Part shown: piece after piece, positions 1 through 64,000 of the stretch | How positions within the stretch are numbered: position 1 is the first letter of the stretch | Layout of the letters: the number at the start of each line of letters is the position of its first letter | Sequence record: MT446396.1 | Origin: Escherichia virus TH22 | Reading direction: 5' to 3' (one strand) | DNA: 64,000 nucleotides | Made by a program: the position numbers and the translations under genes | The notes under the pieces: model-generated | What the model was told of the DNA's origin: nothing | What the model saw: only the letters and a program-made list of their open reading frames with translations | Database searches by the model: none

Positions 1-144
1 GTATGATTTTGATAAATGTGTGGCATCAAAATCATATGAATAAAGGATACCGTGGACGAGTTAAAGAGTGGGAACAAAAATGTGTTTCCCTACAAGAAGA
101 GCACAAAATTAAATGTGCCGAAGAATTTATTAAGGAGGTTCGTA

Positions 145-498
145 ATGGAACGGCCTAGTCTTGCATCACATGTTTATCAATTGGCTGAATATGATATTGG
201 TGCCAATTTATTATTAGGAATTGTCACCGCTATGCTCGGGGGGCTGGTTGGCCTGGTAATGACCACAGTTATGGCTGCAATCGAGGGAGTCATGCCTATT
301 GAGATGGGCTTCTTTATGATAATTGCTCCGGCTGTTGTGGCTTATTTTATCCCGGTTGTGTATGATATCTGTCACACAAATGCCTTGAATGCTCCTAGCC
401 GCAAGAGATACGCTTCGGCAATGGCTGAGTATAATAAGTTCCTAGACAAAACAAAACGCAATGACCTTGAAACCTTTATTAAGGAATGTAAATCATGA
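145..498 (+). CDS. hypothetical membrane protein
   Basis: ATG at 145 preceded by AAGGAGG; hydrophobic segments (LLLGIVTAMLGGLVGLVMTTVMAAI, FFMIIAPAVVAYFIPVV); track ORF 52..498 starts at GTG. Confidence 0.5.
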   Translation: MERPSLASHVYQLAEYDIGANLLLGIVTAMLGGLVGLVMTTVMAAIEGVMPIEMGFFMIIAPAVVAYFIPVVYDICHTNALNAPSRKRYASAMAEYNKFLDKTKRNDLETFIKECKS

Positions 499-785
499 AT
501 AAAATTGAAATTGCTATCCCCAAGTATTATGATGAGAAATCTGCAGAAAAAGCTATCTATTCTCTTCTAAATAAGACCTCTGAAATTGAAAAACACTGTG
601 AAGAAATCGCAGATGAATATGGTATCGAATTCAGCACTGGTGATTACGGCACCGGCCGTACATATCACCCAGTCGGTTATGGATGCTCTGAATGGTTCGC
701 TCACCATATTGAAAACAACGGCGGGCAAGTTGAAAACGGCATTGTTACTGTTGGTGCCTGGGTTTCCTCTTCTGAGGTGTGCTAA
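495..785 (+). CDS. small protein, WVSSS-x-EC C-terminal family, member 1
   Basis: ATGA overlap with upstream gene; C-terminus GAWVSSSEVC shared with next three genes. Confidence 0.55.
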   Translation: MNKIEIAIPKYYDEKSAEKAIYSLLNKTSEIEKHCEEIADEYGIEFSTGDYGTGRTYHPVGYGCSEWFAHHIENNGGQVENGIVTVGAWVSSSEVC

Positions 786-786
786 T

Positions 787-1068
787 ATGATGAATGATTA
801 CCGTAAAAATAAAGAACTGGCTAACGCAGTAAATGACATCCATAAAGCTATTCGTCGTGCCGAGGAAATTGCAAACAAATATGAGACTCATTTTAATATA
901 TACCCTGCTCGCGGTATGGGCGGTGACTATTATTCTCCTGGCGCCTTGAAAACTGACCTTGCTCATTGGGAAGAACATGGTGAAGCTCAATACGCTATTG
1001 TTAACCAACACGACTACACAACAAGCCTAGAGCATGGTGGTTGGGTGTCCTCTTCTTCTGAATGTTAA
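787..1068 (+). CDS. small protein, WVSSS-x-EC C-terminal family, member 2
   Basis: In-frame ATG at 787 directly after stop of member 1; ends GGWVSSSSEC; N-terminal region resembles member 1. Confidence 0.55.
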   Translation: MMNDYRKNKELANAVNDIHKAIRRAEEIANKYETHFNIYPARGMGGDYYSPGALKTDLAHWEEHGEAQYAIVNQHDYTTSLEHGGWVSSSSEC

Positions 1069-1076
1069 GGAATTAT

Positions 1077-1274
1077 ATGTCTCGTGAATTAGATTGTGCA
1101 ATCCGTACTGCTGCGGCAGCTATTGAAAACGTTATCCAGATTTGCAAAGAAGAACGCGAAGAAGCTGATATCTACATTGATGGTGTTCGTGACTTAGAAC
1201 GACATATCACGCTTTATAACGGTTGTATTACTATTAGTGGTACCTCTTGGGTATCATCCTCTTACGAATGCTAA
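1077..1274 (+). CDS. small protein, WVSSS-x-EC C-terminal family, member 3
   Basis: ATG 1077 with AAGGA upstream; ends TSWVSSSYEC. Confidence 0.55.
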   Translation: MSRELDCAIRTAAAAIENVIQICKEEREEADIYIDGVRDLERHITLYNGCITISGTSWVSSSYEC

Positions 1275-1284
1275 GGAAATAAAA

Positions 1285-1509
1285 ATGTCTGATATTAATG
1301 AATTAGAAAAAGCAGCACTTGAACTGGCTGCATTGTATAAGAAAGTAAAAGATATGGCTTCTGCTCAAGATTTTGGTGTCGAGCTCGATGATTATGACGG
1401 CGAAGTCCGACTTGAAGACTGGTTGAACAGCTCTTGTTATGGTGAAGAAGCTGGCCGTACCTTCGTTGCTCGTGCCGATGGTAAAATCTGGTACCCGAGC
1501 AGCTGCTAA
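1285..1509 (+). CDS. small protein, divergent member 4 of C-terminal Cys family
   Basis: ATG 1285 with AAGGAA SD; ends KIWYPSSC (W-x-x-SS-C, terminal Cys). Confidence 0.5.
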   Translation: MSDINELEKAALELAALYKKVKDMASAQDFGVELDDYDGEVRLEDWLNSSCYGEEAGRTFVARADGKIWYPSSC

Positions 1510-1539
1510 AATTATCACAAGGATGTGATAGGAGGACTT

Positions 1540-1869
1540 ATGCACAGAGATTCAGTATTTAAATATCTTTTAAAAACAGATAAAGAATTTTATATGGATG
1601 GACAAGCATTCTTGTTCGTTCGCGGTAAGCGTGAAATGTTTTATAAATGCGACCTCTCCATGCATCATCACATGTACCATACCCATGGCGAGTCCATACT
1701 AGGGTTCTCTGGTGATGAGACTAAACATATAGCTATGTATTATGACCATTTCAAGCTTAATGATTGTGGTGATAATGCTTTGGTCTGGAATCCATCTTGG
1801 TGTCGGTGGGATACAATAGACAACAATAAATTATTTTTAGAATATTGCAGAAGTAGTATACAACTCTAG
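1540..1869 (+). CDS. hypothetical His/Cys-rich protein
   Basis: ATG 1540 after SD ATAGGAGGA; His-rich stretch MHHHMYHTHGE. Confidence 0.45.
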   Translation: MHRDSVFKYLLKTDKEFYMDGQAFLFVRGKREMFYKCDLSMHHHMYHTHGESILGFSGDETKHIAMYYDHFKLNDCGDNALVWNPSWCRWDTIDNNKLFLEYCRSSIQL

Positions 1870-1933
1870 AAAATCGTGTTACTATTCTCTTATCAACTGA
1901 TGACACTCACGTTATCAGAACAGGAGAATAAAA

Positions 1934-2134
1934 ATGTCTATCGCAAACGAATTAATCAAAGTTCTGAACGAAGCCAAAGCCAACCAACTGGAGGTTAATC
2001 TCCAGGAAGTTTCAGATGGCATTAAAGTAACCATCAGCGGCGATGGCGTTCCAGGCACTACAGAGGTTTACGATTCTTTGGAAGAAGTGGTTTCTTGCAT
2101 TAAAAGAGCCGTTTACTTATATGGTATAATTTGA
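1934..2134 (+). CDS. hypothetical protein
   Basis: ORF with SD AGGAGAATAAAA upstream. Confidence 0.45.
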   Translation: MSIANELIKVLNEAKANQLEVNLQEVSDGIKVTISGDGVPGTTEVYDSLEEVVSCIKRAVYLYGII

Positions 2135-2325
2135 GGAAAATATTATGTATAATGTTCTTATTGTTTTTGTCACTCATCCGCAAGGTGGAGTAAGACAGAA
2201 TACTTCTCAAGTGGTTCAATTTTCTTCACTAGAGGCCGCCAATCTTGCTGCCTCACGAATTGAAGCGAAAAAATCGGCACTTGGAAAATATGAAGTAACT
2301 CGTCTTTACTAATGAGGAAAATATT

Positions 2326-3285
2326 ATGATGTTAGTTATTGGCTCTCGCGCATTGCATAACGCCGGTCTGATTGAAAGTAAGAAAATTGAAAACTCTGAT
2401 TGGGACTTTATAGCAGACCAAGGTTCCTGGAACAACTTTAAAACCCAGATGATGGGGCAGCATGTTCCTGTGGATAACCCAGATGTGCAAGCTTTTAAGT
2501 GTATGCACAACGGTAAAGAAACCTATTTTGAAGCATACATCGTCCGAGCCCTGACAAGTGTTCGTGAGCTGACTGATGAGCTACAAGAGGAAGATTTTAC
2601 TTCCAGTTATCGTCTGCTCAAATATGCGAAGGCGAATATTCAGAAAGACCGTCTATCTGGTTTTTACTGGGCGACTCCTGATATTTGTCTGGCAATTAAA
2701 CTGTCTCATCGTTACCTGAAGAACAATCCATTCTTCCTGAAGACCATGAGTCATATTAATTACCTTCGTAATAAGGGTGTTGTTCTTAATGATGAACTGC
2801 AGAAAATCATGCTGCAACGCCAGGCAGAAACATTGTCATATAGCCACCCTAAACTAGACGTGGGCAAGAAAACTTTCTTTAATGATACAATCTATACCCT
2901 TGACCATGACTCCATCCACGAGGCCGTGGCACTTGCTGATAAGCCTGCATATAAGTTCTATATGAAGGATGATTCAGAAGTCATGACCTCACGTGAAAAA
3001 TTTGAAGCACTCCCTGATGTTATTAAACTGGCAGGGGTTTATGAAGAAGCATGTGTGCTTGCTCTGGAACGTTCACAGGTTCCTAATGAGTTCAATATCT
3101 CTCCATCCGTGAGCTTCCATATTGCTCTGGAAAAAGTCTGTACCTCCATTACTTCTGGATGGTTCCGTGAGTATGCCTGGGAACATTACCAGGATGTGGT
3201 TAATATGTACAACACCCTGGGACACGAAGACTATGTTAAACGTTTCAAAGCTAACCAACATTTAATTCGTCCTTTCGAAAAATAA
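2326..3285 (+). CDS. hypothetical protein, possible nucleotidyltransferase fold
   Basis: N-terminal GS-x16-SDWDF pattern reminiscent of Pol-beta NTase motif; SD GAGGAAAAT. Confidence 0.5.
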   Translation: MMLVIGSRALHNAGLIESKKIENSDWDFIADQGSWNNFKTQMMGQHVPVDNPDVQAFKCMHNGKETYFEAYIVRALTSVRELTDELQEEDFTSSYRLLKYAKANIQKDRLSGFYWATPDICLAIKLSHRYLKNNPFFLKTMSHINYLRNKGVVLNDELQKIMLQRQAETLSYSHPKLDVGKKTFFNDTIYTLDHDSIHEAVALADKPAYKFYMKDDSEVMTSREKFEALPDVIKLAGVYEEACVLALERSQVPNEFNISPSVSFHIALEKVCTSITSGWFREYAWEHYQDVVNMYNTLGHEDYVKRFKANQHLIRPFEK

Positions 3286-3286
3286 G

Positions 3287-3344
3287 TGTGTACAACCAAA
3301 TGGGGCTATGACATAATGGTCCCACAATCAATGAGGAAAATATT
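3287..3344 (+). promoter_or_regulatory. early (sigma70-like) promoter plus leader
   Basis: GTGTACAA -35, 17-nt spacer, CATAAT -10, leader CAATGAGGAAAAT. Confidence 0.5.
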
Positions 3345-4031
3345 ATGAACGGTCCTAAAACTTTTAATAGTCAAGCTCGTGCAGTAGGTGGTTTTGCCGG
3401 CGGTATTTCTAATGATAAAATCAAGAACGAGCCTATGTTCTTCAACTGTAGTTTAGAATTTGCTTATAATAACGGCGGTCCTATTACTCGCAGCTTCATC
3501 ATGAACTTGCCAGATGATTGGAACACCGACCAGGTTGTATTTGATTCTCGGGTTCATATGCTGATGCCTGGTTGGTATCCTGCTATCCCAGGTTATCACC
3601 ATGACGATGTACCACGCCCGGATATTCCGGTTGGTCAACACTTTATTACTGCAGGGCAACCTGATTATGATAATCCTCGTTACCATTCTGAACATATTCT
3701 TGGTCTTGTTAACGCTGATGTGTGTCCTACTTATTTTGCAACCGGAACTGCACAATTTAGTCAGATTCCTGAAGGCGAACTTATCTATCGCCAGTGGCAT
3801 AAAGAAGTTCTGGAAAAAATTGAGTCCAATGAATTAACCAAGTGGGATGCTCCTGACCGCACGTTGCTCCAGTTTGATTGGCAGACATGGCATACAGGTT
3901 CTCGCGCAGTAAGTAACGGTTGGCGCTGGTTTGGTCGCGTGTCTCGTAATACCGACCGTGTTAAAAAGATTACAAATGAAATCCGCGTTAATGCTCAAGT
4001 ATATCTGGAATTCCCTATGGAGGGATGGTAA
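3345..4031 (+). CDS. hypothetical protein
   Basis: Early promoter (GTGTACAA -35, CATAAT -10) and SD upstream; 228 aa. Confidence 0.5.
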   Translation: MNGPKTFNSQARAVGGFAGGISNDKIKNEPMFFNCSLEFAYNNGGPITRSFIMNLPDDWNTDQVVFDSRVHMLMPGWYPAIPGYHHDDVPRPDIPVGQHFITAGQPDYDNPRYHSEHILGLVNADVCPTYFATGTAQFSQIPEGELIYRQWHKEVLEKIESNELTKWDAPDRTLLQFDWQTWHTGSRAVSNGWRWFGRVSRNTDRVKKITNEIRVNAQVYLEFPMEGW

Positions 4032-4606
4032 TGATGTATGAACCCGGTTGCATGGGTGATATGAAAGGTCCACAAGGATGTGCAGGTATTCCAGTTCCAA
4101 GAGATGAATTTATGATTACCAAAAGATATTGGGCAGACCTTGATGATGGCGATGAAGGAATCAAGGTGGAAAACGTTGATTGGTCGCGATGCAATCGCCA
4201 TATGAAAGAGCTTTTAATTGAGGAATATAAAATGAAGCACATCGTTAAAGGTTGGCAACCAGAACCACATAAAGAACAAACACCTGACCCATTGATTTGT
4301 TATAGTGAAAAATATGGTTTTCGTACATGGAGCGATGAATATGACAAGTTAGTGTGCTCCAGATTCTATGCCTGGATGGGAATACTATTTTTTCCAATCC
4401 TGTGGTTTTTCCTGACAACGAAAAATGACTTGCCAGTTTGCATATTCGGGGCAGCAGTGACTGCGGCCATTGCAGGTATTATCGCCTCATTTTTATGGAC
4501 TGCGATTATTGAAGTACCTTTTCGTATTTCTAAAGTTAAAAAGGTATATGACAATATCACAAAGAAAAATACATTGAACTCTTTTATTGAGGAATGTCGC
4601 AAATGA
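4025..4606 (+). CDS. hypothetical membrane protein
   Basis: C-terminal hydrophobic segments (WMGILFFPILWFFL, IFGAAVTAAIAGIIASFLW). Confidence 0.45.
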   Translation: MVMMYEPGCMGDMKGPQGCAGIPVPRDEFMITKRYWADLDDGDEGIKVENVDWSRCNRHMKELLIEEYKMKHIVKGWQPEPHKEQTPDPLICYSEKYGFRTWSDEYDKLVCSRFYAWMGILFFPILWFFLTTKNDLPVCIFGAAVTAAIAGIIASFLWTAIIEVPFRISKVKKVYDNITKKNTLNSFIEECRK

Positions 4607-4839
4607 GTATTGCAATTTATATTAAATCCGAGTCATGTGATTCTTACCTGTATTCCTATGATAAAGGTACGCCCGAAGTTGAAATCAAAGATGATTTAGA
4701 AATTGACCTGGACTTGTTCCGCCCAATTTCTGAATACAGAGTTCAAACTTCTAGTAGTGAATCACCTTCAACAGAAACACGCATTGAAATTATTATGGCT
4801 GAAATCTTTAAAAAATCTTGGGAACGTGATGATGAGTAA
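4603..4839 (+). CDS. hypothetical acidic protein
   Basis: ATGA overlap with upstream gene; start could be 4594. Confidence 0.4.
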   Translation: MSIAIYIKSESCDSYLYSYDKGTPEVEIKDDLEIDLDLFRPISEYRVQTSSSESPSTETRIEIIMAEIFKKSWERDDE

Positions 4840-5290
4840 GAAAAACGTGGTGAAAGAATTATCTGCTGGCATTATTTTCATGACTGAAGATAAAGAGTTA
4901 TTCATGGGGCGCGTGACTGGTTCTCGCAAACCGGGTATGCCTGCGCATAAATGGGATATCCCTAAGGGTCATGTTGAAGCCGGTGAATCCCCGATTGAAG
5001 CAGCTATGCGTGAATGTGAAGAAGAAACAGGCTTTACCCAGTATGACCCGGCATTCTTAAAAGACCTAGGCGAGTTCCGTTATTCAGATAACAAAAACCT
5101 TCACCTGTTTTTGTACACGGCCCCGGTCGAGCATGAGCAGTTCAGACATAGTAAATGCTCTGCCTATCATACCTTCCCGGATGGTAGTTCGGCCCCCGAG
5201 TTTGATGCATTTGCTCTGATTAAACCGAGCCAATGGCAATACGTAATGGGTAAATCGATGTACAAGGTTTTGACTCAAATTTTCGGATAA
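4829..5290 (+). CDS. nudE: Nudix hydrolase NudE-like
   Basis: Nudix box GHVEAGESPIEAAMRECEEETG; sits directly upstream of lysozyme e as in T4. Confidence 0.8.
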   Translation: MMSKKNVVKELSAGIIFMTEDKELFMGRVTGSRKPGMPAHKWDIPKGHVEAGESPIEAAMRECEEETGFTQYDPAFLKDLGEFRYSDNKNLHLFLYTAPVEHEQFRHSKCSAYHTFPDGSSAPEFDAFALIKPSQWQYVMGKSMYKVLTQIFG

Positions 5291-5316
5291 TAAATACCCC
5301 TATATAAGGGGGTATT

Positions 5317-5808
5317 ATGAATATATTCGAAATGTTACGCATAGATGAAGGTTGTAAGTTGGATTTGTACCGTGACACCGAAGGCTTTTGGACCATCGGC
5401 ATCGGTCAATTGATAACTAAGAACCCATCGAAAGACGTTGCTCGCGCTGAGCTGGACAAATTAATGGGTCGTGTTTGCAACGGTAGGATTACCCAGATTG
5501 AAGCTGAAACCTTGTTTAACCGTTCAGTGGAAAAAGCTAAAGCCGGAATCTTGAAACATCCTGTCTTAAAACCTGTTTATGATGTACTGGATGAAGTTCG
5601 TCGTTGCGCACTCATTAATATGGTATTCCAAATGGGTGTAGCTGGTGTAGCTGGTTTTCCTAAGGGGCTGCGATTGCTCAAGGCTAAATCATGGGAAGCT
5701 GCTGCTAAGGAACTGGCTGACTCAAGATGGTATAAAGTCCAGACTCCGAACCGGGCCAAACGAGTTATTGAAACTTTCCGTACTGGAACTTTTGACGCAT
5801 ACAAATGA
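5317..5808 (+). CDS. e: lysozyme (endolysin) e
   Basis: 163 aa; [12 protein letters not shown]...GFWTIGIG matches T4 lysozyme nearly residue for residue over the N-terminus. Confidence 0.95.
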
Positions 5809-5864
5809 GTTTACATCTCCAAACGATAGGGTTATAATGACCCTATCAACTACGGAGAACAAAC
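5809..5864 (+). promoter_or_regulatory. early promoter with -10 inside inverted repeat, upstream of denV
   Basis: GTTTACA -35, TATAAT -10 within GATAGGG..CCCTATC, leader ATCAACTACGGAG. Confidence 0.55.
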
Positions 5865-6281
5865 ATGACTCGCATTAATTTAACCCTGGTATCTGAACTT
5901 GCTGACCAACACCTTATGGCTGAATACCGTGAGCTTCCTCGCGTGTTTGGTGCTGTTCGTAAGCATGTGCAAAATGGTAAAAAGGTGTCTGACTTTAAAA
6001 TCCCATCATCTTTTCTTTTAGGAACTGGTCATGTCACCTTCTTTTATGATAAGCTTTTGTTCCTTAAAAACCGTCATCAAGAACTTATTGCTGAATGTTT
6101 AAAGCGAGGGTTTAATATAAAAGATATTTCTACCCAAGATTTAAATGATATTCCTGATGAATGGAAGAATGATTATCAACCATCAATCTGGTCAATTGAA
6201 ATCAGTCAATCCAGACTGAATGAGAAAATTTCTCAAAAGCCTACCTGGTACAAATACTATGGGAAAGCTGTGTACGCTTAA
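5865..6281 (+). CDS. denV: endonuclease V (pyrimidine dimer DNA glycosylase)
   Basis: 138 aa; [35 protein letters not shown] near-identical to T4 endo V. Confidence 0.95.
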
Positions 6282-6329
6282 CTAAAAAGGTTGTATAATG
6301 ATTTTATCAACCAAACAATGGAATATAAA

Positions 6330-6644
6330 ATGAAAACTTATCAAGAATTTATTACTGAATCTACTCAACAACGTGTTGAAGGTGGTTATGTCTGGATTGA
6401 ACAGTTAACCCCACCAAGTGAAACAAGCACTGGTTCGTGGAAAATTACTGTTGATGGTCCTGGTGGAAAACGCAAGACTATTAAAGAAATTAAAGGTTAT
6501 TATGACGAAGCTAAATCATGGGCTGGTAGTCATGTAATGCAGATTAAAATTGCAAACCCAGATAACGTTCATGCGGCAAAAGCGTTCCGTCGCATTGGTA
6601 ATAAACTTTATGATGCGTTTTTGCGCGATTTCCCTAAAGCTTAA
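6330..6644 (+). CDS. internal protein with capsid-targeting sequence
   Basis: N-terminus MKTYQEFITES matches T4 IP capsid-targeting sequence MKTYQEFIAE; track ORF starts 39 nt earlier. Confidence 0.7.
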   Translation: MKTYQEFITESTQQRVEGGYVWIEQLTPPSETSTGSWKITVDGPGGKRKTIKEIKGYYDEAKSWAGSHVMQIKIANPDNVHAAKAFRRIGNKLYDAFLRDFPKA

Positions 6645-6657
6645 CTAAAGAGCCATT

Positions 6658-6921
6658 ATGAAAACTTATCAAGAATTTATTACTGAATCCGCTAAAGCTC
6701 CTGCTGGTTCCTTTAAAGTCCGCGCCTTCGCTGGTGATGCTGAAGACTTTGGTACCATGAAGCGCAATGGTTATTCTTTCTTTGGCGGCGATGGCAAAGA
6801 AATTGTTACCTATGCAAAACGCCGCGAAATCGCATTTGTGGTTGCTGGTAAGAAAGTTGATGTTGACGATATTGAATGGGACTTTGAGACCTTTGGTATT
6901 GTTTCTGGCGGTAAAGCGTAA
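6658..6921 (+). CDS. internal protein with capsid-targeting sequence
   Basis: N-terminus MKTYQEFITESAKA; cargo domain unrelated to the neighbouring IP. Confidence 0.75.
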   Translation: MKTYQEFITESAKAPAGSFKVRAFAGDAEDFGTMKRNGYSFFGGDGKEIVTYAKRREIAFVVAGKKVDVDDIEWDFETFGIVSGGKA

Positions 6922-7063
6922 TAATTAAATGGGAATAACCTGGACCTCAATCCTGAGGGACTCCCGCCAACCTGTAATAAGGTCGAGCCCGCGGCGGTAA
7001 TGGGTAATACAGGAAGGGATGAATTAATGTGCCAAGGAACGGCCCCACAACTAAGAGACAACT

Positions 7064-7591
7064 ATGAAATTTTTAACTCCAATTTATCTAACCTTAATGC
7101 ACGCCTTCGCTGAACGCGCCATTGAACGCTTAGATTCAGACCAATACACCTGGTATGAACCTACTTCAAGAATGCAAGAGTTTGGTACTCTTAGACTTGA
7201 TGGTGGAAGACAAACAGGTAAAACAAGTGCCATTGCACAGTTCGCCGCAGATTGGGTTTCTAAGGGTAATGATGTGATTGTTATGTCGAGTTCTTCGCAT
7301 CGCTCACGAGAAATCTGTGATATAATAAAGCGGGTTTCTAAAGCACAACCACATCTTAATGTTGAACGACCTGGTTTTGTTGTATATGATACCGTTCGTT
7401 CATTTTTAGACGAAGATAATTTCCATAAGTATCGTGGGTTATCTGTTACTCGATTATTGATTATTATCGAAGAGCCTATTCGCCTTCCAGCGATGGATAA
7501 GTTCTATGAAGCTTACCAGGTAATGCTGAATAAATTTATGTGTCAAGGTTCTAAACCTCTGCCGTTATTCTTTGTGATAGGAATGCAATAA
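7064..7591 (+). CDS. hypothetical protein with P-loop-like motif
   Basis: GGRQTGKTS (Walker A-like) and LLIIIEEP (Walker B-like). Confidence 0.45.
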   Translation: MKFLTPIYLTLMHAFAERAIERLDSDQYTWYEPTSRMQEFGTLRLDGGRQTGKTSAIAQFAADWVSKGNDVIVMSSSSHRSREICDIIKRVSKAQPHLNVERPGFVVYDTVRSFLDEDNFHKYRGLSVTRLLIIIEEPIRLPAMDKFYEAYQVMLNKFMCQGSKPLPLFFVIGMQ

Positions 7592-7887
7592 TGACTCATG
7601 AAGAGCTTTTTGACCAAATCTATTTTATTCCAAAGGTTAGGTCTGAAGATTTCGTAAAGAATTTTGAAATCTTTAATAAAGCAAATTTCTTTGAGTACGT
7701 GTTTTTGTCTGGACCTTTTATTGGGTCCAGATTTCGTTGCACTGCTCCGAGTATTCGCTTGATGAAGTTGGTTCCTTACTTTACTCTGGAATTTATTTCT
7801 GGACCATGTAGGGGTATTATAACTCGTAGCCTCCTGACGTATGACCAGGATGTGCGATTAATTAGTGACTGGAAAAAATATGTCTAA
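7591..7887 (+). CDS. hypothetical protein
   Basis: ORF in compact operon, ATGA overlap with upstream gene. Confidence 0.4.
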   Translation: MTHEELFDQIYFIPKVRSEDFVKNFEIFNKANFFEYVFLSGPFIGSRFRCTAPSIRLMKLVPYFTLEFISGPCRGIITRSLLTYDQDVRLISDWKKYV

Positions 7888-8094
7888 ACTGACGATTGAA
7901 GGCTCTGATGCAGCCTTGAAAAGATTCGTTGAATGGTTTAATGGCCCTGGCGAACAAGACTTTCTGGAAGTCTGGGACGGTGGTCAATGGAACGGTAAAG
8001 AACTGGTTTATCCTAGCACTTATATCTCCGTACAAGGTTGGACGGATGGGCTTCGTTTGGTAGAATATGATATCGCAACCGGCGAGGAAGTGAA

Positions 8095-8098
<4 letters not shown>
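7880..8098 (+). CDS. hypothetical protein
   Basis: ATG 7880 (track ORF starts at GTG 7865). Confidence 0.4.
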
Positions 8099-8677
<579 letters not shown>

Positions 8678-8678
<1 letters not shown>

Positions 8679-8734
8679 TGTACAAGCAGGTTGAAATGAG
8701 TTATGATTATCCCATCAAACAAAAGGAGATAATC
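8678..8734 (+). promoter_or_regulatory. early promoter plus leader upstream of regB
   Basis: GTGTACAAG -35, TATGAT -10, leader CCCATCAAACAAAAGGAG. Confidence 0.5.
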
Positions 8735-9193
8735 ATGACTACTATCGATTCAAGTGTTTACATTCGCCGCAATAAACTTCGTCGTATTTTTGAAACGGAG
8801 TTCCTCAAAATTAATAATGCTATCAACAAGGCTTGTAAAGAAGCAGGTCTTGAAGCATTCTTCATTAAGTACAGTCCACACCTGTTGGACCGTGCAATCC
8901 AACGTGAAATTGACGAACAATATGTTTTTGACTTGTTTGGAAAAATCACACCACATGTAAAAGAAATCGTTGAATTCCTGGAGATGAAACCACTCCCGGA
9001 AGTTGAAGCACAAATTGACCCGAGTGTGAACTACCGTCCACTTCGTCTGGAAATCACAGACAAGAACCTATGGTTAGGAATGACAGTTAACCCAGCTCTT
9101 CCTGGGAAGTCTCCAACCATGTGTTGTCGTATGGCGTTTGTTAACTCTAATCGTCTTGAAGGAAAAATTAGCACAAAAGTGATTTATATCTAA
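8735..9193 (+). CDS. regB: RegB site-specific endoribonuclease
   Basis: VYIRRNKLRR...YSPHLLDRAIQREIDEQYVFDLF...LEITDKNLWLG aligns with T4 RegB; early promoter upstream. Confidence 0.9.
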   Translation: MTTIDSSVYIRRNKLRRIFETEFLKINNAINKACKEAGLEAFFIKYSPHLLDRAIQREIDEQYVFDLFGKITPHVKEIVEFLEMKPLPEVEAQIDPSVNYRPLRLEITDKNLWLGMTVNPALPGKSPTMCCRMAFVNSNRLEGKISTKVIYI

Positions 9194-9203
9194 TGGGGAA
9201 TTC

Positions 9204-9746
9204 ATGAAAAAAGTAATCGCCACCTTACTATTGACAGTTAGTATGTCTGCCCATAGCGTAGAGCCTACTTTCAGTAATGAACAGATGGAAAATCTTCAAT
9301 ATGCTTATGCGTTTGGAGAACAGTTCCAGAAAAATGGTAAGTACAAAGAAAATCCGCACCAACATAATGGTTTGGGATATATCATGGCTGGTTTAACCTG
9401 GCAGGAATCATCTGCTGGTGTTAATACAGGATTAAATAAAGATAAGCATCATGCATATGGTATATTCCAAAATTATCTTCCAACCGTGCGCGAGCGCGTA
9501 AAACAGGTTGGGTGGACAATGACAGATAAAGAAATAATCAAGATGATAAGCAAGAGAGAGAACAGTGCACGCTGGGCTTATATTGAGTTTTCATACTGGT
9601 TAAACATTCACAAGGGGGACATAAGAAAAACACTATCATCATATAACGCAGGGTGGAATGTGAAAGCTGGAAATACGTATGCTTCGCAAGTCCTAGAAAA
9701 AGCTAACTACTTAAAATCACGAGGCCTATTAAAAACGGTGGATTAA
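9204..9746 (+). CDS. secreted lytic-transglycosylase-like protein
   Basis: Signal peptide MKKVIATLLLTVSMSAHS; QESS, YGIFQ and SYNAG motifs resemble SLT domain. Confidence 0.55.
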   Translation: MKKVIATLLLTVSMSAHSVEPTFSNEQMENLQYAYAFGEQFQKNGKYKENPHQHNGLGYIMAGLTWQESSAGVNTGLNKDKHHAYGIFQNYLPTVRERVKQVGWTMTDKEIIKMISKRENSARWAYIEFSYWLNIHKGDIRKTLSSYNAGWNVKAGNTYASQVLEKANYLKSRGLLKTVD

Positions 9747-10106
9747 ATGGTAAGAGTCATAACTTTAGCCATAGGGTTAGTATTCAGCACGGGAGGAATA
9801 GCTTCAGTACAGAGCGATGACAATAATAGCATCATAGAATATGCAACGAGGACGGCCAAAGATTATTGCGCATCAAGCAATGTGGATTGTGTAATCCGGT
9901 TCAGTGCCAAGCTCACCGCGGCATATAAAGACGGTCAAAATGATGTTGAACACACTCTTATGAAAAAGAGCACTTTATCCAACAAATATGAAAAGAAACT
10001 ATTTGAAATGGATTGTATTCTGTCGAGTGCCAAATATAAAGCGGCCTGCACCAGTATGGTTGACAGGTTAGTCGATTCCTATAACAGAGGATTGAACTCT
10101 AAATGA
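9747..10106 (+). CDS. hypothetical secreted protein
   Basis: N-terminal signal-like segment MVRVITLAIGLVFSTGGIASV. Confidence 0.45.
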   Translation: MVRVITLAIGLVFSTGGIASVQSDDNNSIIEYATRTAKDYCASSNVDCVIRFSAKLTAAYKDGQNDVEHTLMKKSTLSNKYEKKLFEMDCILSSAKYKAACTSMVDRLVDSYNRGLNSK

Positions 10107-10567
10107 TTGTTAACTATATTAAGGGCGATATTGTCGCCCTTTTTCTCGAAGGAAACATCATAGCTCATGGCTGTAACTGCTTCCATACAATGGGTTCAGG
10201 CGTTGCTGGCCAACTGGCAAAGGCTTACCCAAAAATTTTAGAAATGGATAAGACAACAACTGAATACGGTTCCCGAGAAAAACTCGGTGATATGTCTATT
10301 GTTTTTAAACATAAGCCAACTGGATTTGGTATGTGCTATAACCTTTATACCCAGTATGAACCGGGTCCAAATCTGGATTATGGCGCTTTAGTAAATTGTA
10401 TGATAGAATTAAATCTACAAGCAGAAACCCTTTTGTTTAAACCGGTAATTTATATTCCCAGGATTGGCTGTGGTATTGCAGGTGGTGATTGGGATAAGGT
10501 TTCCCGGTTAATTGATATGTTTACTCCTGATATTGATTTGATAGTGGTGGATTATGAGTCAAACTAG
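10103..10567 (+). CDS. macro-domain protein (putative ADP-ribose binding/hydrolase)
   Basis: GDI...NIIAHGCNCFHTMGSGVAGQL and IPRIGCGIAGG follow the macro-domain motif pattern. Confidence 0.6.
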   Translation: MIVNYIKGDIVALFLEGNIIAHGCNCFHTMGSGVAGQLAKAYPKILEMDKTTTEYGSREKLGDMSIVFKHKPTGFGMCYNLYTQYEPGPNLDYGALVNCMIELNLQAETLLFKPVIYIPRIGCGIAGGDWDKVSRLIDMFTPDIDLIVVDYESN

Positions 10568-10760
10568 TATTCTTAAAAATGCTCACTGTGAAAAGTGTAA
10601 ATGGCCAGTTGTTTTTGCTTTATGCAACGATGAAATGATATGTGATTTTGATTATTGGTGCTATTGTTCTAATAAAGGGTGTGTGAATCATGCAGGCGCC
10701 GGTTTCTATTCCGGGTTTCAACCGTATCCAGACTTTGTAAAACAAGGTGAACCGAAATGA
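10554..10760 (+). CDS. hypothetical Cys-rich protein
   Basis: Multiple Cys pairs (CEKCKW, CYCSNKGC). Confidence 0.4.
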   Translation: MSQTSILKNAHCEKCKWPVVFALCNDEMICDFDYWCYCSNKGCVNHAGAGFYSGFQPYPDFVKQGEPK

Positions 10761-10942
10761 GTTTAAGTATTAGTCAGAAAAGTAGATTGTTTGAGCTTAT
10801 CCATGAGCTTTTGGACGAGCATACGGAAGCGAACGCTTTTTATGATGAATACGGCCCGATAGATGCCGAGCATCAGGAAGAATTTGCTAATCGGTTTGAT
10901 GAGAAAGAAAACGAATTAATTGCTTATGTGAATACTCTTTAA
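10757..10942 (+). CDS. hypothetical protein
   Basis: ATGA overlap with upstream gene. Confidence 0.4.
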   Translation: MSLSISQKSRLFELIHELLDEHTEANAFYDEYGPIDAEHQEEFANRFDEKENELIAYVNTL

Positions 10943-10951
10943 GAAGGTGAT

Positions 10952-11524
10952 ATGGCGAGTTTAATTTATCATTACGCGGCAATGAATGCAGGCAAAACAG
11001 CTTCATTGCTGACTGCAGCTTATTCCTATAAAGAGCGTGGAATGAGTGTGCTTTTGCTAAAACCTGTTATTGATAATCGGGACTCGGAATCTGAAATTAA
11101 ATCACGTATTGGTATTAGCCAGGAAGCAAACCTGGTAACGGCCGACATGAACCTGTTTGAATTCTATAAATGGGCCGAGTCTCAAAAGGATATCCATTGT
11201 GTCCTGGTCGATGAAGCTCAATTTTTGTTACCAGAGCAAATTGACCAGTTAGCACGAGTGGTTGATAATTATAATATCCCCGTTATGTGTTACGGGCTAA
11301 GAACAGATTTTCGGGGTCAGTTATTTCCCGGTTCGGCCAGACTTCTGGCTATTTCGGATAAACTGGTTGAATTAAAGGGCGTCTGCCATTGCGGCCGGAA
11401 AGCAACCATGACCGCTCGAGTAATCGACGGTGCTGCTGTAAAGGTCGGCGAGCAAGTATTGGTCGGTGGGAATGAATCGTACGTATCTTTATGCAGGAAA
11501 CATTGGCTCGAATTGACAAGCTGA
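10952..11524 (+). CDS. tk: thymidine kinase
   Basis: MASLIYHYAAMNAGKTASLL P-loop and C-terminal zinc motif CHCGRKATMTAR match T4 Tk. Confidence 0.95.
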   Translation: MASLIYHYAAMNAGKTASLLTAAYSYKERGMSVLLLKPVIDNRDSESEIKSRIGISQEANLVTADMNLFEFYKWAESQKDIHCVLVDEAQFLLPEQIDQLARVVDNYNIPVMCYGLRTDFRGQLFPGSARLLAISDKLVELKGVCHCGRKATMTARVIDGAAVKVGEQVLVGGNESYVSLCRKHWLELTS

Positions 11525-11531
11525 GGTCCTT

Positions 11532-11807
11532 ATGATATATAAGATTTGGACGTATATCTCTATTTTTGTTATTGCTGGAATTGCATTTATCCCCACACAA
11601 ACAGATAGCGAGAGATATGAAAGGGAAATTGAAATAGTAGCAAGCACGTACCATTCTGTTAATAAAGAATGCCCGAATAAAAATGGAATAAATTTACAAA
11701 AAGCACATTATATGCTGACTGTTACTAGCCCAGTGCAAAGAATATGGGTTGATAGACATTTTTCTGATTTATTTGCAATATATTGTTTCAAGTTTAAAAG
11801 ATTATAA
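11532..11807 (+). CDS. hypothetical membrane protein
   Basis: N-terminal TM segment IWTYISIFVIAGIAFIP. Confidence 0.45.
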   Translation: MIYKIWTYISIFVIAGIAFIPTQTDSERYEREIEIVASTYHSVNKECPNKNGINLQKAHYMLTVTSPVQRIWVDRHFSDLFAIYCFKFKRL

Positions 11808-11810
11808 ATA
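11803..11810 (+). promoter_or_regulatory. late promoter TATAAATA upstream of rI
   Basis: Exact TATAAATA octamer. Confidence 0.5.
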
Positions 11811-11881
11811 CAGTTACTAACTAGTATTCCGCTATGTTAAGGCTGCAAAGCGTAATCATGACCAACAATAAGGAGTCCTTT

Positions 11882-12178
11882 ATGGACCTTATTCGAGGAC
11901 TTTCTCTAAGTCTATTACTAATGGGCTGTTTAGGCCCAAATCTGTCCTCTGCTACAGATGGTAAATTTACCCAGTACGCAGATAGTGCGATGCAAATCTA
12001 TTCGCAATTCAAAGAACCCAGCGTCGAGCAGTCCGAACAATTTTGGGCTTTTATTAAAACCGAATGGAACAATAAGAGTCAATGTGTAAATGAAATCACA
12101 TGTCAAATTGATGGCCGGGCTGCTGCAGTCGAATACGCTAAATTAATGAAGGTAAAATTGGAAGATGAAATTCGATGA
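11882..12178 (+). CDS. rI: lysis inhibition regulator RI (antiholin)
   Basis: VEQSEQFWAFIKTEWNNKSQC...AAAVEYAKLMKVKLE aligns with T4 RI; late promoter TATAAATA at 11803; start could be 11834 or 11858. Confidence 0.8.
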   Translation: MDLIRGLSLSLLLMGCLGPNLSSATDGKFTQYADSAMQIYSQFKEPSVEQSEQFWAFIKTEWNNKSQCVNEITCQIDGRAAAVEYAKLMKVKLEDEIR

Positions 12179-12548
12179 TTTCGTAACAGGTCGTGGGTCT
12201 GAGGTGGATTCATACATTGGGTGGCTATTAGTCTCTTTAGCATATTTTAAGTCCGCCCATCTTGAAACCAAAAGTTACGCCCGCCATAAAGCTTATGATT
12301 TCTACTTCACAGAAATCCAAGGTCCACTCGACCAGTTCAGTGAGCAATGGTTAGGTTACAGCGGGAAACAATACAAAGCTGCATTACCGTCCGCCTCGGA
12401 CTTGCCGAAAGATACAATTTTGTTTTTAGATGAAATGATTAAAAGCTCTGAAAGAGTCTATAAAGTTGTGCCCAAGGCTATTCAATCGACTCTGGACGAT
12501 ATCGTTGGCGTTTTCTTTCAAACCAAGTACCTGTTAACATTAGAGTAA
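12165..12548 (+). CDS. hypothetical protein
   Basis: ORF followed by UUCG-tetraloop terminator. Confidence 0.45.
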   Translation: MKFDDFVTGRGSEVDSYIGWLLVSLAYFKSAHLETKSYARHKAYDFYFTEIQGPLDQFSEQWLGYSGKQYKAALPSASDLPKDTILFLDEMIKSSERVYKVVPKAIQSTLDDIVGVFFQTKYLLTLE

Positions 12549-12552
12549 TTCA

Positions 12553-12586
12553 AAAGGTCTGCCTTCGGGTGGACCTTTTTTCATTT
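12553..12586 (+). terminator. rho-independent terminator (UUCG tetraloop)
   Basis: GGTCTGCC-TTCG-GGTGGACC stem then T-run. Confidence 0.6.
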
Positions 12587-12590
12587 AGGG

Positions 12591-12648
12591 GTTTACATCC
12601 TCATCAAAAGGGTGTACTATTATCCCATCAACTACTGAGGAGAATACA
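12591..12648 (+). promoter_or_regulatory. early promoter plus conserved leader
   Basis: GTTTACA -35, TACTAT -10, leader ATCAACTACTGAGGAG. Confidence 0.55.
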
Positions 12649-12852
12649 ATGAGAATTAAAAATATCAAGATTGATGCAGTTAATACTGGTGATGAGGTTG
12701 TTATCTATCTTAATGATTATGCAATCTTTATGGACAGTGCCACTGATGAAGAAGTGGTTGAACTCTTACAGAAAGCTCCATTTGAACTGTGTGAAGAAGA
12801 TGCTACCCATCTTTCATCAGCAATTTTCTCATTATCATATGTGGTGGAATAA
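12649..12852 (+). CDS. hypothetical protein
   Basis: Early promoter and conserved leader with SD GAGGAG upstream. Confidence 0.45.
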   Translation: MRIKNIKIDAVNTGDEVVIYLNDYAIFMDSATDEEVVELLQKAPFELCEEDATHLSSAIFSLSYVVE

Positions 12853-13088
12853 TGAAACTTACAAATACCATGGTTTCATTGGAATATGAAACCAATAATC
12901 ATATTCTTGAAATTAAGATATTTGATGACGGAAGCATATTTGCTGATTACCGCGGATATAGAATTCGCCTGGAAAAGGAACAGCTTAAAGATGTTGAGCT
13001 TTTTAAAGAAACATTAAAAAGTTGTGGGTGTAAACTGAAAAATACTCAAGTCCAAGAATTAATTTCTACCATCAACAAATACTGGTGA
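12852..13088 (+). CDS. hypothetical protein
   Basis: Start overlaps upstream stop. Confidence 0.4.
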   Translation: MKLTNTMVSLEYETNNHILEIKIFDDGSIFADYRGYRIRLEKEQLKDVELFKETLKSCGCKLKNTQVQELISTINKYW

Positions 13089-13092
13089 TATT

Positions 13093-13275
13093 ATGTTAAC
13101 TACTGAACAAATTGAAAAAATTATTAAACTCGCCTGGCATATTGAAAATGCATCTAATGACCTGGCAGTGGAATTATGTGAAGGCTATTCATATTCTGGA
13201 ATAGAACAGTGTAAGCGTGATTTGAATAGTTCTAAAGCTAATTTGGTTGAATATCTGAATGGGTTGAAAGCATAA
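13093..13275 (+). CDS. hypothetical protein
   Basis: Compact operon ORF. Confidence 0.4.
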   Translation: MLTTEQIEKIIKLAWHIENASNDLAVELCEGYSYSGIEQCKRDLNSSKANLVEYLNGLKA

Positions 13276-13532
13276 TGGCTGTTGGATTTGCAAAAGATGG
13301 CGCTGAACAGTTAGAGATGGAAGCGGTTGTACAAGCCGCTATCACCCATGCGAGAGCACAGGTTGCAGTTGAAAGGGAGTCTGCTGAATTCTGTTTTGAC
13401 TGCGACGAAAAAATTCCTGAAGCGCGGAGACAAGCGATTAAGGGTGTGATATATTGTGTTGGTTGTCAATCAATGCATGATGAAATTTTTAAACGTGAGC
13501 CACGTAACTGTTGGCATAGGAGCATGAGATGA
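13275..13532 (+). CDS. TraR/DksA-like C4 zinc-finger protein
   Basis: C-x2-C-x17-C-x2-C (CFDCDEK...YCVGCQ). Confidence 0.5.
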   Translation: MAVGFAKDGAEQLEMEAVVQAAITHARAQVAVERESAEFCFDCDEKIPEARRQAIKGVIYCVGCQSMHDEIFKREPRNCWHRSMR

Positions 13533-13623
13533 TTTACTATCTTGAACCTTGGGCTTGGTTAATAATGGCTGTAGGGCCTGTTTTAATTGGTTTATTCTTT
13601 TCATGGTTAGCGAGGAAACTGTA

Positions 13624-13839
13624 ATGTTATACGACCCAAGTGGTAATTCTGAAAATGGTGTGATTGTTCTGGAGCCTGAGCATCCGACTGGTGAGGTGTA
13701 CCGTACCGTTGAAGTGTGTGAATGTAATTTCGTTGAAGGAAATACCGGTGGGATTTCCATTGAGCAAGATGATGATGTTATTTACCTGGATGCAAGCCAA
13801 GTAGAAGCTCTTTATAGTATTTTAAAACATAACCGTTAA
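13624..13839 (+). CDS. hypothetical protein
   Basis: ATG 13624 after SD GAGGAAA (track ORF begins 13549). Confidence 0.4.
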   Translation: MLYDPSGNSENGVIVLEPEHPTGEVYRTVEVCECNFVEGNTGGISIEQDDDVIYLDASQVEALYSILKHNR

Positions 13840-13851
13840 GAGGAAATTAAA

Positions 13852-14406
13852 ATGATTATTGAAAAATCTGGGTTGTTTGGTGACCTGACTGCCGATGTAA
13901 TTGATAATGCAATCGTGCTTAAACAAGAAGATGATACAGTCGTTTTGACCATTCAAGATATTCAGAACCTGTACAAGTTGTCTGTTATTGATGCAGAGCA
14001 GTATATTCGAACTCATAATCGTGTCTTTAAAATTAACGATGAAGTTGTGGCTTGGTTGTATCGAGGTGAAAATGGCTTTAATCTGGAAACCGAATGGGCT
14101 TGTTTATCCATTAAAAACCGTTCAGAATTTTTAGAGAAAATTTTTAAACTGTTCCAAGAAGAGTGTGTACCTGAGCTCGAATGGAAAATCCATGGTTGTG
14201 ATGCTATTATGCATTCAAGCGAAACCTTTGAAGGTGATGAAGAAGGTGATTATAATACTGAATTCAGTGTCCACCAACATCAAGGTCGCGATATGTTATC
14301 TATCATCCAGACCCACGATGGTGAAGCTGAAGTAGTATTCACTAAAGACGAATTAAAAGTTCTGGTAAAATACCTGAACACTGTTATCCCAACTATGAAC
14401 GCATAA
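13852..14406 (+). CDS. hypothetical acidic protein
   Basis: 184 aa, rich in D/E. Confidence 0.45.
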   Translation: MIIEKSGLFGDLTADVIDNAIVLKQEDDTVVLTIQDIQNLYKLSVIDAEQYIRTHNRVFKINDEVVAWLYRGENGFNLETEWACLSIKNRSEFLEKIFKLFQEECVPELEWKIHGCDAIMHSSETFEGDEEGDYNTEFSVHQHQGRDMLSIIQTHDGEAEVVFTKDELKVLVKYLNTVIPTMNA

Positions 14407-14415
14407 GGAATTACA

Positions 14416-14868
14416 ATGATTATTAATGAAAACGCCTGGCACGTTAAATTACACGACCGTTTTTATGGCCATTATTCTCGCCCACACTCTTTGTGTGCTT
14501 ACTTCTGGAAAATTGTATGGGTCTGCTTTATTTGTTCTGTGCTTGCAGGTAGTACAATCTTCGCCTTAACTGTTGCAGGTGCTGGTGTATTGGAGCAGTT
14601 CTTTGTATTAAGTACTCCTGTTGGTTTAGGGTTAGGGTTTATTTTAGGACTAGCTACAATGGCTCTTATTTTGGCGGTAGCATTTGGTTTAATATATGGT
14701 CTAATGAATTTATGGGCCTGGTATGATTTACGTAAAGAAGAAAAAGAATGGGAACGAATTAAAGCCAAACGCGAAGGAAAGGAAATTAAAGAAAACGTTT
14801 TCATTCAATATATCAAAGCTCGTAAATCTAAGATGTGTCCGGTAATCCATTTTGAGGCGAAGAAATGA
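14416..14868 (+). CDS. hypothetical membrane protein
   Basis: Several hydrophobic helices (VWVCFICSVLAGSTIFALTVAG; GLGLGFILGLATMALILAVAFGLIYGL). Confidence 0.45.
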   Translation: MIINENAWHVKLHDRFYGHYSRPHSLCAYFWKIVWVCFICSVLAGSTIFALTVAGAGVLEQFFVLSTPVGLGLGFILGLATMALILAVAFGLIYGLMNLWAWYDLRKEEKEWERIKAKREGKEIKENVFIQYIKARKSKMCPVIHFEAKK

Positions 14869-15875
14869 GAACAGTTATGAAGGGATATTTTGGGTCCCAT
14901 CTTTATGGAACAAGTACTCCGGAATCTGATGTCGATTTTAAGGAAATCTTTGTTCCACATCCACGTGATATTCTGTTAGGTACGGCAATGAATCATACAA
15001 ACTTGAACACGAATAACACGGCATCCAAAAACACTAAAGACGATGTTGACCACGAGCTTTATAGCCTGAAATATTTCTTTAAACTGGCGGCTGAAGGTGA
15101 AACTGTTGCTCTGGACATGATTCACACTCCGGCTAACCTGGTAGTCAAATCCGATTTACCAGATGTATGGAAGTTTATCCAAGACAACCGTTCACGGTTC
15201 TATACGACCAACATGAAAGCATATTTGGGGTACGTCCGTAAGCAAGCTTCAAAATATGGTGTTAAAGGTTCTAGACTGGCTGCTTTACGTGGTGTACTGG
15301 CAATTGTTAACCAGATTCCTGAACAGTGGGTTGACTACCAAGAAGATGGTTCGACTAAACAACGTCGCACTAAAGTTGAAGATATTAAGCATCGTCTCCC
15401 AGAGAATGAATTCTGTGAATGGGTATTCCATAACCATGAGAAAACCGGTCCTCAAACGTTTTATACTGTTCTCGGTCGCAAATACCAAACTACTTTGTCA
15501 TTAATCGAGCTTAAGCAATCTCTGAATAAACTTGATGCCGAATATGGTGAACGCGCTCGTAAGGCCGAAGCTAACGAAGGTATTGACTGGAAAGCTCTGA
15601 GCCACGCTTATCGTGCTGGATATCAGTTGAAGGAAATTTATATGACCGGTGACCTTCAATATCCTTTACGAACAGCCCCATTTATCCTTGAAATCAAACA
15701 AGGGCTACATGCTTTTAAAGATGTACAAGCTGAACTTGAAGCAATCGTCGATGAAGTCGAAACCAATGCCATCTGGGCGGCCAAGAACGGCATGCCCGAT
15801 AAGGTAGACATGAAGTTCTGGGACAAGTTTGTTGAAGAGGTATATCTTGACAACCACAATTCCTATTATCGTTAA
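14865..15875 (+). CDS. nucleotidyltransferase-fold protein (Pol-beta superfamily-like)
   Basis: N-terminal GSHLYGTSTPESDVDF fits the GS-x(9-13)-DhDh NTase motif; ATGA overlap with upstream gene. Confidence 0.55.
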   Translation: MRTVMKGYFGSHLYGTSTPESDVDFKEIFVPHPRDILLGTAMNHTNLNTNNTASKNTKDDVDHELYSLKYFFKLAAEGETVALDMIHTPANLVVKSDLPDVWKFIQDNRSRFYTTNMKAYLGYVRKQASKYGVKGSRLAALRGVLAIVNQIPEQWVDYQEDGSTKQRRTKVEDIKHRLPENEFCEWVFHNHEKTGPQTFYTVLGRKYQTTLSLIELKQSLNKLDAEYGERARKAEANEGIDWKALSHAYRAGYQLKEIYMTGDLQYPLRTAPFILEIKQGLHAFKDVQAELEAIVDEVETNAIWAAKNGMPDKVDMKFWDKFVEEVYLDNHNSYYR

Positions 15876-15884
15876 TGAAGAAAT

Positions 15885-16071
15885 GAAGGTCTTCTTATCA
15901 TATGGAAGACCCAATAAAGGTCGGCGCTGGTATCTCGAAGCAGTCTGTCGGAAAACTGGCAGACGAATCAACATTAAGTACACGTGTAAACCAACTTCCA
16001 AACAAACCAGGCGTTTTGTTAACTGGGCTATCAATATTATAAGATTCCATAATTTTTGGAGTGCAATCTAA
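15885..16071 (+). CDS. hypothetical small basic protein
   Basis: Short ORF ending just before terminator at 16071; weak SD. Confidence 0.3.
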
Positions 16072-16096
16072 GGACCCTTCGGGGTCCTTTTTTATT
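16071..16096 (+). terminator. rho-independent terminator (UUCG tetraloop)
   Basis: AGGACCC-TTCG-GGGTCCT then TTTTTATTTT. Confidence 0.7.
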
Positions 16097-16106
16097 TTAA
16101 AAAGTA

Positions 16107-16174
16107 GTGTACAACAAGATGGTCATGAGGCATAATGATTCCATACTGAGTTACCAAATAAACTGGAGAATAAA
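16107..16174 (+). promoter_or_regulatory. early promoter plus CATACTGAGTTACCAAA leader
   Basis: GTGTACAA -35, CATAAT -10. Confidence 0.5.
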
Positions 16175-16381
16175 ATGTTAGAATTAATCAAAGCTGCTGG
16201 TGAAAAAGGTCTGATGGTTAACACTCGTGACCCTGAACAACGTCAAGCATTTGGTGAGTTAAAAGCCAAAGGTCTGGTTAAAGCATCCCTTGGTATTGGT
16301 AATGCTTTGCGTGTGACTTTGACCCCTGCAGGTAAAGCAATGTTCTTCCCTAAACCATTACCAAAACGTCGTCGCAAGTGA
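16175..16381 (+). CDS. hypothetical protein
   Basis: Terminator then early promoter with CATACTGAGTTACCAAA leader upstream. Confidence 0.45.
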   Translation: MLELIKAAGEKGLMVNTRDPEQRQAFGELKAKGLVKASLGIGNALRVTLTPAGKAMFFPKPLPKRRRK

Positions 16382-16387
16382 GGAATT

Positions 16388-16690
16388 ATGAAAAAGTATG
16401 AAATTGACATGATTGATGCATGTCTGAAATCTGCTGACCATTTTAAATTGAAAATGCACAAGTTAAGAGGAATGGTCAAAACTCCAGAAGAGAAGAAACG
16501 TTATGCTCTGAAGGAGAAATGTAAAGCTCTTATCATGATGGATAAGCTGCAAATGGTCGCCGCAGAAGCTCACAGGACAAGAAAAGCAGAGGCTCTTGGT
16601 GTTTATATGGCTGAACAGATTCATCGCGCACAGCAAGCCGTTAAGAGCGCCTGGTTCAGTGGTGAAAATACTGAAAGAACTTTTAATTAA
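16388..16690 (+). CDS. hypothetical protein
   Basis: SD GAGGAATT upstream. Confidence 0.45.
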   Translation: MKKYEIDMIDACLKSADHFKLKMHKLRGMVKTPEEKKRYALKEKCKALIMMDKLQMVAAEAHRTRKAEALGVYMAEQIHRAQQAVKSAWFSGENTERTFN

Positions 16691-16692
16691 AT

Positions 16693-16760
16693 GTGTACAC
16701 AAGTATGGGAGCGTGGCATAATGTTCCTATACTGAGTTACCAAACAAACGGGAGAATAAA
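16693..16760 (+). promoter_or_regulatory. early promoter plus CATACTGAGTTACCAAA-type leader
   Basis: GTGTACAC -35, CATAAT -10, leader TATACTGAGTTACCAAA. Confidence 0.5.
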
Positions 16761-17285
16761 ATGGAAGCCAAATCAATCTTTAATCTGATTAATTACAATA
16801 ATGGTAATTTTAAATCAGAAGCACAAAGCAAGTTCTTTAATGATGTTGCTTGTGCAGGTGAGATTACAGTATCAGGTGGTCAAACTTATAAAAACGCCTG
16901 GAACTGGATTGTGACTGTTGATTCAGTTGGTATTGTTGATGTGTATAAAAACACTAACAAAAACCGCTCTTTGTTCTGGTCAAGAGAGACTAATGCTGAG
17001 TATCAAGCGGCAAGAGCAAAGAAAAATATGCCAACTGAATCTGATATCCAAAACATCAAATCAGATATCCAATATTATGATGGTCTGATTGCTGAACAAC
17101 AAGCAGTGCTTGATAAGTTCAATGAAATCAAAGCATGTAAAGAGATTCCTGAATTCATGCGGGAATCAGTTAATGAACAATACAATCTCACTTCAGAGCG
17201 TATTGAAACCTATACCAAACAAAGAGCAGAGCGCCAGGTACTCCTTCAGAAGTTTGAAGAGCGTTTAAAGACGGTTCTCGCATAA
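16761..17285 (+). CDS. hypothetical protein
   Basis: Early promoter with CATACTGAGTTACCAAA leader upstream. Confidence 0.45.
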   Translation: MEAKSIFNLINYNNGNFKSEAQSKFFNDVACAGEITVSGGQTYKNAWNWIVTVDSVGIVDVYKNTNKNRSLFWSRETNAEYQAARAKKNMPTESDIQNIKSDIQYYDGLIAEQQAVLDKFNEIKACKEIPEFMRESVNEQYNLTSERIETYTKQRAERQVLLQKFEERLKTVLA

Positions 17286-17348
17286 ACGCTTTATACCAAG
17301 GATGGTATAATGGTTCTGACCTTTGATTAATCTATTGAGGAAATTATT

Positions 17349-18197
17349 ATGTCACAAGCAATTAATGAAATTCGTTCTGAAGTTAAAAAAGTTGTTAAAT
17401 TTAACAGTATTCCAAGCACTAAAGATGTGGTTTTAAATGTTCTATATATGATGTGGAATAAGTTCAATGTTTGTACTAATTCTGCTGAATTCACTAAAAT
17501 CTTTAATAAAACAACGGGCTTGCTTACATTAGAAGACCGAGTCATGAAATCTCTTCAACGTTCAGGTATGTTGTCTCGTGCTAATGTCAAAATTTTACTT
17601 AAAAATTATAATAAAGGTTATGACCTTTATGGTCGTGCGATTAGCACCATGACATTTGATGAAGTGGTCAAAGACCTTCATACTAACCAACGACGTTTAT
17701 TAGCTCTTGGTGCTCGTTTAGCAAGCGGTCAAGATAAACAAATGACCTTTAAAACCAATAATTCTTTAGATTATAAACTATTTAATGTTATTAAAGGTCA
17801 AAATGAAGGCGAATACAGTATTTCTTCTTTTAGCGGATGTCAATACGAAAACTGGAAATTCCACCTCCGTTTGGCTTTGTCTGAACTCGAACATCATGGG
17901 GTTCTTACCTTCTATGATGTTAAAACTGGAGGTGTCCAGCGCATTAAACTATGTCAAATTAAAGACCGAGTTGTAGTTGAGAGTCCTTCAGAGCAAGCTC
18001 CTAAAATGGAACCTGTTCCAGTGCGAAGCAATGAAAAATATTCAGAGCAAATTGAGCTTTTCACTAAACAGATTGAAGAACTTAACATCACTATCCAGCA
18101 GCAAGATGATGAAATTTTCCGTCTGTCAGGACTGAACAATGCAGCGAAAGCCGAACGTCAGAAACTGATGAACGTTATTGAATTGCTTAAGGATTAA
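17349..18197 (+). CDS. hypothetical protein with C-terminal coiled coil
   Basis: Extended -10 promoter (AAGGATGGTATAAT) upstream; heptad-like C-terminus. Confidence 0.5.
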   Translation: MSQAINEIRSEVKKVVKFNSIPSTKDVVLNVLYMMWNKFNVCTNSAEFTKIFNKTTGLLTLEDRVMKSLQRSGMLSRANVKILLKNYNKGYDLYGRAISTMTFDEVVKDLHTNQRRLLALGARLASGQDKQMTFKTNNSLDYKLFNVIKGQNEGEYSISSFSGCQYENWKFHLRLALSELEHHGVLTFYDVKTGGVQRIKLCQIKDRVVVESPSEQAPKMEPVPVRSNEKYSEQIELFTKQIEELNITIQQQDDEIFRLSGLNNAAKAERQKLMNVIELLKD

Positions 18198-18198
18198 T

Positions 18199-18414
18199 AT
18201 GACCATTTTGATTATCAGTATTATTTTTGGTTATCTTTTGACGGGATTTATTACTACCCTGTTGCTCCACAAGTTTGATAGTCCCTACGAAAGTGGGGAC
18301 GAGTATGATGCGGTGTTCACAACATTTTGCTGGCCTATATTCTGGGTAGTCGCTGTTATAATGTGTGTGGCCTGGCCTTTTGCTAAACTCTATAAAAAAT
18401 TATTTGGATTATGA
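18199..18414 (+). CDS. hypothetical membrane protein
   Basis: TM segments ILIISIIFGYLLTGFITTLLL and WPIFWVVAVIMCVAWPF. Confidence 0.4.
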   Translation: MTILIISIIFGYLLTGFITTLLLHKFDSPYESGDEYDAVFTTFCWPIFWVVAVIMCVAWPFAKLYKKLFGL

Positions 18415-18415
18415 T

Positions 18416-19297
18416 ATGAACATTAAAACACGTAAAGAATATTCTCGATTTGAACAGCGTGAAGGTCGTGCAACCCGTCTTATCGCGATGAATTCTCTGG
18501 TTAACTTTGGTAAAATCAAATCAGGTTCTGCCACCCAGGGGTATGGGCAACGTATTGTAAGAATTAACTCTCTGAATGATTACTGCCGCCGCCCTGCGTT
18601 TTTGTTTGGTGCCACAGTTCGTAAGAGCATTAAGGAAATCCTGGCTGGCGGGCTTCGTATTCGCAAGGCTCCGGTTAACATCAAGAACTATAATTTTAAC
18701 TCTGACAACTTGATTATCAATATCAAGAATGATGGTATACAGATTAAGTTCAAACCAACCACCAAGGGCGACGTTGCTCTTTGTGATACCTTTAAAGAGG
18801 TTATGGGTATCGCGCTGTTTTATATGCGCCATGCTGTTGAAGCATACACGTTTGAAGAAGATACAAATTATATCCACCAAACGGAAAAATTCCTTAAAAC
18901 TATAGTCATTGATATTAAATTAACTAAAGAATATCTTTTGTCTTATGCACCTTATCAAGAGAAAAAGGAACCAGAAATGGCAGAACATATCCCTACTGCG
19001 ACATATAACCCAGCAGTTACAGGTCAGTTTAAATCTTACGACCAGGCTAAAATTTCACCACTGGAAGTTAAAAATATGTATCAATGGAAAATCCAGCCAA
19101 ACAGCTCTCTTGAAATCTTTAACCCACCAATGAAGCCTATTGAGAGCTATCATGCTGATGCTATCCAGGAATCAGTCAACCGCTTAAACGGTCTGATTGA
19201 AGATGAGAAAAAGGGTATTCAGGATGTTCTGAATCGCATCAAGAATATGGAAACACAACGCAATAAATTGCAGGCGGCGATTTTAGCATTAAAATAA
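18416..19297 (+). CDS. hypothetical protein with C-terminal coiled coil
   Basis: ATG overlapping upstream stop; C-terminal heptad-like segment. Confidence 0.5.
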   Translation: MNIKTRKEYSRFEQREGRATRLIAMNSLVNFGKIKSGSATQGYGQRIVRINSLNDYCRRPAFLFGATVRKSIKEILAGGLRIRKAPVNIKNYNFNSDNLIINIKNDGIQIKFKPTTKGDVALCDTFKEVMGIALFYMRHAVEAYTFEEDTNYIHQTEKFLKTIVIDIKLTKEYLLSYAPYQEKKEPEMAEHIPTATYNPAVTGQFKSYDQAKISPLEVKNMYQWKIQPNSSLEIFNPPMKPIESYHADAIQESVNRLNGLIEDEKKGIQDVLNRIKNMETQRNKLQAAILALK

Positions 19298-19355
19298 TGT
19301 TTACTTCCAAGGATGGAGGGAGTATAATGAATTCCTACTTTATGAGGAGAACACT

Positions 19356-20345
19356 ATGACACGTAACGAATATATCCAGGCCTTTAACACCACTATCGAT
19401 GCAAAAGTAAAACCATTAATAGGTGAATCGGCTATCCTTTTAATTATCAATTACTGGTTAAATCAGATTGACTCGACGATTGTTGCATCCGGGCGCTTCA
19501 AGAAAGACATTGCGACTATTGCGAGCCGTGCCGGTAAAGATGATATCAAGAAAACTTTTAAAGGTTCCCGAGTCCTGGCATACCTGGTTAATAAAGACCT
19601 TCTTAATAAGTTTGGCGTTGAATCCAGACATGGTAAAGGTACAATTGGATATCATTGGTTTGGTGATGTTGAAAAATACTACCTTGATAAACAAGGCTAT
19701 ACTGTTTCTGAATTCGCAAATTGCTGGGCTCGTGAATTCAGAGATAACAAAATGTCTATCATCAAATCAGCGACAAAATTGATGGGTAGCGATTATCGCA
19801 CTATCTCCCATTTGGCTGAGCACATGATAAATGTTAAAGAGTCTGGTGAAAACCAGGTAATTATTACAGTTAAGTATGAATTCTTTACGCCGGTAGCTAC
19901 TCCAGAAAATGTCAAAAAGTATCTTGATGCCGCGAGCACGCTTACTTCACAGATGCAGTGCGCCCTTAACTATATGCGCACTGTTGAAAAAATTAAAGTA
20001 GACCCTATCACCAGTACTCATGGTTGGAAAGGTTGGAAAATTGTGGTGACATTACGCGAAGTTAAATGCGCAAAACAACCAACTGATGCAGAAATTTATA
20101 AAAAGAAAAGTGAGGAAATTATGAATGCTCCGCAAGAAACCACCCTTGAAGACCTGATTGATAATCTGAATAATGAGCCAGTGGAACAAAAAGCGCCTGA
20201 AATTGTTGCTCTGGAAATGGCGTATAATAAAGCTCTTGCTGTTAATAAAAAGGCAACTGAAGACTATACCAAAGCCAAGCGACTTTGGGAAGAATCAACT
20301 AATCGTCTGGATAAACTGGAACAGGCTCTGGAGCTACTGAAATGA
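19356..20345 (+). CDS. hypothetical protein with C-terminal coiled coil
   Basis: Extended -10 promoter (GGAGTATAAT) upstream; C-terminal heptad-like segment. Confidence 0.5.
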   Translation: MTRNEYIQAFNTTIDAKVKPLIGESAILLIINYWLNQIDSTIVASGRFKKDIATIASRAGKDDIKKTFKGSRVLAYLVNKDLLNKFGVESRHGKGTIGYHWFGDVEKYYLDKQGYTVSEFANCWAREFRDNKMSIIKSATKLMGSDYRTISHLAEHMINVKESGENQVIITVKYEFFTPVATPENVKKYLDAASTLTSQMQCALNYMRTVEKIKVDPITSTHGWKGWKIVVTLREVKCAKQPTDAEIYKKKSEEIMNAPQETTLEDLIDNLNNEPVEQKAPEIVALEMAYNKALAVNKKATEDYTKAKRLWEESTNRLDKLEQALELLK

Positions 20346-20635
20346 AACAACGTTTAGCTGAAGATATTGCAGAAACTGCATTTCCAGAATGGACCCCCGC
20401 AGCGGGGTTTAATAAAGGTCTTATAAACTGGACTGATGATTATAGTCAGGTTCCCGATTGGGATATGGTAATGGCTATGGTTCGCCGCCGTGAACGTGCT
20501 TCTAAGAGCGTTCCTAACTGTCCAGAATGTGGAACTGAACAGGTCCAGTTAGTCCATTGGCAGACTAGTACTCTTCGTTACAAATGCAGACATTGTAAAC
20601 ACAAATTTGAGCGAGACGAAAATGGCAAAGCGTAA
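20342..20635 (+). CDS. hypothetical zinc-ribbon protein
   Basis: CPECG...CRHC pattern. Confidence 0.45.
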
Positions 20636-20864
20636 AGAATATCTTGAGACTGCTGATAAGGCGGTCCGTGAATTAACTCTGGCCTATTATAAAGAACACG
20701 GTAAACTTCCGGATAGTTATTCAGTATTGAAATCTGCTTTAACTCGTTCATATAATAATATGCGTTCAGAAGTTTATGGTATTATGGTCAAACATAAAGA
20801 ACAAACCGGTCAATACCCCGATTATACTGAGACCTTCAAACAAGTATTAGGAATTAAGGAATAA
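20607..20864 (+). CDS. hypothetical protein
   Basis: Start may be ATG 20622 instead. Confidence 0.4.
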
Positions 20865-20865
20865 T

Positions 20866-21129
20866 ATGTTTAAAGTATATGGTTATGATTCATCTATTCA
20901 TCGCTGTGTATTCTGCGATAATGCAAAACGTTTTTTGGATGTTAAAAAACAACCTTACGAGTTCATCAACGTTATGCCAGAAAAAGGTGTGTTTGATGAT
21001 GAGAAGATTGCCCAACTCCTGGCTGCACTTGGTCGCGAATCTCAAATTGGTTTGACCATGCCGCAAGTATTTGCTCCTGACGGAAGTCATATTGGCGGCT
21101 TTGACCAACTGCGAGAATATTTTAAATGA
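20866..21129 (+). CDS. nrdC: thioredoxin/glutaredoxin NrdC
   Basis: 87 aa; MFKVYGYDSSIHRCVFCDNAKR...GLTMPQVFAPDGSHIGGFDQLREYFK closely matches T4 NrdC. Confidence 0.9.
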   Translation: MFKVYGYDSSIHRCVFCDNAKRFLDVKKQPYEFINVMPEKGVFDDEKIAQLLAALGRESQIGLTMPQVFAPDGSHIGGFDQLREYFK

Positions 21130-21293
21130 TTGAATTATCGTTGGGTGTTTTGTATCTTATCATCGGTATTGGTTATGCTAAGACCCTAGCTAAATTAGAT
21201 GATTTCGGTGCAGGTGACTTTTGCTGGTGGCTGACGTCTATGATTTGTTGGCCTTTATTTCTGGTTGGTGCTTCATTCTGGAACTTTAAATGA
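21126..21293 (+). CDS. hypothetical small membrane protein
   Basis: 55-aa ORF with ATGA overlap; hydrophobic. Confidence 0.35.
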   Translation: MIELSLGVLYLIIGIGYAKTLAKLDDFGAGDFCWWLTSMICWPLFLVGASFWNFK

Positions 21294-21466
21294 CCGAATT
21301 TGATATGGCTTATAAAACCTGCGCAAGAGAGTTTGATACTCCTGCGCCTAGTAAAGAAACCGTATTGGCAAATCTCCCGGATTGGTTAAAAGAAGAAGCC
21401 AACGAATGGGGTTGGACTGATACTTGTGTACGCGACCAGTTATTTGAATTTATGGTGGAATTATGA
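21290..21466 (+). CDS. hypothetical protein
   Basis: 58-aa ORF, ATGA overlaps both neighbours. Confidence 0.35.
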   Translation: MTEFDMAYKTCAREFDTPAPSKETVLANLPDWLKEEANEWGWTDTCVRDQLFEFMVEL

Positions 21467-21771
21467 GTGAATTAGACGGACAAACAATTTATCTGGGCGA
21501 TGGCAACGAAGACGACCTGGAATATAAACTATACGAATACATGGTCGCCCTGGCAAAGGAAGAAGGTATTGACTTTGCTGTGGCTAACCCGTATGGTGAG
21601 AACACTGTTGTAATTGGTGGCACTGCTTATGAAGTCCAATGGCAATACGTTGGGCTTGAATCTATAGAATATGAAGAAGATAAGCATGGCGATTGGCATC
21701 CGGTGGGTCCCTGGTACTGGGACGACGGCGAGCCTGATTTTGAAGTATCAAGCTATTGGAGTGACCAATGA
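21463..21771 (+). CDS. hypothetical acidic protein
   Basis: ATGA overlap chain. Confidence 0.4.
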   Translation: MSELDGQTIYLGDGNEDDLEYKLYEYMVALAKEEGIDFAVANPYGENTVVIGGTAYEVQWQYVGLESIEYEEDKHGDWHPVGPWYWDDGEPDFEVSSYWSDQ

Positions 21772-22088
21772 CTATTGAAAATGAATTAGATGTTGATGCT
21801 GTTTTAAGCGAAATCATTGAAGACCATGATGCGTTTACTGAATCATACGAGTTTGAATTTTCGGACTACCTGGTTCCGGTTGAATTAGGCGAATGGACAC
21901 AAACCGGCAAATACCAATATCGCCAGGCAATTTATTTCAGCAAAAAACATAATGTGCATGTGGCTGTAAACGAAACTCGTACCGGTTCTTATCATACCGA
22001 CTGGGACCATATGGTCCCGACTGTTGAACTGGTTAAGCTCCAAGAACGTGTCGTAACCCAAACTATCAGAGAATGGATTACGCTATAA
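21768..22088 (+). CDS. hypothetical protein
   Basis: ATGA overlap chain. Confidence 0.4.
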   Translation: MTIENELDVDAVLSEIIEDHDAFTESYEFEFSDYLVPVELGEWTQTGKYQYRQAIYFSKKHNVHVAVNETRTGSYHTDWDHMVPTVELVKLQERVVTQTIREWITL

Positions 22089-22205
22089 AACCATGGTATA
22101 CCGCTCGATGGGAAACCGTCGAGCCAGAGGAACCTGTTTACAACGATTCCGAAATAGATTATAATGAACCTTCAAACAATGATTTAATCGATATGGAGTT
22201 TGGAT

Positions 22206-22379
22206 ATGAGTACCAAAATTGAAATTGGCCGTCATAAAGGCCGCCTGATTGAAAAATCACTTTATGAACTGTCGGATTCCCGTAAGTTACCTGATGAAGA
22301 ATCTGCTTTAATTTTTGCCGCGGCGGATTATATCCATTGGCTTGAAGCTCAACTTCGCTTTGCTGATGAGGCCTTCTGA
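22206..22379 (+). CDS. hypothetical protein
   Basis: 57-aa ORF, stop overlaps next start. Confidence 0.3.
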   Translation: MSTKIEIGRHKGRLIEKSLYELSDSRKLPDEESALIFAAADYIHWLEAQLRFADEAF

Positions 22380-22681
22380 TGAATTTATTTGAATTTGAAG
22401 GTAAAACTGTTCGTATTACTGAAGAAGATGTTGACCATTATGTTGACTGGCCTGAATTAAACGGCAATCGCGGTTTTGAGTCAGGCGAGCTCTGTGAAGG
22501 TGCTGAAGTTAAAATCTTGAAGGTGGAGATTTCTCCATGGGGCAATCCTGAAATCATTGGCGTAACTGCTATCGAATTCAATGGTAAGGTATACGAATAC
22601 ACTAAAGAAATGTTTGAAGATACTAAAGCTTCATTCTGGTGTTTTTGGACTAACGATGATAATGAATTTGAGGTCGCATGA
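22379..22681 (+). CDS. hypothetical protein
   Basis: ATGA overlap chain. Confidence 0.4.
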   Translation: MNLFEFEGKTVRITEEDVDHYVDWPELNGNRGFESGELCEGAEVKILKVEISPWGNPEIIGVTAIEFNGKVYEYTKEMFEDTKASFWCFWTNDDNEFEVA

Positions 22682-22854
22682 AAACTGCATTAGTCTATAC
22701 CGAAAAGTTAAATGGTGTCAAGGTCTGGAAACTTCTTATTAAAGGAAGTCCTACCGACCAGTTTATGGCCACCTGTGTAGGATTGTATACTCGTCCTACT
22801 AAAAAGATGATTCGTCAATTTAAACGGTTACACCGCGCGTTTTATAAGATTTAA
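22678..22854 (+). CDS. hypothetical small basic protein (RPTK-x-IRQ tail family)
   Basis: 58 aa; C-terminus RPTKKMIRQFKRLHR shared with ORFs at 44599 and 45991. Confidence 0.35.
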   Translation: MKTALVYTEKLNGVKVWKLLIKGSPTDQFMATCVGLYTRPTKKMIRQFKRLHRAFYKI

Positions 22855-22889
22855 TAAATACCCTTATCTAATAATGGTAAGGGTTTATT

Positions 22890-23363
22890 ATGTTGTTGAC
22901 TGGCAAATTATACAAAGAAGAAAAACAAAAACTTTATGATGCACAAGCTGGTAAGTGTCCAATTTGCCACCGTGATTTGGACTCCGATGTTCAGGCCAAC
23001 CATCTTGACCATGACCACGAATTGAACGGGCCAAAAGCTGGTAAGGTTCGCGGGTTACTATGCAATCTGTGCAATGGGACAGAAGGACAAATGAAGCATA
23101 AGTTCAGCCGTTCGGGTCTGAAAAGTCGCGATGTTGACTACCTGGAATGGTTAGAGAGTTTGCTTGTCTATCTGAAATCTGATTATACCGAAAACAATAT
23201 TCACCCCAATTTTGTAACAGACAAAGCCAAAGAGTTCGGTCGTCTGGGGAAAGAAGAAATGATTCGGGAAATGCTTTTGAATGGTATGACTTATAATGAA
23301 TCTGACACCAAAACACAATTAATGGCTTCATTTAAGAAGCAGCTTAGAAAGAGTTTAAAATGA
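22890..23363 (+). CDS. 49: endonuclease VII (Holliday junction resolvase)
   Basis: 157 aa; MLLTGKLYKEEKQKLYDAQAGKCPICHRDLDSDVQANHLDHDHELNGPKAGKVRGLLCNLCN near-identical to T4 gp49. Confidence 0.95.
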   Translation: MLLTGKLYKEEKQKLYDAQAGKCPICHRDLDSDVQANHLDHDHELNGPKAGKVRGLLCNLCNGTEGQMKHKFSRSGLKSRDVDYLEWLESLLVYLKSDYTENNIHPNFVTDKAKEFGRLGKEEMIREMLLNGMTYNESDTKTQLMASFKKQLRKSLK

Positions 23364-25177
23364 CAATTGAAAACGAAATTGAAGGATTGATTCATAAAAC
23401 TAATAAAGACCTTTTAAACGAGAATGCTAATAAAGATTCTCGTGTTTTTCCAACTCAACGGGACCTTATGGCTGGTATTGTATCTAAACACATTGCCAAA
23501 AATATGGTCGCGTCTTTTATTATGAAAGCACATGAAAGTGGAATTATTCATTTCCATGATATTGATTATTCCCCTGCTCTTCCATTTACTAATTGCTGTT
23601 TAGTAGATTTAAAAGGAATGCTTGAGAACGGATTTAAGCTTGGTAATGCACAGATTGAAACTCCTAAATCAATCGGTGTTGCTACTGCAATTATGGCACA
23701 AATTACTGCACAGGTTGCTTCTCACCAATATGGCGGAACGACTTTTGCTAATGTAGACAAAGTATTTTCTCCTTATGTTAAACGTACATACGCAAAACAT
23801 ATTGAAGATGCAGAAAAATGGCAAATCACTGATGCATTGAATTATGCCCAATCTAAAACAGAAAAAGACGTATACGATGCATTCCAAGCTTATGAATATG
23901 AAGTAAATACGCTCTTTAGTTCAAATGGGCAAACGCCTTTTGTGACAATTACGTTTGGCACGGGAACTGACTGGACTGAACGAATGATTCAGAAAGCAAT
24001 TCTGAAAAATCGTATCAAAGGTCTTGGTCGCGATGGGATAACTCCTATTTTCCCTAAACTTGTTATGTTCGTTGAAGAAGGTGTTAATCTTTATAAAGAC
24101 GACCCGAACTATGATATTAAGCAGCTTGCTCTAGAGTGTGCAAGCAAAAGAATGTATCCTGATATTATTTCAGCTAAGAACAATAAAGCTATCACTGGTT
24201 CATCTATTCCTGTTTCTCCAATGGGTTGCCGTAGTTTCTTGGGCGTATGGAAAGATTCGACTGGTAATGAAATTCTTGATGGACGTAATAATCTTGGTGT
24301 TGTAACACTGAATCTTCCTCGCATTGCGTTAGATTCTTATATTGGAACACAGTTCAATGAACAGAAATTTATCGAATTGTTCAATGAGCGAATGGATTTG
24401 TGTTTTGAAGCTTTGATGTGTAGAATTAGTTCTTTAAAAGGAGTTAAAGCGACTGTTGCTCCTATTCTTTACCAAGAAGGTGCATTCGGGGTTCGTCTTA
24501 AACCTGATGATGATATAATTGAGTTATTTAAAAACGGTAGAAGTTCAGTGTCTTTGGGATACATTGGTATTCACGAATTGAATATTCTTGCCGGTCGTGA
24601 TATTGGGCAAGAAATTTTAACTAAAATGAATGCTCGTCTTAAGCAGTGGACTGAAAGAACCGGTTTTGCTTTTAGTTTGTATTCTACACCTGCTGAAAAC
24701 CTTTGTTATCGCTTCTGTAAACTTGATACTGAAAAATATGGAAGTGTAAAAGATGTTACCGATAAAGGATGGTACACTAACAGTTTCCACGTTTCAGTAG
24801 AAGAAAATATTACTCCGTTTGAAAAGATTTCTCGCGAAGCCCCATATCATTTCATTGCGACAGGTGGTCACATTTCTTATGTTGAACTTCCTGATATGAA
24901 AAATAACTTAAAAGGTCTTGAGGCTGTATGGGATTATGCCGCGCAACATTTAGATTATTTTGGTGTTAATATGCCAGTAGATAAATGTTTTACGTGTGGA
25001 AGTACCCATGAAATGACTCCTACTGAAAACGGATTTGTTTGTTCTATTTGTGGAGAAACTGACCCTAAAAAGATGAACACAATAAGAAGAACTTGCGGTT
25101 ATTTGGGAAATCCGAACGAACGTGGATTTAATCTCGGCAAAAATAAAGAAATCATGCATAGGGTTAAACACCAATGA
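23360..25177 (+). CDS. nrdD: anaerobic ribonucleoside-triphosphate reductase
   Basis: 605 aa; C-terminal glycyl-radical region RTCGYLGNP; uninterrupted (no intron). Confidence 0.95.
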   Translation: MTIENEIEGLIHKTNKDLLNENANKDSRVFPTQRDLMAGIVSKHIAKNMVASFIMKAHESGIIHFHDIDYSPALPFTNCCLVDLKGMLENGFKLGNAQIETPKSIGVATAIMAQITAQVASHQYGGTTFANVDKVFSPYVKRTYAKHIEDAEKWQITDALNYAQSKTEKDVYDAFQAYEYEVNTLFSSNGQTPFVTITFGTGTDWTERMIQKAILKNRIKGLGRDGITPIFPKLVMFVEEGVNLYKDDPNYDIKQLALECASKRMYPDIISAKNNKAITGSSIPVSPMGCRSFLGVWKDSTGNEILDGRNNLGVVTLNLPRIALDSYIGTQFNEQKFIELFNERMDLCFEALMCRISSLKGVKATVAPILYQEGAFGVRLKPDDDIIELFKNGRSSVSLGYIGIHELNILAGRDIGQEILTKMNARLKQWTERTGFAFSLYSTPAENLCYRFCKLDTEKYGSVKDVTDKGWYTNSFHVSVEENITPFEKISREAPYHFIATGGHISYVELPDMKNNLKGLEAVWDYAAQHLDYFGVNMPVDKCFTCGSTHEMTPTENGFVCSICGETDPKKMNTIRRTCGYLGNPNERGFNLGKNKEIMHRVKHQ

Positions 25178-25644
25178 ATTATGATAGATTTTATCCTTGT
25201 GATTTTGTGAATGGCCCTGGATGCAGGGTCGTTCTTTTCGTTACAGGTTGTTTGCATAAATGTGAAGGGTGTTATAATAAATCAACATGGAATGCTAGAA
25301 ATGGGGTTCCATTCACTGGTGAAACACTAGAACAATTAATTGAATGTTTGAATAATGATTATATAGAAGGATTAACTATAACTGGAGGAGACCCTCTCTA
25401 TCCTGATAACCGAGATGTTATTCACTCTGTGGTTCAAACTGTTAAAAATCTTTATCCAAATAAAAGCATTTGGATGTGGACAGGATATAAGTTTGAAGAT
25501 ATTAAACAACTAGAAATGCTTAAATATGTTGATGTTATTATTGATGGGAAGTATGAGAAAAATCTTCCGACCAAAAAACTGTGGCGAGGGTCAGATAATC
25601 AGCGACTTTGGTCAAATACCGATGGGGTGTGGAAACATGATTAA
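25174..25644 (+). CDS. nrdG: anaerobic RNR activating protein (radical SAM)
   Basis: 156 aa; CxxxCxxC radical-SAM-type cluster (CLHKCEGC); ATGA overlap with nrdD. Confidence 0.95.
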   Translation: MNYDRFYPCDFVNGPGCRVVLFVTGCLHKCEGCYNKSTWNARNGVPFTGETLEQLIECLNNDYIEGLTITGGDPLYPDNRDVIHSVVQTVKNLYPNKSIWMWTGYKFEDIKQLEMLKYVDVIIDGKYEKNLPTKKLWRGSDNQRLWSNTDGVWKHD

Positions 25645-25758
25645 ATTTAATTATATTATGGATACTATAAATGATATGATTTTTCATTTTGGTCCAGAAT
25701 TTTATTCGCAGTATAGTTTAGTGCTTATCAATGCTTGGTTAATCAATTAAGGGTAAAT

Positions 25759-25974
25759 ATGAATAAATTTCGTAATGCTGTTTCTGATATCCTGGCCAAT
25801 ATTACATTTGTCCTGTTTATTGTGTGCCTTTTAATCCTGGTTATCCCATTTGGATTGCTGTTTGTGATGATTGGTGCCCTGAGTACTGAAAAGGGCCTTG
25901 AAGGGTCTGAGTTCGACAAACGAATCCAGGCTGTCCATAGTGTTATTGCTAAAATGATGAAGGTGAAAGAATGA
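25759..25974 (+). CDS. hypothetical membrane protein
   Basis: TM segment ITFVLFIVCLLILVIPFGLLFVMIGAL. Confidence 0.4.
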   Translation: MNKFRNAVSDILANITFVLFIVCLLILVIPFGLLFVMIGALSTEKGLEGSEFDKRIQAVHSVIAKMMKVKE

Positions 25975-26270
25975 AACGTTTCGAAGAATATGTAGCTACT
26001 AATTGGACCGCATGGGACAAGTTCGGTGATGAATGGTACTTCCATGACTGTGACTTGGACCCGAAATTCTTTGCTGATAAAGAAGAAGACCTTAAAGATA
26101 TCTATGCTCTATCTGAGATTCATGGAATCAAACCGACGGTTTATTTCTCTTTCGATGACACAGGTTTCCTTATTCAGGTTTATGTCCCGTATGCAACCGC
26201 CAGCGATGAAGAAGTTATTAAAACCTGGAACTACCAAGGAGTGATTTCCTGTGGGCCAAAACTCGACTAA
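25971..26270 (+). CDS. hypothetical acidic protein
   Basis: ATGA overlap with upstream gene. Confidence 0.4.
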   Translation: MKRFEEYVATNWTAWDKFGDEWYFHDCDLDPKFFADKEEDLKDIYALSEIHGIKPTVYFSFDDTGFLIQVYVPYATASDEEVIKTWNYQGVISCGPKLD

Positions 26271-26568
26271 GATTGAAATCTATGGTATCCCCGAAGAAGT
26301 CGGTCGATGCCCTGGTTGTATGCACGTCAGGAGCCTTCTGGGCTCCTTAAACCTTCCTTATACATTCTATTCAGTCCTTAACAAACAAGGCTCTGAAATC
26401 GCTTATGACAGGCCTTTAATCGTGTCTTTGGCTAAGCGTGGTGGATATCCTACTCTTAACATTCGTTACCCGGTGATTTTTGTCAATGATGAAAAAATGA
26501 CCAATATTCCTGCCTTTAAAACAAAACTGATATCCCTGGGGTACGACCAGGACTTAATTGAAGATTAA
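26251..26568 (+). CDS. nrdH: glutaredoxin-like protein NrdH
   Basis: CPGC redox motif; GTG start with AAGGAG 9 nt upstream; position next to nrdG. Confidence 0.6.
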   Translation: MGQNSTKIEIYGIPEEVGRCPGCMHVRSLLGSLNLPYTFYSVLNKQGSEIAYDRPLIVSLAKRGGYPTLNIRYPVIFVNDEKMTNIPAFKTKLISLGYDQDLIED

Positions 26569-26635
26569 AAAGGGGTGTACAAGCCCCTTTGAACGGTGTA
26601 TCATTATCCCATCAACTACTGATGAGGAAAACAAA
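26567..26635 (+). promoter_or_regulatory. stem-loop carrying early promoter -35, plus conserved leader
   Basis: AAAGGGG-TGTACAAG-CCCCTTT hairpin with -35 in loop; leader ATCAACTACTGATGAGG. Confidence 0.5.
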
Positions 26636-26812
26636 ATGGTTATTGAAGATAAAGAAATTAAAGTCAACCAGTATTATTCAATCAACGGCAAAGCTGTTTT
26701 AGTAACTGAAATATCTAGCCTGGATGTGTGGTATACCATAATTGACCTTGGTATTAAAATGATTTGTGACCGTGGAGTGTTTTGTTCGATAGCTAAGGAA
26801 ATTAAATTATGA
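26636..26812 (+). CDS. hypothetical protein
   Basis: Early promoter and conserved leader upstream. Confidence 0.35.
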   Translation: MVIEDKEIKVNQYYSINGKAVLVTEISSLDVWYTIIDLGIKMICDRGVFCSIAKEIKL

Positions 26813-27063
26813 GCCTGAAATTACACTCAATGAAAAATATCATTACCCTTAATCTGGATGATGAGCGCCTAATTTTTCTCACCGTCACTGATAAGAATAT
26901 TGAAATTGCAAATGGTCCTAAGACTTATTGTTGCCCAGTGAAGAATTGGAAGCATGTAACCTTTTTGACCCTGTGCGACCGTCTGAAAGACCTTAAGTTG
27001 GATTTGGATGTCAAAGATATTCAGTACATTAAAAATCTTATTGGATACAAACTGTTGAGGTAA
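26809..27063 (+). CDS. hypothetical protein
   Basis: ATGA overlap with upstream gene. Confidence 0.4.
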   Translation: MSLKLHSMKNIITLNLDDERLIFLTVTDKNIEIANGPKTYCCPVKNWKHVTFLTLCDRLKDLKLDLDVKDIQYIKNLIGYKLLR

Positions 27064-27065
27064 CT

Positions 27066-27359
27066 ATGGGTAAAACTATTCGTCGTAAAGATTTGTCTTC
27101 TAAAGATTTTAATTGCATAGCTAGACGTAAAGCGCCTGATGGTGTATCAGAAGAAACTTTAAACGAAAATATCTTCCGTTCAGACAAATGGAAGCGTATG
27201 CGTGGCGTTGATTCAGAAGTCAAGAATGAGATGAATCGTCAACTGCGTAAAGAAGTTCGTCAGTTGAAAAAAGATGTATACGTTGAGGATGATTTGGATT
27301 ATAATACTTCTCATCTTGTTGCAAAACGTAAATCAAACGAGTGCTATCGTTACAGCTGA
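27066..27359 (+). CDS. hypothetical basic protein
   Basis: ORF rich in K/R. Confidence 0.4.
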   Translation: MGKTIRRKDLSSKDFNCIARRKAPDGVSEETLNENIFRSDKWKRMRGVDSEVKNEMNRQLRKEVRQLKKDVYVEDDLDYNTSHLVAKRKSNECYRYS

Positions 27360-27366
27360 GGAAAAC

Positions 27367-27498
27367 ATGAATATCAAACGAATGCTTTTTAAACAAGGAT
27401 TATACGCTTTAAATTCTGCTCCAAAAGGCGATACAACTAAGTGGTCAGTAAATGACTGGATTAAATTTATTGATGAAAACGGTAACTGGAAAATTTAA
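27367..27498 (+). CDS. hypothetical small protein
   Basis: 43-aa ORF, ATG 27367 with SD GAGGAAAA. Confidence 0.3.
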   Translation: MNIKRMLFKQGLYALNSAPKGDTTKWSVNDWIKFIDENGNWKI

Positions 27499-27696
27499 AT
27501 GAATCCTGAATCTAAATTATCACAGCGAATTGTTGAATCTCGTCGTCAGTTCTTTGAAAATATGATAGCTCAAGGTATTGATGATGAAGTTTTTCTGAAC
27601 TGGTTTTGGAATCTCTATTATTCAAAATGTGCAGGAACAATATTATTATCGGCCGCATTGATGTACGAAGGCTGGAAAGGCGCTAAAGCGCAGTAA
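27499..27696 (+). CDS. hypothetical protein
   Basis: Start overlaps upstream stop. Confidence 0.4.
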   Translation: MNPESKLSQRIVESRRQFFENMIAQGIDDEVFLNWFWNLYYSKCAGTILLSAALMYEGWKGAKAQ

Positions 27697-27768
27697 AAAC
27701 CAACGGGGTCATGGTATAATGACCCTAGGATAATAAAATTTTAATTTAATGAGACTGAGGAATATATC

Positions 27769-28095
27769 ATGACTGCATCTATCACTAACATCATCGCTAA
27801 TTTCGCATTTGCTAAAGTTAACACTCTGATGAAATCTGGTTTTGTTACTCCTGAGATTCTGGACCAGTGGGAAGGCGATGTACAGAAACTGATTATTGCA
27901 GAAGGTCAGACAATGGGCAAAGCGCGTATTCGTGAAAGCCTTGTCCAGTATATCCTGAATGAATTTGATGTAGTAGCGTTTGGTTTACCGCTTCTGCGTG
28001 AAAACAAAGAAGTTTCTGATAAAGCTATCAAGCGTATGAAGGCCCAGCGCAAGAAGGGGTTTGTTGACCTGAAAATTGTTAAGGGTGCGAAATGA
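27769..28095 (+). CDS. hypothetical protein
   Basis: Early promoter in inverted repeat GGGGTCATGGTATAATGACCC upstream. Confidence 0.45.
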   Translation: MTASITNIIANFAFAKVNTLMKSGFVTPEILDQWEGDVQKLIIAEGQTMGKARIRESLVQYILNEFDVVAFGLPLLRENKEVSDKAIKRMKAQRKKGFVDLKIVKGAK

Positions 28096-28349
28096 TGTGT
28101 CCTGCTATTGAATTACCTGAAGGTGTTGCGGTAATAGTATCTTACAAGTATGCTAATGGAATTCGCCGAGCTCATAAAATTAGTCACGGTTACTATTTAC
28201 AAAGGATTTTAAATTATTTCATTTCAATGGGATATGAATTCAGAATCTATCCTATGTGTACTAAAACCAAGTACACTAAAATCGATGCTTGGGAAGCTTG
28301 GGGGGAAGGTATGACATTAGACGAATTCCTGGACTACTTAAATGATTAA
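28092..28349 (+). CDS. hypothetical protein
   Basis: ATGA overlap with upstream gene. Confidence 0.4.
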   Translation: MMCPAIELPEGVAVIVSYKYANGIRRAHKISHGYYLQRILNYFISMGYEFRIYPMCTKTKYTKIDAWEAWGEGMTLDEFLDYLND

Positions 28350-28608
28350 AATTAAACTCTCTCATTATGAGAAAAACCTGGAAATGATTGCTATGAAAGA
28401 AGAACTCCTGAATGATGTACGTCTGGCAGGTTATGCTGTTTGTGTCAATGATGTTGGTGTCCTCCAGATTGAAGGTGACCACTTTATTATTGAATATGAA
28501 TTTCATCAGTATTGGTTGTATGCTAAAGATGAAGTAGGTGGGATTGATTATGTTGACCAGTTTGATAAGCTTGACGATGTTTTAGAAGCTGCTCAGATGG
28601 TGTACTGA
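28342..28608 (+). CDS. hypothetical protein
   Basis: Overlapping start/stop chain. Confidence 0.4.
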   Translation: MIKIKLSHYEKNLEMIAMKEELLNDVRLAGYAVCVNDVGVLQIEGDHFIIEYEFHQYWLYAKDEVGGIDYVDQFDKLDDVLEAAQMVY

Positions 28609-28874
28609 TGCACATCAATCATACAATGATATCCGTCCAGGACCTGGGAACGTTTTGGGTGGATGAATTTATGAAAATAACATTCTTCCCGCACGCAGAA
28701 GGGTACGGCTCTTGGGAGTCCCATATTAGTATGCTGAATGAAGGGCAATACCGCAACGAACATGACCGCCTGATGGAATTCATTAGCGATGCCGAGGTTA
28801 TCCCTTATATTGACATTCATGAATTTAAGGCAATTATGGAGAAGGTCTTTCAGGCTTACTGTTTACTTCGCTAA
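28608..28874 (+). CDS. hypothetical protein
   Basis: Overlapping start/stop chain. Confidence 0.4.
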   Translation: MHINHTMISVQDLGTFWVDEFMKITFFPHAEGYGSWESHISMLNEGQYRNEHDRLMEFISDAEVIPYIDIHEFKAIMEKVFQAYCLLR

Positions 28875-28922
28875 TGCTTTGTATTAAGGATGATATAATA
28901 TTCATATACTAAGCGAGGCGAT

Positions 28923-29480
28923 ATGAACGAAATTAAATTAACCAAGAATAACTATGTAAATAATAAAGAGCTTCTGAAAGCTATTTCGGAGTGGAAACAG
29001 AAGCTGAATGCGAACACCGACCCGAATAAAATTATTCGCCAGAACGACGTTATTGGTCTGGCAATTATGCTTATAGCCGAAGGTCTTAGCAAACGTTTCA
29101 ACTTCTCCGGATATACCCAATCCTGGAAGCAAGAAATGATTGCAGACGGAATTGAGGCCGCAATAAAAGGTCTTCACAACTTCGACGAAACAAAATACGA
29201 TAATCCACATGCTTACATAACAATGGCTTGCTTCAATGCTTTCGTTCAGCGTATCAAAAAAGAACGTAAAGAAATGGCAAAGAAATATAGCTACTTCGTC
29301 CATAACGTGTATGATTCACGTGATGACGATATGGTGGCTCTGGCTGATGAAACATTTATCCAGGACATCTATGACAAAATGACACAGTACGAATCCTCTT
29401 TAGTTAAAGCGCCAGGGTCTGATAAGAGCGCCAAAGATAAAGAAGGTGATTTGGATTTTTTATATGGAACATCAATTTGA
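28923..29480 (+). CDS. 55: late-transcription sigma factor gp55
   Basis: 185 aa; [12 protein letters not shown]...[36 protein letters not shown]...[16 protein letters not shown] near-identical to T4 gp55. Confidence 0.95.
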
Positions 29481-29697
29481 TATTACCGATTTTTTAGATA
29501 AAATCGAGGAAGACTTTACTGCGCTCCCATATTTCATTAAACTTTATCTGCGAGACATAAAAGGTCTTCCAATTGATATCGACCCTTTAAACGTCCGGAA
29601 TCTGGAATTTACTTCACCGGATAATAACGTTGATTACCGTTATCATGTAGATAATGCTAATCTATATTTTACAATTGAGTTAACTCCCAAGGATTAA
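29464..29697 (+). CDS. hypothetical protein
   Basis: ATG 29464 overlapping end of gene 55 (track ORF starts at GTG 29446). Confidence 0.4.
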
Positions 29698-29698
29698 T

Positions 29699-30010
29699 AT
29701 GCAAGCTCCAGATATTTCTCAACTGACCGATAAGCAGATTGAAGAAGCACAGGAACGTCTCGAAGAAGCGAACGCACTCGAAGCACAGAGTCAAGCGGCA
29801 AAGATTCTGAAAAAGAATGCTCGTGAAATTGCACGACTGAATAAGCATGCTCAAGGGGCAGTGCTGGAAAACAATTTTGAAGCATACAAATATGCTTTAG
29901 TTAAACTGCGTGGAATTTACCGCCAACCAGTTACGGAAGACCTGATTAAGTTGATGTGGGAAACTACTCGCAAACAAATTTGGGAAATCGTAAATGGCAT
30001 TAGTAAATAA
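29699..30010 (+). CDS. hypothetical protein
   Basis: Start immediately after upstream stop. Confidence 0.4.
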   Translation: MQAPDISQLTDKQIEEAQERLEEANALEAQSQAAKILKKNAREIARLNKHAQGAVLENNFEAYKYALVKLRGIYRQPVTEDLIKLMWETTRKQIWEIVNGISK

Positions 30011-30194
30011 ACCTTTTAAACGGCTTCTTGTTGGAGCCGCTTTCAGACTTCGCTCATATGGTAATATCTGTATCAAGCAGACTGAAACCGAATATAAAAT
30101 GGTTGGGCAGTATTCCGATGAAATTTTTCGGATTGAGCCTGTAGCCAAGGTTTGGGTGGATTCACATCAACTTAAGAAGTGGTGGCAACGATGA
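29994..30194 (+). CDS. hypothetical protein
   Basis: ORF overlapping upstream gene end. Confidence 0.3.
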   Translation: MALVNKPFKRLLVGAAFRLRSYGNICIKQTETEYKMVGQYSDEIFRIEPVAKVWVDSHQLKKWWQR

Positions 30195-30511
30195 TAACAT
30201 GGACTGCCGGTTAATGAATGACGAATACGAAAAAGTTTAAGAGGTGTATTATGACTATTGATGATGTAAATATTCTTACTTCCGACGAATTAAAACGATT
30301 GGGTAATATATTTCAAGACGAACATCCTGATTTTTAAGAGGTCATATGAATGACGAATTCGACGGATTTTGATAAGATTAAATCTGATAAAAATGAGATG
30401 ATACTTCAATTTGAAGCCGCTCGTATTAAAGCAGAAAATGAAGGTACTATTACCCATAAGAAAATCAAGTTCAAGTCTAATCGCGAACCTCTGTATGGTG
30501 TATTAATTGGA

Positions 30512-30540
30512 AAGGAAGCCTAGTGCTTCCTTTTTGCTTT
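30512..30540 (+). terminator. rho-independent terminator
   Basis: GGAAGC-CTAGT-GCTTCC then TTTTTGCTTT. Confidence 0.6.
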
Positions 30541-30719
30541 ATATTCGGGATGATAAAATGAACCAACTGAGGAGATTATATGGAATTATTTTTAGGATAT
30601 GTTGTGTTATTCATGGCATTCTACACATTCACACGAGCTTGTTGGATAGGATTCTTTTCTACTCCTGACGGGTTCATTTCAATAATTTTATTTTGCACTG
30701 CGATAACGGCGCTTGGCTT

Positions 30720-31739
30720 ATGAAAATTTTAAATTTAGGTGATTGGCACTTGGGTGTCAAAGCTGACGACCCATGGGCTCAAAACATTCAACGTGATGGT
30801 ATTTTACAGGCGATTGCATATTCCAAAGCAAATGGAATTAAAGTCTGGATTCAATATGGTGATATTTTTGACGTCCGTAAGGCTGTAACGCATAAGACAA
30901 TGGAATTCAGCCGCGAGATTATGGAACTCCTTCGTGAAGCAGGAATTACTATGCACACGATAGTCGGGAACCATGACATGAATCTGAAGAATAAGATTCA
31001 TCCTAATGCTATCACCGAACTCCTGAATAAGTATGACCATGTTAAAATCTACGACAAGCCAACGACTGTTGATTTTGACGGTTGTCAGATTGATATGATT
31101 CCATGGATGTGTGACGAGAACGCGACTGACATTCATCAACACATCAAAACTTCTGGTGCCGAATATTGCATCGGTCACTGGGAATTAACCGGGTTTTATT
31201 TCTATAAAGGATTGAAATCCCACGGGCTTGAGCCTGATTTCCTTAAGAAGTACAAGCAAGTTTGGTCTGGGCACTTCCATACCATTTCGGAAGCTGCGAA
31301 CGTTAAGTACATAGGAACGCCATGGACATTAACAGCAGGTGATGAGAATGACCCGCGCGGATTCTGGGAATTTGATACAGAAACCGAAGAGATGAAATTT
31401 ATTCCGAATGAAACCACTTGGCATCGGAAGATTTTCTATCCAAACGAAACTATTAACTACGACGACTTCAAAGACTTATCAGTCCGTGTTATTGTAGAAA
31501 AAGTCGATAAAGACCTGACCAAGTTCGAATCTGAATTAGAAAAGCGTGTACATGAATTGCGTGTTGTCAATAAGGTTGATAACAGTGTTGATACGACTGA
31601 CTCCGAAGAAGAGTTAGACATAAAACGCTTAACTGATATGATGGCAGAATATATTGATGCATTACCTGACACCAATGAGAAAGAATCAAAAGCTCTTAAA
31701 GCATTGGCCAACAAATTATATCTTGAGGTGCAACCGTGA
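30720..31739 (+). CDS. 47: recombination endonuclease subunit gp47 (Mre11-like)
   Basis: 339 aa; MKILNLGDWHLGVKADD and phosphoesterase motifs GDIFD, GNHD match T4 gp47. Confidence 0.95.
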   Translation: MKILNLGDWHLGVKADDPWAQNIQRDGILQAIAYSKANGIKVWIQYGDIFDVRKAVTHKTMEFSREIMELLREAGITMHTIVGNHDMNLKNKIHPNAITELLNKYDHVKIYDKPTTVDFDGCQIDMIPWMCDENATDIHQHIKTSGAEYCIGHWELTGFYFYKGLKSHGLEPDFLKKYKQVWSGHFHTISEAANVKYIGTPWTLTAGDENDPRGFWEFDTETEEMKFIPNETTWHRKIFYPNETINYDDFKDLSVRVIVEKVDKDLTKFESELEKRVHELRVVNKVDNSVDTTDSEEELDIKRLTDMMAEYIDALPDTNEKESKALKALANKLYLEVQP

Positions 31740-31999
31740 GACTTTATGATTTTAATGAAGCGGGGCTTGAACATATCCGCGAATGTGATGTGGTTGACGA
31801 CGATAATCAACCGAATACTATTAAGTATTGGTTTGAAGCTATCACTGACCGGGAAACCGGTCAACTTATCAAAGTCTATGTAGTCACCGATTGGGCCGTA
31901 GAATTTAGTTTTAATGTAATGGAAGATGATACTCCAGAGACATTAATTCATATGGCTGAATCATGCATCAAGGATGCTTATTACGATGAAGACTTTTGA
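31736..31999 (+). CDS. hypothetical protein
   Basis: ORF between genes 47 and 46. Confidence 0.45.
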   Translation: MRLYDFNEAGLEHIRECDVVDDDNQPNTIKYWFEAITDRETGQLIKVYVVTDWAVEFSFNVMEDDTPETLIHMAESCIKDAYYDEDF

Positions 32000-32192
32000 A
32001 TTTAATCTTGATGATGAATTTGTAGCAAATATTGATTATACCGAAGAAGATTCTAGATATGTCGGAATAATTTATATCACATCAAAAACGGCGCAGGGAG
32101 TGGTTTGCATGGCTGAATTTGATGAATGCTTTTTAGATTATGATGATATGATAGAATGGTCTAAAAGATACATTAAAAGGAATCTTTTGTGA
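31986..32192 (+). CDS. hypothetical protein
   Basis: ORF between genes 47 and 46; start may be 31974. Confidence 0.4.
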   Translation: MKTFEFNLDDEFVANIDYTEEDSRYVGIIYITSKTAQGVVCMAEFDECFLDYDDMIEWSKRYIKRNLL

Positions 32193-33871
32193 AGACTTTT
32201 AAGCTTAAGAAAGTTATCTATAAAAATATTATGTCGGTTGGTGCTCAACCGATTACTGTTGAACTGGATAAAGTCCAGAAAACTCTTGTAACTGGCAAGA
32301 ATGGCGCAGGTAAATCTACGTTCCTTGAAGCGGTTACCTTTGCTATGTTCGGTAAGCCTTTCCGTGATGTAAAGAAAGGTCAGCTGATTAACTCGAGCAA
32401 CAAAAAAGATATGCTCGTTGAATTGTGGATGGAATATGATGGAAAAGAATACTATATCAAACGCGGGCAAAAACCCAATGTTTTTGAAATCTCTTGTGGC
32501 GGTAAACGTCTTGATGAATCTGCCAGCAGTAAAGACTTCCAAGCGGAATTTGAACAGCTTATCGGAATGTCCTACGCAAGCTTCAAACAAATTGTCGTAC
32601 TCGGCACAGCTGGATATACCCCTTTTATGGGCCTATCCACTCCTGCAAGAAGAAAACTCGTCGAAGACCTGTTAGAGGTTTCTGTACTGGCCGATATGGA
32701 TAAGCTGAACAAATCTCTTATCCGCGAAGTCAATAGTCAAATCCAGGTAATGGATGTGCAGCATGATGGTATCGTTCAACAGATTAAAATCTATCAGGAC
32801 AACGAAGACCGTCAAAGAAAATTGTCAGGTGATAATCTGTTGCGGCTGCAAACGATGTATGATGAACTTGCTACAGAAGCACGTGGAATCAAGGCAACTA
32901 TCGAAGAAGCAACAACAAGACTGACCGAGATAATTTTGGGAGAAGACCCCGAGCACGAACTCACAAAGTTAAAGCAGGAATCATTCCTGATTAAATCGAA
33001 GATTGACGATTACCGAAAGGTTGTTGGTCTGTACGAGAAGGGCGGTTGTTGTCAGACTTGTGCCAGTCAGTTGCATCCAGGAGACCCTATTGTCGCCAGG
33101 ATTGAGTCAAAGATTGAAGAATGTAATGCATCAGCTGATAAGCATAAAGCTCGCCAGAATGCTGTTCAAGAGCAATTTGATGCGTATACCAAGGCAAGAC
33201 AAAACCAGCGTACAATAGCTCAAGACATTCAAACTAAGAAACAAACCTTAGTCCAGACTGTCGAAAAAGCTAAAAAGGTTAAAGCATTAATCGAGCAAGC
33301 TAAGTCAGAATTTATTGACCATGCAGCAGACATTAAAATGCTTCAAGACCAGCTTGATAAAATAGTCAAACAGAAATCCGACCTTGTGATGGAAAAATAT
33401 CAACGTGGTATCCTAACGGATATGCTGAAAGATTCTGGTATTAAGGGCGCGATTATTAAGAAATATATTCCTATCTTTAATAAGCAGATAAACGCTTATC
33501 TTAAAGTTATGGAAGCTGATTATAGCTTTACGTTAGATGAAGAGTTCAACGAAACGATTAAATCTCGTGGTCGTGAAGACTTTAGTTATGCATCATTTAG
33601 CCAGGGTGAAAAAGCTCGTATAGATATTGCATTGCTGTTTACATGGCGCGATATTGCTGCGAAAGTATCTGGTGTTAATATTAACACATTGATTCTGGAT
33701 GAAGTTTTTGACTCGGCCACTGACGTAGAGGGTGTTAAAGCAATTGCTACCATCCTGAACAAATTGGAAGACACCAACATCTTTATCATCAGCCACCGAG
33801 ACCATGACCCGGAAGCATACGGGCAACATCTCCAGATGAAAAAAGTTGGTCGATTCACTGTTATGGAATAA
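32189..33871 (+). CDS. 46: recombination endonuclease subunit gp46 (Rad50-like ATPase)
   Basis: 560 aa; Walker A GKNGAGKST, central coiled coil with CxxC hook (GGCCQTC), C-terminal signature and Walker B ILDEVFD. Confidence 0.95.
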   Translation: MKTFKLKKVIYKNIMSVGAQPITVELDKVQKTLVTGKNGAGKSTFLEAVTFAMFGKPFRDVKKGQLINSSNKKDMLVELWMEYDGKEYYIKRGQKPNVFEISCGGKRLDESASSKDFQAEFEQLIGMSYASFKQIVVLGTAGYTPFMGLSTPARRKLVEDLLEVSVLADMDKLNKSLIREVNSQIQVMDVQHDGIVQQIKIYQDNEDRQRKLSGDNLLRLQTMYDELATEARGIKATIEEATTRLTEIILGEDPEHELTKLKQESFLIKSKIDDYRKVVGLYEKGGCCQTCASQLHPGDPIVARIESKIEECNASADKHKARQNAVQEQFDAYTKARQNQRTIAQDIQTKKQTLVQTVEKAKKVKALIEQAKSEFIDHAADIKMLQDQLDKIVKQKSDLVMEKYQRGILTDMLKDSGIKGAIIKKYIPIFNKQINAYLKVMEADYSFTLDEEFNETIKSRGREDFSYASFSQGEKARIDIALLFTWRDIAAKVSGVNINTLILDEVFDSATDVEGVKAIATILNKLEDTNIFIISHRDHDPEAYGQHLQMKKVGRFTVME

Positions 33872-33905
33872 TGCTTTAAACAAGGATGTTATAATAGAGG
33901 CTATT

Positions 33906-34097
33906 ATGGCTGACTTCTTAACCGGGCAGCATTTACTGGCTGTCCCTGAAATTAAACGGTATGTGTTAGTTAATACCTTTTCGAAAGATGAACACCTTGT
34001 CACTGAACGTGACTTGCAAAACGCTTTCGGTGAAGAATATGTTAAAATAATCGCGAACAGACACAATGCCTGGTTCGCATATGAATACTTTGATTAA
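33906..34097 (+). CDS. hypothetical protein
   Basis: ATG 33906 with SD (track ORF starts at 33846). Confidence 0.4.
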   Translation: MADFLTGQHLLAVPEIKRYVLVNTFSKDEHLVTERDLQNAFGEEYVKIIANRHNAWFAYEYFD

Positions 34098-34121
34098 TTG
34101 ATAATGAATAGAGAGAATATT

Positions 34122-34529
34122 ATGAACAACGTAACTGCTAAAGATATCCAAGTTAAAACCATCCGCACCGACGCTAACCCACATAACCAAAACCGTGTGC
34201 GCAAATCCTGGGTTCTGGCCTGTGATGAAGCATCTGCTACCCGTCTGCAGTCTCTGCCGCAAGAAATTAAATTCATGCTGTACGGTGTGATTGATACTGA
34301 TGTATCTGATAAGTGGATTGAACTGATGCGTAATCACTACAACGATTCACTGGCTGCTGGTGCTAAACTGGTTATCGACCGTGACGGTTCCGAACGTCTT
34401 GAAGATGATTATTGTGTTAATTCTGACGACCATCTGGTGCAAGCTGGTTCTATTATTGCTGCGCAACTTCCAGAGTATATTGAATCTCTTCCGGAAGCTA
34501 TCCGCAAACAAATGGCAGTTGTTGCTTAA
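34122..34529 (+). CDS. RpbA-like protein
   Basis: ~135 aa ORF between genes 46 and 45, where T4 has rpbA; called by synteny and size only. Confidence 0.45.
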   Translation: MNNVTAKDIQVKTIRTDANPHNQNRVRKSWVLACDEASATRLQSLPQEIKFMLYGVIDTDVSDKWIELMRNHYNDSLAAGAKLVIDRDGSERLEDDYCVNSDDHLVQAGSIIAAQLPEYIESLPEAIRKQMAVVA

Positions 34530-34559
34530 TTAATTTTGATTTGAATAAAAGGTAATTAA

Positions 34560-35255
34560 ATGAAATTCTCTAAAGACACTATCACAGTTCTGAAAAACTT
34601 CACTTCCATTTACTCTGGCATTATGCTTAAGCCAGGTAATACCATCCTGACTCGTTCCGTAACTGGAGCGTCATACGGCGAAGCCGAAATCAATGATACA
34701 ATTGACTTTGAAGCTGCAATTTATGACTTGAACGGCTTCTTAAGTATTCTTAGCCTGGTAACTGACCAAGCTGAAGTATCTCTGGCTGAAGACGCATCAA
34801 ACATCATTATCAAAGACCAACGTTCAACGATTCACTGGCCTGCAGCAGACCCGAGCACTATCGTGTTCCCTGCTAAGAAGATTCCTTTCCCGGTAGCTAA
34901 GGTTATCTTCGACCTGAAAGGTAGTGACCTGCAGCAGCTTCTGCGTGTGGCTGGTGGTTTGTCTCTGGATACTTTTGCAATCACCAACAAAGACGGTAAG
35001 ATTGTTATCCATGGTTATAATCAGCTCGAAGATAAAGAGTTAGCGCGTCCATTGTATTCCCTGGTGTGCGGCGACTACGAAGGTGATGCAGCGTTTAAAT
35101 TTATCATTAACAAACTGAACATGAAAATGATTCCGGCCGATTACCGTGTTATGCTTTGGGCGAAAGATGATAAATTTGCTACGAAGTTTGAAGGCACACA
35201 AGCAAGCTATGTGATTGCAATGGAACAAGGCTCTAGCCACGAATTCCAAGATTAA
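34560..35255 (+). CDS. 45: sliding clamp gp45
   Basis: MKFSKDTITVLKNFTSIYSGIMLKPG...IHWPAADPSTIVFPAKKIPFPVA...KMIPADYRVMLWAKD aligns with T4 gp45. Confidence 0.95.
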   Translation: MKFSKDTITVLKNFTSIYSGIMLKPGNTILTRSVTGASYGEAEINDTIDFEAAIYDLNGFLSILSLVTDQAEVSLAEDASNIIIKDQRSTIHWPAADPSTIVFPAKKIPFPVAKVIFDLKGSDLQQLLRVAGGLSLDTFAITNKDGKIVIHGYNQLEDKELARPLYSLVCGDYEGDAAFKFIINKLNMKMIPADYRVMLWAKDDKFATKFEGTQASYVIAMEQGSSHEFQD

Positions 35256-35311
35256 TAAATGGGGCTTCGGCCCCATGGAGTACAAAGTAGAAACTAATAT
35301 GAGGAAAATAT

Positions 35312-36271
35312 ATGTTAACGGTTAATGACAAAGAATTCATGTGGGAACAAAAATACCGCCCAGGTACATTATCAGAGTGTATTCTTCCGGCTCATGATAA
35401 AGAAACATTAGAGGCGATTGTTAAAAAAGGTTTGATTCCCAACTTGATTCTGGTCAGTAGTTCCCCTGGTACTGGTAAGACAACAGTTGCGAAAGCTATG
35501 TGTGCGGATACAAATTCCGATATGCTGTTTGTTAACGGCTCCGATTGCCGAATTGACTTTGTGCGTAATGAATTGACTCGCTTTGCATCATCTAAATCAA
35601 TCGAAGGTCGCCGCAAGGTAATCGTTATCGATGAGTTCGACCGCGCGGGTCTGGCTGAATCACAACGACACCTTCGTAGCTTTATGGAAGCTTATTCGAG
35701 CAACTGTTCAATCATTATGACCGCGAACAATATCGATGGCATCATCACTCCGCTGCAGTCTCGTTGTCGCGTAATTAAGTTTGGTGAAGCAACTCCAGCT
35801 GACCAGACCACTATGATGAAAGAGATGATTCATCGTGCAGTCGCGATATGTAAAAACGAAGGCGTTGAAATCGAAGACCTGAAAGTTGTTGCTGCTCTGG
35901 TTAAGCATAATTTCCCGGACCTGCGTAAGACAATTAATGAGCTTGACCGTTACTCCGCAAAGGGTGTTATCGATTCTGGTATTCTAAGCATCGTGACAAA
36001 CAATCGCACACCAATTGATGATGTGATTGATGCCCTTAAAGACCGTAACTTTAAAGTTCTCCGTGGCCTGGCTCCTAAGCATGCAAATGATTATTCAAGC
36101 TTCATTGCAAAGCTGGCTGATGAAATGTATGGCAAACTGACTGGTGCAAGCATCATCCGTATGTATGAGATTGTGGGTGAGAATAATCAGTACCATGGCA
36201 TTGCAGCCAATACCGAAGTTCACTTGACTTATCTGTTTGCTCAACTGGCTGGGGAAATGAAATGGCTGTAA
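35312..36271 (+). CDS. 44: clamp loader large subunit gp44
   Basis: 319 aa; Walker A SSPGTGKTT and Walker B VIVIDEFD; strong match to T4 gp44. Confidence 0.95.
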   Translation: MLTVNDKEFMWEQKYRPGTLSECILPAHDKETLEAIVKKGLIPNLILVSSSPGTGKTTVAKAMCADTNSDMLFVNGSDCRIDFVRNELTRFASSKSIEGRRKVIVIDEFDRAGLAESQRHLRSFMEAYSSNCSIIMTANNIDGIITPLQSRCRVIKFGEATPADQTTMMKEMIHRAVAICKNEGVEIEDLKVVAALVKHNFPDLRKTINELDRYSAKGVIDSGILSIVTNNRTPIDDVIDALKDRNFKVLRGLAPKHANDYSSFIAKLADEMYGKLTGASIIRMYEIVGENNQYHGIAANTEVHLTYLFAQLAGEMKWL

Positions 36272-36840
36272 GTCTCTTTGATGATGACGTTCAATTAAAC
36301 GAACATGAGGTTGCGTGGAAATCACGCGACTTTAACAAAATTCAGGAATTGTCCGATTCATACAAAGAGAAAGCAGAAAATGAATTGTTCGCGATTCTTA
36401 ATGACATAACCGTTAGTAAAAAACCACGAAACCTGATTCAATCGGAAAACTACAATAAATTCTGGTTAGAAAACGCATTGAGCCAACATGTCGATTGCAT
36501 CATGCAGGTGAACGTGATGAACTTAATCGGTTCCGGGTTAACAGACCAACAGCATTATAATTATTTGCTGCATGCGGTTCCACAAGGCAAGCGTTATGGC
36601 AAATGGGCTAAGGCTGAGCCGGATGTAGTCAGCGTCCAGCTTGTGTTAAAGCTTTTAATGAAATATTATACAATTAATGCAGATGATGCTTTGATGTATA
36701 TGGAAACATTGAAAGTCAAAGGTAGTCTTAAAGATGTTTTGAAAAAGACAAAAGGTCTGGTGACGGATGAATTCTTAAAGACCGTTACCAGTAATGTGAA
36801 AGAACAAAAAGAAATTAAAAAACAAATATTGGAATGGTAA
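36262..36840 (+). CDS. 62: clamp loader small subunit gp62
   Basis: NEHEVAWKSRDF...KGLVTDEFLKTVTSNVKEQK resembles T4 gp62; overlaps gene 44 stop. Confidence 0.9.
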   Translation: MAVSLFDDDVQLNEHEVAWKSRDFNKIQELSDSYKEKAENELFAILNDITVSKKPRNLIQSENYNKFWLENALSQHVDCIMQVNVMNLIGSGLTDQQHYNYLLHAVPQGKRYGKWAKAEPDVVSVQLVLKLLMKYYTINADDALMYMETLKVKGSLKDVLKKTKGLVTDEFLKTVTSNVKEQKEIKKQILEW

Positions 36841-36841
36841 A

Positions 36842-37210
36842 ATGATTGAAATTACATTAAAGCAACCTGAAGACTTCCTGAAAGTTAAAGAAACTCTGAC
36901 CCGTATGGGCATCGCAAATAATAAAGACCGTGTACTTTACCAGAGCTGTCACATCCTCCAAAAGCAAGGCCGTTACTATATTGTTCACTTCAAAGAAATG
37001 CTGCGCATGGATGGCCGCCAGGTGGATATTGATGGTGAAGACTATCAGCGCCGTGATTCCATCGCTCAACTGCTCGAAGACTGGGGCTTAATCACTATCA
37101 AAGAAGAAGAGCATAATGAATTGTTTGCAGTAACAAACAACTTCCGTGTTATCTCCTTTAAACAAAAAGACGACTGGAAGCTCGTAGCCAAATACACAAT
37201 TGGCAATTAA
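36842..37210 (+). CDS. regA: translational repressor RegA
   Basis: 122 aa; MIEITLKQPEDFLKVKETLTRMGIANNKD...YIVHFKEMLRMDGRQV near-identical to T4 RegA. Confidence 0.95.
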   Translation: MIEITLKQPEDFLKVKETLTRMGIANNKDRVLYQSCHILQKQGRYYIVHFKEMLRMDGRQVDIDGEDYQRRDSIAQLLEDWGLITIKEEEHNELFAVTNNFRVISFKQKDDWKLVAKYTIGN

Positions 37211-37217
37211 TTTAAAG

Positions 37218-37239
37218 CAAAGGGACTTCGGTCCCTTTT
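37218..37239 (+). terminator. rho-independent terminator (UUCG tetraloop) between regA and gene 43
   Basis: AAGGGAC-TTCG-GTCCCTT then TTTG. Confidence 0.6.
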
Positions 37240-37299
37240 GTAGTATAATAACATCAAGTCATAAACAAAAGTCAATCACTCGACTATAAAGGAAACCAA

Positions 37300-40014
37300 A
37301 TGCAAGAATTTTATTTAACTATCGAACAAATCGGTGACAACCTACTCGAACGATACATTGACAAGAATGGTCATGAACGTGTTCGTGAAATCCCCTATGC
37401 CCCGTGCCTGTTTATGCATGCCCGCGAAGACCAAGCTGCAAAATATACAGACATCTATAATAAAGGTTGCGTGAAAAAAGAATTCGATTCCATGCGTGAT
37501 GCATCCCAGTGGATGAAGCGAATGAATGACATGGGTCTCGAAGCTATGGGTATGGATGACTTTAAACTCGCATACTTGTCCGACCGTTACCCGCACGAAA
37601 TCAAATACGATTCAAGTAAAATCCGTGTGGCTAACTTCGATATCGAGGTGACATCTCCTGATGGGTTCCCTGAGCCGTCTGAAGCACGTCACCCTATTGA
37701 TGCCCTGACGCACTATGATTCGATAGACGATAAATTCTATGTCTTTGACCTTTTGGGCTCACCATACGCCACTGTGGAGCAATGGTCTATCGATATTGCT
37801 GCTAAGCTGCAAGAAGATGGCGGTGATGAAGTCCCTGAAGAAATCCTGGAAAAAATTGTTTATATGGCTTTCGATTCAGAAGAAGAAATGCTCCAACAGT
37901 ATTTGGTATTCTGGAACGAGAAAACTCCGGTTATGTTAACTGGTTGGAACATCGAGAAGTTTGATATTCCATATATCTACAACCGCCTTAAAAATGTATT
38001 TGGTGAAGCTACGGCAAAACGTTTGAGTCCACATCGTCGTACAAAAGTTAAGGTCATTAACAACGGTTTCGGTGAAGAACAAGAAATCGTTCAGATTCTG
38101 GGTATCTCTGTTCTGGATTATCTGGACCTGTATAAAAAGTTCAGCTTCACAAACCAACCGTCTTATTCGTTGGATTATGTTGCGGAATCTGAGCTGGGTG
38201 TTGGTAAACTCCCGTATGATGGCCCGATTTCTAAACTGCGCGAATCAAATCACCAACGGTATATTTCTTATAACATCATCGATGTTTATCGTGTTGTACA
38301 GATTGACCGTAAGCGTCAGTTTATTAACCTTAGCCAGTCAATGGGTTATTATGCAAAAATGCAGATTCAGTCTGTATTCAGCCCAATCAAAACTTGGGAT
38401 GCGATTATCTTTAACAGCCTGAAGACTCAAAATAAAGTCATTCCGGAAACCAAATCACATGTTCGTCAATCGTTCCCAGGTGCATTTGTTAAGGAACCGA
38501 TTCCGAACGCATACAAATACGTTATGAGCTGTGACTTAACATCTCTGTATCCGAGCATCATCCGACAGATTAACATTAGTCCAGAAACGATTGCCGGGTC
38601 ATTTACACCAGCGCCAATGTACGAATACATCGCAGGAACTGCTGACCGTCCATCTGATACATTTAGTTGTGCTCCAAACGGTATGATGTATTTTAAAGAT
38701 GTTGCGGGTATTATTCCAACAGAAGTCACCAAGGTGTTTAATCAGCGTAAAGAGCACAAAGGTTATATGCTTGCGGCTCAACGTAATGGTGAACTGATTA
38801 AGGAAGCCCTGCGTAATCCAGGAACTGGTACAACCGAGCCTGAAGTTGATTATCGTTATGACTTTGATGATAATATGAAAACAACCTTGCATGGTCTGAA
38901 TCAAACAGTTCTGAATGGTATGTTGTACAAAGCGCAGATGGAAGAAGTTGCAGGCATGACCGCACAGATTAACCGTAAACTGCTTATCAACAGTTGTTAT
39001 GGCGCTCTGGGTAATATCTGGTTCCGTTACTTTGACCTGCGAAATGCAACCGCGATTACATCTTTCGGACAACTTACATTGCAGTGGATTGAGCGTAAAG
39101 TTAACGAATATTTTGATAGTGTTTGTGGTACAAGTGGTGAAACATATGTATTCTATGGCGATACTGACTCCATTTATATCCAGTGCGATAACCTGATTAA
39201 AAAGGTTGGTGGCGAATCTAAATTCCGCGATACAAACCACCTGGTTGACTTCATGGACAAGTTTGCGAAAGACCGTCTGGAACCAGCAATCGATAAAGCT
39301 TTCCGTGAGCTGGCTGAATACATGAACAACAAACAGCACCTTATGTTTATGGACCGTGAAGCGATTGCATGTCCTCCGTTGGGTTCTAAAGGTGTTGGTG
39401 GATTCTGGACGGCGAAGAAGCGTTATGCTCTGAACGTGTACGATATGGAAGGCACCCGATATGCTGTTCCGAAACTGAAAATCATGGGTCTGGAAACTCA
39501 AAAGTCGAGTACGCCAAAAGCATGTCAGAAAGCCCTGAAAGAATGTATCCGTCGCATGCTGCAAGAAGGTGAAGAATCTCTGCAGACATACTTCAAGGAA
39601 TTCAATAAGGAATTTAATGAGCTTAACTACATGACAATCGCAGGTGTATCATCGGTTAACAACATCCAGAAATATAATGAGGGTGGTTTCCCTGGATTTA
39701 AGTGTCCGGCTCATATCAAAGGCGTGCTCGCTTACATGCGTGCAACCAAAGGGTTGAAGACTGTTCCACAAATCATGGAAGGGGAAAAGGTGTATGTGCT
39801 TCCTCTTAAAGTTGGTAACCCGTTTGGCGAAACTGTGATTGCATGGCCATCAGGGATTGAACTCCCGATTGAAATTCGTGACCAGGTTCTGCAGTGGATG
39901 GACTACAACACACTGTTCCAGAAGACTTTTGTCAAACCGTTAACGGGGTTCTCTGAAGCAGCAAAGGTTGATTACGAAAAGAAAGCAACTCTTTTTGATA
40001 TGTTTGACTTTTAA
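37300..40014 (+). CDS. 43: DNA polymerase gp43 (family B)
   Basis: 904 aa; exonuclease motifs (FDIEV) and polymerase motifs (SLYPSII, YGDTDS) aligned with T4 gp43. Confidence 0.97.
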   Translation: MQEFYLTIEQIGDNLLERYIDKNGHERVREIPYAPCLFMHAREDQAAKYTDIYNKGCVKKEFDSMRDASQWMKRMNDMGLEAMGMDDFKLAYLSDRYPHEIKYDSSKIRVANFDIEVTSPDGFPEPSEARHPIDALTHYDSIDDKFYVFDLLGSPYATVEQWSIDIAAKLQEDGGDEVPEEILEKIVYMAFDSEEEMLQQYLVFWNEKTPVMLTGWNIEKFDIPYIYNRLKNVFGEATAKRLSPHRRTKVKVINNGFGEEQEIVQILGISVLDYLDLYKKFSFTNQPSYSLDYVAESELGVGKLPYDGPISKLRESNHQRYISYNIIDVYRVVQIDRKRQFINLSQSMGYYAKMQIQSVFSPIKTWDAIIFNSLKTQNKVIPETKSHVRQSFPGAFVKEPIPNAYKYVMSCDLTSLYPSIIRQINISPETIAGSFTPAPMYEYIAGTADRPSDTFSCAPNGMMYFKDVAGIIPTEVTKVFNQRKEHKGYMLAAQRNGELIKEALRNPGTGTTEPEVDYRYDFDDNMKTTLHGLNQTVLNGMLYKAQMEEVAGMTAQINRKLLINSCYGALGNIWFRYFDLRNATAITSFGQLTLQWIERKVNEYFDSVCGTSGETYVFYGDTDSIYIQCDNLIKKVGGESKFRDTNHLVDFMDKFAKDRLEPAIDKAFRELAEYMNNKQHLMFMDREAIACPPLGSKGVGGFWTAKKRYALNVYDMEGTRYAVPKLKIMGLETQKSSTPKACQKALKECIRRMLQEGEESLQTYFKEFNKEFNELNYMTIAGVSSVNNIQKYNEGGFPGFKCPAHIKGVLAYMRATKGLKTVPQIMEGEKVYVLPLKVGNPFGETVIAWPSGIELPIEIRDQVLQWMDYNTLFQKTFVKPLTGFSEAAKVDYEKKATLFDMFDF

Positions 40015-40086
40015 GTGTTTACAACGGCAAAGGATTGCCGTATGATTACTCCATCAACTACTGATGATTAAATTAAGGATATTAAA

Positions 40087-40329
40087 ATGGAAACATTAAT
40101 TGCAGGTACTGTTGTTCTTGGTGCTGGTTCTTTCTTCCTGGCTGCACTGGCATATTTTCTGCCGTGGATTATCGCGCTACTGCGAGGAACCAAAAGTAAT
40201 TGCGGAATCTTCTTTGTTAACCTCCTGTTAGGTTGGACAATGGTCGGGTGGTTTATTGCATTTATCTGGGCACTCGTTGCTGAACGTAAATCAAACGCAC
40301 AAGTAATTATCATCAAGGAAACCAAATGA
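40087..40329 (+). CDS. imm: superinfection immunity protein Imm-like
   Basis: 80-aa two-TM protein with LLGWTMVGWFIAFIWAL segment; directly downstream of gene 43 as in T4. Confidence 0.7.
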   Translation: METLIAGTVVLGAGSFFLAALAYFLPWIIALLRGTKSNCGIFFVNLLLGWTMVGWFIAFIWALVAERKSNAQVIIIKETK

Positions 40330-40469
40330 AGATGATTACAATTATTGTACTGATTGCATTTTTTGGTATGTCAATCTATTGGGCAATAATGACTCCACAT
40401 ATGATTCCAACTTTAATTTTGGGTTGGGTATTTTTGGGGCTCCAAGCCCGCTATGAATGTTTTAATTGA
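40326..40469 (+). CDS. hypothetical small membrane protein
   Basis: 47-aa hydrophobic ORF, ATGA overlap with imm. Confidence 0.4.
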   Translation: MKMITIIVLIAFFGMSIYWAIMTPHMIPTLILGWVFLGLQARYECFN

Positions 40470-40479
40470 GGAAAATACA

Positions 40480-40983
40480 ATGAAAAAGTTAGCTATCGCA
40501 GCTGTTATACTGTTATCTGGTTGTGCTTACCAGGGTGATGTAGTTAATGCCAGTGAGATTGGTAAAGCGCGAATTGCTGCAGACCGTCAGGTGCATAATG
40601 GTTCCTTTGATTTCAAAGGTGGTACTGGACTTATCTACAAACGCGACAACAATCAATGTGGAAATAACTGCGCGAAATATGCTCAACAAGAAATTGAGTA
40701 CAAACGCGAGCAAGCTGCGAAGCATGATGAAGTAATCGCTAAATTAGAAGCAGAAACTAAGCGACAAAATGACTTGGATACTGTTAACCAGATTTCACAG
40801 GTCTGTATGTCATACATCAATATGCAGATAAACATCATGCGCGCGGAAGCTTATCAGGCAGCAGAGGCTGGTTCTCCAAAAGCTAATGAGTATCGCGATA
40901 TGTATCAGCGTTCTGCTCAAAACCGTCTGAGCTATATTAATAAATGTGTAGCTAAAGAGAAAGCACGCCAAGGTATTAACTAA
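40480..40983 (+). CDS. putative lipoprotein
   Basis: Signal peptide with lipobox (MKKLAIAAVILLSGC); SD GAGGAAAAT. Confidence 0.55.
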   Translation: MKKLAIAAVILLSGCAYQGDVVNASEIGKARIAADRQVHNGSFDFKGGTGLIYKRDNNQCGNNCAKYAQQEIEYKREQAAKHDEVIAKLEAETKRQNDLDTVNQISQVCMSYINMQINIMRAEAYQAAEAGSPKANEYRDMYQRSAQNRLSYINKCVAKEKARQGIN

Positions 40984-41068
40984 CATTAATTGCTCTAAAA
41001 ATACAGTGATATAATTATCCTATCTTAAACCTGTGAGAAAAATATAATGGTGCCTATGGAAAAAATGA

Positions 41069-42247
41069 ATGTCTATTGCAGATTTGAAATCCCGTTTGAT
41101 TAAAGCTTCTACATCCAAAATGACTGCGACTCTTACTAAGTCCAAGTTTTTTAATGATAAAGATGTAGTTCGTACAAAAATCCCGATGCTGAACATTGCA
41201 ATCAGCGGTGCACTAGATGGTGGTATGCAGTCAGGTTTGACTATTTTTGCTGGTCCGTCAAAACACTTTAAATCCAATATGGGTTTAACGATGGTCTCTG
41301 CATATATGAACAAATACCCCGATGCAATCTGTTTGTTCTATGATTCAGAATTTGGTATCACAGAAGCATATCTTCGTGCAATGAAAGTTGACCCGGAACG
41401 TGTTATTCACACACCAATCCAGTCGGTTGAACAATTGAAAGTTGATATGGTTAACCAGCTTGAAGCAATTGAGCGTGGTGAAAAAGTCATTATCTTTATT
41501 GACTCAATCGGTAACATGGCGTCTAAAAAAGAAACAGAAGATGCGATGAACGAAAAAGTCGTTGGCGATATGACTCGCGCTAAATCCCTGAAATCTCTAT
41601 TCCGTATTGTTACCCCATATTTTAGTATCAAGGATATCCCTTGTGTCGCGGTTAACCATACAATTGAGACGATTGAGATGTACAGCAAAACCGTTATGAC
41701 CGGTGGTACAGGTGTTATGTATTCTGCAGACACCGTATTCATTATCGGTAAACGTCAGATTAAAGAAACTGGTAAAGAACTTGAAGGTTTCCAATTTGTT
41801 CTGAACGCCGAAAAATCTCGTATGGTCAAAGAGAAAAGTAAATTCTTCATTGATGTAAAATTCGATGGGGGTATTGACCCGTATTCTGGCCTGCTTGATA
41901 TGGCAATGGAAATTGGATTTGTGGTGAAACCGAAAGTTGGTTGGTATAACCGTGAATATCTTGATGTTGAGACCGGTGAAATGGTCCGCGAAGAAAAATC
42001 ATGGCGTGCAAAAGATACTAACTGTACCGAATTCTGGGGTCCATTGTTCAAGCACGAACCTTTCCGTGATGCAATCAAACGACATTACCAGCTGGGTGCA
42101 ATCGATAGCAATGCTGTTGTTGACGCCGAAGTTGATGCGCTTATTGCCTCCAAGGTTGAAAAATACTCTGCCCCTGAAGGTAAGGCAAAACCATCTGCGG
42201 CAGATATCGAAAACGATTTAGATATGATGGAAGACCTTGATGAATGA
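41069..42247 (+). CDS. uvsX: RecA-like recombinase UvsX
   Basis: 392 aa; Walker A GPSKHFKS; strong match to T4 UvsX along full length. Confidence 0.95.
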   Translation: MSIADLKSRLIKASTSKMTATLTKSKFFNDKDVVRTKIPMLNIAISGALDGGMQSGLTIFAGPSKHFKSNMGLTMVSAYMNKYPDAICLFYDSEFGITEAYLRAMKVDPERVIHTPIQSVEQLKVDMVNQLEAIERGEKVIIFIDSIGNMASKKETEDAMNEKVVGDMTRAKSLKSLFRIVTPYFSIKDIPCVAVNHTIETIEMYSKTVMTGGTGVMYSADTVFIIGKRQIKETGKELEGFQFVLNAEKSRMVKEKSKFFIDVKFDGGIDPYSGLLDMAMEIGFVVKPKVGWYNREYLDVETGEMVREEKSWRAKDTNCTEFWGPLFKHEPFRDAIKRHYQLGAIDSNAVVDAEVDALIASKVEKYSAPEGKAKPSAADIENDLDMMEDLDE

Positions 42248-42581
42248 TATCGATTTATCTGATTTAGATAATTTCGAGAAAGATGCGGAGGGAGCTAAGG
42301 CTCCTTCTGTGCCTTACTACGAAAAAAGTTTGGAGATTATCCGGCAATCCATGGGAACCGTACGACAGGAAATTCTGTTATCACTCCCTGATGGGTCCAA
42401 TCACATTGTGTACGTAACCGGAATTAAAATTGAACCATCTGGAAAAGTTTCAGTTGATTTCGGCACCCCTTCTGAAGACCGCAAAGCGGAGCTTGCAGTG
42501 CATGTAGAAAAGTGTGTTACAATGCAAATACAAGATGAAATTGATAAGATTAAAATGAAAAAGAGGTGGTGGAAGTGGTAG
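42237..42581 (+). CDS. hypothetical protein (gene 40 position)
   Basis: ORF between uvsX and gene 41; called by synteny only. Confidence 0.4.
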   Translation: MMNDIDLSDLDNFEKDAEGAKAPSVPYYEKSLEIIRQSMGTVRQEILLSLPDGSNHIVYVTGIKIEPSGKVSVDFGTPSEDRKAELAVHVEKCVTMQIQDEIDKIKMKKRWWKW

Positions 42582-44005
42582 AAACTATTTTATCCCAGCT
42601 ACTCTTTAACAAGGAATATTTTGTTAAAGTCTGGCCATATCTGAATAGCACATATTTTGAAAAGGGTCCCGCGAAGACCCTTTTTAATACGATTAACGAA
42701 CACGTAAAAGAATATCAAGCTGTACCAACTAAGACTGCACTTGATATTGCACTTGACAACTCTGACCTTTCTGAAGTCGAATATGAAGGCACAAAGAAAC
42801 TTTTAGGAGTCCTGGCCGATACTCCAGAAGACCAGGAATGGTTGGTTAGAGAAACCGAAAAGTATGTACAGAAGTCTGCGATGTTCAATGCCACATCCAG
42901 GATTATCGAAATCCAGAGTAATGCCGAACTTCCTAAAGATAAACGTGATAAACGAATCCCGGATATCGGTGCTATCCCTGACATCATGCGTGATGCATTG
43001 TCCATCTGTTTTGATTCTGCCCTTGGTCATGACTGGTTAAACGATTACGAGGCTCGATTCCAGACTTATCTGAACAAATCGAAGAAAGTTCCGTTCCGCA
43101 TTAACATCCTGAATAAAATTACGAAAGGCGGGGTTGAGTACGGTACAGAGAACGTTTTACTAGCCGGGACGAATGTCGGTAAATCTCTGGGGCTTTGTTC
43201 GTTAGCGGCTGACTATCTTCAGACTGGTCATAACGTTCTTTATATAAGCATGGAAATGGCCGAAGAAGTATGTGCCAAACGTATTGATGCCAACTTGCTG
43301 GATGTATCTCTGGATGATATTGATGAAGGTCATATATCATGGGCGGAATATAAAGCTAAGATGGAAAAATGGCGTGCTTCCGGGACTCTCGGGACTCTGA
43401 AGATAAAACAATATCCAACTGGTGGTGCTCATGCGGATACCTTCCGTGCATTACTGAACGAGTACAAACTGAAGCAAGGGTTTGTACCGGATGTGATTAT
43501 TGTTGACTACCTGGCAATCTGTGCAAGCTCAAGACTGAAAACGTTTACCGAAAACAGTTACGGCCTGATTAAGATGGTTGCAGAAGAACTTCGTGGTCTG
43601 GCAGTTGAGAAAAATGTGGTCTTGTGGACTGCAGCGCAGACAACCAGGGGCGCGAACGTTGCAGCCGAGATTGATATGGCTGACATTGCAGAATCCTTTG
43701 GTATTGCTCACACGGCTGACTTTATGCTGGGTGTTGTTGAGACCGAAGAATTCGCTCAAATGGGGCTGCAGTTAATCAAACAGCTTAAGTCTCGTTATGG
43801 TGATAAGAACTACTATAATAAATTCAAGATGGGTGTTAAGAAAGGTAATCAGCGCTGGTATGAGGTTGATGATGATTCGGCTCCTAAACAAGGCCCTACG
43901 GTTAAAGAAGCCACCGGTGAGATGAATCGCCAGGCCGAAATGAATCGACAAACCAGGGTCAACAGGAGCGACCTGGATGACCTTGCTGCTCAAATGAAAT
44001 TTTAA
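42566..44005 (+). CDS. 41: replicative DNA helicase gp41 (DnaB-like)
   Basis: Walker A GTNVGKS; KQLKSRYGDKN; apparent GTG start overlapping upstream gene; matches T4 gp41. Confidence 0.95.
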   Translation: MVEVVETILSQLLFNKEYFVKVWPYLNSTYFEKGPAKTLFNTINEHVKEYQAVPTKTALDIALDNSDLSEVEYEGTKKLLGVLADTPEDQEWLVRETEKYVQKSAMFNATSRIIEIQSNAELPKDKRDKRIPDIGAIPDIMRDALSICFDSALGHDWLNDYEARFQTYLNKSKKVPFRINILNKITKGGVEYGTENVLLAGTNVGKSLGLCSLAADYLQTGHNVLYISMEMAEEVCAKRIDANLLDVSLDDIDEGHISWAEYKAKMEKWRASGTLGTLKIKQYPTGGAHADTFRALLNEYKLKQGFVPDVIIVDYLAICASSRLKTFTENSYGLIKMVAEELRGLAVEKNVVLWTAAQTTRGANVAAEIDMADIAESFGIAHTADFMLGVVETEEFAQMGLQLIKQLKSRYGDKNYYNKFKMGVKKGNQRWYEVDDDSAPKQGPTVKEATGEMNRQAEMNRQTRVNRSDLDDLAAQMKF

Positions 44006-44014
44006 AATATTTTA

Positions 44015-44038
44015 AAAGGGGCTTACGGCCCCTTTTTC
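44015..44038 (+). terminator. rho-independent terminator after gene 41
   Basis: AAAGGGGC-TTAC-GGCCCCTTT then TTCTT. Confidence 0.65.
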
Positions 44039-44076
44039 TTATGTTATAATGACCCTATCAACTACTGGAGAATAAA

Positions 44077-44394
44077 ATGAAAACTATTGATTGCAAGGCG
44101 GAATACAAAGTTTATTATCATGGCTCAAGCTCTAATGCTGGAATCCAAAATATGCTTTGCCCTCCTGATGCAACTGGTGTTCTGTCAGAAGTTGGGCGTA
44201 AGAAAAATTTAGGGCGTGTGTTTTTTACTGAAGATATTGGTTTGGCGCGTATCTATGCAGGAAGAGCAGCTCGCTCATATGGAGGAGAACCCCGTCTTTA
44301 TCGTGTGATTGCACCTGTTGACGTGGTTTGTTTAAATGATACTAAAGGCGCAACCGTTTATCACGCCGCCTGGGCCTTCTGTGAGGAAATCTAA
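44077..44394 (+). CDS. hypothetical protein
   Basis: Terminator, promoter and conserved leader upstream. Confidence 0.45.
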   Translation: MKTIDCKAEYKVYYHGSSSNAGIQNMLCPPDATGVLSEVGRKKNLGRVFFTEDIGLARIYAGRAARSYGGEPRLYRVIAPVDVVCLNDTKGATVYHAAWAFCEEI

Positions 44395-44598
44395 ATGTAT
44401 AAATTAGAGAACGTAGTGTTTATTGGTTGGTTTGAAAATGGTAATATGTTTACCAAAGAAACCGCGCTGGATGTTAGTGACCAAAATATGATTGAATGGG
44501 TTACAGTGCAGTATGCAGAAGTGAATAATGCGCTGGTTAAAGCCTTTGTTAATGACAATAAAGTTTTTGAATATGATGCCCGCATTGAGGAAATTTAA
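44395..44598 (+). CDS. dmd: Dmd antitoxin (discriminator of mRNA degradation)
   Basis: VVFIGWFENGNMFTKE...VQYAEVNNALVKAFVNDNKVFEYD aligns with T4 Dmd. Confidence 0.85.
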   Translation: MYKLENVVFIGWFENGNMFTKETALDVSDQNMIEWVTVQYAEVNNALVKAFVNDNKVFEYDARIEEI

Positions 44599-44838
44599 AT
44601 GAATATCACATTAATGAAACCTACCCCTAGTTCTTTTTGGAATAAATCTTTTGGTAAGCATAATATGTTTATCCAACGCACCGTAAGCAGCTGGGAACTA
44701 GTTCTTTCGGAAGACCATGGCGGTTATGAACAAGAATACGTAGAGTTCTTCGAATTTCCTGTGAAACCTACCAAGCGTCAGATTCGTCAGACAAAACGCA
44801 AATTCCGTAAAATTTATCTGGAAGATGCATTAAAATAG
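44599..44838 (+). CDS. hypothetical protein (RPTK-x-IRQ tail family)
   Basis: C-terminal KPTKRQIRQTKRKFRK. Confidence 0.45.
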   Translation: MNITLMKPTPSSFWNKSFGKHNMFIQRTVSSWELVLSEDHGGYEQEYVEFFEFPVKPTKRQIRQTKRKFRKIYLEDALK

Positions 44839-44895
44839 TGTACAACAAAGGGATAATGCTGTATATTATCCATATCAACTACTGAGGAGATTGAA
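44838..44895 (+). promoter_or_regulatory. early promoter plus conserved leader upstream of sp
   Basis: GTGTACAAC -35, TATATT -10, leader ATCAACTACTGAGGAG. Confidence 0.5.
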
Positions 44896-45189
44896 ATGAA
44901 AAAGTTATTAATCGCGGCAATTCTTACCGTAGCATCATGTGGTACAGCTCCAGTTACTGCTGGACTTGATAAAAACCTTTGTGAGTGGTCTATGACTGCG
45001 GACCAAACTGATGTTGAAACTCAAATTCGCGCTGACATCATGAATATTACTAAACGTGACCGCCCTGATATGGTTAAAGAAGTATCTGACCAATTGACTT
45101 CTGGTGACGTTATGCAGTATAACTATGTTCTGTATTGCGATGCTTCATTTGACAATAGCAAAATTGTTCAATGGGTTACAGGTGAATAA
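44896..45189 (+). CDS. sp: Spackle periplasmic protein
   Basis: 97 aa with signal peptide; DKNLCEWSMTADQTDVETQIRADIMNITKRDRP...VMQYNYVLYCD matches T4 Sp. Confidence 0.85.
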   Translation: MKKLLIAAILTVASCGTAPVTAGLDKNLCEWSMTADQTDVETQIRADIMNITKRDRPDMVKEVSDQLTSGDVMQYNYVLYCDASFDNSKIVQWVTGE

Positions 45190-45190
45190 A

Positions 45191-45628
45191 ATGATTAACA
45201 GAAATTTGGTTATCAAAAAACTTCGTTGTAAAAATCCAAATGCGCAGGCATACAGGGTGTTTTGGAGCGACGAAATTCAATATCTGGGTTATTTTCTTGT
45301 TGATAGTGATGATAGAATTACGTTTGCTCATAAACTTCTTAACAAAGAATTAAACCATTGGAAAGAACTTATTGCAGTCAAGTCTAAATTATTTTCGCGC
45401 AATACAATGCACCAATTGGTTTATTTTTTCGCTGATGGTATTCCTGACAAGGTTGAGTTTGAAGGGTTTGAATTTAAAGACATCAACCCTGACAATGAAT
45501 TGAATGACAGTATTGTTAATATGGGTATCCCTGGCAAGTACATCAAAAACAGTCTTTTGAAAATTCTGGAAAATCCTGTTTATTCAGTTGACGACCAGAT
45601 TTTTAATGCCTTCATGAAGCGAGATTAG
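45191..45628 (+). CDS. hypothetical protein
   Basis: ATG 45191; C-terminal 11 aa DDQIFNAFMKR identical to next gene. Confidence 0.45.
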   Translation: MINRNLVIKKLRCKNPNAQAYRVFWSDEIQYLGYFLVDSDDRITFAHKLLNKELNHWKELIAVKSKLFSRNTMHQLVYFFADGIPDKVEFEGFEFKDINPDNELNDSIVNMGIPGKYIKNSLLKILENPVYSVDDQIFNAFMKRD

Positions 45629-45629
45629 T

Positions 45630-45989
45630 ATGAGTTATTATAATTTTCTGAATTTTGAACTGGTGAGCAATAATAATGGTAATGCTCACTATGAATTTCG
45701 TGAGCCCCGTTATAATCAGGCGATTGGTTATATCATCGTTAAAGATGGTGTTATCATAAAGGCTCGTTCGTTTATGACAATGAATGGGCCTTGTGAAGAT
45801 AATCGTGGTTATCCATTTGATAAAAAGAACGTACGCGATTGTGCAGTATGGATAACCGGAAACCCTGAAATTGGGGTCATGATATCTACTGAAGCAAATG
45901 ACATTCTGGAAGGGGCTTGGGTTAAAGCTCAAGAACCGCCTACTGATATTGATGACCAGATTTTTAATGCCTTCATGAAGCGAGGTTAA
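45630..45989 (+). CDS. hypothetical protein
   Basis: C-terminal DDQIFNAFMKRG, identical tail to upstream gene. Confidence 0.45.
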   Translation: MSYYNFLNFELVSNNNGNAHYEFREPRYNQAIGYIIVKDGVIIKARSFMTMNGPCEDNRGYPFDKKNVRDCAVWITGNPEIGVMISTEANDILEGAWVKAQEPPTDIDDQIFNAFMKRG

Positions 45990-45990
45990 T

Positions 45991-46212
45991 ATGTTTGTTT
46001 TGACCCAATTCTCTAAAGCAATATATAGTTACTCTTGTCAGTGGGAAGTCTTTATTGATACTCCGTCTCCCAAGTATGGAGTTTTTGGACGAGTAACTAC
46101 TCAAGCTTATGTTGCACGACCGACCAAACGTCAGATTCGTAAACTTAAAAAGGCACATCGTCAATTGATTAAAAGAAGGGAACAATATGAGTGCAATGTG
46201 TACGGGCTCTAA
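45991..46212 (+). CDS. hypothetical protein (RPTK-x-IRQ tail family)
   Basis: C-terminal RPTKRQIRKLKKAHRQLIKRR. Confidence 0.4.
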   Translation: MFVLTQFSKAIYSYSCQWEVFIDTPSPKYGVFGRVTTQAYVARPTKRQIRKLKKAHRQLIKRREQYECNVYGL

Positions 46213-46378
46213 GATTTCGGTCTTCCAGATTTTTGAAGAATATGAAATCGTGTCGCAAGACCAAGAAGCAATCCATGTTATCGCTGATGATGGTGTTACC
46301 TGGATTATTCCGTTGTATCATGAAGACACTTATGAAGTGACTGATGCAAATGGTGATAAAGCTATCTTCGTTGTATAA
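46187..46378 (+). CDS. hypothetical acidic protein
   Basis: 63-aa ORF overlapping upstream stop. Confidence 0.35.
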   Translation: MSAMCTGSKISVFQIFEEYEIVSQDQEAIHVIADDGVTWIIPLYHEDTYEVTDANGDKAIFVV

Positions 46379-46397
46379 ATAGCGGAAAGGGGGTGTT

Positions 46398-46565
46398 ATG
46401 AAAACATTCAAAGATTTTATCAACGAAGATATGGCTGCCGGTGATGCAGGTGGAAACCCAACTAATATCGCAACAGGTACCACTTCCGGGGCAGTTGTCA
46501 ATAAAGGCCCTGAACAAATCCCATCAAAAAAGCGTAAGAATAAAGACGATAAACCTACAGTATAA
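46398..46565 (+). CDS. hypothetical small protein with CTS-like N-terminus
   Basis: 55 aa; N-terminus MKTFKDFINED resembles internal-protein capsid-targeting sequence; SD GGAAAGGGGG. Confidence 0.4.
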   Translation: MKTFKDFINEDMAAGDAGGNPTNIATGTTSGAVVNKGPEQIPSKKRKNKDDKPTV

Positions 46566-46597
46566 TGGTCCTTCGGGGCCATTGAAATGAGGAAACT

Positions 46598-47626
46598 ATG
46601 TCATATATTGATAGAGAATTTGCAGTCAGAGCTTTATCGTATCAACCACGTTATAGAGAAGTCACCGGGAGCACATTTAAGGCAAACTGTCGTTGCAAGG
46701 TTTGTGGTGACTCCCAGAAAGATTCGCACAAGGCTCGATTCTGGGCGTATACCAATCCGTCTGATGGTGCGGTTTACGTGAAATGTTTTAACTGTGACTA
46801 CTCCACGCATATAAGCAAATACATAAAAGAGTTTGAGCCGGATTTGCACCGGGAATATATGGTTGAGAAGTACAAGGAAAACGCCTTCGGTCGACAACGT
46901 AATGAAGTTGCAGAAGCTCCGAAAGAACAAGAAAAAACTCCGGTTATTGAAGAGCTTGCTTTTTGCGAAAGAATCGATACTTTACCAGAAGCGCATCCGA
47001 TAGTTAAGTATGTGAAAAGTCGGTGTATTCCGAGCAATGTTTGGAACCGGTTATGGTTTACAAACAAATGGCCTGCATTAGTTAACTCCGTTAATCCTGG
47101 GACGTATAAGAATGAAACGAATGAACCACGCTTGGTTATTCCTATCTTCAACGGCAAAAAAGAAATCGAATCTTTCCAAGGACGAGCTCTTCGCAAAGAT
47201 GCACCACAAAAATATATCACAATCAAAGCTCACCCAGAAGCTTCCAAAGTCTATGGCGTAGACAAGATTGATGAGCGCAAGCGCGTGTGGGTAATGGAAG
47301 GTCCGATTGATAGTTTGTTTATCCCTAACAGCATTGCGATAACCGGTGGAACATTAGCATTGGAAGCCGTTCCTTATGCTGAAACCCGAGTATGGGTAAT
47401 GGACAACGAGCCAAGACATCCGGATACGATTAAACGTATGAAGAAGCTCGTTGAAGCGGGTGAAGCCGTTATGTTCTGGGACAATGCACCATGGCATACG
47501 AAAGACATAAATGAGATGGTTAAATCGGAGGGCGCAACCCCTGAACAAATCGAATCATATATGGCCGATAACATTGCTCAAGGGTTGATGGCGAGAATGC
47601 GACTTTCGAAGTACGCAAAAGTTTAG
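46598..47626 (+). CDS. 61: DNA primase gp61
   Basis: 342 aa; N-terminal zinc-binding region CRCKVCGDS...CFNC and Toprim-like core; matches T4 gp61. Confidence 0.95.
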   Translation: MSYIDREFAVRALSYQPRYREVTGSTFKANCRCKVCGDSQKDSHKARFWAYTNPSDGAVYVKCFNCDYSTHISKYIKEFEPDLHREYMVEKYKENAFGRQRNEVAEAPKEQEKTPVIEELAFCERIDTLPEAHPIVKYVKSRCIPSNVWNRLWFTNKWPALVNSVNPGTYKNETNEPRLVIPIFNGKKEIESFQGRALRKDAPQKYITIKAHPEASKVYGVDKIDERKRVWVMEGPIDSLFIPNSIAITGGTLALEAVPYAETRVWVMDNEPRHPDTIKRMKKLVEAGEAVMFWDNAPWHTKDINEMVKSEGATPEQIESYMADNIAQGLMARMRLSKYAKV

Positions 47627-47747
47627 GAAGGGATTCCGGTAAGTTCCACAGAAAAACATCAAGAGCTAAAAAGCCCATGATGTTTCTTGTCTTTCTTACT
47701 GGTTAATTTCCAAATCCGATGGAATAATATTCACATTATTCCATCTA

Positions 47748-47942
47748 TATAAGGCCGATTAATGCCAGTAAAATATCTACAACTGATTCGAGTGCAATGA
47801 CTGGTAATATAACACCATGTGTCAATGCAACAGGGGCAACAACGAAGTTCCAGAGTAGAACTAAACAGAGTATCGAAAGGACCAGAATCGTTCGCTTACG
47901 ACTGCCTTTGATGGCTTGAATTAGACTAGATAGTTTGAGCAT
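47748..47942 (-). CDS. hypothetical small hydrophobic protein
   Basis: Only non-overlapped minus-strand ORF; ATG preceded by AAGGAGG; two hydrophobic segments. Confidence 0.45.
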
Positions 47943-47961
47943 ATATCCTCCTTCCGTGTAT

Positions 47962-47990
47962 TTATGCTTCAAACCAATATGATATAATTA
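47962..47990 (+). promoter_or_regulatory. middle promoter (MotA box) upstream of gene 56
   Basis: TATGCTTCA MotA-box-like about 12 bp upstream of TATAAT. Confidence 0.5.
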
Positions 47991-48027
47991 ACATACAAAA
48001 TAACATGAATTGATAAGGAAAAATATA

Positions 48028-48546
48028 ATGGCTCATTTTAATGAATGTTCACAACTGATTGCCGGTGTTGATAAAGCTGAAGAAGCTTATGACAATGCAA
48101 TTACAAAAGGTACTGACCCGCTGCAGATTATGCTTGATATGCAGAAATCATTGCAAGTTCGTCTGGCTACTGAAAAACCAGAATATAACTCACATCCAGA
48201 TGAATTGGCTACTGCAGGTGATGTTGTTGCATGGCTTCGTAACCAGAAAGATTATGTCGACGACGAATTCCGTGAACTTCTGACTTCTCTCGGTGGTATG
48301 TCTAATGGCGAGAAAGCTGCATCTAGTGTATGGAAACCATGGAAAGTCCAACATGCTGAATTCCGTAATCGTCGTATTGATGAGTTGTCTCCCGAAGACC
48401 AGCTCGAAATTAAATTTGAGATGATTGATATCCTGCACTTTGTTCTGAACATGTTCCATGGCCTTGGACTGACTGCAGAAGAAATCTTTAAATTGTATTA
48501 CCTGAAAAACGCTGAGAACTTTGCTCGTCAGGACCGGGGTTATTAA
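48028..48546 (+). CDS. 56: dCTPase/dUTPase gp56-like (all-alpha NTP pyrophosphatase)
   Basis: MAHFNEC...DPLQIMLDMQ...ETAGDVVAWLRNQKD...IDILHFVLNMF...IFKLYYLKNAENFARQDRGY closely matches T4 gp56. Confidence 0.9.
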   Translation: MAHFNECSQLIAGVDKAEEAYDNAITKGTDPLQIMLDMQKSLQVRLATEKPEYNSHPDELATAGDVVAWLRNQKDYVDDEFRELLTSLGGMSNGEKAASSVWKPWKVQHAEFRNRRIDELSPEDQLEIKFEMIDILHFVLNMFHGLGLTAEEIFKLYYLKNAENFARQDRGY

Positions 48547-48548
48547 GT

Positions 48549-48556
48549 TATAAATA
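48549..48556 (+). promoter_or_regulatory. late promoter TATAAATA upstream of soc
   Basis: Exact TATAAATA about 30 nt upstream of soc ATG. Confidence 0.6.
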
Positions 48557-48587
48557 CACCCGTAATTAAACAACAAAGGAGTTAATT

Positions 48588-48821
48588 ATGGGTGGTTTCG
48601 TTAATATCAAAACCTTTACGCATCCAGCTGGTGAAGGTAAAGAAGTTAAAGGTGTTGAAGTATCTGTTCCGTTTGAAATCTATTCAAATGAGCATCGTAT
48701 TGCAAATGCACACTATCAGACTTTTCCTTCCGAAAAGGCCGCTTATGTCACCGTAGCGTCTAGTGCAGCTGATTGGCGAACTAAGAACGCGGCGATGTTT
48801 ACGCCTACCCCAGTAGTTTAA
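48588..48821 (+). CDS. soc: small outer capsid protein Soc
   Basis: GFVNIKTF...AHYQTFPSEKAAY matches T4 Soc; late promoter TATAAATA 30 nt upstream. Confidence 0.85.
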   Translation: MGGFVNIKTFTHPAGEGKEVKGVEVSVPFEIYSNEHRIANAHYQTFPSEKAAYVTVASSAADWRTKNAAMFTPTPVV

Positions 48822-48825
48822 TTAT

Positions 48826-48852
48826 AGGGACTCTTCGGAGTCCCTTTTTGCT
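48826..48852 (+). terminator. rho-independent terminator after soc
   Basis: GGGACTC-TTCG-GAGTCCC then TTTTTGC. Confidence 0.7.
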
Positions 48853-48897
48853 TTTAATAGAAGCGGTATAATTATTTCAATTACAGAGGAGAATACT

Positions 48898-49095
48898 ATG
48901 TTAAACCGTTGGATTAAACCAAACAAAGCTTTAGATGAAATTATTGCGCATGATGTCCATTTTAAGTATGGTCTGGGTGTGTTTGATGAAGTTATCGTAC
49001 ATTCATTCATGATGCATGACGATGACTCTTTAGAATTCAATATTGAAATCAGTTATGATGATGGTCAAGTTGAATTTAAACGAGGTTTCCTATGA
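48898..49095 (+). CDS. hypothetical protein
   Basis: Follows terminator at 48826; SD GAGGAGAATA. Confidence 0.4.
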   Translation: MLNRWIKPNKALDEIIAHDVHFKYGLGVFDEVIVHSFMMHDDDSLEFNIEISYDDGQVEFKRGFL

Positions 49096-49433
49096 TTAGT
49101 TGGCTCAAGAATTTATTCAAGACTAAACCAAACGAGGGCGTGGTTCCAGTTAGCCCGCCAGATGTTAAGCTAAGAGAATATGCTTACATGGGTGATGGTA
49201 TGATGGAAGAAGTGGTCAAATCGAAATCAAAAGACCTATATTCTACAATGTCAGAAGAAGACTTACAAAAACGTTTAACTCGACTGCAAGAACAAAGAGC
49301 CCAAGCGCAAAGCAGTATCGATACTACTTCGATTGTGGTCACCGCTGCCGCAGTTAGTTCGTGGACCGGTGATTCGTCTTATTCCTCCTATGATTCGGGA
49401 AGCTGTGATTCGTCTTCCAGCTCGTGTGATTAA
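49092..49433 (+). CDS. hypothetical protein with Ser/Cys-rich C-terminus
   Basis: C-terminal SSWTGDSSYSSYDSGSCDSSSSSCD. Confidence 0.4.
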   Translation: MISWLKNLFKTKPNEGVVPVSPPDVKLREYAYMGDGMMEEVVKSKSKDLYSTMSEEDLQKRLTRLQEQRAQAQSSIDTTSIVVTAAAVSSWTGDSSYSSYDSGSCDSSSSSCD

Positions 49434-49628
49434 ATGAGAATTACAAGTTGGCTTAAAGATTGGTTGGTTACTCCAGGGATTGATGATTCCTGGGTGGCCA
49501 GAGCCGAGGAAGAAATGCAGCGCGAAGCCGAAGAATGGGCCGTTAACGGGCTTAAAGCCATGCAGGAAAAGAAGACCGAACGAGCAGCGCTTAAACTGAT
49601 GCGTGATATCTACGGAGATAAATCATGA
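49434..49628 (+). CDS. hypothetical protein
   Basis: Start immediately after upstream stop. Confidence 0.4.
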
Positions 49629-49774
49629 CACAAGAAGATGCTGAACGCCGAGCAAAAGAAGCACTGGATTTGCTTTTGAAAATTGGCAGTAAAATGATGG
49701 AAGAAAACGAAAAGTACATCAAGGAAAATAAAGTTCCTGATGGTCCATTAGTCGGTAAGAGGAAAACATTATGA
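49625..49774 (+). CDS. hypothetical small protein
   Basis: 49-aa ORF with ATGA overlaps both sides. Confidence 0.3.
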
Positions 49775-50253
49775 AAGTATATGAATTAGAATTCTATGTC
49801 CGTGATTCGGCAGGTCAAACACGACCTTACGATGCTACCGCATGCCTTATCATGGTTTACAATGGCATGGATTCGGTCACTGCATTGGAAACAAAATTAA
49901 TGAACTTGACGATGCCAGAAAACGTTATGCTGAAGGTATTTCATAGAAAAAACGTTGATGTTGCCGAAGGGTGTCCGTTTACTGTTTCTGAAGCTCTGCA
50001 CATCAAAGGCTATCGTCACCCAGACCTTTATGGCGAAGATACCATTTTCTATAAAGATAGAGATAAAATGGCCACTGAACGTCTTCAAGGTCGCACATAT
50101 CTGATTTCCACTACCGACGACCTTGCTGAAGTCGAACGTCAGATTTGGAAACACTTTGATATTGGTCTGCGCTTTACTTTAACAGAAGAAGCTCTGCACG
50201 ATACTAAAGTCCGAGCTCGTATGTATGGTTACGGCCCTATCGGTGGTTACTAA
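49771..50253 (+). CDS. hypothetical protein
   Basis: 160-aa ORF; in the T4 mrh/srh region by synteny, no sequence assignment. Confidence 0.45.
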
Positions 50254-50432
50254 TGGATTTATTTGAACTTTTTGAAGAGCCTAAAGCTCCTACGGAAGCC
50301 CGTGTGGACCTAGTTGACGAACTTGATGCGATTATACAGAAGCACGGTTTTAGCCTCCCAATGGAAGTTCTACGCGACCTGGCCTCATATTACGATGACC
50401 CACCTCCATGGGCACCATGGGTGAAACAATGA
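50253..50432 (+). CDS. hypothetical small protein
   Basis: 59-aa ORF with overlapping start/stop. Confidence 0.3.
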   Translation: MDLFELFEEPKAPTEARVDLVDELDAIIQKHGFSLPMEVLRDLASYYDDPPPWAPWVKQ

Positions 50433-50677
50433 ACTGGTTAACAAATATTCCCACATCGGCGCTGGATATCGACCGTAAACATGCTCATAAGGAAATCGAG
50501 CAACAAAAAATTAATCGTTTACAAAGGCTTAAGACTGAATCCGAGACAATTAAAGTCGAAACCCCGATAAAATCGAAAAGTTCTTACTCATCATATCAAT
50601 CTCCATCATACCAATCTCCGATTGGTATGGCCGTAGACATTGCAGTCTTTGGCGTTCCACTTGGAGTGTTTAAGTAG
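50429..50677 (+). CDS. hypothetical protein with Ser/Tyr-rich segment
   Basis: KSSYSSYQSPSYQSP followed by hydrophobic C-terminus. Confidence 0.4.
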   Translation: MNWLTNIPTSALDIDRKHAHKEIEQQKINRLQRLKTESETIKVETPIKSKSSYSSYQSPSYQSPIGMAVDIAVFGVPLGVFK

Positions 50678-50733
50678 TTTACTTACTCCCCTCCTAATGA
50701 CATAATGGTCTTTCTTACAACAGAGAGACCATT

Positions 50734-51294
50734 ATGAACATCATCAAATCTGATACCGAACCCAACCAGTTAAAATTTAGTGAAATGGAGATAGCTTCAT
50801 TATTTGAATGCCGTACATCAAAGGTTGATAAGACCTTGCATTCAAATGTCAACTCAATCATCAAGTCAAGGTTGTCTATACCCGATACAGTCTTGTGGCG
50901 CGGGGTAACCCAGCAAGAGATTGATTTGTTAGATGAAGCAAAAGAATCAATGCAACCTTTTGAATTTGGACGGATAACCTCCTTTACAGAAGACTATGGT
51001 ATTGCCAGGGATTTTGCTGCAATGGAATATGTGACTAGGACTATCGTCAGATTGAATCAGACCAAAGCTTTTTGTTACCATGATGCGATGCGCAAAATCG
51101 CACTTGATGTTCCACTTGAATTCTTCAATACAGCTTCTGGTTCCGCACGGGCAGCTACATTAAGGCGTGAAGAATACATGGACATGATTGATTCCGAGCT
51201 TGAATGGTTTGTTCCAGTTGACCAGAAATTCGTGGTAGTTGATGCTGGATTTATTGATGATTATTATGTTCTTGACTGTGTACAAGAGCAATAA
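50734..51294 (+). CDS. ADP-ribosyltransferase, ModA/ModB family
   Basis: R-S-E signature: LWRG, SFTEDYGIARDFA (STS-like), ELEWFVP (ExE-like). Confidence 0.55.
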   Translation: MNIIKSDTEPNQLKFSEMEIASLFECRTSKVDKTLHSNVNSIIKSRLSIPDTVLWRGVTQQEIDLLDEAKESMQPFEFGRITSFTEDYGIARDFAAMEYVTRTIVRLNQTKAFCYHDAMRKIALDVPLEFFNTASGSARAATLRREEYMDMIDSELEWFVPVDQKFVVVDAGFIDDYYVLDCVQEQ

Positions 51295-51338
51295 GACACG
51301 TTAAGATGTTCCTATCAACTACTGATGAGGATAATAAA

Positions 51339-51953
51339 ATGCTGTACACTGATGACGTTTTGAATGGAATTATTGACACTGCCGCTTCTAGTGAGTCTTT
51401 TCGTAACCAATGCCAAGCGGAGATTGATGCTCTTTATACAGATAATGAGCAATCAGTACTCTGGCAGTGTATGGAAAATAAACCTGACCTGATTCAAGAA
51501 GACTTGTCCAGGATTATCCGCAACAATCTGAATACTGCACCACCCCCGGCGTTGTTCCGTGGTATATCAAAGAAAACTATGGAATACCTGGAAGATTTAA
51601 GATATGTTGGTGCAACGATTGAATTCAATCGTGTAATGAGTTTTTCCAGGGACTGGCAGGTTGCAAGAAATTTCGCATCATACAGTTTCTATGGAACAAG
51701 GAATATTTTCTGCATAAACAATGCACCATATGCGTATAACTATCAGGAAGCAATCTTCAAAATGATTTGTGGTGCTCCTCCTGAAGAGTTCAATGGTGCA
51801 TATCCAGAAGCAACCAGGAAGTCAAACTTGCACCTGGTTAATGATGAAGATGAGTTTATGTTTCCCGCTGGGACTACGCTCCGCGTAGACTTGATTGAAA
51901 CACACCCATTGAATAACCTGTATACTGTTTGGCATTTGACTGTTTTGAACTAA
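51339..51953 (+). CDS. ADP-ribosyltransferase, ModA/ModB family
   Basis: LFRG, SFSRDWQVARNFA, EDEFMFP; paralog of upstream gene. Confidence 0.55.
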   Translation: MLYTDDVLNGIIDTAASSESFRNQCQAEIDALYTDNEQSVLWQCMENKPDLIQEDLSRIIRNNLNTAPPPALFRGISKKTMEYLEDLRYVGATIEFNRVMSFSRDWQVARNFASYSFYGTRNIFCINNAPYAYNYQEAIFKMICGAPPEEFNGAYPEATRKSNLHLVNDEDEFMFPAGTTLRVDLIETHPLNNLYTVWHLTVLN

Positions 51954-52088
51954 CCAAAGACCTTAGAACCATTATACACAGTAAAAATAAAAGCGTTAAA
52001 GGCGAAAAAGTGGTGTACATGAAAGATGAACGGTGTATAATAATTTCATACTGAGTTACCAAATCGTCCGTAAGATGAGAAAAATATC

Positions 52089-52835
52089 ATGACTTTATCA
52101 AAAACCAAAACGCTGAAAGTTAAACGTCGCCTGGAACACACTCAAGCTTCTGCTAAACGTCGTGGCAAGGACTTTAACCTGGATTTCAATTACCTGGTTA
52201 ACATTCTTGACCAAAAAGTTTGTGCTTATTCTGGTGAAACATTTAATAACTCTATTGAAGGTGAGAAGTTATCATTAGAGCGTTTTAACAATGACATTGG
52301 TTATATCAAAGGTAATGTTATTCCTGTTAAAAAGAAATACAACACCATGCGTTCTGATTGGTCCCTGGATGAGCTTAAACAACGTCGTGATGATGTTGCT
52401 GTAAAAATTGCTCGTCCATCTGTCAAGAAGATTGAAAAGTTAAATCTGACTGCAGAGAAATGGGAACAGATTAAAAAGTCATATACCCATATCAAGAACA
52501 TCCAACACAAACGTGAGAATCGCGTTAAGCATTATGCTCAAATGAGTAAATCAGAGCAGTCCAAAGAAAACCAATTAAAAATGGTTGCTCTGAAGGCTCG
52601 CATTGATGGTTCCCGTATTGCGGAAGGTCATGAGCTTACTAAATTGAACGTCTTGCTCAAAGGTAATGACTGGAAAGTTACCAAGAAATTAACTAATGCT
52701 GAAACGCTTTTTGATTGCTATGATAAAATCATTCAAGGTCTTGAGCGTTTTGAGAAGATTGGTTTTATTGGTAAATTAAAACTGAAACGTGGTCTGCCTT
52801 TGAACGCGTCAATTTTTAAACTGATTAGAGGTTAA
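52089..52835 (+). CDS. hypothetical protein with degenerate HNH-like motif (Srd position)
   Basis: CAYSGETF...LSLERFNNDIGYIKGNVIPVKKKYNTMRSD resembles an HNH pattern with Cys/His replaced. Confidence 0.45.
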   Translation: MTLSKTKTLKVKRRLEHTQASAKRRGKDFNLDFNYLVNILDQKVCAYSGETFNNSIEGEKLSLERFNNDIGYIKGNVIPVKKKYNTMRSDWSLDELKQRRDDVAVKIARPSVKKIEKLNLTAEKWEQIKKSYTHIKNIQHKRENRVKHYAQMSKSEQSKENQLKMVALKARIDGSRIAEGHELTKLNVLLKGNDWKVTKKLTNAETLFDCYDKIIQGLERFEKIGFIGKLKLKRGLPLNASIFKLIRG

Positions 52836-52839
52836 TGTG

Positions 52840-53136
52840 ATGTACTACGCATATGTGCTGGTCCACAAAGATAAAGATGGTTTTGAACACCCATTGGAGT
52901 ATGATGGAAAGGTTACCTTATACACCACAAAAGTGGGCGCAGAATATGAACTTGCCAACTATTCATATACTACAAGCCGCTATTTACGCATGGGACGTAT
53001 TGAAACAGTATGCACACCTAGAAAATGGTGGTTTGATAAGTGGGAAACAAAAACTGTTTTTCCTACTGAAGAACACGCACGAGAATTGAAATTAATTTTA
53101 GATACTTTATATGTTAAGCGAGTAAAATTGGCATGA
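52840..53136 (+). CDS. hypothetical protein
   Basis: ATG 52840 (track start GTG 52837); directly upstream of dda. Confidence 0.4.
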   Translation: MYYAYVLVHKDKDGFEHPLEYDGKVTLYTTKVGAEYELANYSYTTSRYLRMGRIETVCTPRKWWFDKWETKTVFPTEEHARELKLILDTLYVKRVKLA

Positions 53137-54461
53137 TTAAATTTGAAGACTTGAACACAGGACAAAAAGAAGCTTTTGATTATATTACTGAAGCTATTCA
53201 GCGACGTTCAGGGGAATGTATCACTCTGAATGGTCCAGCTGGCACAGGTAAGACCACTCTGACAAAATTTGTCATTGACCACTTAGTGCGTAATGGAGTT
53301 ATGGGAATTGTGCTTGCTGCACCAACTCACCAGGCGAAAAAAGTTTTATCTAAATTGTCTGGTCAAACAGCGAATACAATCCATAGTATCTTGAAGATTA
53401 ACCCAACGACATATGAAGACCAAAACGTTTTTGAACAGCGCGAAATGCCTGACATGTCAAAATGCAATGTTCTGGTTTGTGATGAAGCAAGTATGTATGA
53501 CGGGTCTCTGTTTAAGATTATTCTTAACTCTGTTCCTGAATGGTGCACTATTCTTGGAATTGGTGATATGCACCAGCTGCAGCCAGTTGACCCGGGAAGC
53601 ACACAGCAAAAGATAAGCCCGTTCTTTACGCATCCTAAGTTCAAACAGATTCATCTGACTGAGGTCATGCGAAGCAATGCTCCTATCATTGAAGTGGCGA
53701 CAGAAATTCGCAATGGCGGCTGGTTCCGTGACTGTATGTATGAAGGTCATGGCGTGCAAGGTTTCACCTCACAAACCGCTTTAAAGGATTTCATGGTAAA
53801 CTATTTCAGTATTGTAAAAGATGCTGATATGTTGATGGAAAACAGGATGTATGCATACACGAATAAATCAGTTGAAAAACTGAACAATATTATTCGTCGC
53901 AAGCTCTATGAAACGGATAAAGCATTTTTACCGTATGAAGTCCTGGTTATGCAAGAGCCGCACATGAAAGAGCTGGAATTTGAAGGTAAGAAATTCAGCG
54001 AAACCATTTTTAATAATGGTCAGTTGGTTCGCATCAAGGATTGCAAATACACTTCCACTATTCTCCGCTGTAAAGGCGAATCGCACCAGTTAGTGATTAA
54101 TTACTGGGACCTGGAAGTTGAGTCAATTGATGAAGATGAAGAATATCAGGTTGACCGCATCAAAGTTTTACCAGAAGACCAGCAACCAAAATTCCAGGCA
54201 TATCTGGCGAAAGTTGCTGACACATACAAACAGATGAAAGCCGCTGGTAAACGTCCAGAGTGGAAAGACTTCTGGAAAGCGCGCAGGACCTTCTTGAAAG
54301 TCCGTGCTCTTCCGGTCAGTACAATCCACAAGGCCCAAGGCGTTTCAGTGGACAAAGCATTCATCTATACTCCATGCATCCATATGGCCGAAGCTTCATT
54401 AGCGAGCCAGTTGGCTTATGTTGGAATCACACGAGCGAGGTACGACGCATATTATGTATAA
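53133..54461 (+). CDS. dda: DNA helicase Dda (SF1B)
   Basis: Walker A GPAGTGKTT, LAAPTHQAKKVLSKLSG, C-terminal YVGITRARYD; matches T4 Dda. Confidence 0.95.
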   Translation: MIKFEDLNTGQKEAFDYITEAIQRRSGECITLNGPAGTGKTTLTKFVIDHLVRNGVMGIVLAAPTHQAKKVLSKLSGQTANTIHSILKINPTTYEDQNVFEQREMPDMSKCNVLVCDEASMYDGSLFKIILNSVPEWCTILGIGDMHQLQPVDPGSTQQKISPFFTHPKFKQIHLTEVMRSNAPIIEVATEIRNGGWFRDCMYEGHGVQGFTSQTALKDFMVNYFSIVKDADMLMENRMYAYTNKSVEKLNNIIRRKLYETDKAFLPYEVLVMQEPHMKELEFEGKKFSETIFNNGQLVRIKDCKYTSTILRCKGESHQLVINYWDLEVESIDEDEEYQVDRIKVLPEDQQPKFQAYLAKVADTYKQMKAAGKRPEWKDFWKARRTFLKVRALPVSTIHKAQGVSVDKAFIYTPCIHMAEASLASQLAYVGITRARYDAYYV

Positions 54462-54699
54462 AGTACATAAAGAAGATTTAGATAATCTTATCTATGGTAT
54501 TCAGGACGCGGTTGAATTTTTCGAAGATAATCCGACTATCGTCGTGCAGGGTAATTACGTTTTGCTGGAACTGAATCTTATTCGGAAACGTATGGCCGCG
54601 ATTGAATATTTTAACAATGAAGAGCCAGGGATTTTTATCTCCGACTATGTTGCTGGTGAAATTCAGAAATTAAAAGAGATGTGCGATGGTTGCTGGTGA
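54454..54699 (+). CDS. hypothetical protein
   Basis: C-terminus altered by 40-bp tandem duplication at 54649-54728. Confidence 0.4.
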   Translation: MYKVHKEDLDNLIYGIQDAVEFFEDNPTIVVQGNYVLLELNLIRKRMAAIEYFNNEEPGIFISDYVAGEIQKLKEMCDGCW

Positions 54700-54728
54700 A
54701 ATTCAAAAATTAAAAGAGATGTGCGATG
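54649..54728 (+). repeat. 40-bp tandem direct duplication (2 copies, 1 mismatch)
   Basis: GTTGCTGGTGAAATTCA(G/A)AAATTAAAAGAGATGTGCGATG twice in tandem; second copy ends in dexA ATG. Confidence 0.85.
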
Positions 54729-55409
54729 ATTGATGCTATTATTGACTTTGAAACTCTGGGAAACGGCTCGAAGGGAGCCGTTATTGACCTGGCTCTGATT
54801 ACATTCGAATCTGACCCTGCTATTGTGGAATCATTCGAAACCCTGGTTAATCGCGGCAAACGTATCAAGTTTAGCCTTGAATACCAAAAAGGTAAGCGTC
54901 TGTTCGATACAACAACCATGGGTTGGTGGAAAAAGCAATCAGCAGAAGCCCGTGTTAACTTGGCTCCTTCTGCGCAAGATGTTGATACTCTGACCGGTAT
55001 CCAACAGGCAATTGATTATCTGAATGGTAATGGAATTAACAAATACGAAAGCCTTATGTGGTGTCGTGGAATGTCTTTTGACTTCCCGTTGTTTGTTGAC
55101 CTTATCCGTGACCTACAGCGCAATGAGGGTATTCCCGAGCGTGAATTGAATACCTATGGCCTGGAGCCGGTTGTATTCTGGAACCAGCGAGATATCAGGA
55201 CAGCAATCGAAGCCCTATCACTCGTCCGTAAGATGTGTGAAACTCCATTACCAAAGGGGACTTTAGATGGATTTGTGGCGCATGATTCGGTGCATGACTG
55301 CGCGAAAGATATTTTGATGCTTAAGTACGCCCAGCGCTATGCTCTTGGTTTAGATGAAGTTCCTTCCGAAGAAGATGCAGACCCGTTATCTTTACCGAAA
55401 AAACGATAA
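54726..55409 (+). CDS. dexA: exonuclease A (DexA)
   Basis: 227 aa; DEDDh-like N-terminus MIDAIIDFETLG; position after dda as in T4. Confidence 0.9.
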   Translation: MIDAIIDFETLGNGSKGAVIDLALITFESDPAIVESFETLVNRGKRIKFSLEYQKGKRLFDTTTMGWWKKQSAEARVNLAPSAQDVDTLTGIQQAIDYLNGNGINKYESLMWCRGMSFDFPLFVDLIRDLQRNEGIPERELNTYGLEPVVFWNQRDIRTAIEALSLVRKMCETPLPKGTLDGFVAHDSVHDCAKDILMLKYAQRYALGLDEVPSEEDADPLSLPKKR

Positions 55410-55415
55410 AAAGTA

Positions 55416-55476
55416 GTGTACAAGGCCAATGGAAAGAGACATAATCATCTCATCAACTACTGATGAGGATAACAAA
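55416..55476 (+). promoter_or_regulatory. early promoter plus conserved leader
   Basis: GTGTACAAG -35, CATAAT -10, leader ATCAACTACTGATGAGG. Confidence 0.5.
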
Positions 55477-55734
55477 ATGATTACTTCTTTTGAAATTGGC
55501 CAACAATATGAAATGTCTGCTCTTCAAGCTGCTGAAGCAGGTCTGACTGAAGCGTTTGAATGTGCATTTACAAATATTCGTGGTAAAATCTTTACTGTCA
55601 ATAAAATTGCGGTATATGATAAAGAAACAGACATGAACAAAGGCATCTACCTGAACGTGTCAAACGCCAAAGGTCGTCGTGAAATTATGGTTGTACAACC
55701 TAATCAACTGGCGATGTTCAATAAGGTTGCATAA
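55477..55734 (+). CDS. hypothetical protein
   Basis: Early promoter and conserved leader upstream. Confidence 0.4.
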   Translation: MITSFEIGQQYEMSALQAAEAGLTEAFECAFTNIRGKIFTVNKIAVYDKETDMNKGIYLNVSNAKGRREIMVVQPNQLAMFNKVA

Positions 55735-56486
55735 TGAAACCAGAATTTATTGACTTTGATGTTGTAAGTATGTATGTTCGCCCAATTAAACCATTAAAAC
55801 TTGAGAAACAAAATATGACTATTGAAATTAACAAAACTTATCATCTGGTTAAACCTATTACTCAAAACGCAGCTATGATTTCTGGGTATAATACTCTGGC
55901 TGATGCTTTAGGTGAAGGTGAATTTATTGTTGAAACTTTTGTAAAAAGTAACTGGTTTTATAACGCATATATTCTGCATGCACGTCGCCTTGATACTAAT
56001 GAAGTAGAAAAAATTATTGTTTATGAAGCTGAGATTGAGCTCTTCAAGGAAGTTGAAGAAACTCCTATCAAAGTTGGCAAAATCTATCAACTTGTTGGAT
56101 ATGGTGATTTTGATAATACTAATGCATTGAATGCCGGTTGGCGCGTACTGAAAGGTATTTTTGGATTTGCTCCATTTACCGTTAAAACAGTTAAGTACCA
56201 CAATCACCAAAGCATCTTTGAATTTACTGCGGTCAATGAATCAGGTGACAATCTTGAAGCTATCCTTTATCCGCGTGAATCTGTACTGCTGGAAGAAGTT
56301 AGCGAACTGGGTGACCCTATTGACTTGTTATGTAAACCAGTTCAAATCAAACGCCCATTTAACAGTTCCATTTGTGGTTGGGTAACAGACCAGTGGATTG
56401 AAGATGGCGTTGAACTCCTGAACGTTGTTCATGCTGGTGAATTTACTGTTGTTCCACGTTCCATGGTTGTTGAAATTTTTAATTAA
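55734..56486 (+). CDS. hypothetical protein (paralog of 56565..57056)
   Basis: C-terminal GWVTDQWIEDGVELLNVVHAGEFTVVP shared with next gene. Confidence 0.45.
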   Translation: MKPEFIDFDVVSMYVRPIKPLKLEKQNMTIEINKTYHLVKPITQNAAMISGYNTLADALGEGEFIVETFVKSNWFYNAYILHARRLDTNEVEKIIVYEAEIELFKEVEETPIKVGKIYQLVGYGDFDNTNALNAGWRVLKGIFGFAPFTVKTVKYHNHQSIFEFTAVNESGDNLEAILYPRESVLLEEVSELGDPIDLLCKPVQIKRPFNSSICGWVTDQWIEDGVELLNVVHAGEFTVVPRSMVVEIFN

Positions 56487-56492
56487 ATTTAA

Positions 56493-56564
56493 GTGTACAA
56501 ACTCTTGGGGTCAGAGTATAATGACCCCACTGGAGAATAAACTTATTAACCAAGAGAGAAAATT
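56493..56564 (+). promoter_or_regulatory. early promoter with -10 inside perfect inverted repeat
   Basis: GTGTACAA -35; GGGGTCA-GAGTATAA-TGACCCC. Confidence 0.5.
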
Positions 56565-57056
56565 ATGAAAGTTGAAGCTGGTGATATTGTACGTGTTTCT
56601 AAAGAATCTCGTTCTAAAGCTGCTGGTCGTTTTGTTGAGGTTGTGGGTCTTCGCACTAATTTAGTAGGTGGAATTAAAGAAGTTAAAGTGCGTATTATTC
56701 CTAAAAATGGTCAGACTGAAACTCAATTGGCTTATGTGCATCCTAAATTCCTGGAATCAACCGAATTTACTGGGTACATCGCTCCTGTGACCGAAGAAGT
56801 TGAAACCATTGACCAGTCTCATGTTGGGGTTGATTTTAAATGGAAATTGGGCAAAGGTGTCTTTTTTGTTTCACCTAAACCGTTTGAATATGTTGACGAA
56901 CCTTTTGGTACTTATGAAACCACTAGCATGTCTGGTTACATCACAGACCAGTGGGTTGAAGAAGGCGTTAAGCTCTATAACATTGTGTTCCTTGGAACCT
57001 TTAAGGTGGTTCCTGAAAGCTTTATCGTTGAGTATGCTGATATTCATCGTGCCTAA
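56565..57056 (+). CDS. hypothetical protein (paralog of 55734..56486)
   Basis: C-terminal GYITDQWVEEGVKLYNIVFLGTFKVVP. Confidence 0.45.
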   Translation: MKVEAGDIVRVSKESRSKAAGRFVEVVGLRTNLVGGIKEVKVRIIPKNGQTETQLAYVHPKFLESTEFTGYIAPVTEEVETIDQSHVGVDFKWKLGKGVFFVSPKPFEYVDEPFGTYETTSMSGYITDQWVEEGVKLYNIVFLGTFKVVPESFIVEYADIHRA

Positions 57057-57104
57057 ATTATAAAAATGATAGGGTAATTTTGCCCTATCAATGAGGAGAA
57101 TATT

Positions 57105-57329
57105 ATGTTTAATGAAGATTGTGTGACCACTTCCCTGACCGCTGAAGAGTTTTGGGACACTGCTGAAAGTGATAAAGTGATTGTGAAGAAAAACATCAAT
57201 GAATTTCTTTGCACCACTGATATCATTTATGTGTATGCAGACAAAGACGCAGAATTACCTAGCTATGCGCTGTTCCGCGAAGAATCAGAAGATGGTACAG
57301 ATTTTTGGAAGGAGATTTATAATGTCTAA
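57105..57329 (+). CDS. hypothetical acidic protein
   Basis: Promoter in inverted repeat and leader upstream. Confidence 0.4.
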   Translation: MFNEDCVTTSLTAEEFWDTAESDKVIVKKNINEFLCTTDIIYVYADKDAELPSYALFREESEDGTDFWKEIYNV

Positions 57330-57693
57330 ATTTGAAACTGATAAGTGGTATTATTTTAAAGATAATGTTGCTGAAAGCAGATTCCGTTTGTTATGCACAG
57401 ATAATGATAATATAGCCAATGCTATAATCAATGGCGAGGGATTTAGACCAGTCAGAATTGAAGATGGTGATGTGTATAAAATGGAATTATCAACTGGTGA
57501 ATTTGTGAGTCTATTCATAAAGGAAGACGAATTCCGTTTCTTTGAAGAAGAAAAAGATGACGATACTGAAGATGAATGCGAAGACGCAGCTACATCTGAA
57601 CCAAGCGAATTCCCTTTGACTAAAATCACCATTTCTAATAACTCTGAAGCCTGGACCGTTTACCAGATGTTGAAAGCACACTTTAAGGAATAA
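57322..57693 (+). CDS. hypothetical acidic protein
   Basis: ATG 57322 with SD AAGGAGA. Confidence 0.4.
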   Translation: MSKFETDKWYYFKDNVAESRFRLLCTDNDNIANAIINGEGFRPVRIEDGDVYKMELSTGEFVSLFIKEDEFRFFEEEKDDDTEDECEDAATSEPSEFPLTKITISNNSEAWTVYQMLKAHFKE

Positions 57694-57694
57694 C

Positions 57695-57871
57695 ATGCCA
57701 CTTTATGATTACAAATGCCAATCTGATGACTGCGCGAAAGAATACGAAAAAATCAAGAAAATCTCTGAAAGAGATAATGATGTTTGTCCTGATTGTCATC
57801 GGCTGGCTGTTCGGTTAGTCTCGGCTCCCAAACATGTTAATGGCGGTTTTTACGACCTGCTGACTAAGTGA
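57695..57871 (+). CDS. FmdB-like zinc-ribbon protein
   Basis: 58 aa; MPLYDYKCQSDDC...CPDCH zinc-ribbon pattern. Confidence 0.45.
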   Translation: MPLYDYKCQSDDCAKEYEKIKKISERDNDVCPDCHRLAVRLVSAPKHVNGGFYDLLTK

Positions 57872-57877
57872 GAAATT

Positions 57878-58138
57878 ATGAAATACATTAATCGTTCTAT
57901 TGCTGCGCTGGTTCTGGCAGTTTCATTAGCTGGTTGTACTGATGCAGATAACGCCATTCGTGTATTAGATGCAAACGGCTATGAGCAAATCCAAATCACC
58001 GGATATAATTGGTTCTCTTGTGGTAAAGATGATTTCCAACACACAGGCTTTACGGCCGTGGGTCCAACTGGTAAGAAAGTTGAAGGAACTGTTTGTTCTG
58101 GTTTGTTGTTCAAGAATTCAACCATCCGATTTGAATGA
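57878..58138 (+). CDS. putative lipoprotein
   Basis: Signal peptide with lipobox LAGC. Confidence 0.45.
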   Translation: MKYINRSIAALVLAVSLAGCTDADNAIRVLDANGYEQIQITGYNWFSCGKDDFQHTGFTAVGPTGKKVEGTVCSGLLFKNSTIRFE

Positions 58139-58145
58139 GGATATT

Positions 58146-58550
58146 ATGTTTAAAATTGGAAAGAGTTATTGCATTAAAGATTTAGATGGCTTCCTTAAAC
58201 ATGTCGGTATGCCCGGTTGCATTTTGAACCAGCAAGGAACCTCTATTATTGATTTGATTACTACCAAAGAGTTTTCAGTCACCAAGATGGAAGCAAATGT
58301 TGTGACGGAATTTAGTACTATCGATGGAACTGGATTTTCTTTCCATAGTCGTAATGGAACCGGTCTTATTTTTGGTGATGAATTTAAATATTTTGAAGAA
58401 GCTCCGGTAAAGGAATGTGATTCTGAAATAACCGAACAGGAATCAAAAGAGGATATCGTTGTTACCGGTGGCGATGTTATTATTACGGTTAAAACTGAAG
58501 CCGGTCGCCTACAAGCTATTAAAATGTTAGAGCAGCTTCGATTCAAATAA
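58146..58550 (+). CDS. hypothetical protein
   Basis: ORF followed by UUCG terminator. Confidence 0.45.
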   Translation: MFKIGKSYCIKDLDGFLKHVGMPGCILNQQGTSIIDLITTKEFSVTKMEANVVTEFSTIDGTGFSFHSRNGTGLIFGDEFKYFEEAPVKECDSEITEQESKEDIVVTGGDVIITVKTEAGRLQAIKMLEQLRFK

Positions 58551-58572
58551 AAGGCCTTCGGGCCTTTTTGCT
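58550..58572 (+). terminator. rho-independent terminator upstream of gene 39
   Basis: AAGGCC-TTCG-GGCCTT then TTTGC. Confidence 0.65.
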
Positions 58573-58615
58573 TTAAAATATGTGACTTATAATACCTCCA
58601 TACACAAGAGGAAAG

Positions 58616-60448
58616 ATGATGATTAATAATGAAATTAAAGTACTCTCGGACGTCGAGCATATCAAAAAACGTTCCGGGATGTATATTGGTTCCAGTTCAA
58701 ATGAAGCGCATGAGCGATTCTTGTTTGGTGAATATAAGTCCGTAAGCTATGTTCCTGGTATTGTAAAACTGATTGATGAAATTATTGATAACTCTGTTGA
58801 TGAAGCAATTCGCACCAGTTTTAAATTTGCCAATAAAATTGATGTTCAAATTAAAGACAATCAGATTTCGGTTTCTGATAATGGCCGTGGTATTCCACAA
58901 GCAATGGTTACAGACCAAAACGGTGAACAAATCCCTGGCCCTGTTGCAGCATGGACTATTCCAAAAGCAGGTGGCAACTTCGGTGATGATGCTGAACGTA
59001 AAACTGGCGGGATGAATGGCGTCGGGTCTTCTCTGACCAATATTTTCTCTGTATTGTTCACCGGGATTACCGCTGATGGTGCAAATGAAATCACCGTTAA
59101 CTGCTCCAATGGTATGGAAAACAAAGGTTGGTCTACCAAGAAATCTAAGGGTAAAGGTACAACTGTTATTTTTGTTCCGGACTTCAGTCACTTTGAAGAA
59201 AATAGTCTGTCCCAGATTTATCTGGATATTACATTGGACCGTCTGCAGACTCTTGCGGTTGTTTATCCGGATATTCAGTTTACCTTTAATGGTAAAAAGG
59301 TTGATGGCAATTTCAAGAAGTTCGCCAAGCAATTCGGAACCGAAGTTGTTATCCAGGAAACTGATACAGTATCGATGGCCTTTACGACTAGCCCGGATGG
59401 TTTCCGCCAGTTGACTTATGTCAACAACATTCATACAAAGAATGGTGGGCACCACGTTGAATGTGTTATGGATGATATCTGTGAACATCTTCAGCCAGCC
59501 ATTAAACGCAAATATAAAGGCATTGAGGTGACAAAGGCACGAGTTAAAGAATGCCTCACCATGCTTATGTTCATCCGCGATATGAGCAACATGCGATTTG
59601 ATTCCCAGACTAAGGAGCGATTGACTTCTCCGGCTGGTGAAATTCGAAATCACATTAAGATTGATGCCAAGAAAATCGCACAAGCTATTCTGAAAAATGA
59701 ACCGCTGATTATGCCGATTGTTGAAGCTGCATTAGCCCGTAAATTGGCTGCAGAGAAAGCAGCAGAGACCAAGGCGAATAAGAAAGCTTCAAAGGCCAAG
59801 GTGCAAAAGCATATCAAGGCTAACGAATGGGGCAATGATAAGCTGGAAACGACTCTGTTCCTGACCGAAGGTGATTCTGCAACCGGTCCATTTATCAAGG
59901 TCCGCGACCGTGAATTACAAGGTGCTTATCCGTTACGTGGTAAGTTCAAAAACACATGGGGTCTGAAAGCTGTTGACGTTATGAAGAACGCCGAAGCCTT
60001 TGATGTTTGTGCGATTACTGGTTTAACGATTGGACAACCGGCCGAGAATATGAATTACCGAAACATTGCTATCATGACAGATGCGGATGTGGATGGTGTT
60101 GGTAGTATCTATCCATCGTTATTGGCGTTTTTCAGTAACTGGCCGGAGCTGTTCCATGAAGGGCGAATTCGCTTTGTGAAAACTCCTGTTATTATTGCGC
60201 AGCTCAAAGATAAACAAGAATGGTTTTATTCTCTTCCTGATTATGAAGAAGCTAAGGATAAACTTCCGAAGCATACTATCAGATATATAAAGGGACTTGG
60301 TTCTCTGGAAGATGCCGAGTACAAACGCGTATTGCTCGAACCGGTATTCGAAGTTGTTCAATTGCCCGACAACTGGAAAGAACTGTTCGAAATGCTCTTC
60401 GGTAAAGATTCCCAGCAGCGTAAAGATTGGATGAATGCAACACTATAA
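58616..60448 (+). CDS. 39: DNA topoisomerase II large subunit, fused gp39+gp60 form
   Basis: 610 aa; GHKL ATPase N-terminus and Toprim region in one uninterrupted ORF. Confidence 0.95.
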   Translation: MMINNEIKVLSDVEHIKKRSGMYIGSSSNEAHERFLFGEYKSVSYVPGIVKLIDEIIDNSVDEAIRTSFKFANKIDVQIKDNQISVSDNGRGIPQAMVTDQNGEQIPGPVAAWTIPKAGGNFGDDAERKTGGMNGVGSSLTNIFSVLFTGITADGANEITVNCSNGMENKGWSTKKSKGKGTTVIFVPDFSHFEENSLSQIYLDITLDRLQTLAVVYPDIQFTFNGKKVDGNFKKFAKQFGTEVVIQETDTVSMAFTTSPDGFRQLTYVNNIHTKNGGHHVECVMDDICEHLQPAIKRKYKGIEVTKARVKECLTMLMFIRDMSNMRFDSQTKERLTSPAGEIRNHIKIDAKKIAQAILKNEPLIMPIVEAALARKLAAEKAAETKANKKASKAKVQKHIKANEWGNDKLETTLFLTEGDSATGPFIKVRDRELQGAYPLRGKFKNTWGLKAVDVMKNAEAFDVCAITGLTIGQPAENMNYRNIAIMTDADVDGVGSIYPSLLAFFSNWPELFHEGRIRFVKTPVIIAQLKDKQEWFYSLPDYEEAKDKLPKHTIRYIKGLGSLEDAEYKRVLLEPVFEVVQLPDNWKELFEMLFGKDSQQRKDWMNATL

Positions 60449-60451
60449 ATA
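60444..60451 (+). promoter_or_regulatory. late promoter TATAAATA overlapping stop of gene 39
   Basis: Exact TATAAATA, followed by 16-bp palindrome. Confidence 0.45.
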
Positions 60452-60490
60452 GATGTGGGAGAATATTCTCCCGTCTTATAGGAGAAGTCC

Positions 60491-60643
60491 ATGAAAAAGT
60501 GGTGGGTTACGTTGTCAAATGGCGAATACGGTTATCTGTGGGCCGAGACTAAACCTCTGTTTGCATCCTTTGTCACCATTATGTGCGAGACCTGGGATGG
60601 TGAATACTATACCGCATATGGGCAAGTCTATAAAGTTGAGTAG
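60491..60643 (+). CDS. hypothetical small protein
   Basis: 50-aa ORF; TATAAATA at 60444, palindrome GGGAGAATATTCTCCC, SD and terminator. Confidence 0.35.
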   Translation: MKKWWVTLSNGEYGYLWAETKPLFASFVTIMCETWDGEYYTAYGQVYKVE

Positions 60644-60645
60644 CC

Positions 60646-60670
60646 AAAAGGACCTTCGGGTCCTTTTTTA
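60646..60670 (+). terminator. rho-independent terminator
   Basis: AAAGGACC-TTCG-GGTCCTTT then TTTATT. Confidence 0.7.
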
Positions 60671-60719
60671 TTATGTACAAGCCACAAAAATTGTGTTAAG
60701 ATATCCTTGAGGTGAACAT

Positions 60720-61004
60720 ATGATTATGTCTGACGGAAGTTTAGTTAATCTGCAGAATGTTGCACGTTGTATTATGGAAGCTGGTCTGAGGAAGGTACAG
60801 GAACTCCCAGATAGCGACAGGAAGCGAAGTTACTTGTTGGCTGTAAGAACAGCAGCCATGAGCATTAAGGCTGGTCAGAAGGTCCCTGAGGAGCGAATTG
60901 AAGCACTCCTTGCATTGATATACCATGGCCAAGAACATAAAGCTACCATGCGTAGTATGAGAAAAATATTGCAGGAGATTGGAAATGACAAACTTCAAAG
61001 TTAA
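60720..61004 (+). CDS. hypothetical protein
   Basis: Promoter-like sequence and SD upstream. Confidence 0.4.
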   Translation: MIMSDGSLVNLQNVARCIMEAGLRKVQELPDSDRKRSYLLAVRTAAMSIKAGQKVPEERIEALLALIYHGQEHKATMRSMRKILQEIGNDKLQS

Positions 61005-61188
61005 TATGGAACTGTTTGATAAAGCTGTCCATAAAGAATACCGTGTTATCCAACGATTTTTTGATATAAGAGAAGCTGAAGAGTTTAAAGAACGCTTCAA
61101 AGAAATCCGTATTAAAATAGCTTCAGACACCGCAACAAAGGATGAACTTCTTGAAGTTGCAGAATTAATCAAACGTAACATAAAGTGA
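60985..61188 (+). CDS. hypothetical protein
   Basis: ATG 60985 with SD AGGAGA. Confidence 0.4.
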   Translation: MTNFKVNMELFDKAVHKEYRVIQRFFDIREAEEFKERFKEIRIKIASDTATKDELLEVAELIKRNIK

Positions 61189-61195
61189 GAAAAAC

Positions 61196-63430
61196 ATGAT
61201 TTTAGAAACTGAAAAGGAAACAATCCTTGGTAATGGTGCCAAGGCATCAGCATTCACAATCCAGGCATCTCCAAAGGTGTTTAAGATTCTGACCAGTGAC
61301 CTTTATACAAATAAGGTGCGCGCGGTTGTTCGTGAGCTGATTACCAATATGATTGATGCTCATATGCTCAATGGTTGTCAGGATAAATTCATTGTTCAAG
61401 CTCCTGGTGAACTGGACCCACGCTTTGTGTGTCGTGACTTTGGTCCAGGTATGAGTGATTTCCAGATTCGTGGTGATGAAAACACTCCAGGTCTGTATAA
61501 CAGTTTCTTTGCATCATCCAAGGCCGAATCTAATGATTTTATTGGTGGCTTTGGTTTGGGCTCTAAATCTCCGTTCAGTTATACAGAGACGTTTAGCCTG
61601 ATTTCGTATCATGATGGTCAAGTTAATGGTTATGTCGCTTATATGGACGGCGATGGTCCACAGATTAAGCCAACCTTTAGCGAACCAATGAAACCTGGCG
61701 ACCGCACAGGGATTGAAGTTGTTGTCCCGGTTGATAGTAATGATTTTGGTAAGTTCCGCCACGAGATTGCATATATCATGCGCCCATTTGCTGGACTGGC
61801 TGAAGTACAAGGCGTAGGCGAAATTAATTATTTCCCGGAATTTGATGATTATTATGCTCCAGAGCGTATTAATTATAGCAGTCCAGAACGTTATGGGCTT
61901 TATGCAATTTACGGTGGAATTGTTTATCCAATTGCTGACGGTTATACAAAGAAAACCTGGATGACTGCCAAAAATGATGTTGTCTTTATTAAGTTCCCGA
62001 TGGGTTCGTTGGATATTGCACCTTCTCGCGAAGCATTATCACTGGACAAACGTACTGTAGCAAATATCGTTGAACGTATTGAATCGCTTGATAAGAAGGT
62101 CATGGAAGATGATTGTAAGAAATGGCAGGAAACAGAATGTATCCGCCATACGTATCGCGAATTGCAGAGTCTGAGTTATGAAGCTCGTAATTTTCTGAAA
62201 GCTCGTAATGCTGAAACGAAATTTACGAAATCGCAATTGACCTTTAACCAGATGTACGAAATGTTCGAGCTGGATAAAGACCTTATTAATGCCGGGGTTG
62301 TCTATGATATCTATAGCACTACCCGTCTGAAACGTCTGCGCAACTCAAGCTCGAACACGAATACTGCAAGTCTGACGAGCATGTTTGGTATTCAGAATAA
62401 TACCTTGAACATTGTTATTGACGATGCTAAAGGGCGAATTGCGATGATTCGTGGTATCAGTTCAATGCTATATGACACCAGCGCGAAAGCCAAAAAGCTC
62501 AAAGCATCTGGTAAAGTCCCGACTGTACAAGGTAGTAGTCTATTGTTCGTTGACCCAACCAGCGAAATTCAAACATGTCTGATGGTTCAACTTCAAGAAC
62601 GATTTAAAGGCGATACAGTTAATATCTATCGTACGTCTGAACTGACCGCCCTTGTAAAAGACTGGATTCCGGTTGCTGACCCGAAAGCGCGCGTTAAGTC
62701 AAAGACTCCATCATTGATTCGTTGGACTAAAACTAATGGCAAATGGCAGTCTGTTGAAGAATTTACATGTGCAGCTGATGCAGAGGAAATCGATGGTTAT
62801 GCTGTATTCATTAACCGCAGTAGCATTTCCCCGTTGAATCAAGAATATGGCACCACGACCTTCGGGACCCAGACATTGTGTAAACTGGCAAACCTGTTGG
62901 AAATCAATGAATTCTGTGTTATTCGTCCACAGCTTCAGAAAAAGATTACCAAGCTGGCGCAGTGTGATTGTCTGATTGAAGCTGCAGTCAATCGTTATGT
63001 GGAATTGATTGATGCGGTTGATGCGGACCAGTACATTGCCGCTTCAAGCCGTTCACGTTATTATATTCCTATCCTGTCTGAATATGCAGAACTGAATTTT
63101 ATGTTCAAGTATTTTTATGCAAAAGATGTTCAGAAAGATGTGAATACTGACTATGCCGAACTAATGCAGTTCAATAAGTTCTTTGCTTATAACGCATATA
63201 ACAGTGGAACAGTTGATAAGACCATGCAGGAAACTCTGGTCCTTTGTAATAAGATTTATGACGACCTGACCAAAAACGCTTCGGTAACAAGCGATAAAAT
63301 GGTTTTTGAATTTGAAAAGAATCACCCGATTGTTTCACACTTTTTATATAACCGTAACGCCATGTCAACTGAACAAGTACAGAACGTTGCTCAAATCATG
63401 AAGGCCGTGGAAGCGGCCAATAAGGAATAA
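61196..63430 (+). CDS. rIIA: rIIA protein (membrane-associated, GHKL ATPase-like)
   Basis: 744 aa; TEKETILGNG...FKILTSDLYTN...RAVVRELITNMIDAH...DFIGGFGLGSKSPFSYT...YVAYMDGDGPQIKPTF matches T4 rIIA. Confidence 0.95.
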   Translation: MILETEKETILGNGAKASAFTIQASPKVFKILTSDLYTNKVRAVVRELITNMIDAHMLNGCQDKFIVQAPGELDPRFVCRDFGPGMSDFQIRGDENTPGLYNSFFASSKAESNDFIGGFGLGSKSPFSYTETFSLISYHDGQVNGYVAYMDGDGPQIKPTFSEPMKPGDRTGIEVVVPVDSNDFGKFRHEIAYIMRPFAGLAEVQGVGEINYFPEFDDYYAPERINYSSPERYGLYAIYGGIVYPIADGYTKKTWMTAKNDVVFIKFPMGSLDIAPSREALSLDKRTVANIVERIESLDKKVMEDDCKKWQETECIRHTYRELQSLSYEARNFLKARNAETKFTKSQLTFNQMYEMFELDKDLINAGVVYDIYSTTRLKRLRNSSSNTNTASLTSMFGIQNNTLNIVIDDAKGRIAMIRGISSMLYDTSAKAKKLKASGKVPTVQGSSLLFVDPTSEIQTCLMVQLQERFKGDTVNIYRTSELTALVKDWIPVADPKARVKSKTPSLIRWTKTNGKWQSVEEFTCAADAEEIDGYAVFINRSSISPLNQEYGTTTFGTQTLCKLANLLEINEFCVIRPQLQKKITKLAQCDCLIEAAVNRYVELIDAVDADQYIAASSRSRYYIPILSEYAELNFMFKYFYAKDVQKDVNTDYAELMQFNKFFAYNAYNSGTVDKTMQETLVLCNKIYDDLTKNASVTSDKMVFEFEKNHPIVSHFLYNRNAMSTEQVQNVAQIMKAVEAANKE

Positions 63431-63431
63431 T

Positions 63432-64000
63432 ATGTTTAATATCAAATGTATGTCTAAAGCCGAACAAGCTGATGTGGTCCAGATGTATTCAACGGGCAAT
63501 TATACCCAGCCTGAATTGGCAGAATATTTTGCTGTGTCCGTTGACACCATTCGCCGCGTTTTGAAAAATGATAAAGAATCAAAATTAGCTAAAACCATTT
63601 CTGCATCACTGAAAGCAGCTGTTGGTGTGGCGATTAATGCTCCGGTGACAGTAACGGTTGAAGTCCCGGTTACTGATACAATCGGCGGAAGCCGACCGGA
63701 AATCGTATGGAATGCATCAAGCAAATTCGTTTCCATCACTGAAGGCCGTACAGTCTGGAACGCAACAAAAGACCATAAACACTTTGATGATATTATTCAG
63801 GCACTCAAAGAATCTCGTTTTGACGATGCTATCGAGTTTATCTCAATCAAAGCTGCAGTACAAAAATATGTGAAAGGCGATGTGCGTATTGAAGGCGGTA
63901 GTCTGTTCTATCAGGGAATTGAACTGCGCTCTGGTCTGGTTACTCGTATCATCGATTCAATGCAAAATGGCGAAGACTTTGAATTCTATCTGCCGTTCCT
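63432..64000 (+). CDS. rIIB: rIIB protein (5' partial, runs off window end)
   Basis: NIKC..K.EQA.VV..YS.GNYTQ.ELA and RIEGGSLFYQGIELRSGLV match T4 rIIB. Confidence 0.9.
   Translation, partial: MFNIKCMSKAEQADVVQMYSTGNYTQPELAEYFAVSVDTIRRVLKNDKESKLAKTISASLKAAVGVAINAPVTVTVEVPVTDTIGGSRPEIVWNASSKFVSITEGRTVWNATKDHKHFDDIIQALKESRFDDAIEFISIKAAVQKYVKGDVRIEGGSLFYQGIELRSGLVTRIIDSMQNGEDFEFYLPF

Follow-up and report, generated by a model that had tools for sequence, protein, structure and literature searches.

MntA of the MntA–HepT type VII toxin–antitoxin system is a minimal nucleotidyltransferase (NTase) that AMPylates its protein partner. PsmN, a nucleotidyltransferase homologue, is involved in modifying the C-terminal Ser of the lasso peptide pseudomycoidin, and AviCys-forming lanthipeptides carry S-x-x-C C-termini. 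RNA repair in phages is known to involve Pol-beta NTases of the RlaP and CCA classes (PMC7824862). In the toxin MenT1, the motif III Lys (K137) and the motif IV Asp (D152) are located in the helical lobe, and the active site is blocked by MenA1, the 68-aa antitoxin (PMC10435456).

Here we analyse a 64-kb stretch of DNA from a T4-like coliphage (64,000 nucleotides, hereafter the window), in which a 319-aa protein is encoded downstream of a tandem array of small proteins that share a conserved C-terminal tail. A preliminary description of the window had proposed that the larger protein carries a Pol-beta-type NTase N-terminus. Our results support this interpretation and place the protein in a family, defined by the domains DUF7277 and DUF7275, whose combination with small-protein arrays in virulent phages appears to be an undescribed module. 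Literature searches on the DUF7277/DUF7275 family, the Cys-tailed proteins, their linkage and phage RiPP-like systems returned nothing relevant.

Results

The 319-aa protein belongs to a phage family with a predicted nucleotidyltransferase fold

The gene (2326..3285, plus strand, stop codon included) begins with MMLVIGSRALHNAGLIESKKIENSDWDF and lies within a tightly packed, co-directional gene block, upstream of e.2, nudE, the e lysozyme gene and denV. The nearest relatives are Gaprivervirus-type phages, e.g., SP18, VR7, TH57 and EAWsc9, and the identity of the enzyme to proteins from related coliphages is ~73-74%. Its 16-nt translation-initiation cassette, TGAGGAAAATATTATG (2313..2328, plus strand), comprises the Shine-Dalgarno sequence and the ATG and occurs in three exact copies in the 64 kb, versus zero expected by chance; the further identical copies stand ahead of the flanking genes starting at 2145 and 3345. 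The adjoining ORFs in the window have no Pfam match, and a promoter and terminator scan gave counts at chance level and nothing on timing. The downstream 228-aa gene (3345..4031) was considered as a general third component and rejected, being adjacent in one lineage group only and unlinked in Aeromonas phage 31 and the Gordonia phages. In one record its product is called ‘phytanoyl-CoA dioxygenase’; automated names there are unreliable.

In Pfam, residues 2-101 of the protein match DUF7277 (E = 5.9e-27; 94.6 bits against a cut-off of 27) and residues 120-305 match DUF7275 (E = 1.6e-75; 253.6 bits, cut-off 27), while PHROGs assigns the protein to phrog_2141, of unknown function. The family comprises 2,061 clusters at 90% identity in a metagenome-scale protein set, and tblastn with the enzyme yields matches in 731 phage records, with hosts including Escherichia, Klebsiella, Acinetobacter, Aeromonas, Pseudomonas, Vibrio, Streptomyces, Gordonia and others. 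Complete E. coli genomes contain no homolog at the DNA level, and only five matches were found in 185,579 cellular species genomes, all of them on MAG contigs resembling phage DNA. Once, on a 3-kb contig, we observed a lipoprotein-like N-terminus fused to DUF7275 (P0058), possibly a chimera.

Two alignments were used for the analysis of conservation: one of 43 diverse homologs, down to 45% identity, and one of 89 sequences that includes the most distant subfamily. All 43 members of the first match both Pfam domains. The N-terminus of the protein, MMLVIGSRALHNAGLIESKKIENSDWDFIADQ, contains G6-S7 (codons 2341..2346), corresponding to the hG[GS] motif of NTases, and, after 17 intervening residues, D25-W-D27 (2398..2406), a putative metal-binding D-x-D; the peptide and the spacing quoted in the preliminary description are correct. 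As for a third acidic residue, proposed there as a check, E69 (2530..2532) is the candidate third catalytic carboxylate (all three sites on the plus strand). The motif exceeds a chance resemblance: G6, S7, D25, D27 and E69 are invariant in 43/43 homologs. In the larger set, wherever the N-terminus is present, G-S is retained in 87/87 and D-x-D in 88/88 sequences, and position 69 is acidic in 82 of the 89 (Glu in 78, Asp in 4). BLAST aligns the versions from Acinetobacter and Gordonia phages over the C-terminal half only, yet these too start with IGS...DxD.

An AlphaFold2 model predicted from the alignment (pLDDT 91.4, pTM 0.84) puts these motifs in their canonical places: G6-S7 at the junction of strand 2-5 and helix 6-12, D25-W-D27 where strand 26-31 begins, and E69 midway along the predicted strand 64-73. 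The preliminary description had staked its proposal on the presence of an NTase fold in a predicted structure, and Foldseek indeed returned NTase-fold matches, topped by 5uvd (E = 8e-4) and MenT1 (E = 1.7e-3; 187 aligned columns, target of 195 residues). Over the fold searches as a whole, MenT1, MenT3 and MenT4 are the best structural matches. The sequence and fold features of the Pol-beta-like superfamily are found together in the protein, i.e., hG[GS], a [DE]h[DE]h pair on strand 2, a candidate third carboxylate on a neighbouring strand and the alpha/beta NTase fold. Since motif invariance, model and fold searches agree, the NTase interpretation is supported, and the 319-aa protein has, as predicted, a nucleotidyltransferase fold. 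Invariance of the catalytic motif further suggests that the NTase is active.

Sequence-only searches (Pfam, NCBIfam, PADLOC, PDB) gave no link to NTases beyond DUF7277 and DUF7275: NCBIfam, PADLOC and PDB returned nothing significant, PDB sequence and profile searches did not match the MenT chains, and the single exception is one family member that matches DUF6036 (E = 0.045). A profile match to RNase L KEN/HEPN in the PDB (E = 0.51) was not significant and was discarded. The NTase fold of the family is absent from its Pfam record, which lists two DUFs, and sporadic in GenBank, where members are mostly annotated as ‘hypothetical’ and as ‘nucleotidyltransferase’ in two records. The published ‘nucleotidyltransferase’ gp52:53 of RB69 is an unrelated sugar-nucleotide enzyme. 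The enzyme described here represents a new branch, with structural elaborations, within a known superfamily.

In agreement with the preliminary description, T4 has no counterpart: searched by tblastn against the whole T4 genome, the enzyme gave a best E of 3.3 and the four small proteins described below gave no match, and none of the 1,422 T4 ORF segments scanned carries their tail motif. T4 does encode NrdC.11, annotated as ‘nucleotidyltransferase’ in its RefSeq record, which we take to be an RlaP-type, RNA-ligase-associated Pol-beta NTase. The 319-aa protein has no significant blastp match to NrdC.11 or to its ortholog in the window (14865..15875, 82% identical to NrdC.11), and hhalign gives a probability of 0.1%. 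With an NrdC.11 ortholog of its own in the window, the phage therefore carries two distinct NTase-fold accessory proteins.

The C-terminal domain is the more conserved part of the enzyme

Conservation is higher in DUF7275 than in the NTase lobe. Residues K125, H128, K139, E240, E241, E248 and R249 are invariant in 89/89 sequences, and H194, D195, H198 and P207 are conserved in 88/88. On the plus strand, the codons of K125-L-S-H128 lie at 2698..2709, those of H194-D195-S-I-H198, the conserved ‘HDxxH’ that opens a helix, at 2905..2919, and those from E240-E241 through E248-R249 (GVYEE.CVLALER, in the long helix 231-251) at 3043..3072. An HD-type or zincin-type metal site in DUF7275 was considered and found no support in the fold. 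The codon of C272, within KVCTSITSGWFRE, lies at 3139..3141 (plus strand); this residue is Cys in 86/86 long-type enzymes and Ile in 3/3 of the short type described below.

Judged by spacing, K125 is a candidate equivalent of the MenT motif III lysine: 98 residues separate D27 from K125, versus 96 between D41 and K137 of MenT1. By the same measure, the motif IV Asp would fall 15 residues after K125, at T140, beside the invariant K139, and no equivalent of it is obvious. In MenT-type enzymes, the counterpart of the start of DUF7275 is the helical lobe, and the remainder of the domain is a new elaboration, with ~150 extra and very highly conserved C-terminal residues that have no match in the PDB.

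Arrays of Cys-tailed small proteins accompany long-type enzymes

The WVSSS peptide array noted next to the enzyme in the preliminary description consists of four genes, all on the plus strand. Partner 1 (495..785; 96 aa) ends in ...GAWVSSSEVC-stop, matches phrog_899 (E = 1.7e-21) and belongs to the recurrent neighbour family described below. Partner 2 (787..1068; 93 aa from the ATG at 787), also phrog_899, ends in ...GGWVSSSSEC-stop and has tblastn matches in 281 phage records. Partner 3 (1062..1274; 70 aa; phrog_4882, E = 3e-36) ends in ...TSWVSSSYEC-stop; translation may in fact begin at the internal Met 6. Partner 4 (1285..1509; 74 aa from the ATG at 1285; phrog_899, E = 5e-10) ends in ...GKIWYPSSC-stop. 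In the window, the tail motif is found in exactly four ORFs, all within this array (495-1509), and three small, unrelated ORFs lie between the array and the NTase gene. RB69 carries homologs of a Cys-tail small protein (ORF137c) and of the 228-aa gene downstream of the enzyme (ORF132c).

For the analysis of linkage, 80 viral loci with relatives of the enzyme were fetched with 10-kb flanks and their ORFs called, which gave 3,488 neighbour proteins for clustering; the enzymes of these loci form 17 lineages at 60% identity. The sole broadly recurrent neighbour family was that of the WVSSS small proteins, found by BLAST clustering at most three genes away in 8 lineages. Because these proteins are very divergent, we rescanned the loci by tail pattern, W-x(1,2)-[SAN]-x(1,5)-C-stop in stop-to-stop segments. 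The pattern was matched by 260 of 17,340 segments, 248 on the enzyme’s strand versus 11 on the opposite strand. Most of the 248 (215) map to the 2 kb preceding the enzyme gene. In total, 15/17 lineages are positive. Of the two that are negative, the first comes from a locus truncated by the end of its contig (L080), and the second from Gordonia phage Miskis (L005), whose enzyme is of the short type and has a different partner (see below).

Counted by locus, the partner is present in 84/86 long-type loci, in one to six tandem copies on the same strand, nearly always 0-2 kb upstream. One genuine exception, L078, has no partner in the scanned ~3 kb upstream or ~1.5 kb downstream. Five further loci, from MAG contigs, are all partner-positive. 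The linkage also holds in the reverse direction: 4/4 contigs retrieved with independently found small-protein homologs carry a DUF7277+DUF7275 gene, 1.0-1.7 kb downstream, the four apparently representing one lineage.

The Cys-tailed partners are small and acidic (median 81 aa, median pI 4.4). Their N-terminus forms an amphipathic helix ending in A-D-E-x-G-x-x-F; a Y-G-x-G-x-x-Y-x-P motif is often present, and the tail follows the consensus G-G-W-[VI]-S-S-S-x-x-Cys-COOH. Trp occupies position -7 in 143/196 unique tails and Ser positions -4 and -3 in ~77%; Cys is last in all unique tails, as the search pattern demands. Among 34 diverse partners, with a mean identity of 20%, invariance is limited to W, one S and the terminal C. 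The partners match no Pfam family and nothing informative in the PDB, and the source records give them no names. The partner bodies diverge faster than the enzyme: where enzymes are 62-71% identical, partners are 40-60% identical, and where enzymes are ~55% identical, partners are barely detectable by BLAST (32-33%, in one locus), while the tails persist.

Short-type enzymes pair with a different family of small proteins

Streptomyces and Gordonia phages as well as Schizotequatrovirus phages of Vibrio encode short-type enzymes of ~250-263 aa. These keep G-S, D-x-D and most of the DUF7275 invariants, with Ile in place of Cys272. Their N-lobe is reduced, with only ~30 residues matching DUF7277, and an invariant D49 takes the place of E69 at the position of the third carboxylate.

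The short-type loci are without Cys-tail neighbours. Instead, 37/38 carry one to four tandem genes for small acidic proteins (median 124 aa, pI 4.4) with a ‘KTIT’ tail, on the same strand and usually directly downstream; the lone negative locus ends ~350 bp past the enzyme gene. The consensus of these proteins is ...F-R-x-x-G-x-Y-x-S-Y-x-G-x-x-W-D-G-x-x-x-E-V-x-P-x-x-K-T-[VI]-T-V-Y-E. The KTIT family was found in 0/87 long-type loci and not in T4, and a relationship with the Cys-tail family was rejected (hhalign probability 0.2%). We therefore find two independent forms of the same pairing, in which a DUF7275 NTase is accompanied by an array of small acidic proteins that share a conserved C-terminal segment rich in hydroxyl groups, as the short-type enzymes pair with a family unrelated to the Cys-tailed one. 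Cys272 of the enzyme tracks the Cys-tailed form of the partner.

Discussion

The conserved part of the partners is the tail only and the enzyme is highly conserved, which suggests that the tail may be a common handle on many diverged effectors. We tentatively propose, at somewhat less than even confidence, that the NTase is active and nucleotidylylates a Ser in the tail of its partners, or a Thr in the case of the short type. The minimal N-terminal lobe, fused to the larger, more strongly conserved helical DUF7275, would be catalytic (G6-S7, D25-x-D27 and E69) and bind Mg2+ and an NTP. The partner tail would dock where the two lobes form a cleft, and the NMP would be moved from the NTP to a Ser hydroxyl in an AMPylation-type O-nucleotidylylation. 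Several different small effectors, presumably made early in infection, could receive a common modification in this manner. The tail is a plausible acceptor because NTases of this clade transfer to hydroxyls, and because both unrelated partner families show a conserved Ser/Thr near the C-terminus. A role as substrate is also suggested by the gene arrangement, multi-copy substrates beside a single tailoring enzyme being familiar, and by the precedents of NTase folds acting on a partner protein (MntA/HepT) or on a peptide’s C-terminal Ser (PsmN).

Several observations speak against the tail as a substrate. The characterised nearest structural relatives, MenT1, MenT3 and MenT4, modify tRNA 3′ ends and not proteins. 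Moreover, the small protein encoded beside MenT1 is an inhibitor and not a substrate (PMC10435456), and a pseudo-substrate inhibitor would equally show a conserved tail. Further points against the proposal are the three unrelated ORFs between array and enzyme in the window, and the partnerless L078.

The main rival builds on these same relatives. The enzyme could be an NTase of the MenT/AbiEii kind and reprogram or stop host translation by extending or blocking the 3′ ends of RNA (e.g., tRNA CCA), with the small proteins as inhibitors or timers whose conserved tail would plug the active site; we consider this unlikely on balance, but well worth weighing. It would account for the best structural matches of the model, for the resemblance between the D27-K125 spacing and that of motifs I and III in MenT1, and, by analogy with MenA1 at the active site of MenT1 (PMC10435456), for the presence of a small partner. 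The acidity of the partners fits as well. Small acidic proteins are typical nucleic-acid-mimicking inhibitors. However, none of 43 members matches Pfam AbiEii/DUF1814 even at E <= 10, PADLOC is without a match, and the motif IV Asp would by spacing fall at T140, next to the invariant K139. Up to six diverged paralogs per genome that evolve faster than the enzyme would be unusual for antitoxins, and the module is found in virulent phages and is nearly absent from bacterial genomes, unlike toxin–antitoxin systems.

The readings that follow are less likely. In one, which we regard as improbable, the enzyme would be an RNA-repair NTase of the RlaP/CCA-like kind that restores damaged tRNA or RNA ends together with phage RNA ligases and so counters host anticodon or acceptor-end nucleases. 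Phage NTases of these classes are known in that role (PMC7824862), and some neighbourhoods are suggestive: an RNA ligase gene lies immediately downstream of the homolog in Ralstonia phage RSP15 and two genes upstream in Streptomyces phage Limpid, and a tRNA array lies ~1.3 kb downstream in Gordonia phage Miskis. Yet an RNA ligase is adjacent in these two lineages only and is not a recurrent neighbour among the 80 loci, the 64-kb window has no tRNA genes, no Pfam NTase family is matched, and similarity to NrdC.11 or its ortholog is missing in both blastp and hhalign. The near-obligate small-protein partners would also be left unexplained. The same applies to a small-molecule NTase, ANT(2'')/Lnu-like, that would inactivate, for example, a hydroxyl-bearing, aminoglycoside-like anti-phage metabolite or a signalling nucleotide: the co-inherited partner arrays have no place in it, the protein belongs to no such sequence family, and the large conserved C-domain is without counterpart in ANT/Lnu, which makes this reading very unlikely. 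Least credible is a non-catalytic scaffold that keeps the NTase fold solely as a platform for binding small proteins; the much reduced N-lobe of the short type (~30 residues matching DUF7277) would suit it, but G-S and D-x-D are invariant even there, which would be unexpected without catalysis.

Returning to nucleotidylylation of the tail, the invariant terminal Cys and its co-variation with Cys272 find no explanation in the simple reaction. One extension, which we hold to be a long shot, is that the nucleotidylylated Ser serves as a leaving group, so that the tail would pass through dehydroalanine to a lanthionine-like S-x-x-C ring with the C-terminal Cys. H194-D195-x-x-H198, E240/E241 and E248/R249, together with C272, could then promote beta-elimination and addition of the Cys thiol. 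If true, this would be a phage RiPP-like maturation that proceeds via nucleotidylylation rather than phosphorylation or glutamylation, and it would provide stabilised or reactive hypervariable effectors against the host.

Most host-takeover and counter-defence functions that are still unexplained reside in the early accessory genes of large lytic phages. The present family, filed only as two DUFs, is carried by at least 731 sequenced phages, therapeutic-type phages included, and two sets of ‘hypothetical proteins’ now become one testable enzyme–partner system. Nucleotidylylation of the partners, if it occurs, would constitute a new type of protein modification in phages, and possibly also a novel way of activating Ser. 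If the small proteins are inhibitors instead, the module would be a MenT-like toxin that modifies RNA and is carried by phages, with a regulator that is, unusually, present in multiple copies.

Among described systems, the MenT/AbiEii toxins (MenT1, 8an4; MenT3/TglT, 6j7n; MenT4, 6y56) share, according to the model, the bi-lobed architecture of the 319-aa NTase. They differ in that the latter has no PF08843 match (43 members, E <= 10) and no evident motif IV Asp, and carries ~150 extra C-terminal residues. Its partners, unrelated to MenA/AbiEi, form tandem arrays of Cys-tailed acidic proteins without a Pfam match, and the module resides in virulent phages rather than in bacterial toxin–antitoxin loci. 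T4 NrdC.11 is likewise a phage accessory protein with GS...DxD, but is unrelated in sequence and profile, lies in another genomic neighbourhood and is present in T4, from which the DUF7277/DUF7275 protein is absent. The antibiotic nucleotidyltransferases ANT(2'')-Ia (4xje) and LnuA (4wh5) act on small-molecule acceptors and have neither partner proteins nor a DUF7275-like domain. The small genes, tandem paralogs that lie beside one enzyme and whose products end in a conserved Ser/Cys motif, are reminiscent of RiPP clusters, in which several precursor genes accompany one tailoring enzyme. However, the partners are proteins of 60-110 aa rather than short peptides, the context is that of a lytic phage, and no recognisable leader-binding domain, protease or exporter is found nearby, in line with the clustering of the 80 loci, where the small proteins are the only recurrent neighbours. 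For the proposed relation of enzyme and substrate, the closest precedent is MntA–HepT, in which a minimal NTase is likewise encoded beside its own partner. Unlike HepT, the partners described here are not HEPN RNases and lack Rx4-6H, their invariant residues being W, S and the terminal C alone, and, in contrast to MntA–HepT, the phage system combines multiple partner paralogs with a large additional enzyme domain.

Small-protein partners of the nucleotidyltransferase

The window carries four tandem paralogs on the plus strand (495..785, 787..1068, 1062..1274 and 1285..1509) whose small acidic products all end W-x-S-S-...-Cys-stop, and among all ORFs of the 64-kb window this tail is confined to the 495..1509 array. 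These Cys-tail ORFs belong to the phrog_899/phrog_4882 family, for which no Pfam match was found and which accompanies the nucleotidyltransferase (NTase) gene (2326..3285, plus strand) across phage lineages. In this phage the array and the NTase gene are kept apart by three small plus-strand ORFs, 1525..1869 (phrog_9796), 1934..2134 (phrog_14244) and 2145..2312 (phrog_20278); in other lineages the array directly abuts the NTase gene. Within ORF 1525..1869 there is a 'WNPSWC' string with a loose resemblance to the partner tail, although it is internal and not C-terminal.

A second small acidic family, unrelated to the Cys-tail family and likewise without a Pfam match, forms tandem arrays beside the DUF7275 enzymes of the short type found in actinophages and in Vibrio Schizotequatrovirus phages (4890..5815 of locus L005, 4127..4822 of L087, 2806..3102 of L088, and loci L099-L133). 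Its members are about 124 aa long and follow the pattern ...F-R-x-x-G-x-Y-x-S-Y-x-G...E-V-x-P-x-x-K-T-I-T-V-Y-E. A string resembling this K-T-I-T, 'K-K-T-I-T', also occurs within the short-type enzymes themselves, at the place where the long type has 'KVCTSIT'.

A shared initiation cassette and the downstream gene

The 16-nt cassette TGAGGAAAATATTATG, comprising a Shine-Dalgarno sequence and start codon, is present in three exact plus-strand copies (2132..2147, 2313..2328 and 3332..3347), which precede three consecutive genes encoding a 55-aa protein, the NTase and a 228-aa protein. Two further copies with one mismatch lie at 17336 and 57092. None is expected by chance. Selection for identical translation initiation could explain the repetition, or the copies could mark junctions used in modular gene shuffling.

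The 228-aa protein (3345..4031, plus strand; phrog_1843), encoded directly 3' of the NTase gene, is a homolog of RB69ORF132c without a Pfam match, and its family spans 472 phage records, Mycobacterium and Gordonia phages among them. T4-like enterobacterial phages and Serratia phage 4S are the only ones in which its gene adjoins the NTase gene; elsewhere the two are unlinked. The protein carries an HHDD...H...R pattern which, together with an unreliable 'phytanoyl-CoA dioxygenase' label in one record, hints at a 2OG/Fe(II)-oxygenase-like fold.

RNA-related neighbours and atypical homologs

An RNA ligase gene lies immediately downstream of the NTase homolog in Ralstonia phage RSP15 (L089 4269..5291) and two genes upstream of it in Streptomyces phage Limpid (L087 1564..2223), and Gordonia phage Miskis (L005) has a tRNA array that begins about 1.3 kb downstream. 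These cases are too sporadic to count as linkage, but they leave room for an RNA-related role.

One partner-family ORF of RSP15 (L089 2970..3242) ends ...KWNASAGMCGYL, with three extra residues after the Cys; it may therefore represent either decay of a former copy or a variant with a non-terminal Cys. The RSP15 enzyme as annotated starts MYFGRNPQDSDII..., without the IGS motif, and this start may be mis-called. In one database protein (P0058; 308 aa, 3-kb Logan contig) DUF7275 is fused not to an NTase lobe but to a DUF1190-type N-terminus (PF06693) with a lipoprotein-like signal sequence, possibly a chimera from assembly or gene calling.

In the closely related Escherichia phage EAWsc9 (L001; PQ341120), many small early ORFs bear implausible product names in the deposited record ('malate synthase', 'transposase', 'ovule protein', 'type IV secretion protein VirB3'). 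The 'nucleotidyltransferase' label on its homolog is correct, yet cannot count as independent evidence.

A second nucleotidyltransferase-fold protein

The window also encodes an ortholog of T4 NrdC.11 (14865..15875, plus strand; 82% identity). This GS...DxD nucleotidyltransferase differs from the 2326..3285 protein, and the phage thus has two unrelated NTase-fold accessory proteins.

Follow-up and report, generated by a model that had tools for sequence, protein, structure and literature searches.

Two adjacent small genes of Escherichia virus TH22, here called ORF A and ORF B, begin with the capsid-targeting sequence of T4 internal head proteins and continue into cargo parts that bear no detectable similarity to each other. 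By analogy with T4, we consider it probable that their products belong to the phage's set of T4-type internal head proteins, are injected with the DNA and each block one host nuclease. The genes lie in a stretch of 64,000 nucleotides (sequence record MT446396.1), which was analysed as a whole and is referred to below as the window. Both families were known before: the A product has been deposited under the name Ip10 and the B product is annotated as an internal head protein elsewhere. The result for A and B is one of confirmation and context, not of discovery.

ORF A and ORF B occupy the classical ip locus

The gene order in the window is e, denV, ORF A, ORF B and vs.8, with the ORFs on the plus strand. 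The features of the locus are as follows.

Positions 5865-6281: denV, the 5' neighbour of ORF A.
Positions 6330-6644, plus strand: ORF A, 104 amino acids, from the ATG at 6330 to a stop codon that ends at 6644.
Positions 6330-6359, plus strand: putative capsid-targeting sequence of ORF A, MKTYQEFITE, with the predicted gp21 cut after Glu10 and before Ser11.
Positions 6658-6921, plus strand: ORF B, 87 amino acids, from the ATG at 6658 to a stop codon that ends at 6921.
Positions 6658-6687, plus strand: putative capsid-targeting sequence of ORF B, MKTYQEFITE, with the predicted gp21 cut after Glu10 and before Ser11.
Positions 7064-7591: vs.8 homologue, the 3' neighbour of ORF B.

Sequence and translation confirmed both ORFs at the positions given in the original prediction, each opening with MKTYQEFITES; a mechanical ORF list had placed the start of ORF A at an upstream TTG (6291). 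The two genes occupy the classical ip locus, from denV to vs.8. The e/denV/vs.8 locus also houses ip genes in VR7, RB69, IME08 and T4.

Escherichia phage UPEC01 (MW233709.1; Tevenvirinae, Gaprivervirus, VR7-like) shares at least 99.9% identity with the window. The 2.3 kb surrounding the ORFs matched UPEC01 at 100.0% in megablast, a rounded figure that includes one mismatch in an intergenic stretch, and the identity of the region to vB_EcoM_VR7 and SP18 was about 94%. In the UPEC01 record ORF A is labelled "internal head protein III", ORF B "hypothetical protein" and vs.8 "internal head protein"; these labels are loose. The curated VR7 annotation gives the A homologue as "ip10, putative internal head protein Ip10" and the B homologue as "VR7ORF127c, similar to RB69 ORF125c". 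VR7 has a third gene, ip7, after the B homologue, which is absent from this window. The order in RB69 is denV, B-type, A-type and ORF123c, so that A and B are swapped relative to the arrangement found here.

The N termini carry a T4-type capsid-targeting sequence

At their first 32 nucleotides the two genes are identical (6330-6361 and 6658-6689). Searched for as a degenerate DNA pattern, MKTYQEF had exactly two matches in the 64-kb window, compared with 0.01 expected from shuffled sequences. T4 IPII and IPIII begin with MKTYQEFIAE, the same as ORF A and ORF B at nine of ten positions, and the replacement of Ala9 by Thr is therefore the sole difference in the tag. In T4 IPIII, the first ten residues suffice to load foreign proteins such as GFP into the head, and mutagenesis of the tag identified residues 4 and 7 as the main determinants of targeting and residues 8 and 10 as those of gp21 cleavage (PMC9026906, a review of Black's work). 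Tyr4, Phe7, Ile8 and Glu10 are all retained in ORF A and ORF B. A gp21 site has Ile or Leu at position 8 and Glu at position 10, and both ORFs read Ile8-Thr9-Glu10. Position 9 is the free "x" of the Ile/Leu-x-Glu cleavage motif; as expected of such a position it is variable, with 11 different residues (A, T, N, S, I, F, K, L, V, E and R) among 93 unique tag-bearing ORFs from related loci.

According to its annotation, the UPEC01 record encodes the gp20 portal, gp67, gp68, the gp21 prohead protease, the gp22 scaffold and gp23 at 128.5-132.3 kb, outside the window. Judged at the level of sequence, ORF A and ORF B have everything that the T4 packaging pathway requires, and we infer that their products are packaged and cleaved. 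The original prediction had read the N termini as T4-type capsid-targeting sequences, and this reading is borne out by the retention of the key residues, the nine-of-ten match to IPII and IPIII and the head machinery of UPEC01.

The same tag precedes many other cargo parts. When the cargo parts behind the exact tag were collected from IMG/VR and clustered, they fell into 17 families, and a relaxed tag pattern gave 29; in the loci examined, at least 29 cargo families without sequence kinship carry the tag. Five further tag-bearing ORFs are present in a second ip locus of UPEC01, which adjoins gene 57B and lies outside the window, and together with A and B they bring the ip-type genes of UPEC01 to at least seven. 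A common tag joined to unrelated cargo is a known modular design. T-even internal proteins have been described as diverse defence proteins with only the capsid-targeting sequence in common (PMC3012670), and the picture of a "hyperplastic ip locus" is already published. The 32-nt identity at the two gene starts may provide a recombination handle for cassette swapping.

The cargo parts belong to different families

Over residues 1-103, ORF A gave a full-length HMM match to phrog_3966 (E = 1.8e-32). Its identity to VR7 Ip10 is 100% and that to SP18 Ip10 99%; the Ip10 proteins of VR7, SP18 and "Pol", which are named in surveys of T-even ip loci, belong to the same family as ORF A with no substantive difference, as do RB69 ORF124c and the Mosigvirus and Karamvirus homologues. 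Full-length homologues were found in 189 phage records, down to 48% amino acid identity (99-100% in Gaprivervirus, about 72% in Mosigvirus, and 48-54% in Karamvirus and Enterobacter phages). An exhaustive HMMER search with the A cargo against 1.84 billion cluster representatives recovered one true relative cluster, of the Karamvirus type and with 49% identity, which indicates a narrow family confined to phages. Four long repeat proteins that also matched the A cargo in HMMER were not homologues, their scores being inflated by summed repeats, and HLA matches for ORF A (E about 0.1-1) were noise. A word-indexed homologue search returned two clusters for ORF A and five for ORF B. The RB69 copy of the A family has an altered and shortened C terminus, and one metagenomic relative, 149 aa long, carries the A-type domain as its C-terminal half. 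Mature A, predicted to start at Ser11 (STQQRVEGGY...), has 94 residues, including 15 Lys and Arg, and a pI of 9.6. A second Ile-x-Glu site lies within the cargo (IKE at residues 51-53; LKE in the Mosigvirus homologue), and additional cleavage of the ORF A product is therefore possible.

ORF B matched phrog_2667 ("internal head protein") with E = 9e-21 over residues 1-85, and its identity is 100% with VR7ORF127c and 72% with RB69 ORF125c. Its full-length homologues, found in 208 phage records and down to 29% amino acid identity, include proteins of RB69, Salmonella S16 and STML-198; "internal head protein" is the name given to this family in the records of S16, STML-198 and several coliphages. 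A B paralogue with 38% identity is present in the second ip locus of UPEC01. It carries a diverged tag, MQTFHEFLVE, in which the key positions are kept or conservatively replaced (Tyr4 by Phe, Ile8 by Leu), suggesting that tag and cargo evolve independently. VR7 Ip7 also falls into phrog_2667. The cargo parts of Ip7 and ORF B showed no similarity in tag-free BLASTP or in hhalign, so that the common PHROG probably reflects the tag; kinship of B and Ip7 by way of this PHROG was ruled out by these cargo-only comparisons. The predicted mature form of ORF B, starting at Ser11 (SAKAPAGSFK...), has 77 residues and a near-neutral pI of 6.2, compared with 9.6 for mature A and 9.0-9.7 for T4 IPI, IPII and IPIII, a small basic mature protein being a typical but not strictly defining feature of T4-type internal head proteins.

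Tag-free BLASTP among the cargo parts of A, B and T4 IPI, IPII and IPIII yielded nothing under E = 0.05, even with a database of just six sequences. The PHROG assignments are all distinct (A, phrog_3966; B, phrog_2667; T4 IPII, phrog_7857; IPIII, phrog_5341; IPI, phrog_4363). In hhalign, cargo-only family alignments of A and B were compared with each other and with 14 other families, and the probability was at most 2%. All three methods agree with the initial observation that the two cargo parts differ mutually and from T4 IPI-IPIII. By the same three methods, A and B showed no sequence relationship to the proven inhibitors IPI*, Ip2 and Ip3; those three are unrelated among themselves, and the lack of similarity is therefore no argument against function. 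Searches of Pfam, NCBIfam and PDB sequences gave no significant match for either ORF. Structure prediction had been suggested beforehand as a check. AlphaFold2 models built from shallow alignments had pLDDT values of 47.2 (A) and 55.6 (B), and Foldseek searches of the PDB with these low-pLDDT models returned no hit under E = 0.5, while TM-scores were at most 0.46 and mostly stayed under 0.35. The models are poor, which makes a fold comparison with T4 IPI* uninformative, and no fold or mechanism is readable from the cargo of A or B.

A and B as candidate injected inhibitors of host nucleases

The route proposed for A and B would follow that of T4. The first ten residues of the precursor, MKTYQEFITE, would bind the prohead scaffolding core, as shown for the tag of T4 IPIII. 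The gp21 protease would then cut after Glu10 at the Ile-x-Glu site, giving a basic mature A of 94 aa and a near-neutral mature B of 77 aa, which would remain in the head alongside the packaged DNA. By analogy with T4, both would be ejected with the DNA into the next host before phage gene expression. Their likeliest job would be for each to block one specific host nuclease at DNA entry.

T4 IPII and IPIII are like A and B in the tag, the Ile-x-Glu site, the small size and a locus near e and denV, and the route of packaging, processing and injection is expected to be the same. They are unlike A and B in that the cargo is unrelated and the T4 genes lie between e and denV, whereas A and B follow denV; B, moreover, is not basic. 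T4 IPI*, which inhibits the GmrSD enzyme of CT596 and has a solved NMR structure, resembles A and B as an injected head protein (predicted for A and B) with a cleaved N-terminal propeptide and a small cargo, which in IPI* is alpha/beta. IPI differs from A and B in its longer, diverged propeptide of 19 residues (MKTFKEF...ITE), in its location at the other ip locus and in the lack of sequence similarity. Proteins that are likewise loaded into the head, delivered with the DNA and active before transcription are DarA and DarB of P1 and the ejection proteins of giant phages of the SPN3US type. In giant phages such as SPN3US, the prohead protease removes a propeptide, as in T4. As far as general accounts of the P1 and giant-phage systems go, their targeting signals, proteases and protein families differ from those of A and B.

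The view of internal proteins as injected anti-defence effectors, which the original prediction had applied to these two ORFs, is an established model and not a new one: it has been published (PMC3012670) and has been shown for all three T4 proteins (PMC12373910). Each of the T4 proteins Ip1, Ip2 and Ip3 inhibits its own GmrSD type IV nuclease and gives no cross-protection (PMC12373910, 2025); Ip2 inhibits the GmrSD of ECOR21 and Ip3 that of ECOR17. In the same study, ip4-10, of which ip10 is linked to ORF A by name, gave no reproducible inhibition against 15 GmrSD groups in tests that used T-even challenge phages only. Our literature search found no virion proteomics on the Ip10 or ORF125c families (VR7, RB69).

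The DNA of the phage also bears on the likely target. A tblastn search of the window and of the UPEC01 record (169.8 kb) with T4 gp42 and beta-glucosyltransferase found no homologue, and in VR7 the curated annotation shows neither gene 42 nor a-gt or b-gt where T4 has them. Glycosylated DNA, the substrate of the known Ip targets, is therefore uncertain in this phage. Genes for DenA, DenB, Alc, the gp56 dCTPase and Arn-like proteins are annotated, which suggests some cytosine replacement. The version of the proposal in which A and B act against type IV nucleases is weakened by the near-neutral charge of B, the restriction of the published screen to T-even phages, the lack of gp42 and beta-glucosyltransferase homologues in the sequences searched and the second Ile-x-Glu site of A.

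Packaging and injection could also serve a purely physical end, such as DNA charge neutralisation, condensation or help in ejection, with no inhibition of defences. The T4 head holds about 1000 internal protein molecules, whose lysines touch DNA phosphates (PMC3012670); mature A is basic (pI 9.6, with 15 Lys and Arg in 94 residues), and the ip4-10 set had no reproducible anti-GmrSD activity. Mature B, in contrast, is ill-suited to charge neutralisation at a pI of 6.2. A bulk job would need neither at least 29 unrelated cargo families nor a fast turnover of genes, of which the presence of ip7 in VR7 but not here and the swapped gene order in RB69 are examples. All three T4 proteins, furthermore, proved to be specific inhibitors. 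We regard the physical role as unlikely and prefer the inhibition of host nucleases by injected A and B.

Candidate expression signals and probable selection on the tag

The following candidate signals were identified for the two-gene unit.

Positions 6275-6299, plus strand: candidate promoter of the two-gene unit, with a MotA-box-like CGCTTAA at 6275-6281 and a TATAAT -10 hexamer at 6294-6299 that is preceded by TG.
Positions 6648-6652, plus strand: Shine-Dalgarno-like AAGAG, 5 nt before the start of ORF B.

The promoter sequence TGTATAAT, with the MotA-box-like CGCTTAA 12 nt upstream of the -10 hexamer, is the only promoter-like signal and lies upstream of ORF A; it was assigned by consensus match only, in a pattern scan. 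It was missing from a sigma-70 scan because it has no -35 hexamer. ORF B begins 13 nt past the stop of ORF A, and the two genes are therefore probably co-transcribed. A pattern scan for the exact T4 late promoter TATAAATA found none near or within the locus. Directly upstream of T4 ipI, ipII and ipIII there are early-type GTTTAC...TATAxT cassettes and likewise no TATAAATA, so that the missing late promoter near A and B is not informative.

A signal of the early or middle type (TGTATAAT and the MotA-box-like motif) in a locus without TATAAATA would suit ordinary early or middle cytoplasmic proteins, in which the tag is merely inherited and which are not loaded into heads in useful amounts. T4 ipI, ipII and ipIII, however, have the same kind of cassettes and the same lack of TATAAATA, and yet their products are packaged, and the ten-residue T4 tag alone loads foreign proteins such as GFP. 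The tag is also conserved while the cargo of paralogues diverges down to 38% identity, which argues that the tag itself is under selection. A cytoplasmic role is accordingly judged to be very improbable. The notion that the ORFs are chance reading frames or pseudogenes is refuted by their conservation, with full-length homologues in at least four genera (tblastn E 1e-22 to 1e-65), full-length HMM matches and ribosome-binding sites before the start codons.

A conserved non-coding element lies between ORF B and vs.8

The stretch that follows ORF B contains one further feature.

Positions about 6938-7045: conserved non-coding element, within the 142-nt gap at 6922-7063.

The gap has a G+C content of 49%, against 40% for the window, and is conserved in 885 phage records, with a nucleotide identity of about 80-85%, whereas A and B each occur in only about 200. 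The element is found in Tequatrovirus, Mosigvirus, Dhakavirus, Kanagawavirus and Klebsiella T4-like phages, and its core also in Vequintavirus. In one Vequintavirus phage and in one metagenomic contig it lies beside or inside a tRNA cluster. In T4, at around 64.84-64.94 kb, the element falls inside the annotated 5' end of vs.8, which suggests that the start codon of T4 vs.8 has been set too far upstream. The element is a more unusual feature than the two ORFs themselves.

The invariant part of the element consists of AACCTGTAATAAGGTCGAG, followed by 3-10 variable nucleotides and CGGTAA. Judged from 57 unique copies, its anatomy appears to comprise a 5' stem-loop domain, an invariant small hairpin (ACCU-GUAAUA-AGGU) and a 3' hairpin. 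In the 5' domain, at least six lineages differ wholly in sequence; a few compensatory changes occur inside one lineage. RNAalifold on a MAFFT alignment gave a weak value of -8.2 kcal/mol. MAFFT did not bring the variable stems into register. Relative to shuffled sequences, the 5' domain had folding z-scores of only -1.7 to -2.9, and this in five of the ten lineages; for the element as a whole they were close to zero. The folding-energy evidence for RNA structure is marginal; the strong signal is the conservation of sequence, which would suit a protein recognition site in DNA or RNA and a structured RNA equally well.

Several other identities were considered for the element. A small ORF was ruled out by 1-nt indels and by a stop codon in the only frame with partial conservation; a tRNA was rejected by a tRNA check; and there was no similarity to T4 rnaC or rnaD. 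No variant of the element matched an Rfam family. The element was absent from bacterial genomes, in which 15 matches of 17-mers were due to chance, and a literature search did not find its sequence.

Possible targets and implications for phage defence

The A-type and B-type families are found chiefly in Mosigvirus, Gaprivervirus, Karamvirus and S16-like phages, rather than in T2, T4 or T6. It is possible, and we suggest it tentatively, that the proteins of the Ip10 and ORF125c types are injected to inhibit defence nucleases to which no phage counter-measure has so far been assigned; among the candidate targets would be enzymes directed against modified DNA that is arabinosylated or otherwise not glucosylated. 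If this were so, A and B would represent two new inhibitor folds with new targets. An internal protein acts before the phage can express anything, and each one is therefore a probe for defence against incoming DNA. For T4, each of the three internal proteins now has a specific type IV nuclease assigned to it as a target. The approximately 29 other cargo families, including those of A and B, constitute a list of candidate inhibitors that is relevant to the choice and engineering of therapeutic coliphages.

A conserved non-coding element lies between ORF B and vs.8

The interval between ORF B, the downstream of the two predicted internal head protein genes, and vs.8 holds an element recognised by its conservation across phages:
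About 6938-7045 (core 6969-6987), within 6922-7063, plus strand: conserved non-coding element

The element was found in 885 phage records, at about 80-85% nucleotide identity, and its hosts comprise several T4-like genera together with Vequintavirus. Its invariant core, AACCTGTAATAAGGTCGAG(N3-10)CGGTAA, is preceded by a lineage-specific stem-loop domain, in which the sequence is replaced between lineages while the folding is kept, and is followed by a hairpin. A tRNA identity and a coding role were both ruled out. The element matched no Rfam family, was absent from bacteria and was not found in a literature search. Because thermodynamic and alifold analyses gave weak support for an RNA structure, the element could instead serve as a recognition site for a protein.

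The T4 (NC_000866) copy, at about 2840-2935 of the compared segment L003 (genome about 64,840-64,935), falls within the annotated 5' end of vs.8. The annotated T4 protein has 219 aa, compared with 175 aa in the window and in VR7. The annotated T4 vs.8 start is probably too far upstream, and the true start is likely to be ATGAGAACATTTT, which is common to the other phages.

The same region contains several annotation slips in the GenBank record of the near-identical phage UPEC01 (segment L001, 3472-4745). The Ip10 homologue (the ORF A family) is named 'internal head protein III', and its start is placed 12 nt (4 codons) ahead of the one that gives MKTYQEF; the ORF B counterpart is a 'hypothetical protein'; and the name 'IpIII internal head protein' is carried by the vs.8 homologue, a P-loop protein of phrog_1488.

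Content of the ip loci differs among relatives

In VR7 (segment L002, 4619-5108) the ORF B homologue is followed by a third gene, ip7, whereas window positions 6922-7063 lack ip7; the first ~50 nt 3' of ORF B are replaced relative to VR7, which is more than a plain deletion. In RB69 (segment L072, 1950-2944) the order is denV, a B-type gene, an A-type gene and ORF123c. The A-type copy has an altered and shortened C-terminus, and ORF123c bears Ala instead of Glu at position 10 of the capsid-targeting tag, so its processing should be blocked.

UPEC01 has a second ip locus beyond the window:
MW233709.1 159,301-160,865 (segment L070, 20302-21866): five consecutive small ORFs adjoining 57B

Tag-like N-termini in this locus are, in order, MNIKTYNEFLAE, MKTFNEFFNE, MQTFHEFLVE, MKTYQEFINE and MKTYQEFITE; the third ORF is a paralogue of ORF B (38% identity). 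Promoter and stem-loop cassettes precede three of the five ORFs.

Promoter cassette of denV and the search for cytosine modification genes

Upstream of denV the window carries a comparable arrangement:
5810-5850: strong early-type promoter (TTTACA, 17 nt, TATAAT; 11 of 12 matches)

The loop of the hairpin GATAGGGTTATAATGACCCTATC (5825-5847) contains the -10 hexamer of this promoter. The same cassette design is present upstream of T4 ipI, ipII, ipIII and denV and at the UPEC01 ipI locus, and it resembles the mobile regulatory cassettes of T4-type phages (PMC2839356).

By tblastn, the window and the UPEC01 record (segments L001, L066, L069, L070 and L071) yielded no homologue of T4 gp42 (dCMP hydroxymethylase) or of beta-glucosyltransferase, and the VR7 annotation lists no a-gt. 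Despite these missing homologues, the annotations include DenA, DenB, Alc, the gp56 dCTPase and Arn-like genes. The position of T4 gene 42 is taken here by another ORF:
40453-40983: lipoprotein-like 176-aa ORF between gene 43 and uvsX

Cargoes carried on the tag

Residues 10-70 of the ORF A cargo, through the conserved stretch GGYVWIEQ..PPS.TSTGSWKITVDGPGG, showed weak similarity to residues 426-486 of P0009, a 596-aa secreted-looking bacterial protein whose repeated domain aligns with the cargo (39% identity; E = 6.6e-6, a value inflated by three repeats). The match probably reflects chance or sequence composition.

Among proteins bearing the tag, some families attain 282-610 aa, and a further tagged ORF lies on a metagenomic phage contig:
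IMGVR_UViG_3300032320_002701 (segment L042), minus strand: 388-aa ORF starting MKTYQEFIIE

In this ORF a cytidylyltransferase-like domain was recognised (PF01467; score 29.3 bits, cutoff 21), and the product is predicted to be an enzyme cargo carried on the capsid-targeting tag.

Follow-up and report, generated by a model that had tools for sequence, protein, structure and literature searches.

The macro-domain gene and its locus

The window, that is, the whole stretch of 64,000 nucleotides from Escherichia virus TH22 (MT446396.1) analysed here, contains one macro-domain gene, and no further macro gene was found either in the window or in the rest of the genome of Escherichia phage UPEC01 (MW233709.1; Tevenvirinae, Gaprivervirus), with which positions 9000-12000 are 100% identical. 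The gene and its junction with the preceding gene are as follows:

10103..10567, + strand: macro-domain gene, ortholog of T4 tk.4/adfM; ATG start, 154 aa plus stop (from the list of open reading frames and the translation)
10103..10106, + strand: ATGA start/stop overlap of the macro gene with the upstream gene vs, 9747-10106 (from the sequence and the list of open reading frames)

The 154-aa reading frame and the motifs quoted for it in the preliminary description were recovered exactly in the translation of 10103..10567, with G8-D9-I10, N18..L38 (NIIAHGCNCFHTMGSGVAGQL) and I118..G128 (IPRIGCGIAGG) all present. The opposite strand holds only ORFs of 33 and 35 aa, neither of which is a competitor. 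At its 3' end the macro gene overlaps the next ORF (10554-10760) by 14 nt, and the overlaps at both ends indicate that it belongs to a cluster of closely spaced genes running in one direction, ordered regB–vs.1–vs–macro–…–tk by PHROG names, in which two small ORFs and tk lie downstream of the macro gene. A promoter and terminator scan of positions 7600-11800 returned 12 promoter-like sites against 12.1 expected and was thus uninformative on expression. Comparison with the copy in phage ime09 gave a dN/dS of 0.026, the synonymous sites being almost saturated, and the gene is thus under strong purifying selection. The UPEC01 copy already carries the annotation 'macro domain-cintaining protein' (QQG30795.1, in MW233709.1).

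Family membership and predicted fold

The predicted product matched the Pfam Macro profile PF01661 with 33.5 bits (gathering cutoff 22; E 4.4e-8) over profile positions 2-117 of 118, and PHROG 335 with an E value of 4e-70. Its AlphaFold2 model, computed from an input alignment of 53 family members with the T4 row left out, reached a pLDDT of 95.3 and a pTM of 0.90. When this model was compared with the PDB by Foldseek, the 19 best matches were all natural macrodomains (19/19, prob 1.00, TM 0.69-0.81), followed by designed hydrolases at ranks 20-22. TARG1, Poa1p, the DarG macrodomains and BT1257 were the top fold matches (prob 1.00, TM 0.73-0.81), placing the protein in the TARG1/ALC1-like class. 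We are confident that the product of 10103..10567 is a macro domain, predicted to adopt the three-layer alpha/beta/alpha fold, and the macro-domain assignment first made from the letters alone is upheld by the above-threshold PF01661 score, the PHROG 335 match and the agreement of AlphaFold2 and Foldseek.

Such proteins are not peculiar to this phage. A homolog is encoded in 2768 of 50,697 phage records, and the family comprises 18,641 clusters (50% identity, E ≤ 1e-3). Macro domains are present in about 41% of myoviruses, and phage macro domains are commonplace (PMC9503650).

Predicted ADP-ribose cleft and active site

The predicted cleft and active site of the protein are made up of the following motifs:

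10124..10132, + strand: G8-D9-I10, N-terminal Gly-Asp (D in 87 and N in 32 of 121 homologs; aligns with the GD of TARG1, SCO6735 and BT1257)
10166..10180, + strand: H22-G23-C24-N25-C26, strand-end motif with the conserved His and Asn of the predicted active site (from homologs and hhalign)
10193..10207, + strand: G31-S32-G33-V34-A35, GxG loop 1 of the predicted ADP-ribose cleft (G33 in 121/121 homologs, G31 in 109/121)
10340..10354, + strand: N80-L81-Y82-T83-Q84, Gln at the catalytic-Lys position (Q84 in 243/243 homologs, N80 and Y82 each in 242/243)
10457..10492, + strand: P119-R-I-G-C-G-I-A-G-G-D-W130, predicted diphosphate-binding loop 2 (P119, G122, G124 and W130 invariant)

In other macrodomains the N-terminal Asp contacts adenine. 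This residue, GxG loop 1 and the Gly-rich loop 2 are all found in the window protein, which thereby appears, as judged from its sequence, to have the elements of an ADP-ribose cleft. D9, G31-x-G33 and G122-x-G124-x-x-G127-G128 are kept over 121-243 homologs; H22, G23, N25, C26, G33, N80, Y82, Q84, P119, G122, G124 and W130 are invariant or nearly so over the same range (121 to 243 homologs), and the first four of these occur in all ungapped homologs (119/119). The preliminary description had made its assignment depend on profile searches and on the presence of the binding pocket; the profile score lies above the gathering cutoff and the putative ligand-binding loops are conserved, so the assignment stands on both counts.

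GxG loop 1 is invariant through TARG1, DarG, SCO6735 and PhiKZ AdfM in the multiple alignment, and the string PRIGCG[IL]AGGxW is common to the window protein, SCO6735, BT1257 and Adpp. N25 corresponds in the alignment to the Asn in the 'TVN' motif of DarG and PhiKZ, at which an N23A mutant had reduced activity (PMC13309987). The counterparts of Q84 are K80 in the FPTK motif of DarG and Gln85 of SCO6735 (both by hhalign) and K84 of TARG1. A126 occupies the column of the TARG1 catalytic D125, and the TARG1 dyad K84/D125 is thus replaced by Q84/A126 in the window protein.

Relationship to Gln-type and Lys-type macrodomains

SCO6735 (PDB 5E3B) and BT1257 of Bacteroides (2AFC/2FG1) resemble the window protein in being ALC1/TARG1-like, in having no toxin partner and in carrying Gln at the catalytic-Lys position, at an identity of about 25-31%; SCO6735 is bacterial and chromosomal, whereas the window protein is viral. 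SCO6735 of Streptomyces coelicolor, likewise a stand-alone macrodomain, has Gln85 at the Lys position and lacks both TARG1 catalytic residues; it is efficient in hydrolysing thymidine-ADP-ribose made by DarT, does not hydrolyse guanosine-ADP-ribose and rescues E. coli from DarT, the Q85A and Q85E variants being inactive (PMC9411070). SCO6735 was represented in our comparisons by a Streptomyces ortholog that was found by a degenerate DNA pattern and reproduces the published numbering (H24, V25, N27, K34, Q85). Profile alignment by hhalign to SCO6735/BT1257 (prob 99.0, E 3e-18) was slightly better than that to DarG-type domains (E 4e-16) and paired H22 with H24, N25 with N27, N80 with N81 and Q84 with Q85. 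A different register against SCO6735/BT1257, given by MAFFT and BLASTP with NMVGQ as an insertion, was overruled by the published structural equivalence and hhalign.

The two proteins differ downstream of the catalytic Gln. The spacing from this residue to the conserved Tyr is 8 in the window protein and 14 in SCO6735, whose 6-7-residue post-Gln insertion is missing from the window protein. This insertion has been proposed as a DNA clamp, and K34 and K89 of SCO6735 have been implicated in DNA and diphosphate positioning (PMC9411070); the equivalents of these lysines in the window protein are S32 and G88. The pI also differs (4.92 for the window protein, 9.6 for SCO6735), but net charge and pI were dropped as a test of DNA-directed activity, since PhiKZ AdfM, a proven DNA de-ADP-ribosylase, is equally acidic (pI 5.05).

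Human TARG1/OARD1 and yeast Poa1p belong to the same macrodomain subclass at about 20-24% identity to the window protein, with matches at E 1e-9 and TM 0.74-0.81 for TARG1 and at E 9e-10 and TM 0.77 for Poa1p. The DarG macrodomain (5M3I, 5M31) likewise has the fold in common with the window protein (TM about 0.74), together with the conserved Asn and the Gly-rich loops, and the job proposed for DarG and PhiKZ gp104, removal of DarT2 thymidine-ADP-ribose, is also the one proposed here for the window protein. In the catalytic column, however, DarG and PhiKZ gp104 have Lys (FPTK) where the window protein has Gln84. DarG, moreover, binds DarT through a C-terminal domain and has darT next to its gene, whereas the window protein, with its 154 aa, is without such a domain, and no darT lies beside its gene, the neighbours being vs and small T-even ORFs. 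Against the DarG equivalog model NF048014 of NCBIfam the window protein scored 27.9 bits, far from the cutoff of 250 and over profile positions 2-138 of 338 only. The PADLOC DarG scores were 133 bits for PhiKZ gp104, 36 for T4 Tk.4 and 27 for the window protein.

PhiKZ gp104, named 'AdfM', removes DarT2 ADP-ribose from DNA in vitro (PMC13309987, Cell Rep 2026). It matches Mtb DarG with an E value of 9e-25, and the BLASTP match between it and the window protein is barely significant. On the evidence of their sequences, T4-type and PhiKZ 'AdfM' are separate macrodomain lineages under one name, Gln-type and Lys-type, respectively. Since PhiKZ gp104 is of the DarG lineage, its biochemistry backs the concept of a phage macrodomain acting against DarT2 but does not simply transfer to the window protein. 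The T-even AdfM is Gln-type, SCO6735/Adpp-like and not DarG-like in its catalytic residue, so that the mechanism is not to be copied from DarG.

Orthology with T4 tk.4 and its genetics

The preliminary description knew of no such protein in T4, a statement that has to be corrected. The corresponding slot in T4 is occupied by tk.4 (NP_049723, labelled 'phosphatase; contains A1pp phosphatase motif'), within the gene order regB–vs.1–vs–tk.4–tk.3–tk.2–tk.1–tk, and its product is 59% identical to the window protein over the full length and gap-free (155 and 154 aa, respectively). The neighbouring genes of the window are 60% (regB), 65% (vs.1), 46% (vs), 49% (tk.2) and 72% (tk) identical to those of T4. 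The shared vs–tk.4–tk slot, an identity of 59% within the 46-72% of the flanks, and the presence of a sole macro gene identify the window gene as the ortholog of T4 tk.4. The two proteins also have in common the H/N/N/Q signature, the short post-Gln loop of 8 residues and their clade in the neighbour-joining (NJ) tree of 243 tips, in which the most recent common ancestor with T4 Tk.4 spans 51 tips and that with Adpp 189. By identity to the window protein, T4 Tk.4 (59%) ranks before Adpp (38%) and SCO6735-like proteins (31%). The diphosphate loop differs, reading GCGIAGGDW, the family consensus, in the window protein and GAGIGKGNW in T4 Tk.4, and the small ORF downstream of the window macro gene is non-homologous to T4 tk.3.

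The existence of T4 tk.4 removes the novelty that had been implied for the window gene. The gene is already known, both from its GenBank annotation and from the published counter-defence phenotype of the T4 ortholog; it carries little weight as a discovery and is useful as a correction, in that T4 has the gene, and as a refinement.

In the HIDEN-SEQ study, a preprint of November 2025, a T4 transposon library was screened on a DarTG2 host and tk.4 was the sole significant hit; a clean tk.4 knockout was DarTG2-sensitive. The authors renamed the gene adfM (anti-DarT factor Macrodomain) and went no further than to say that removal of ADP-ribose from DNA by an enzyme 'seems likely' (10.1101/2025.11.20.689424). 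T4 without both adfA and adfN stays DarTG2-resistant (PMC11825919), and the adfM result fills the gap left by this observation. By analogy with its ortholog, the 59%-identical window allele would be expected to matter on a DarTG2 host as T4 tk.4 does, and the T-even protein would presumably act by hydrolysing DNA-linked ADP-ribose.

A probable counter-defence against DarTG2

The window protein is, in our view, probably an orphan Gln-type macrodomain glycohydrolase that would strip DarT2-type thymidine ADP-ribosylation from phage ssDNA and thus serve as an anti-DarTG2 counter-defence, by analogy with the T4 ortholog. During infection, host DarT2 would ADP-ribosylate thymidines in single-stranded phage DNA, and the window protein would bind the DNA-linked ADP-ribose in its cleft and hydrolyse the bond between ribose C1'' and thymine N3, so that free ADP-ribose is released, the base is restored and replication could continue. 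The site used for this would be the Gln-type one (H22, N25, N80, Q84 and the GCGIAGG loop), similar to that of SCO6735, in place of the Lys on which DarG relies or the Lys/Asp pair of TARG1. Counting against this explanation are the identity of only 59% to the T4 allele, the differing diphosphate loop of the latter, the phosphatase activity of the relative Adpp, the missing SCO6735 insertion and the low scores with DarG models.

Neutralisation of DarT2 mainly by binding of the toxin ('interaction-inhibition'), with hydrolysis secondary or dispensable, is a quite improbable alternative. DarT is inhibited in vitro by the catalytically dead mutants SCO6735 Q85A, DarG K80A and TARG1 K84A, the strongest effect being that of SCO6735 (PMC9411070), and the diverged alleles (59%), the purifying selection and the swapping between genera form the pattern expected if the alleles were matched to different toxin variants. 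Nevertheless, the cleft residues are invariant or nearly so in 243 diverse homologs, and such conservation of the catalytic and ligand-binding cleft argues that selection maintains catalysis; a DarG-style C-terminal DarT-binding domain is also missing from the 154-aa protein.

UPEC01 encodes, outside the window, an ortholog of the anti-DarTG1 factor AdfN (gp30.3) with 85.5% identity, and its presence alongside the macro gene fits a layered anti-DarT armament. A homolog of AdfA (T4 61.2) was not detected at E 1e-3, either in the window or elsewhere in the UPEC01 genome.

Relationship to Adpp and the NARP1 pathway

Distant homologs in Vibrio Thalassavirus phages and an Acinetobacter Saclayvirus lie between or beside PRPS-like and nicotinamide-phosphoribosyltransferase-like genes. 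A preprint of January 2026 recognises this gene order as NARP1-AP, an Adps–Adpp–Namat operon. Its macro protein Adpp, studied in Vibrio phage Gary, is an ADPR-1''-phosphate phosphatase resembling Poa1p; the purified enzyme converts ADPR-1P to ADPR, which lets NARP1 rebuild NAD+ after aRES attack, and loss of any one of Adps, Adpp and Namat abolishes the anti-aRES activity (10.64898/2026.01.28.702374). The macro protein of Vibrio phage Athena is 98% identical to Gary Adpp and 38-43% identical to the window protein. Compared by way of the Athena protein, Adpp and the window protein have in common the H..CNC and N.Y.Q motifs and the active-site signature, the Athena loop reading GCGLAGGDW, and Adpp is, as is proposed for the window protein, a phage-encoded counter-defence enzyme.

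These similarities bear on the reading that the window protein is mainly an ADPR-1''-phosphate phosphatase of the Adpp/Poa1p type, turning the ADPR-1''-P made by aRES, a RES-domain NAD+ phosphorylase, into ADP-ribose, which we regard as unlikely. It agrees with the 'phosphatase' label given to the family by PHROG 335 and RefSeq and with the old 'A1pp phosphatase' annotation of T4 tk.4; moreover, Poa1p is among the best matches in both sequence and fold, and the relative Adpp shares the active-site signature. Adpp, however, depends on Adps and Namat, and tblastn (1e-3) detected no homolog of either in the window or elsewhere in the UPEC01 genome, so that the phage could not rebuild the ADP-ribose produced into NAD+. 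The loop from the Gln to the conserved Tyr also differs, with 15 residues in the Athena and Acinetobacter phage proteins (n=2 examined) against 8 in the window protein and T4, and these NARP1-linked macro proteins (n=2) sit outside the T-even clade in the NJ tree. Finally, T4 becomes DarTG2-sensitive when its ortholog is deleted, which argues against a phosphatase as the main activity.

The phosphatase and DarT2-counter activities are not mutually exclusive. It is conceivable, though rather doubtful, that T-even Tk.4 is a leaving-group-agnostic 'ADPR-1''-X hydrolase' that could remove both thymine (DarT2) and phosphate (aRES), and that the swapped alleles might differ in their specificity for substrates or DarT variants. 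If this were true, one small enzyme family would stand behind two counter-defences, AdfM and Adpp. The interest that remains in the locus is modest and concerns the biochemistry of the putative Gln-type enzyme of T-even phages, with dT-ADPr DNA or ADPR-1''-P as candidate substrates, and its possible overlap with the activity of Adpp.

ADP-ribosylation by the phage itself and soluble ADP-ribose derivatives

Two ADP-ribosyltransferase genes were recognised far downstream of the macro gene:

50734-51294: ModA/ModB-like ADP-ribosyltransferase (PHROG 832 'RNA polymerase ADP-ribosylase', E 7e-28)
51306-51953: ModA/ModB-like ADP-ribosyltransferase (PHROG 832 'RNA polymerase ADP-ribosylase', E 2e-38)

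Their products are 29-37% identical to T4 ModA/ModB, in agreement with the preliminary description, which had placed two ModA/ModB-like enzymes at 50734-51953, and an Alt-like ART is also encoded in the genome. From the presence of the former two, the window protein had been proposed either to erase phage-made ADP-ribosylation or to counter DarT-type toxins of the host. The two roles have fared differently, the counter to DarT being backed, by analogy, by genetics at the level of the ortholog (the T4 tk.4 deletion is DarTG2-sensitive), whereas for the eraser there is co-occurrence in one genome only.

That the macro domain would erase or tune the phage's own Alt/ModA/ModB modifications on host proteins or RNA is very unlikely, even though the genome carries the ModA/ModB-like ARTs (50734-51953) and an Alt-like one, and an Arg-specific macrodomain does exist in MavL of Legionella (cited in PMC13036486). 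Given MavL, the argument that macrodomains never cleave Arg-ADP-ribose was dropped (cited in PMC13036486). However, some 40 kb separate the macro gene from the mod genes, with which it is not organised together, and its homologs are spread over many phage groups with differing neighbourhoods. The substrates of the characterised relatives in this subclass are thymine/uracil-ADPr, Glu/Asp-ADPr or ADPR-1''-P, and in no case Arg-ADPr. In the T4 screen, tk.4 was conditionally needed on the DarTG2 host only (10.1101/2025.11.20.689424). In the CmdTAC paper, T4 macrodomains are not connected with the ADP-ribosylation of mRNA.

Least probable of all is that the protein degrades or sequesters soluble ADP-ribose derivatives, such as O-acetyl-ADPr or cyclic-ADPR immune signals, and not macromolecular adducts. 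Many homologs are labelled 'O-acetyl-ADP-ribose deacetylase' by JGI, and soluble ADPr derivatives may be what phage macro domains prefer, as was argued in a comparative survey (PMC9503650). Nevertheless, the JGI labels are automatic, and this alternative would not explain why T4 without tk.4 is DarTG2-sensitive.

Alleles among T-even phages

In ime09 (Tequatrovirus), regB, vs.1, vs, tk and rI.1 are 96-100% identical to those of T4. The tk.4 gene of this phage is 58% identical to the T4 copy and 94% identical to the window copy, and tk.2 has been swapped as well. This pattern indicates that T-even genera exchange tk.4 as a cassette, with at least two ancient alleles in circulation. Both alleles are under strong purifying selection. 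Lys at position 127, as in the T4-type loop, occurs in 5 of the 243 homologs.

Exchange of tk.4 alleles among T-even phages

When the region 10103-10942 of the window was compared with 2501-3346 of the Tequatrovirus ime09 (sequence L012) and 5532-6390 of T4 (L002), the flanking genes of ime09 were 96-100% identical to those of T4. The ime09 tk.4, counterpart of the macro-domain gene of the window, was 94% identical to the window allele and 58% to that of T4, and its tk.2 was 80% and 54% identical, respectively, so that both genes are of the Gaprivervirus/window type. As read from the sequences, the pattern at tk.4/tk.2 in ime09 is a cassette-like allele exchange. Given T4-like flanks together with window-type tk.4 and tk.2, two ancient tk.4 alleles were therefore swapped between T-even genera. 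Internal dN/dS of the window-type tk.4 allele was 0.026.

The T4 Tk.4 allele, which is the one tested experimentally, carries an atypical diphosphate loop, PRIGAGIGKGNW, at residues 119-130, and its Lys at position 127 occurs in only five of 243 homologs. The window protein has retained the family consensus loop PRIGCGIAGGDW (10457-10492), which is common to Streptomyces SCO6735, Bacteroides BT1257 and the ADPR-1''-phosphate phosphatase Adpp.

Macrodomain lineages and operon context

The name AdfM has been given independently in two papers to different proteins, PhiKZ gp104 (PMC13309987) and T4 Tk.4 (bioRxiv 10.1101/2025.11.20.689424). The former is a Lys-type, DarG-like macrodomain, whereas Tk.4 belongs, like the window protein, to the Gln type; scores against the PADLOC DarG model were 133 bits for gp104, 36 for Tk.4 and 27 for the window protein. 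The two AdfM proteins are separate lineages of the macro fold.

Distant homologs of the window protein were located in two NAD+-reconstitution operons (PRPS-like Adps, macro, Namat-like), arranged as in the NARP1-AP/Adpp system (bioRxiv 10.64898/2026.01.28.702374):
Vibrio phage Athena (L014), 2632-5638
Acinetobacter phage vB_AbaM_B09_Aci01-1 (L013), 404-3974
RNA ligase genes flank both loci.

Neighboring genes, and ADP-ribosylation-related genes elsewhere in the genome

The macro gene is adjoined by vs (9747-10106), T4's most depleted gene in minimal medium according to the HIDEN-SEQ preprint (10.1101/2025.11.20.689424), and is overlapped at its 3' end by another ORF:
10554-10760, + strand, Cys-rich 68-aa ORF, PHROG 2306
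Its cysteines (CEKCKW…C…C…CSNKGC) look zinc-binding in pattern, and no similarity was detectable to tk.3, which occupies the same slot in T4.

Two further genes were identified in the part of Escherichia phage UPEC01 outside the window:
MW233709.1 103906-104364 (L015 43907-44365), ortholog of AdfN (gp30.3, anti-DarTG1 NADAR), 85.5% identical to T4
MW233709.1 107073-109133 (L015 47074-49134), Alt-like ADP-ribosyltransferase
No homolog of AdfA (T4 61.2) was detectable anywhere in the UPEC01 genome. Both Mod-like ORFs at 50734-51953, described as ModA/ModB-like, match T4 ModB (31% and 37%), and the first matches ModA at 29%, no better than ModB; instead of one ModA and one ModB, they may both be ModB-like and paralogous to each other.

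Relation to the deposited UPEC01 record

Window positions 9000-12000 matched MW233709.1 at 100%, but 1-2846 showed only 97.4% identity to 166958-169801, where that linear record ends as deposited. This contrast suggests either a difference in circular permutation or terminal repeats, or a closely related assembly, and not exactly MW233709.1, as the source of the window. Several product names in the UPEC01 annotation table (L001) seem mis-propagated, such as mobD.x ORFs named 'molybdopterin-guanine dinucleotide biosynthesis protein MobD' and surplus 'endoribonuclease' and 'thymidine kinase' names.

Follow-up and report, generated by a model that had tools for sequence, protein, structure and literature searches.

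The element at 12591-12651 on the + strand of Escherichia virus TH22 (MT446396.1) is best read, at a probability that we put at roughly three in four, as one of several copies of a T4-type cassette for immediate-early expression, of the PeSL kind, working by the mechanism set out below. All positions are those of the window, by which we mean the whole 64,000-nucleotide stretch of DNA that was analysed. Elements of this kind (T4-type early promoter or PeSL cassette) are known, although previously undescribed in the Gaprivervirus lineage, and the highly conserved transcribed leader that it carries, which falls into discrete families, is apparently undescribed so far.

Over 4 kb around this type cassette the sequence shares 95.8% identity with Escherichia phage vB_EcoM_VR25 and ~95% with VR7. 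Both are members of Gaprivervirus (Tevenvirinae), and the window is a VR7/VR25-like early region, extending by the VR7 annotation from the tk/vs/regB/denV area to rIIA, with every long ORF on the + strand.

Copies and anatomy of the cassette

The motif ATCAACTACTGAKGAG matches the window at six places with at most two mismatches (0.07 expected) and at nine with at most three (0.97 expected); all matches are on the + strand, and neither count was reached by any of 100 shuffles. A repeat finder given no prior input recovered the leader families as D1 (five copies, 77 nt), D2 (seven copies, 51 nt) and D4, and an Rfam search of the window returned no family matches. Eight copies are clean, with predicted starts (+1) of the leader at 5845, 12627, 26611, 40053, 44057, 44874, 51314 and 55452; two or three further copies are degenerate, and a weak extra copy lies at 48876. 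The earlier note had placed at least eight genes behind one such module, and this is borne out, with -35 box, -10 box, leader, SD and ATG present in every copy. Six of the leader starts that it gave are exact, although 51315 and 55453 were off by one. Among its variants, the one at 8711 is the regB promoter, with a true start at 8714, but a separate small TIR family, ATCAATGAGGARAATATTATG (D6/D16), accounts for those at 3329 and 57083, of which the latter is without a recognisable early promoter. The degenerate copy ATCAACCAAAC at 6306 was absent from its list.

Each copy has the same order of parts: a GT(G/T)TAC -35 box (GCTTAC at 44021), an 18-nt gap, a TAnnnT -10 box, a pyrimidine-rich discriminator of 6 nt, the leader, the SD at the 3' end of the leader and 5-9 nt upstream of the ATG, and the ATG itself. 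Written as GT(G/T)TACA, the -35 box stands 17 bp from the -10 box, and an A-rich region lies upstream; among 19 early promoters of the window the box reads GTGTAC in 13, with GTTTAC a minority. An invariant block, ATCAACTACTGA, lies between discriminator and SD, and the leader starts exactly 7 nt past the -10 box in all eight clean copies. Given the usual spacing rule, a pyrimidine at -1 and an A at +1, this conserved block would form the 5' end of the transcript and begin at the predicted +1, with a predicted 5'UTR of 20-34 nt.

Conservation is concentrated in two parts of the cassette. Mean pairwise identity among the eight clean copies is 0.86 in the -35 hexamer and 0.87 in the 16-nt leader, which is thus on par with the -35 box; it is 0.71 in the -10 hexamer, 0.49 in the discriminator, 0.44 in the 16 nt past the leader, 0.33 in the 20 nt upstream and 0.38, a random level, in the 18-nt spacer. 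With spacers and upstream flanks at random identity, the copies are not recent duplicates of the whole cassette, and whole-cassette duplication is ruled out as the origin of their likeness.

The type cassette comprises a GTTTAC -35 box (12591-12596), a TACTAT -10 box (12615-12620), the discriminator TATCCC (12621-12626), the leader ATCAACTACTGA (12627-12638) with its predicted +1 at the A at 12627, and the SD/RegB-type 11-mer GGAGAATACAA (12639-12649), with the ATG at 12649. Behind it lies the gene for a 67-aa MobD.5-like protein (phrog_3024). Upstream it is adjoined by an intrinsic-terminator-like hairpin with a T-run (12552-12586, +), which ends the gene at 12165-12548; a DksA-like identity for that gene is unsupported by Pfam, which gives DUF5856 only.

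All copies in the window lie on the early strand, oriented with the early genes denV, regB, 55.6, imm, sp, modA and others. This placement, the T4-type -35 and -10 boxes and the A-rich upstream region agree with the designation of the module as a putative early-promoter cassette in the earlier note. Family-A cassettes, all on the + strand, precede denV (5809-5867; +1 at 5845, ATG at 5865), a 55.6-like gene (26569-26638; +1 at 26611, ATG at 26636), imm, directly after gene 43 (40017-40089; +1 at 40053, ATG at 40087), the gene directly past gene 41 (44014-44079; +1 at 44057, ATG at 44077), sp, or spackle (44838-44898; +1 at 44874, ATG at 44896), modA (51278-51341; +1 at 51314, ATG at 51339) and, at the position of T4 motB.2, the gene for an 85-aa protein, phrog_17795 (55416-55479; +1 at 55452, ATG at 55477). 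The degenerate family-A cassette with ATCAACCAAAC (6270-6332, +; +1 at 6306) precedes an internal-protein-type gene (MKTYQEF..., ATG at 6330), and a variant cassette (8678-8737, +; +1 at 8714, ATCAAACAAAAGGAGATAATCATG), whose leader is given as ATCAAACAAAAGGAG and whose SD holds GGAG, is regB's own promoter.

A second leader family, B, heads three cassettes on the + strand. The first (16107-16177) has the -10 box CATAAT, the discriminator gattcc, a +1 at 16143 (ATACTGAGTTACCAAA...), an 11-mer identical to that past gene 41 at 16165 and its ATG at 16175; the second (16693-16763) has its +1 at 16729, the same 11-mer at 16751 and its ATG at 16761; and the third, before srd (52013-52091), has a 17-nt gap, a +1 near 52048 (ATACTGAGTTACCAAATCGTCCG...) and its ATG at 52089. 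The motB early cassette (56493-56567, +; ATG at 56565) has the leader ACTGGAGAATAAAC, with a RegB-type site at +4.

Leader families and their distribution

A promoter and TIR scan of the complete VR7 genome gave ~47 early-strand sites and three spurious ones on the other strand. About 20 of the ~47 early promoters carry the family-A leader and about 10 the family-B leader, gattcc-ATACTGAGTTAC; the heptamer TACTGAG is common to both. One of these two stereotyped transcript starts is thus found at about two-thirds of the VR7 early promoters, and smaller groups start with ACTGGAG or ACACCAAC. In Hamming scans, which we used for motif counts outside the window, the 12-mer core at up to two mismatches has 30 early-strand and 10 other-strand matches in VR7; only early-strand matches lie behind promoters, and the late strand has no promoter-associated copy. 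Of 31 promoter-proximal genes, 10 have the leader upstream, against 2 of 132 promoter-less early-strand genes and none of 57 late-strand genes (Fisher p = 8e-7). The leader goes with promoters rather than with ribosome sites at large.

T4 has its own versions of the leader at imm.1 (ATCAACTACTGAT), sp (ATAAACTACTGAGGAG) and motB.2 (ATAGCTACTGAGGA), which are three of 12 early promoters in 50 kb. Relatives were sampled through a gp41 anchor, giving 45 diverse loci at 61-99% gp41 identity; this replaced a single-protein search with Sp for orthologous loci, which returned seven close relatives only. Among the 45 loci, those of Gaprivervirus, Dhakavirus, Tequatrovirus and two further lineages commonly have family A, which is sparse or missing in the rest; family B is confined to the Gaprivervirus type. 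At the orthologous sp promoter the leader is kept in Gaprivervirus, Dhakavirus and Tequatrovirus with unrelated spacers between the -35 and -10 boxes, and its only losses are at Sp identities of 48% or less. RB49 PeSL promoters have a predicted start ATC(G/A)A and an A/C-rich leader with the stereotyped GGAGAATCAAAATG. An IMG/VR scan with an exact 15-mer gave mostly chance singletons in unrelated contigs, several copies being found only in VR-type contigs (~170 kb). The motif is present in relatives, VR7 among them. The earlier note missed that the conserved block begins exactly at the predicted +1, that it is ancient and also found in T4, Dhakavirus and further lineages, and that there is a second family of leaders.

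Predicted role of the leader

In the reading that we favour, host sigma70 RNA polymerase would fire at the cassette immediately after infection and start at the A of ATCAAC, 7 nt past the -10 box; from this predicted start, the conserved block would be the 5' end of the mRNA and its initial transcribed sequence. The block would set the start point, aid escape from very tightly bound promoters, and give a G-poor, unstructured 5'UTR of 20-34 nt, so that the ribosome site would be open for burst expression of small host-takeover genes. RegB, encoded behind its own variant cassette, would then cut GG^A(G/U) where the 3' context is A-rich, and translation of those messages would end. Finally, the module of ~45-75 bp, standing before many unrelated genes, could double as homology for recombination that swaps neighbouring genes between related phages.

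The predicted 5'UTR with the first 11 codons folds at -1 to -5 kcal/mol and is less structured than dinucleotide shuffles in 8/8 cases (mean z = +0.90), which fits an open ribosome site and the single-stranded state of a RegB/S1 target. We infer that the leader is an optimised start and initial transcribed region within an unstructured 5'UTR. Purine-rich initial sequences have been linked to efficient promoter escape in some studies; the leader lacks that richness in purines, which makes the escape argument a generic one and leaves the exact sequence unexplained. The family-A leader is missing from roughly half of the early promoters of the same genome, and the block is a poor fit to the NAD-capping consensus.

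The strong site of the RegB/S1 system is GG*AGRAYARAA in the SD regions of T4 early mRNAs (PMC1702504, PMC3014915); with GGAU, cutting needs a strict A-rich tail, GGAA is a poor substrate, and C at position 9 is excluded (PMC1702504). The earlier note had pointed to regB in this DNA and to GGAG in the SD as a potential RegB site. The gene is indeed there (8735-9193, +; 152 aa; phrog_1323, E = 1.2e-71, and the VR7 annotation), and the SD-to-ATG segments, which abut the ATG, match GGAKRAYARAA at 10-11 of 11 positions (9 at 44886), but only a subset (44067, 51329 and 55467) is predicted to be well cut, and the type copy is unfavourable. Position 4 makes the sites GGAG at 5854, 12639, 44067 and 44886, GGAT at 40077, 51329 and 55467, and GGAA, outside the GGA(G/U) rule, at 26626 and 6320. 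The RAYARAA tail is complete at 44067, 51329, 55467, 16165 and 16751, and departs from the consensus at 12639, 44886 and 40077. By these rules the site at 44067 (GGAGAATAAAA) is a perfect match, that at 51329 (GGATAATAAAA) is identical to the T4 motB.2 11-mer (GGAUAAUAAAA; in vivo, cutting is reported at just two GGAU sites, this being one; PMC1702504), and that at 55467 (GGATAACAAAA) fits the consensus. Cutting is predicted to be intermediate at 5854 (GGAGAACAAAC; 10/11, C at position 11), uncertain at 44886 (GGAGATTGAAA; 9/11, T at position 6 and G at 8) and poor at 12639 (GGAGAATACAA; C at position 9), 26626 (GGAA..., GGAAAACAAAA) and 40077 (GGATATTAAAA; T at position 6). As only some sites fit the rules, and these lie in the 3' part of the cassette, RegB plausibly acts on a subset of cassettes through that part. 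RegB does not explain the conserved 5' block. Durand et al. found neither a requirement nor conservation 5' of GGAG among RegB substrates, and extra 5' sequence stimulates the RegB/S1 reaction non-specifically (PMC1702504).

PeSLs combine a stem-loop with an A/T-rich region, promoter boxes (-35 and -10), SD and ATG; the stem-loop often lies between or over the boxes, and the elements are associated with gene indels (PMC2839356, PMC4122927). A resemblance to such mobile cassettes had been suggested for the present module and is supported by its multi-copy composite structure, by its 3' end with SD and ATG, and by perfect hairpins of at least 6 bp, which overlap 10 of the 19 early promoters in the window versus 15% of shuffles. 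Hairpins are found around the -10 box in the cassettes at 5809, 44838 and 56493, around the -35 box at 26575 and 44021, and in the spacer at 40017; the cassettes at 51278 and 55416 have no perfect hairpin of 6 bp or longer. On the + strand, the -10 box is enclosed by GATAGGGT/ACCCTATC in the denV cassette (5825-5847) and by TGGGGTCA/TGACCCCA in the motB cassette (56506-56529), and GGATAAT/ATTATCC lies over that of sp. The -35 box is enclosed by AAAGGGG/CCCCTTT in the 55.6-like cassette (26569-26590) and by the terminator-like hairpin AAAAGGGGC/GCCCCTTTT past gene 41 (44014-44036, enclosing GCTTAC), and ACGGCAA/TTGCCGT lies within the spacer of the imm cassette. The inverted repeats listed in the earlier note are all confirmed: besides those of denV and motB, repeats are present at 57068-57090 and at 27705-27726, the latter around an extended -10 box that has no GTKTAC -35 box with it. 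Arm sequences vary between cassettes, and between lineages at one locus.

Comparison of the flanking genes in VR20, VR25 and VR26 revealed two loci at which the cassette is the sole homology between different neighbours. The cassette past gene 41 forms a 74-bp island of homology with VR25 and VR26, with different genes on both sides; the window and VR20 carry other downstream genes than VR25 and VR26, and the relatives have an extra gene of ~420 bp upstream. At sp, the upstream gene is different in each of four close relatives and homology runs from the -35 box on. Strong enrichment of synteny breakpoints at cassettes was not obtained among 22 breakpoints relative to VR7; five touch a cassette, compared with ~1-2 expected at random or ~3 if breakpoints fall at gene boundaries.

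These exchanges raise the possibility, which we hold only tentatively, that the leader is conserved mainly as a crossover core for cassette exchange. PeSL mini-circle recombination would homogenise the block while spacers travel with their neighbours, and taking part would require that a cassette keep the shared block of 12-20 nt. Arbiol et al. mapped the mini-circle crossovers of RB49 between the -10 box and the SD/ATG (PMC2839356), which is where the block lies, and past gene 41 the window, VR25 and VR26 have one and the same sequence from the -10 box to ATGAAAAC, with differing neighbours. The family-B copies share the non-consensus CATAAT and gattcc along with the leader, suggesting common descent of the 3' half, and the cassettes at 26566 and 55407 (the phrog_17795 site) are 79% identical over 77 nt. 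However, the sp junctions between relatives fall on the upstream/-35 side, outside the leader, the enrichment of breakpoints is modest, and simple purifying selection suffices to account for a leader kept at orthologous loci in three genera. A crossover core is, moreover, compatible with an initiation and 5'UTR role and not exclusive of it, and the leader probably serves as recombination homology as well.

It is unlikely, in our view, that the block from +1 to +12 (AUCAACUACUGA) and its sister AUACUGAGUUAC, both with UACUGAG, form a cis-element read by a phage or host factor, whether as a DNA operator, a (sigma-dependent) pause site or an RNA 5'-end tag. If they did, the element would mark the immediate-early regulon, for example for the shut-off of T4-type early promoters, the mechanism of which is stated to be unknown in T4 (PMC3014915). 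The fixed position relative to the -10 box, the strict link to promoters, a conservation equal to that of the -35 box, and the existence of two discrete leader families sharing TACTGAG, rather than a loose compositional bias, would all suit such an element. Against it, roughly one third to one half of the early promoters carry neither leader, clean copies in T4 are few, and the block has no dyad symmetry by eye. We know of no candidate reader factor, and no observation demands one acting in trans.

Even less probable is a translational enhancer acting independently of transcription, by 16S rRNA pairing or as a landing pad for ribosomal protein S1, albeit that the leader is G-poor, predicted to be single-stranded and directly 5' of the SD, and that non-specific stimulation of the RegB/S1 reaction by extra 5' sequence is on record (PMC1702504). 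Pairing of family A with E. coli 16S rRNA is predicted at -8.3 kcal/mol against a shuffle mean of -9.5, with 79% of shuffles as good or better, and an epsilon-type enhancer is rejected for both families, since RNAduplex against E. coli rrsH does no better than shuffles. The near-absence of the motif from the TIRs of the 132 promoter-less early-strand and 57 late-strand genes is unlike a purely translational element, and 5' of GGAG the RegB substrates show no conservation (PMC1702504). The strict promoter linkage thus argues against a free-standing translational enhancer and for a block that acts at, or by way of, transcription initiation or the 5' end of the RNA, or that is inherited as a unit with the promoter.

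Chance or the composition of AT-rich intergenic DNA can be dismissed as the source of the recurrence, for although the DNA is generally A-rich, and the loose RegB 11-mer alone is just ~2-fold over mononucleotide shuffles (16 observed, 9 expected), the ATCAACTACTGAKGAG matches exceed expectation as given above, all sharing strand and register relative to the promoter, and the 30 to 10 strand ratio in VR7 comes with promoter association on the early strand only.

Comparison with known early promoters

Read as an immediate-early expression cassette, the module extends PeSL-type early promoter cassettes to Gaprivervirus, and its best-conserved part, the first 12-16 transcribed bases, is the part omitted by published logos and PeSL descriptions. 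It offers a testable cis-element for output tuning at the strongest promoters, for RegB-inactivated early mRNAs and for sites of accessory-gene exchange in T4-type phages. Its practical side is that of a compact, natural promoter/5'UTR module, and early transcription units in Tevenvirinae genomes could be better annotated with its help.

Initial transcribed sequences of strong coliphage early promoters provide one comparison: T7 A1 (ATCGAGAGGG), lambda PL (ATCAGCAGG) and T5 N25 (ATAAATTTGAGAG) give transcripts with an AU(C/A) start and a GAG-rich stretch within ~10-16 nt, and sequence past +1 controls abortive cycling and escape at very strong promoters. Those, however, are single promoters, whereas here a sequence of 12-16 nt is near-exact at many promoters and kept across genera.

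With the early promoters of T4, termed 'uber' UP/-35/TGn/-10 promoters (Hinton 2010, PMC2988021), the cassettes share a -35 box of the GTTTAC(A/T) type at -36 to -31, a TAnnnT -10 box and an A-rich upstream element (PMC2988021, PMC1524935), together with their place on the early strand before orthologues of T4 early genes; T4 also has the leader, at imm.1, sp and motB.2. Early promoters of RB69, RB49 and 44RR are reported to be C-rich at -3 to -1 (Nolan et al., PMC1524935), as are the copies in the window. In contrast to T4, with its three in 12, the VR7-type leader is more uniform and more frequent (~20/47). The early-promoter logos of Nolan et al. do not extend past the start site, the one feature noted there being C at -3 to -1 (PMC1524935), and the review by Hinton gives T4 early promoters "additional regions of consensus" with no detail (PMC2988021). 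A search of the literature for the motif string found unrelated primer matches only, and nothing in the phage papers that were searched.

The RegB/S1 system has its counterpart here in the perfect GGAGAATAAAA at 44067, 16165 and 16751 and in the SD of the window's regB, which holds GGAG as in T4. It differs in that ATCAACTACTGA stands 5' of GGAG, in a region unconserved in published RegB substrates, and in that several copies in the window, the type copy included, deviate unfavourably (C at position 9, or GGAA).

The parallels to PeSLs lie in architecture: a multi-copy intergenic module with an A/T-rich upstream region, sigma70-type boxes 17 bp apart, a stem-loop over, between or just upstream of the boxes, and SD and ATG, which precedes small accessory genes, in clear cases at sites where gene content differs between close relatives. 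The T-even type promoter TTTACW-N17-TAYWAT (PST/T4) likewise fits the window copies. Nevertheless, the -35 box in the VR7-like lineage is mostly the palindromic GTGTACA, and a clear hairpin is present at just about half of the window promoters. The association with indels is statistically modest here. Published PeSL definitions are without a conserved sequence between -10 box and SD, which in these phages is the best-conserved segment and falls into two discrete families.

A second early leader class

Cassettes at 16107-16177, 16693-16763 and 52013-52091 carry a stereotyped early leader of a second class, family B. These have the layout CATAAT-gattcc-ATACTGAGTTACC... and a longer untranslated region, which ends in GGAGAATAAAATG in both of the 16-kb copies (16107 and 16693). 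When the window cassettes were checked for RegB-type sites (11-mers resembling the T4 RegB target), none was found in the srd copy at 52013. The close relative VR7 has about ten family-B copies, and among the loci compared the class is confined to those of Gaprivervirus type. A -10-like CATACT lies at -1 to +5 of the family-B leader. Sigma70-dependent promoter-proximal pause elements are located in the -1 to +5 region, and by its position the CATACT could be a candidate for such an element.

Hairpins and other initiation regions

In the motB cassette (56493-56567), the loop of the hairpin TGGGGTCA/TGACCCCA holds the -10 box, and the leader has a RegB-type GGAGAATAAAC at +4; this site lies outside the Shine-Dalgarno sequence, 30 nt before the ATG. 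Two cassette-style hairpins, at 27693-27775 and 57068-57090, have no GTKTAC -35 box; within the first is an extended -10 box (TGGTATAAT), with GGATAATAAAA after it, and the second (GATAGGG/CCCTATC) is directly 5' of the cef translation initiation region. Both could be cassettes of the middle mode or degraded ('half') ones. Near-identical copies of ATCAATGAGGARAATATTATG at 2307-2331, 3326-3350 and 57086-57110 make up a third, small family of translation initiation regions, with a clear early promoter preceding only the copy at 3326.

Neighboring genes and repeats

Two adjacent genes have an identical first 39 nt (6330-6368 and 6658-6696) encoding MKTYQEFITES, which we take to be an N-terminus of the internal-protein capsid-targeting type; in VR7, two genes of this type carry almost identical cassettes with the main conserved leader, family A (VR7 68517 and 68184). 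Two adjacent small genes share a 45-nt direct repeat (93% identical; 45588-45632 and 45949-45993) at their 3' ends, and in each the stop codon overlaps a start codon (TAGTATG or TAATATG); together these features suggest that the genes are tandem paralogues. Where the ORF at 54418-54699 meets dexA, a 40-nt unit is tandemly duplicated in perfect register (98% identical; 54649-54728). A segment of approximately 2.4 kb containing nrdD (605 aa; PF13597, E = 3e-170) and nrdG (156 aa), at 23360-25644, is missing at the corresponding site in VR7. For the gene directly 5' of the type cassette (12165-12548), annotations in relatives read 'starvation-inducible transcriptional regulator' or DksA/TraR-like protein, and its PHROGs match (phrog_858) agrees; the DksA-like label is unsupported here because Pfam yields only DUF5856.

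A lineage-specific -35 element

The palindromic GTGTACA serves as the -35 element in 13 of the 19 early promoters in the window (for example, at 26575, 44838, 51278 and 55416), whereas the T4 element is GTTTACA. GTGTACA is a lineage-specific variant, and is farther from the TTGACA consensus than is the GTTTACA of T4.
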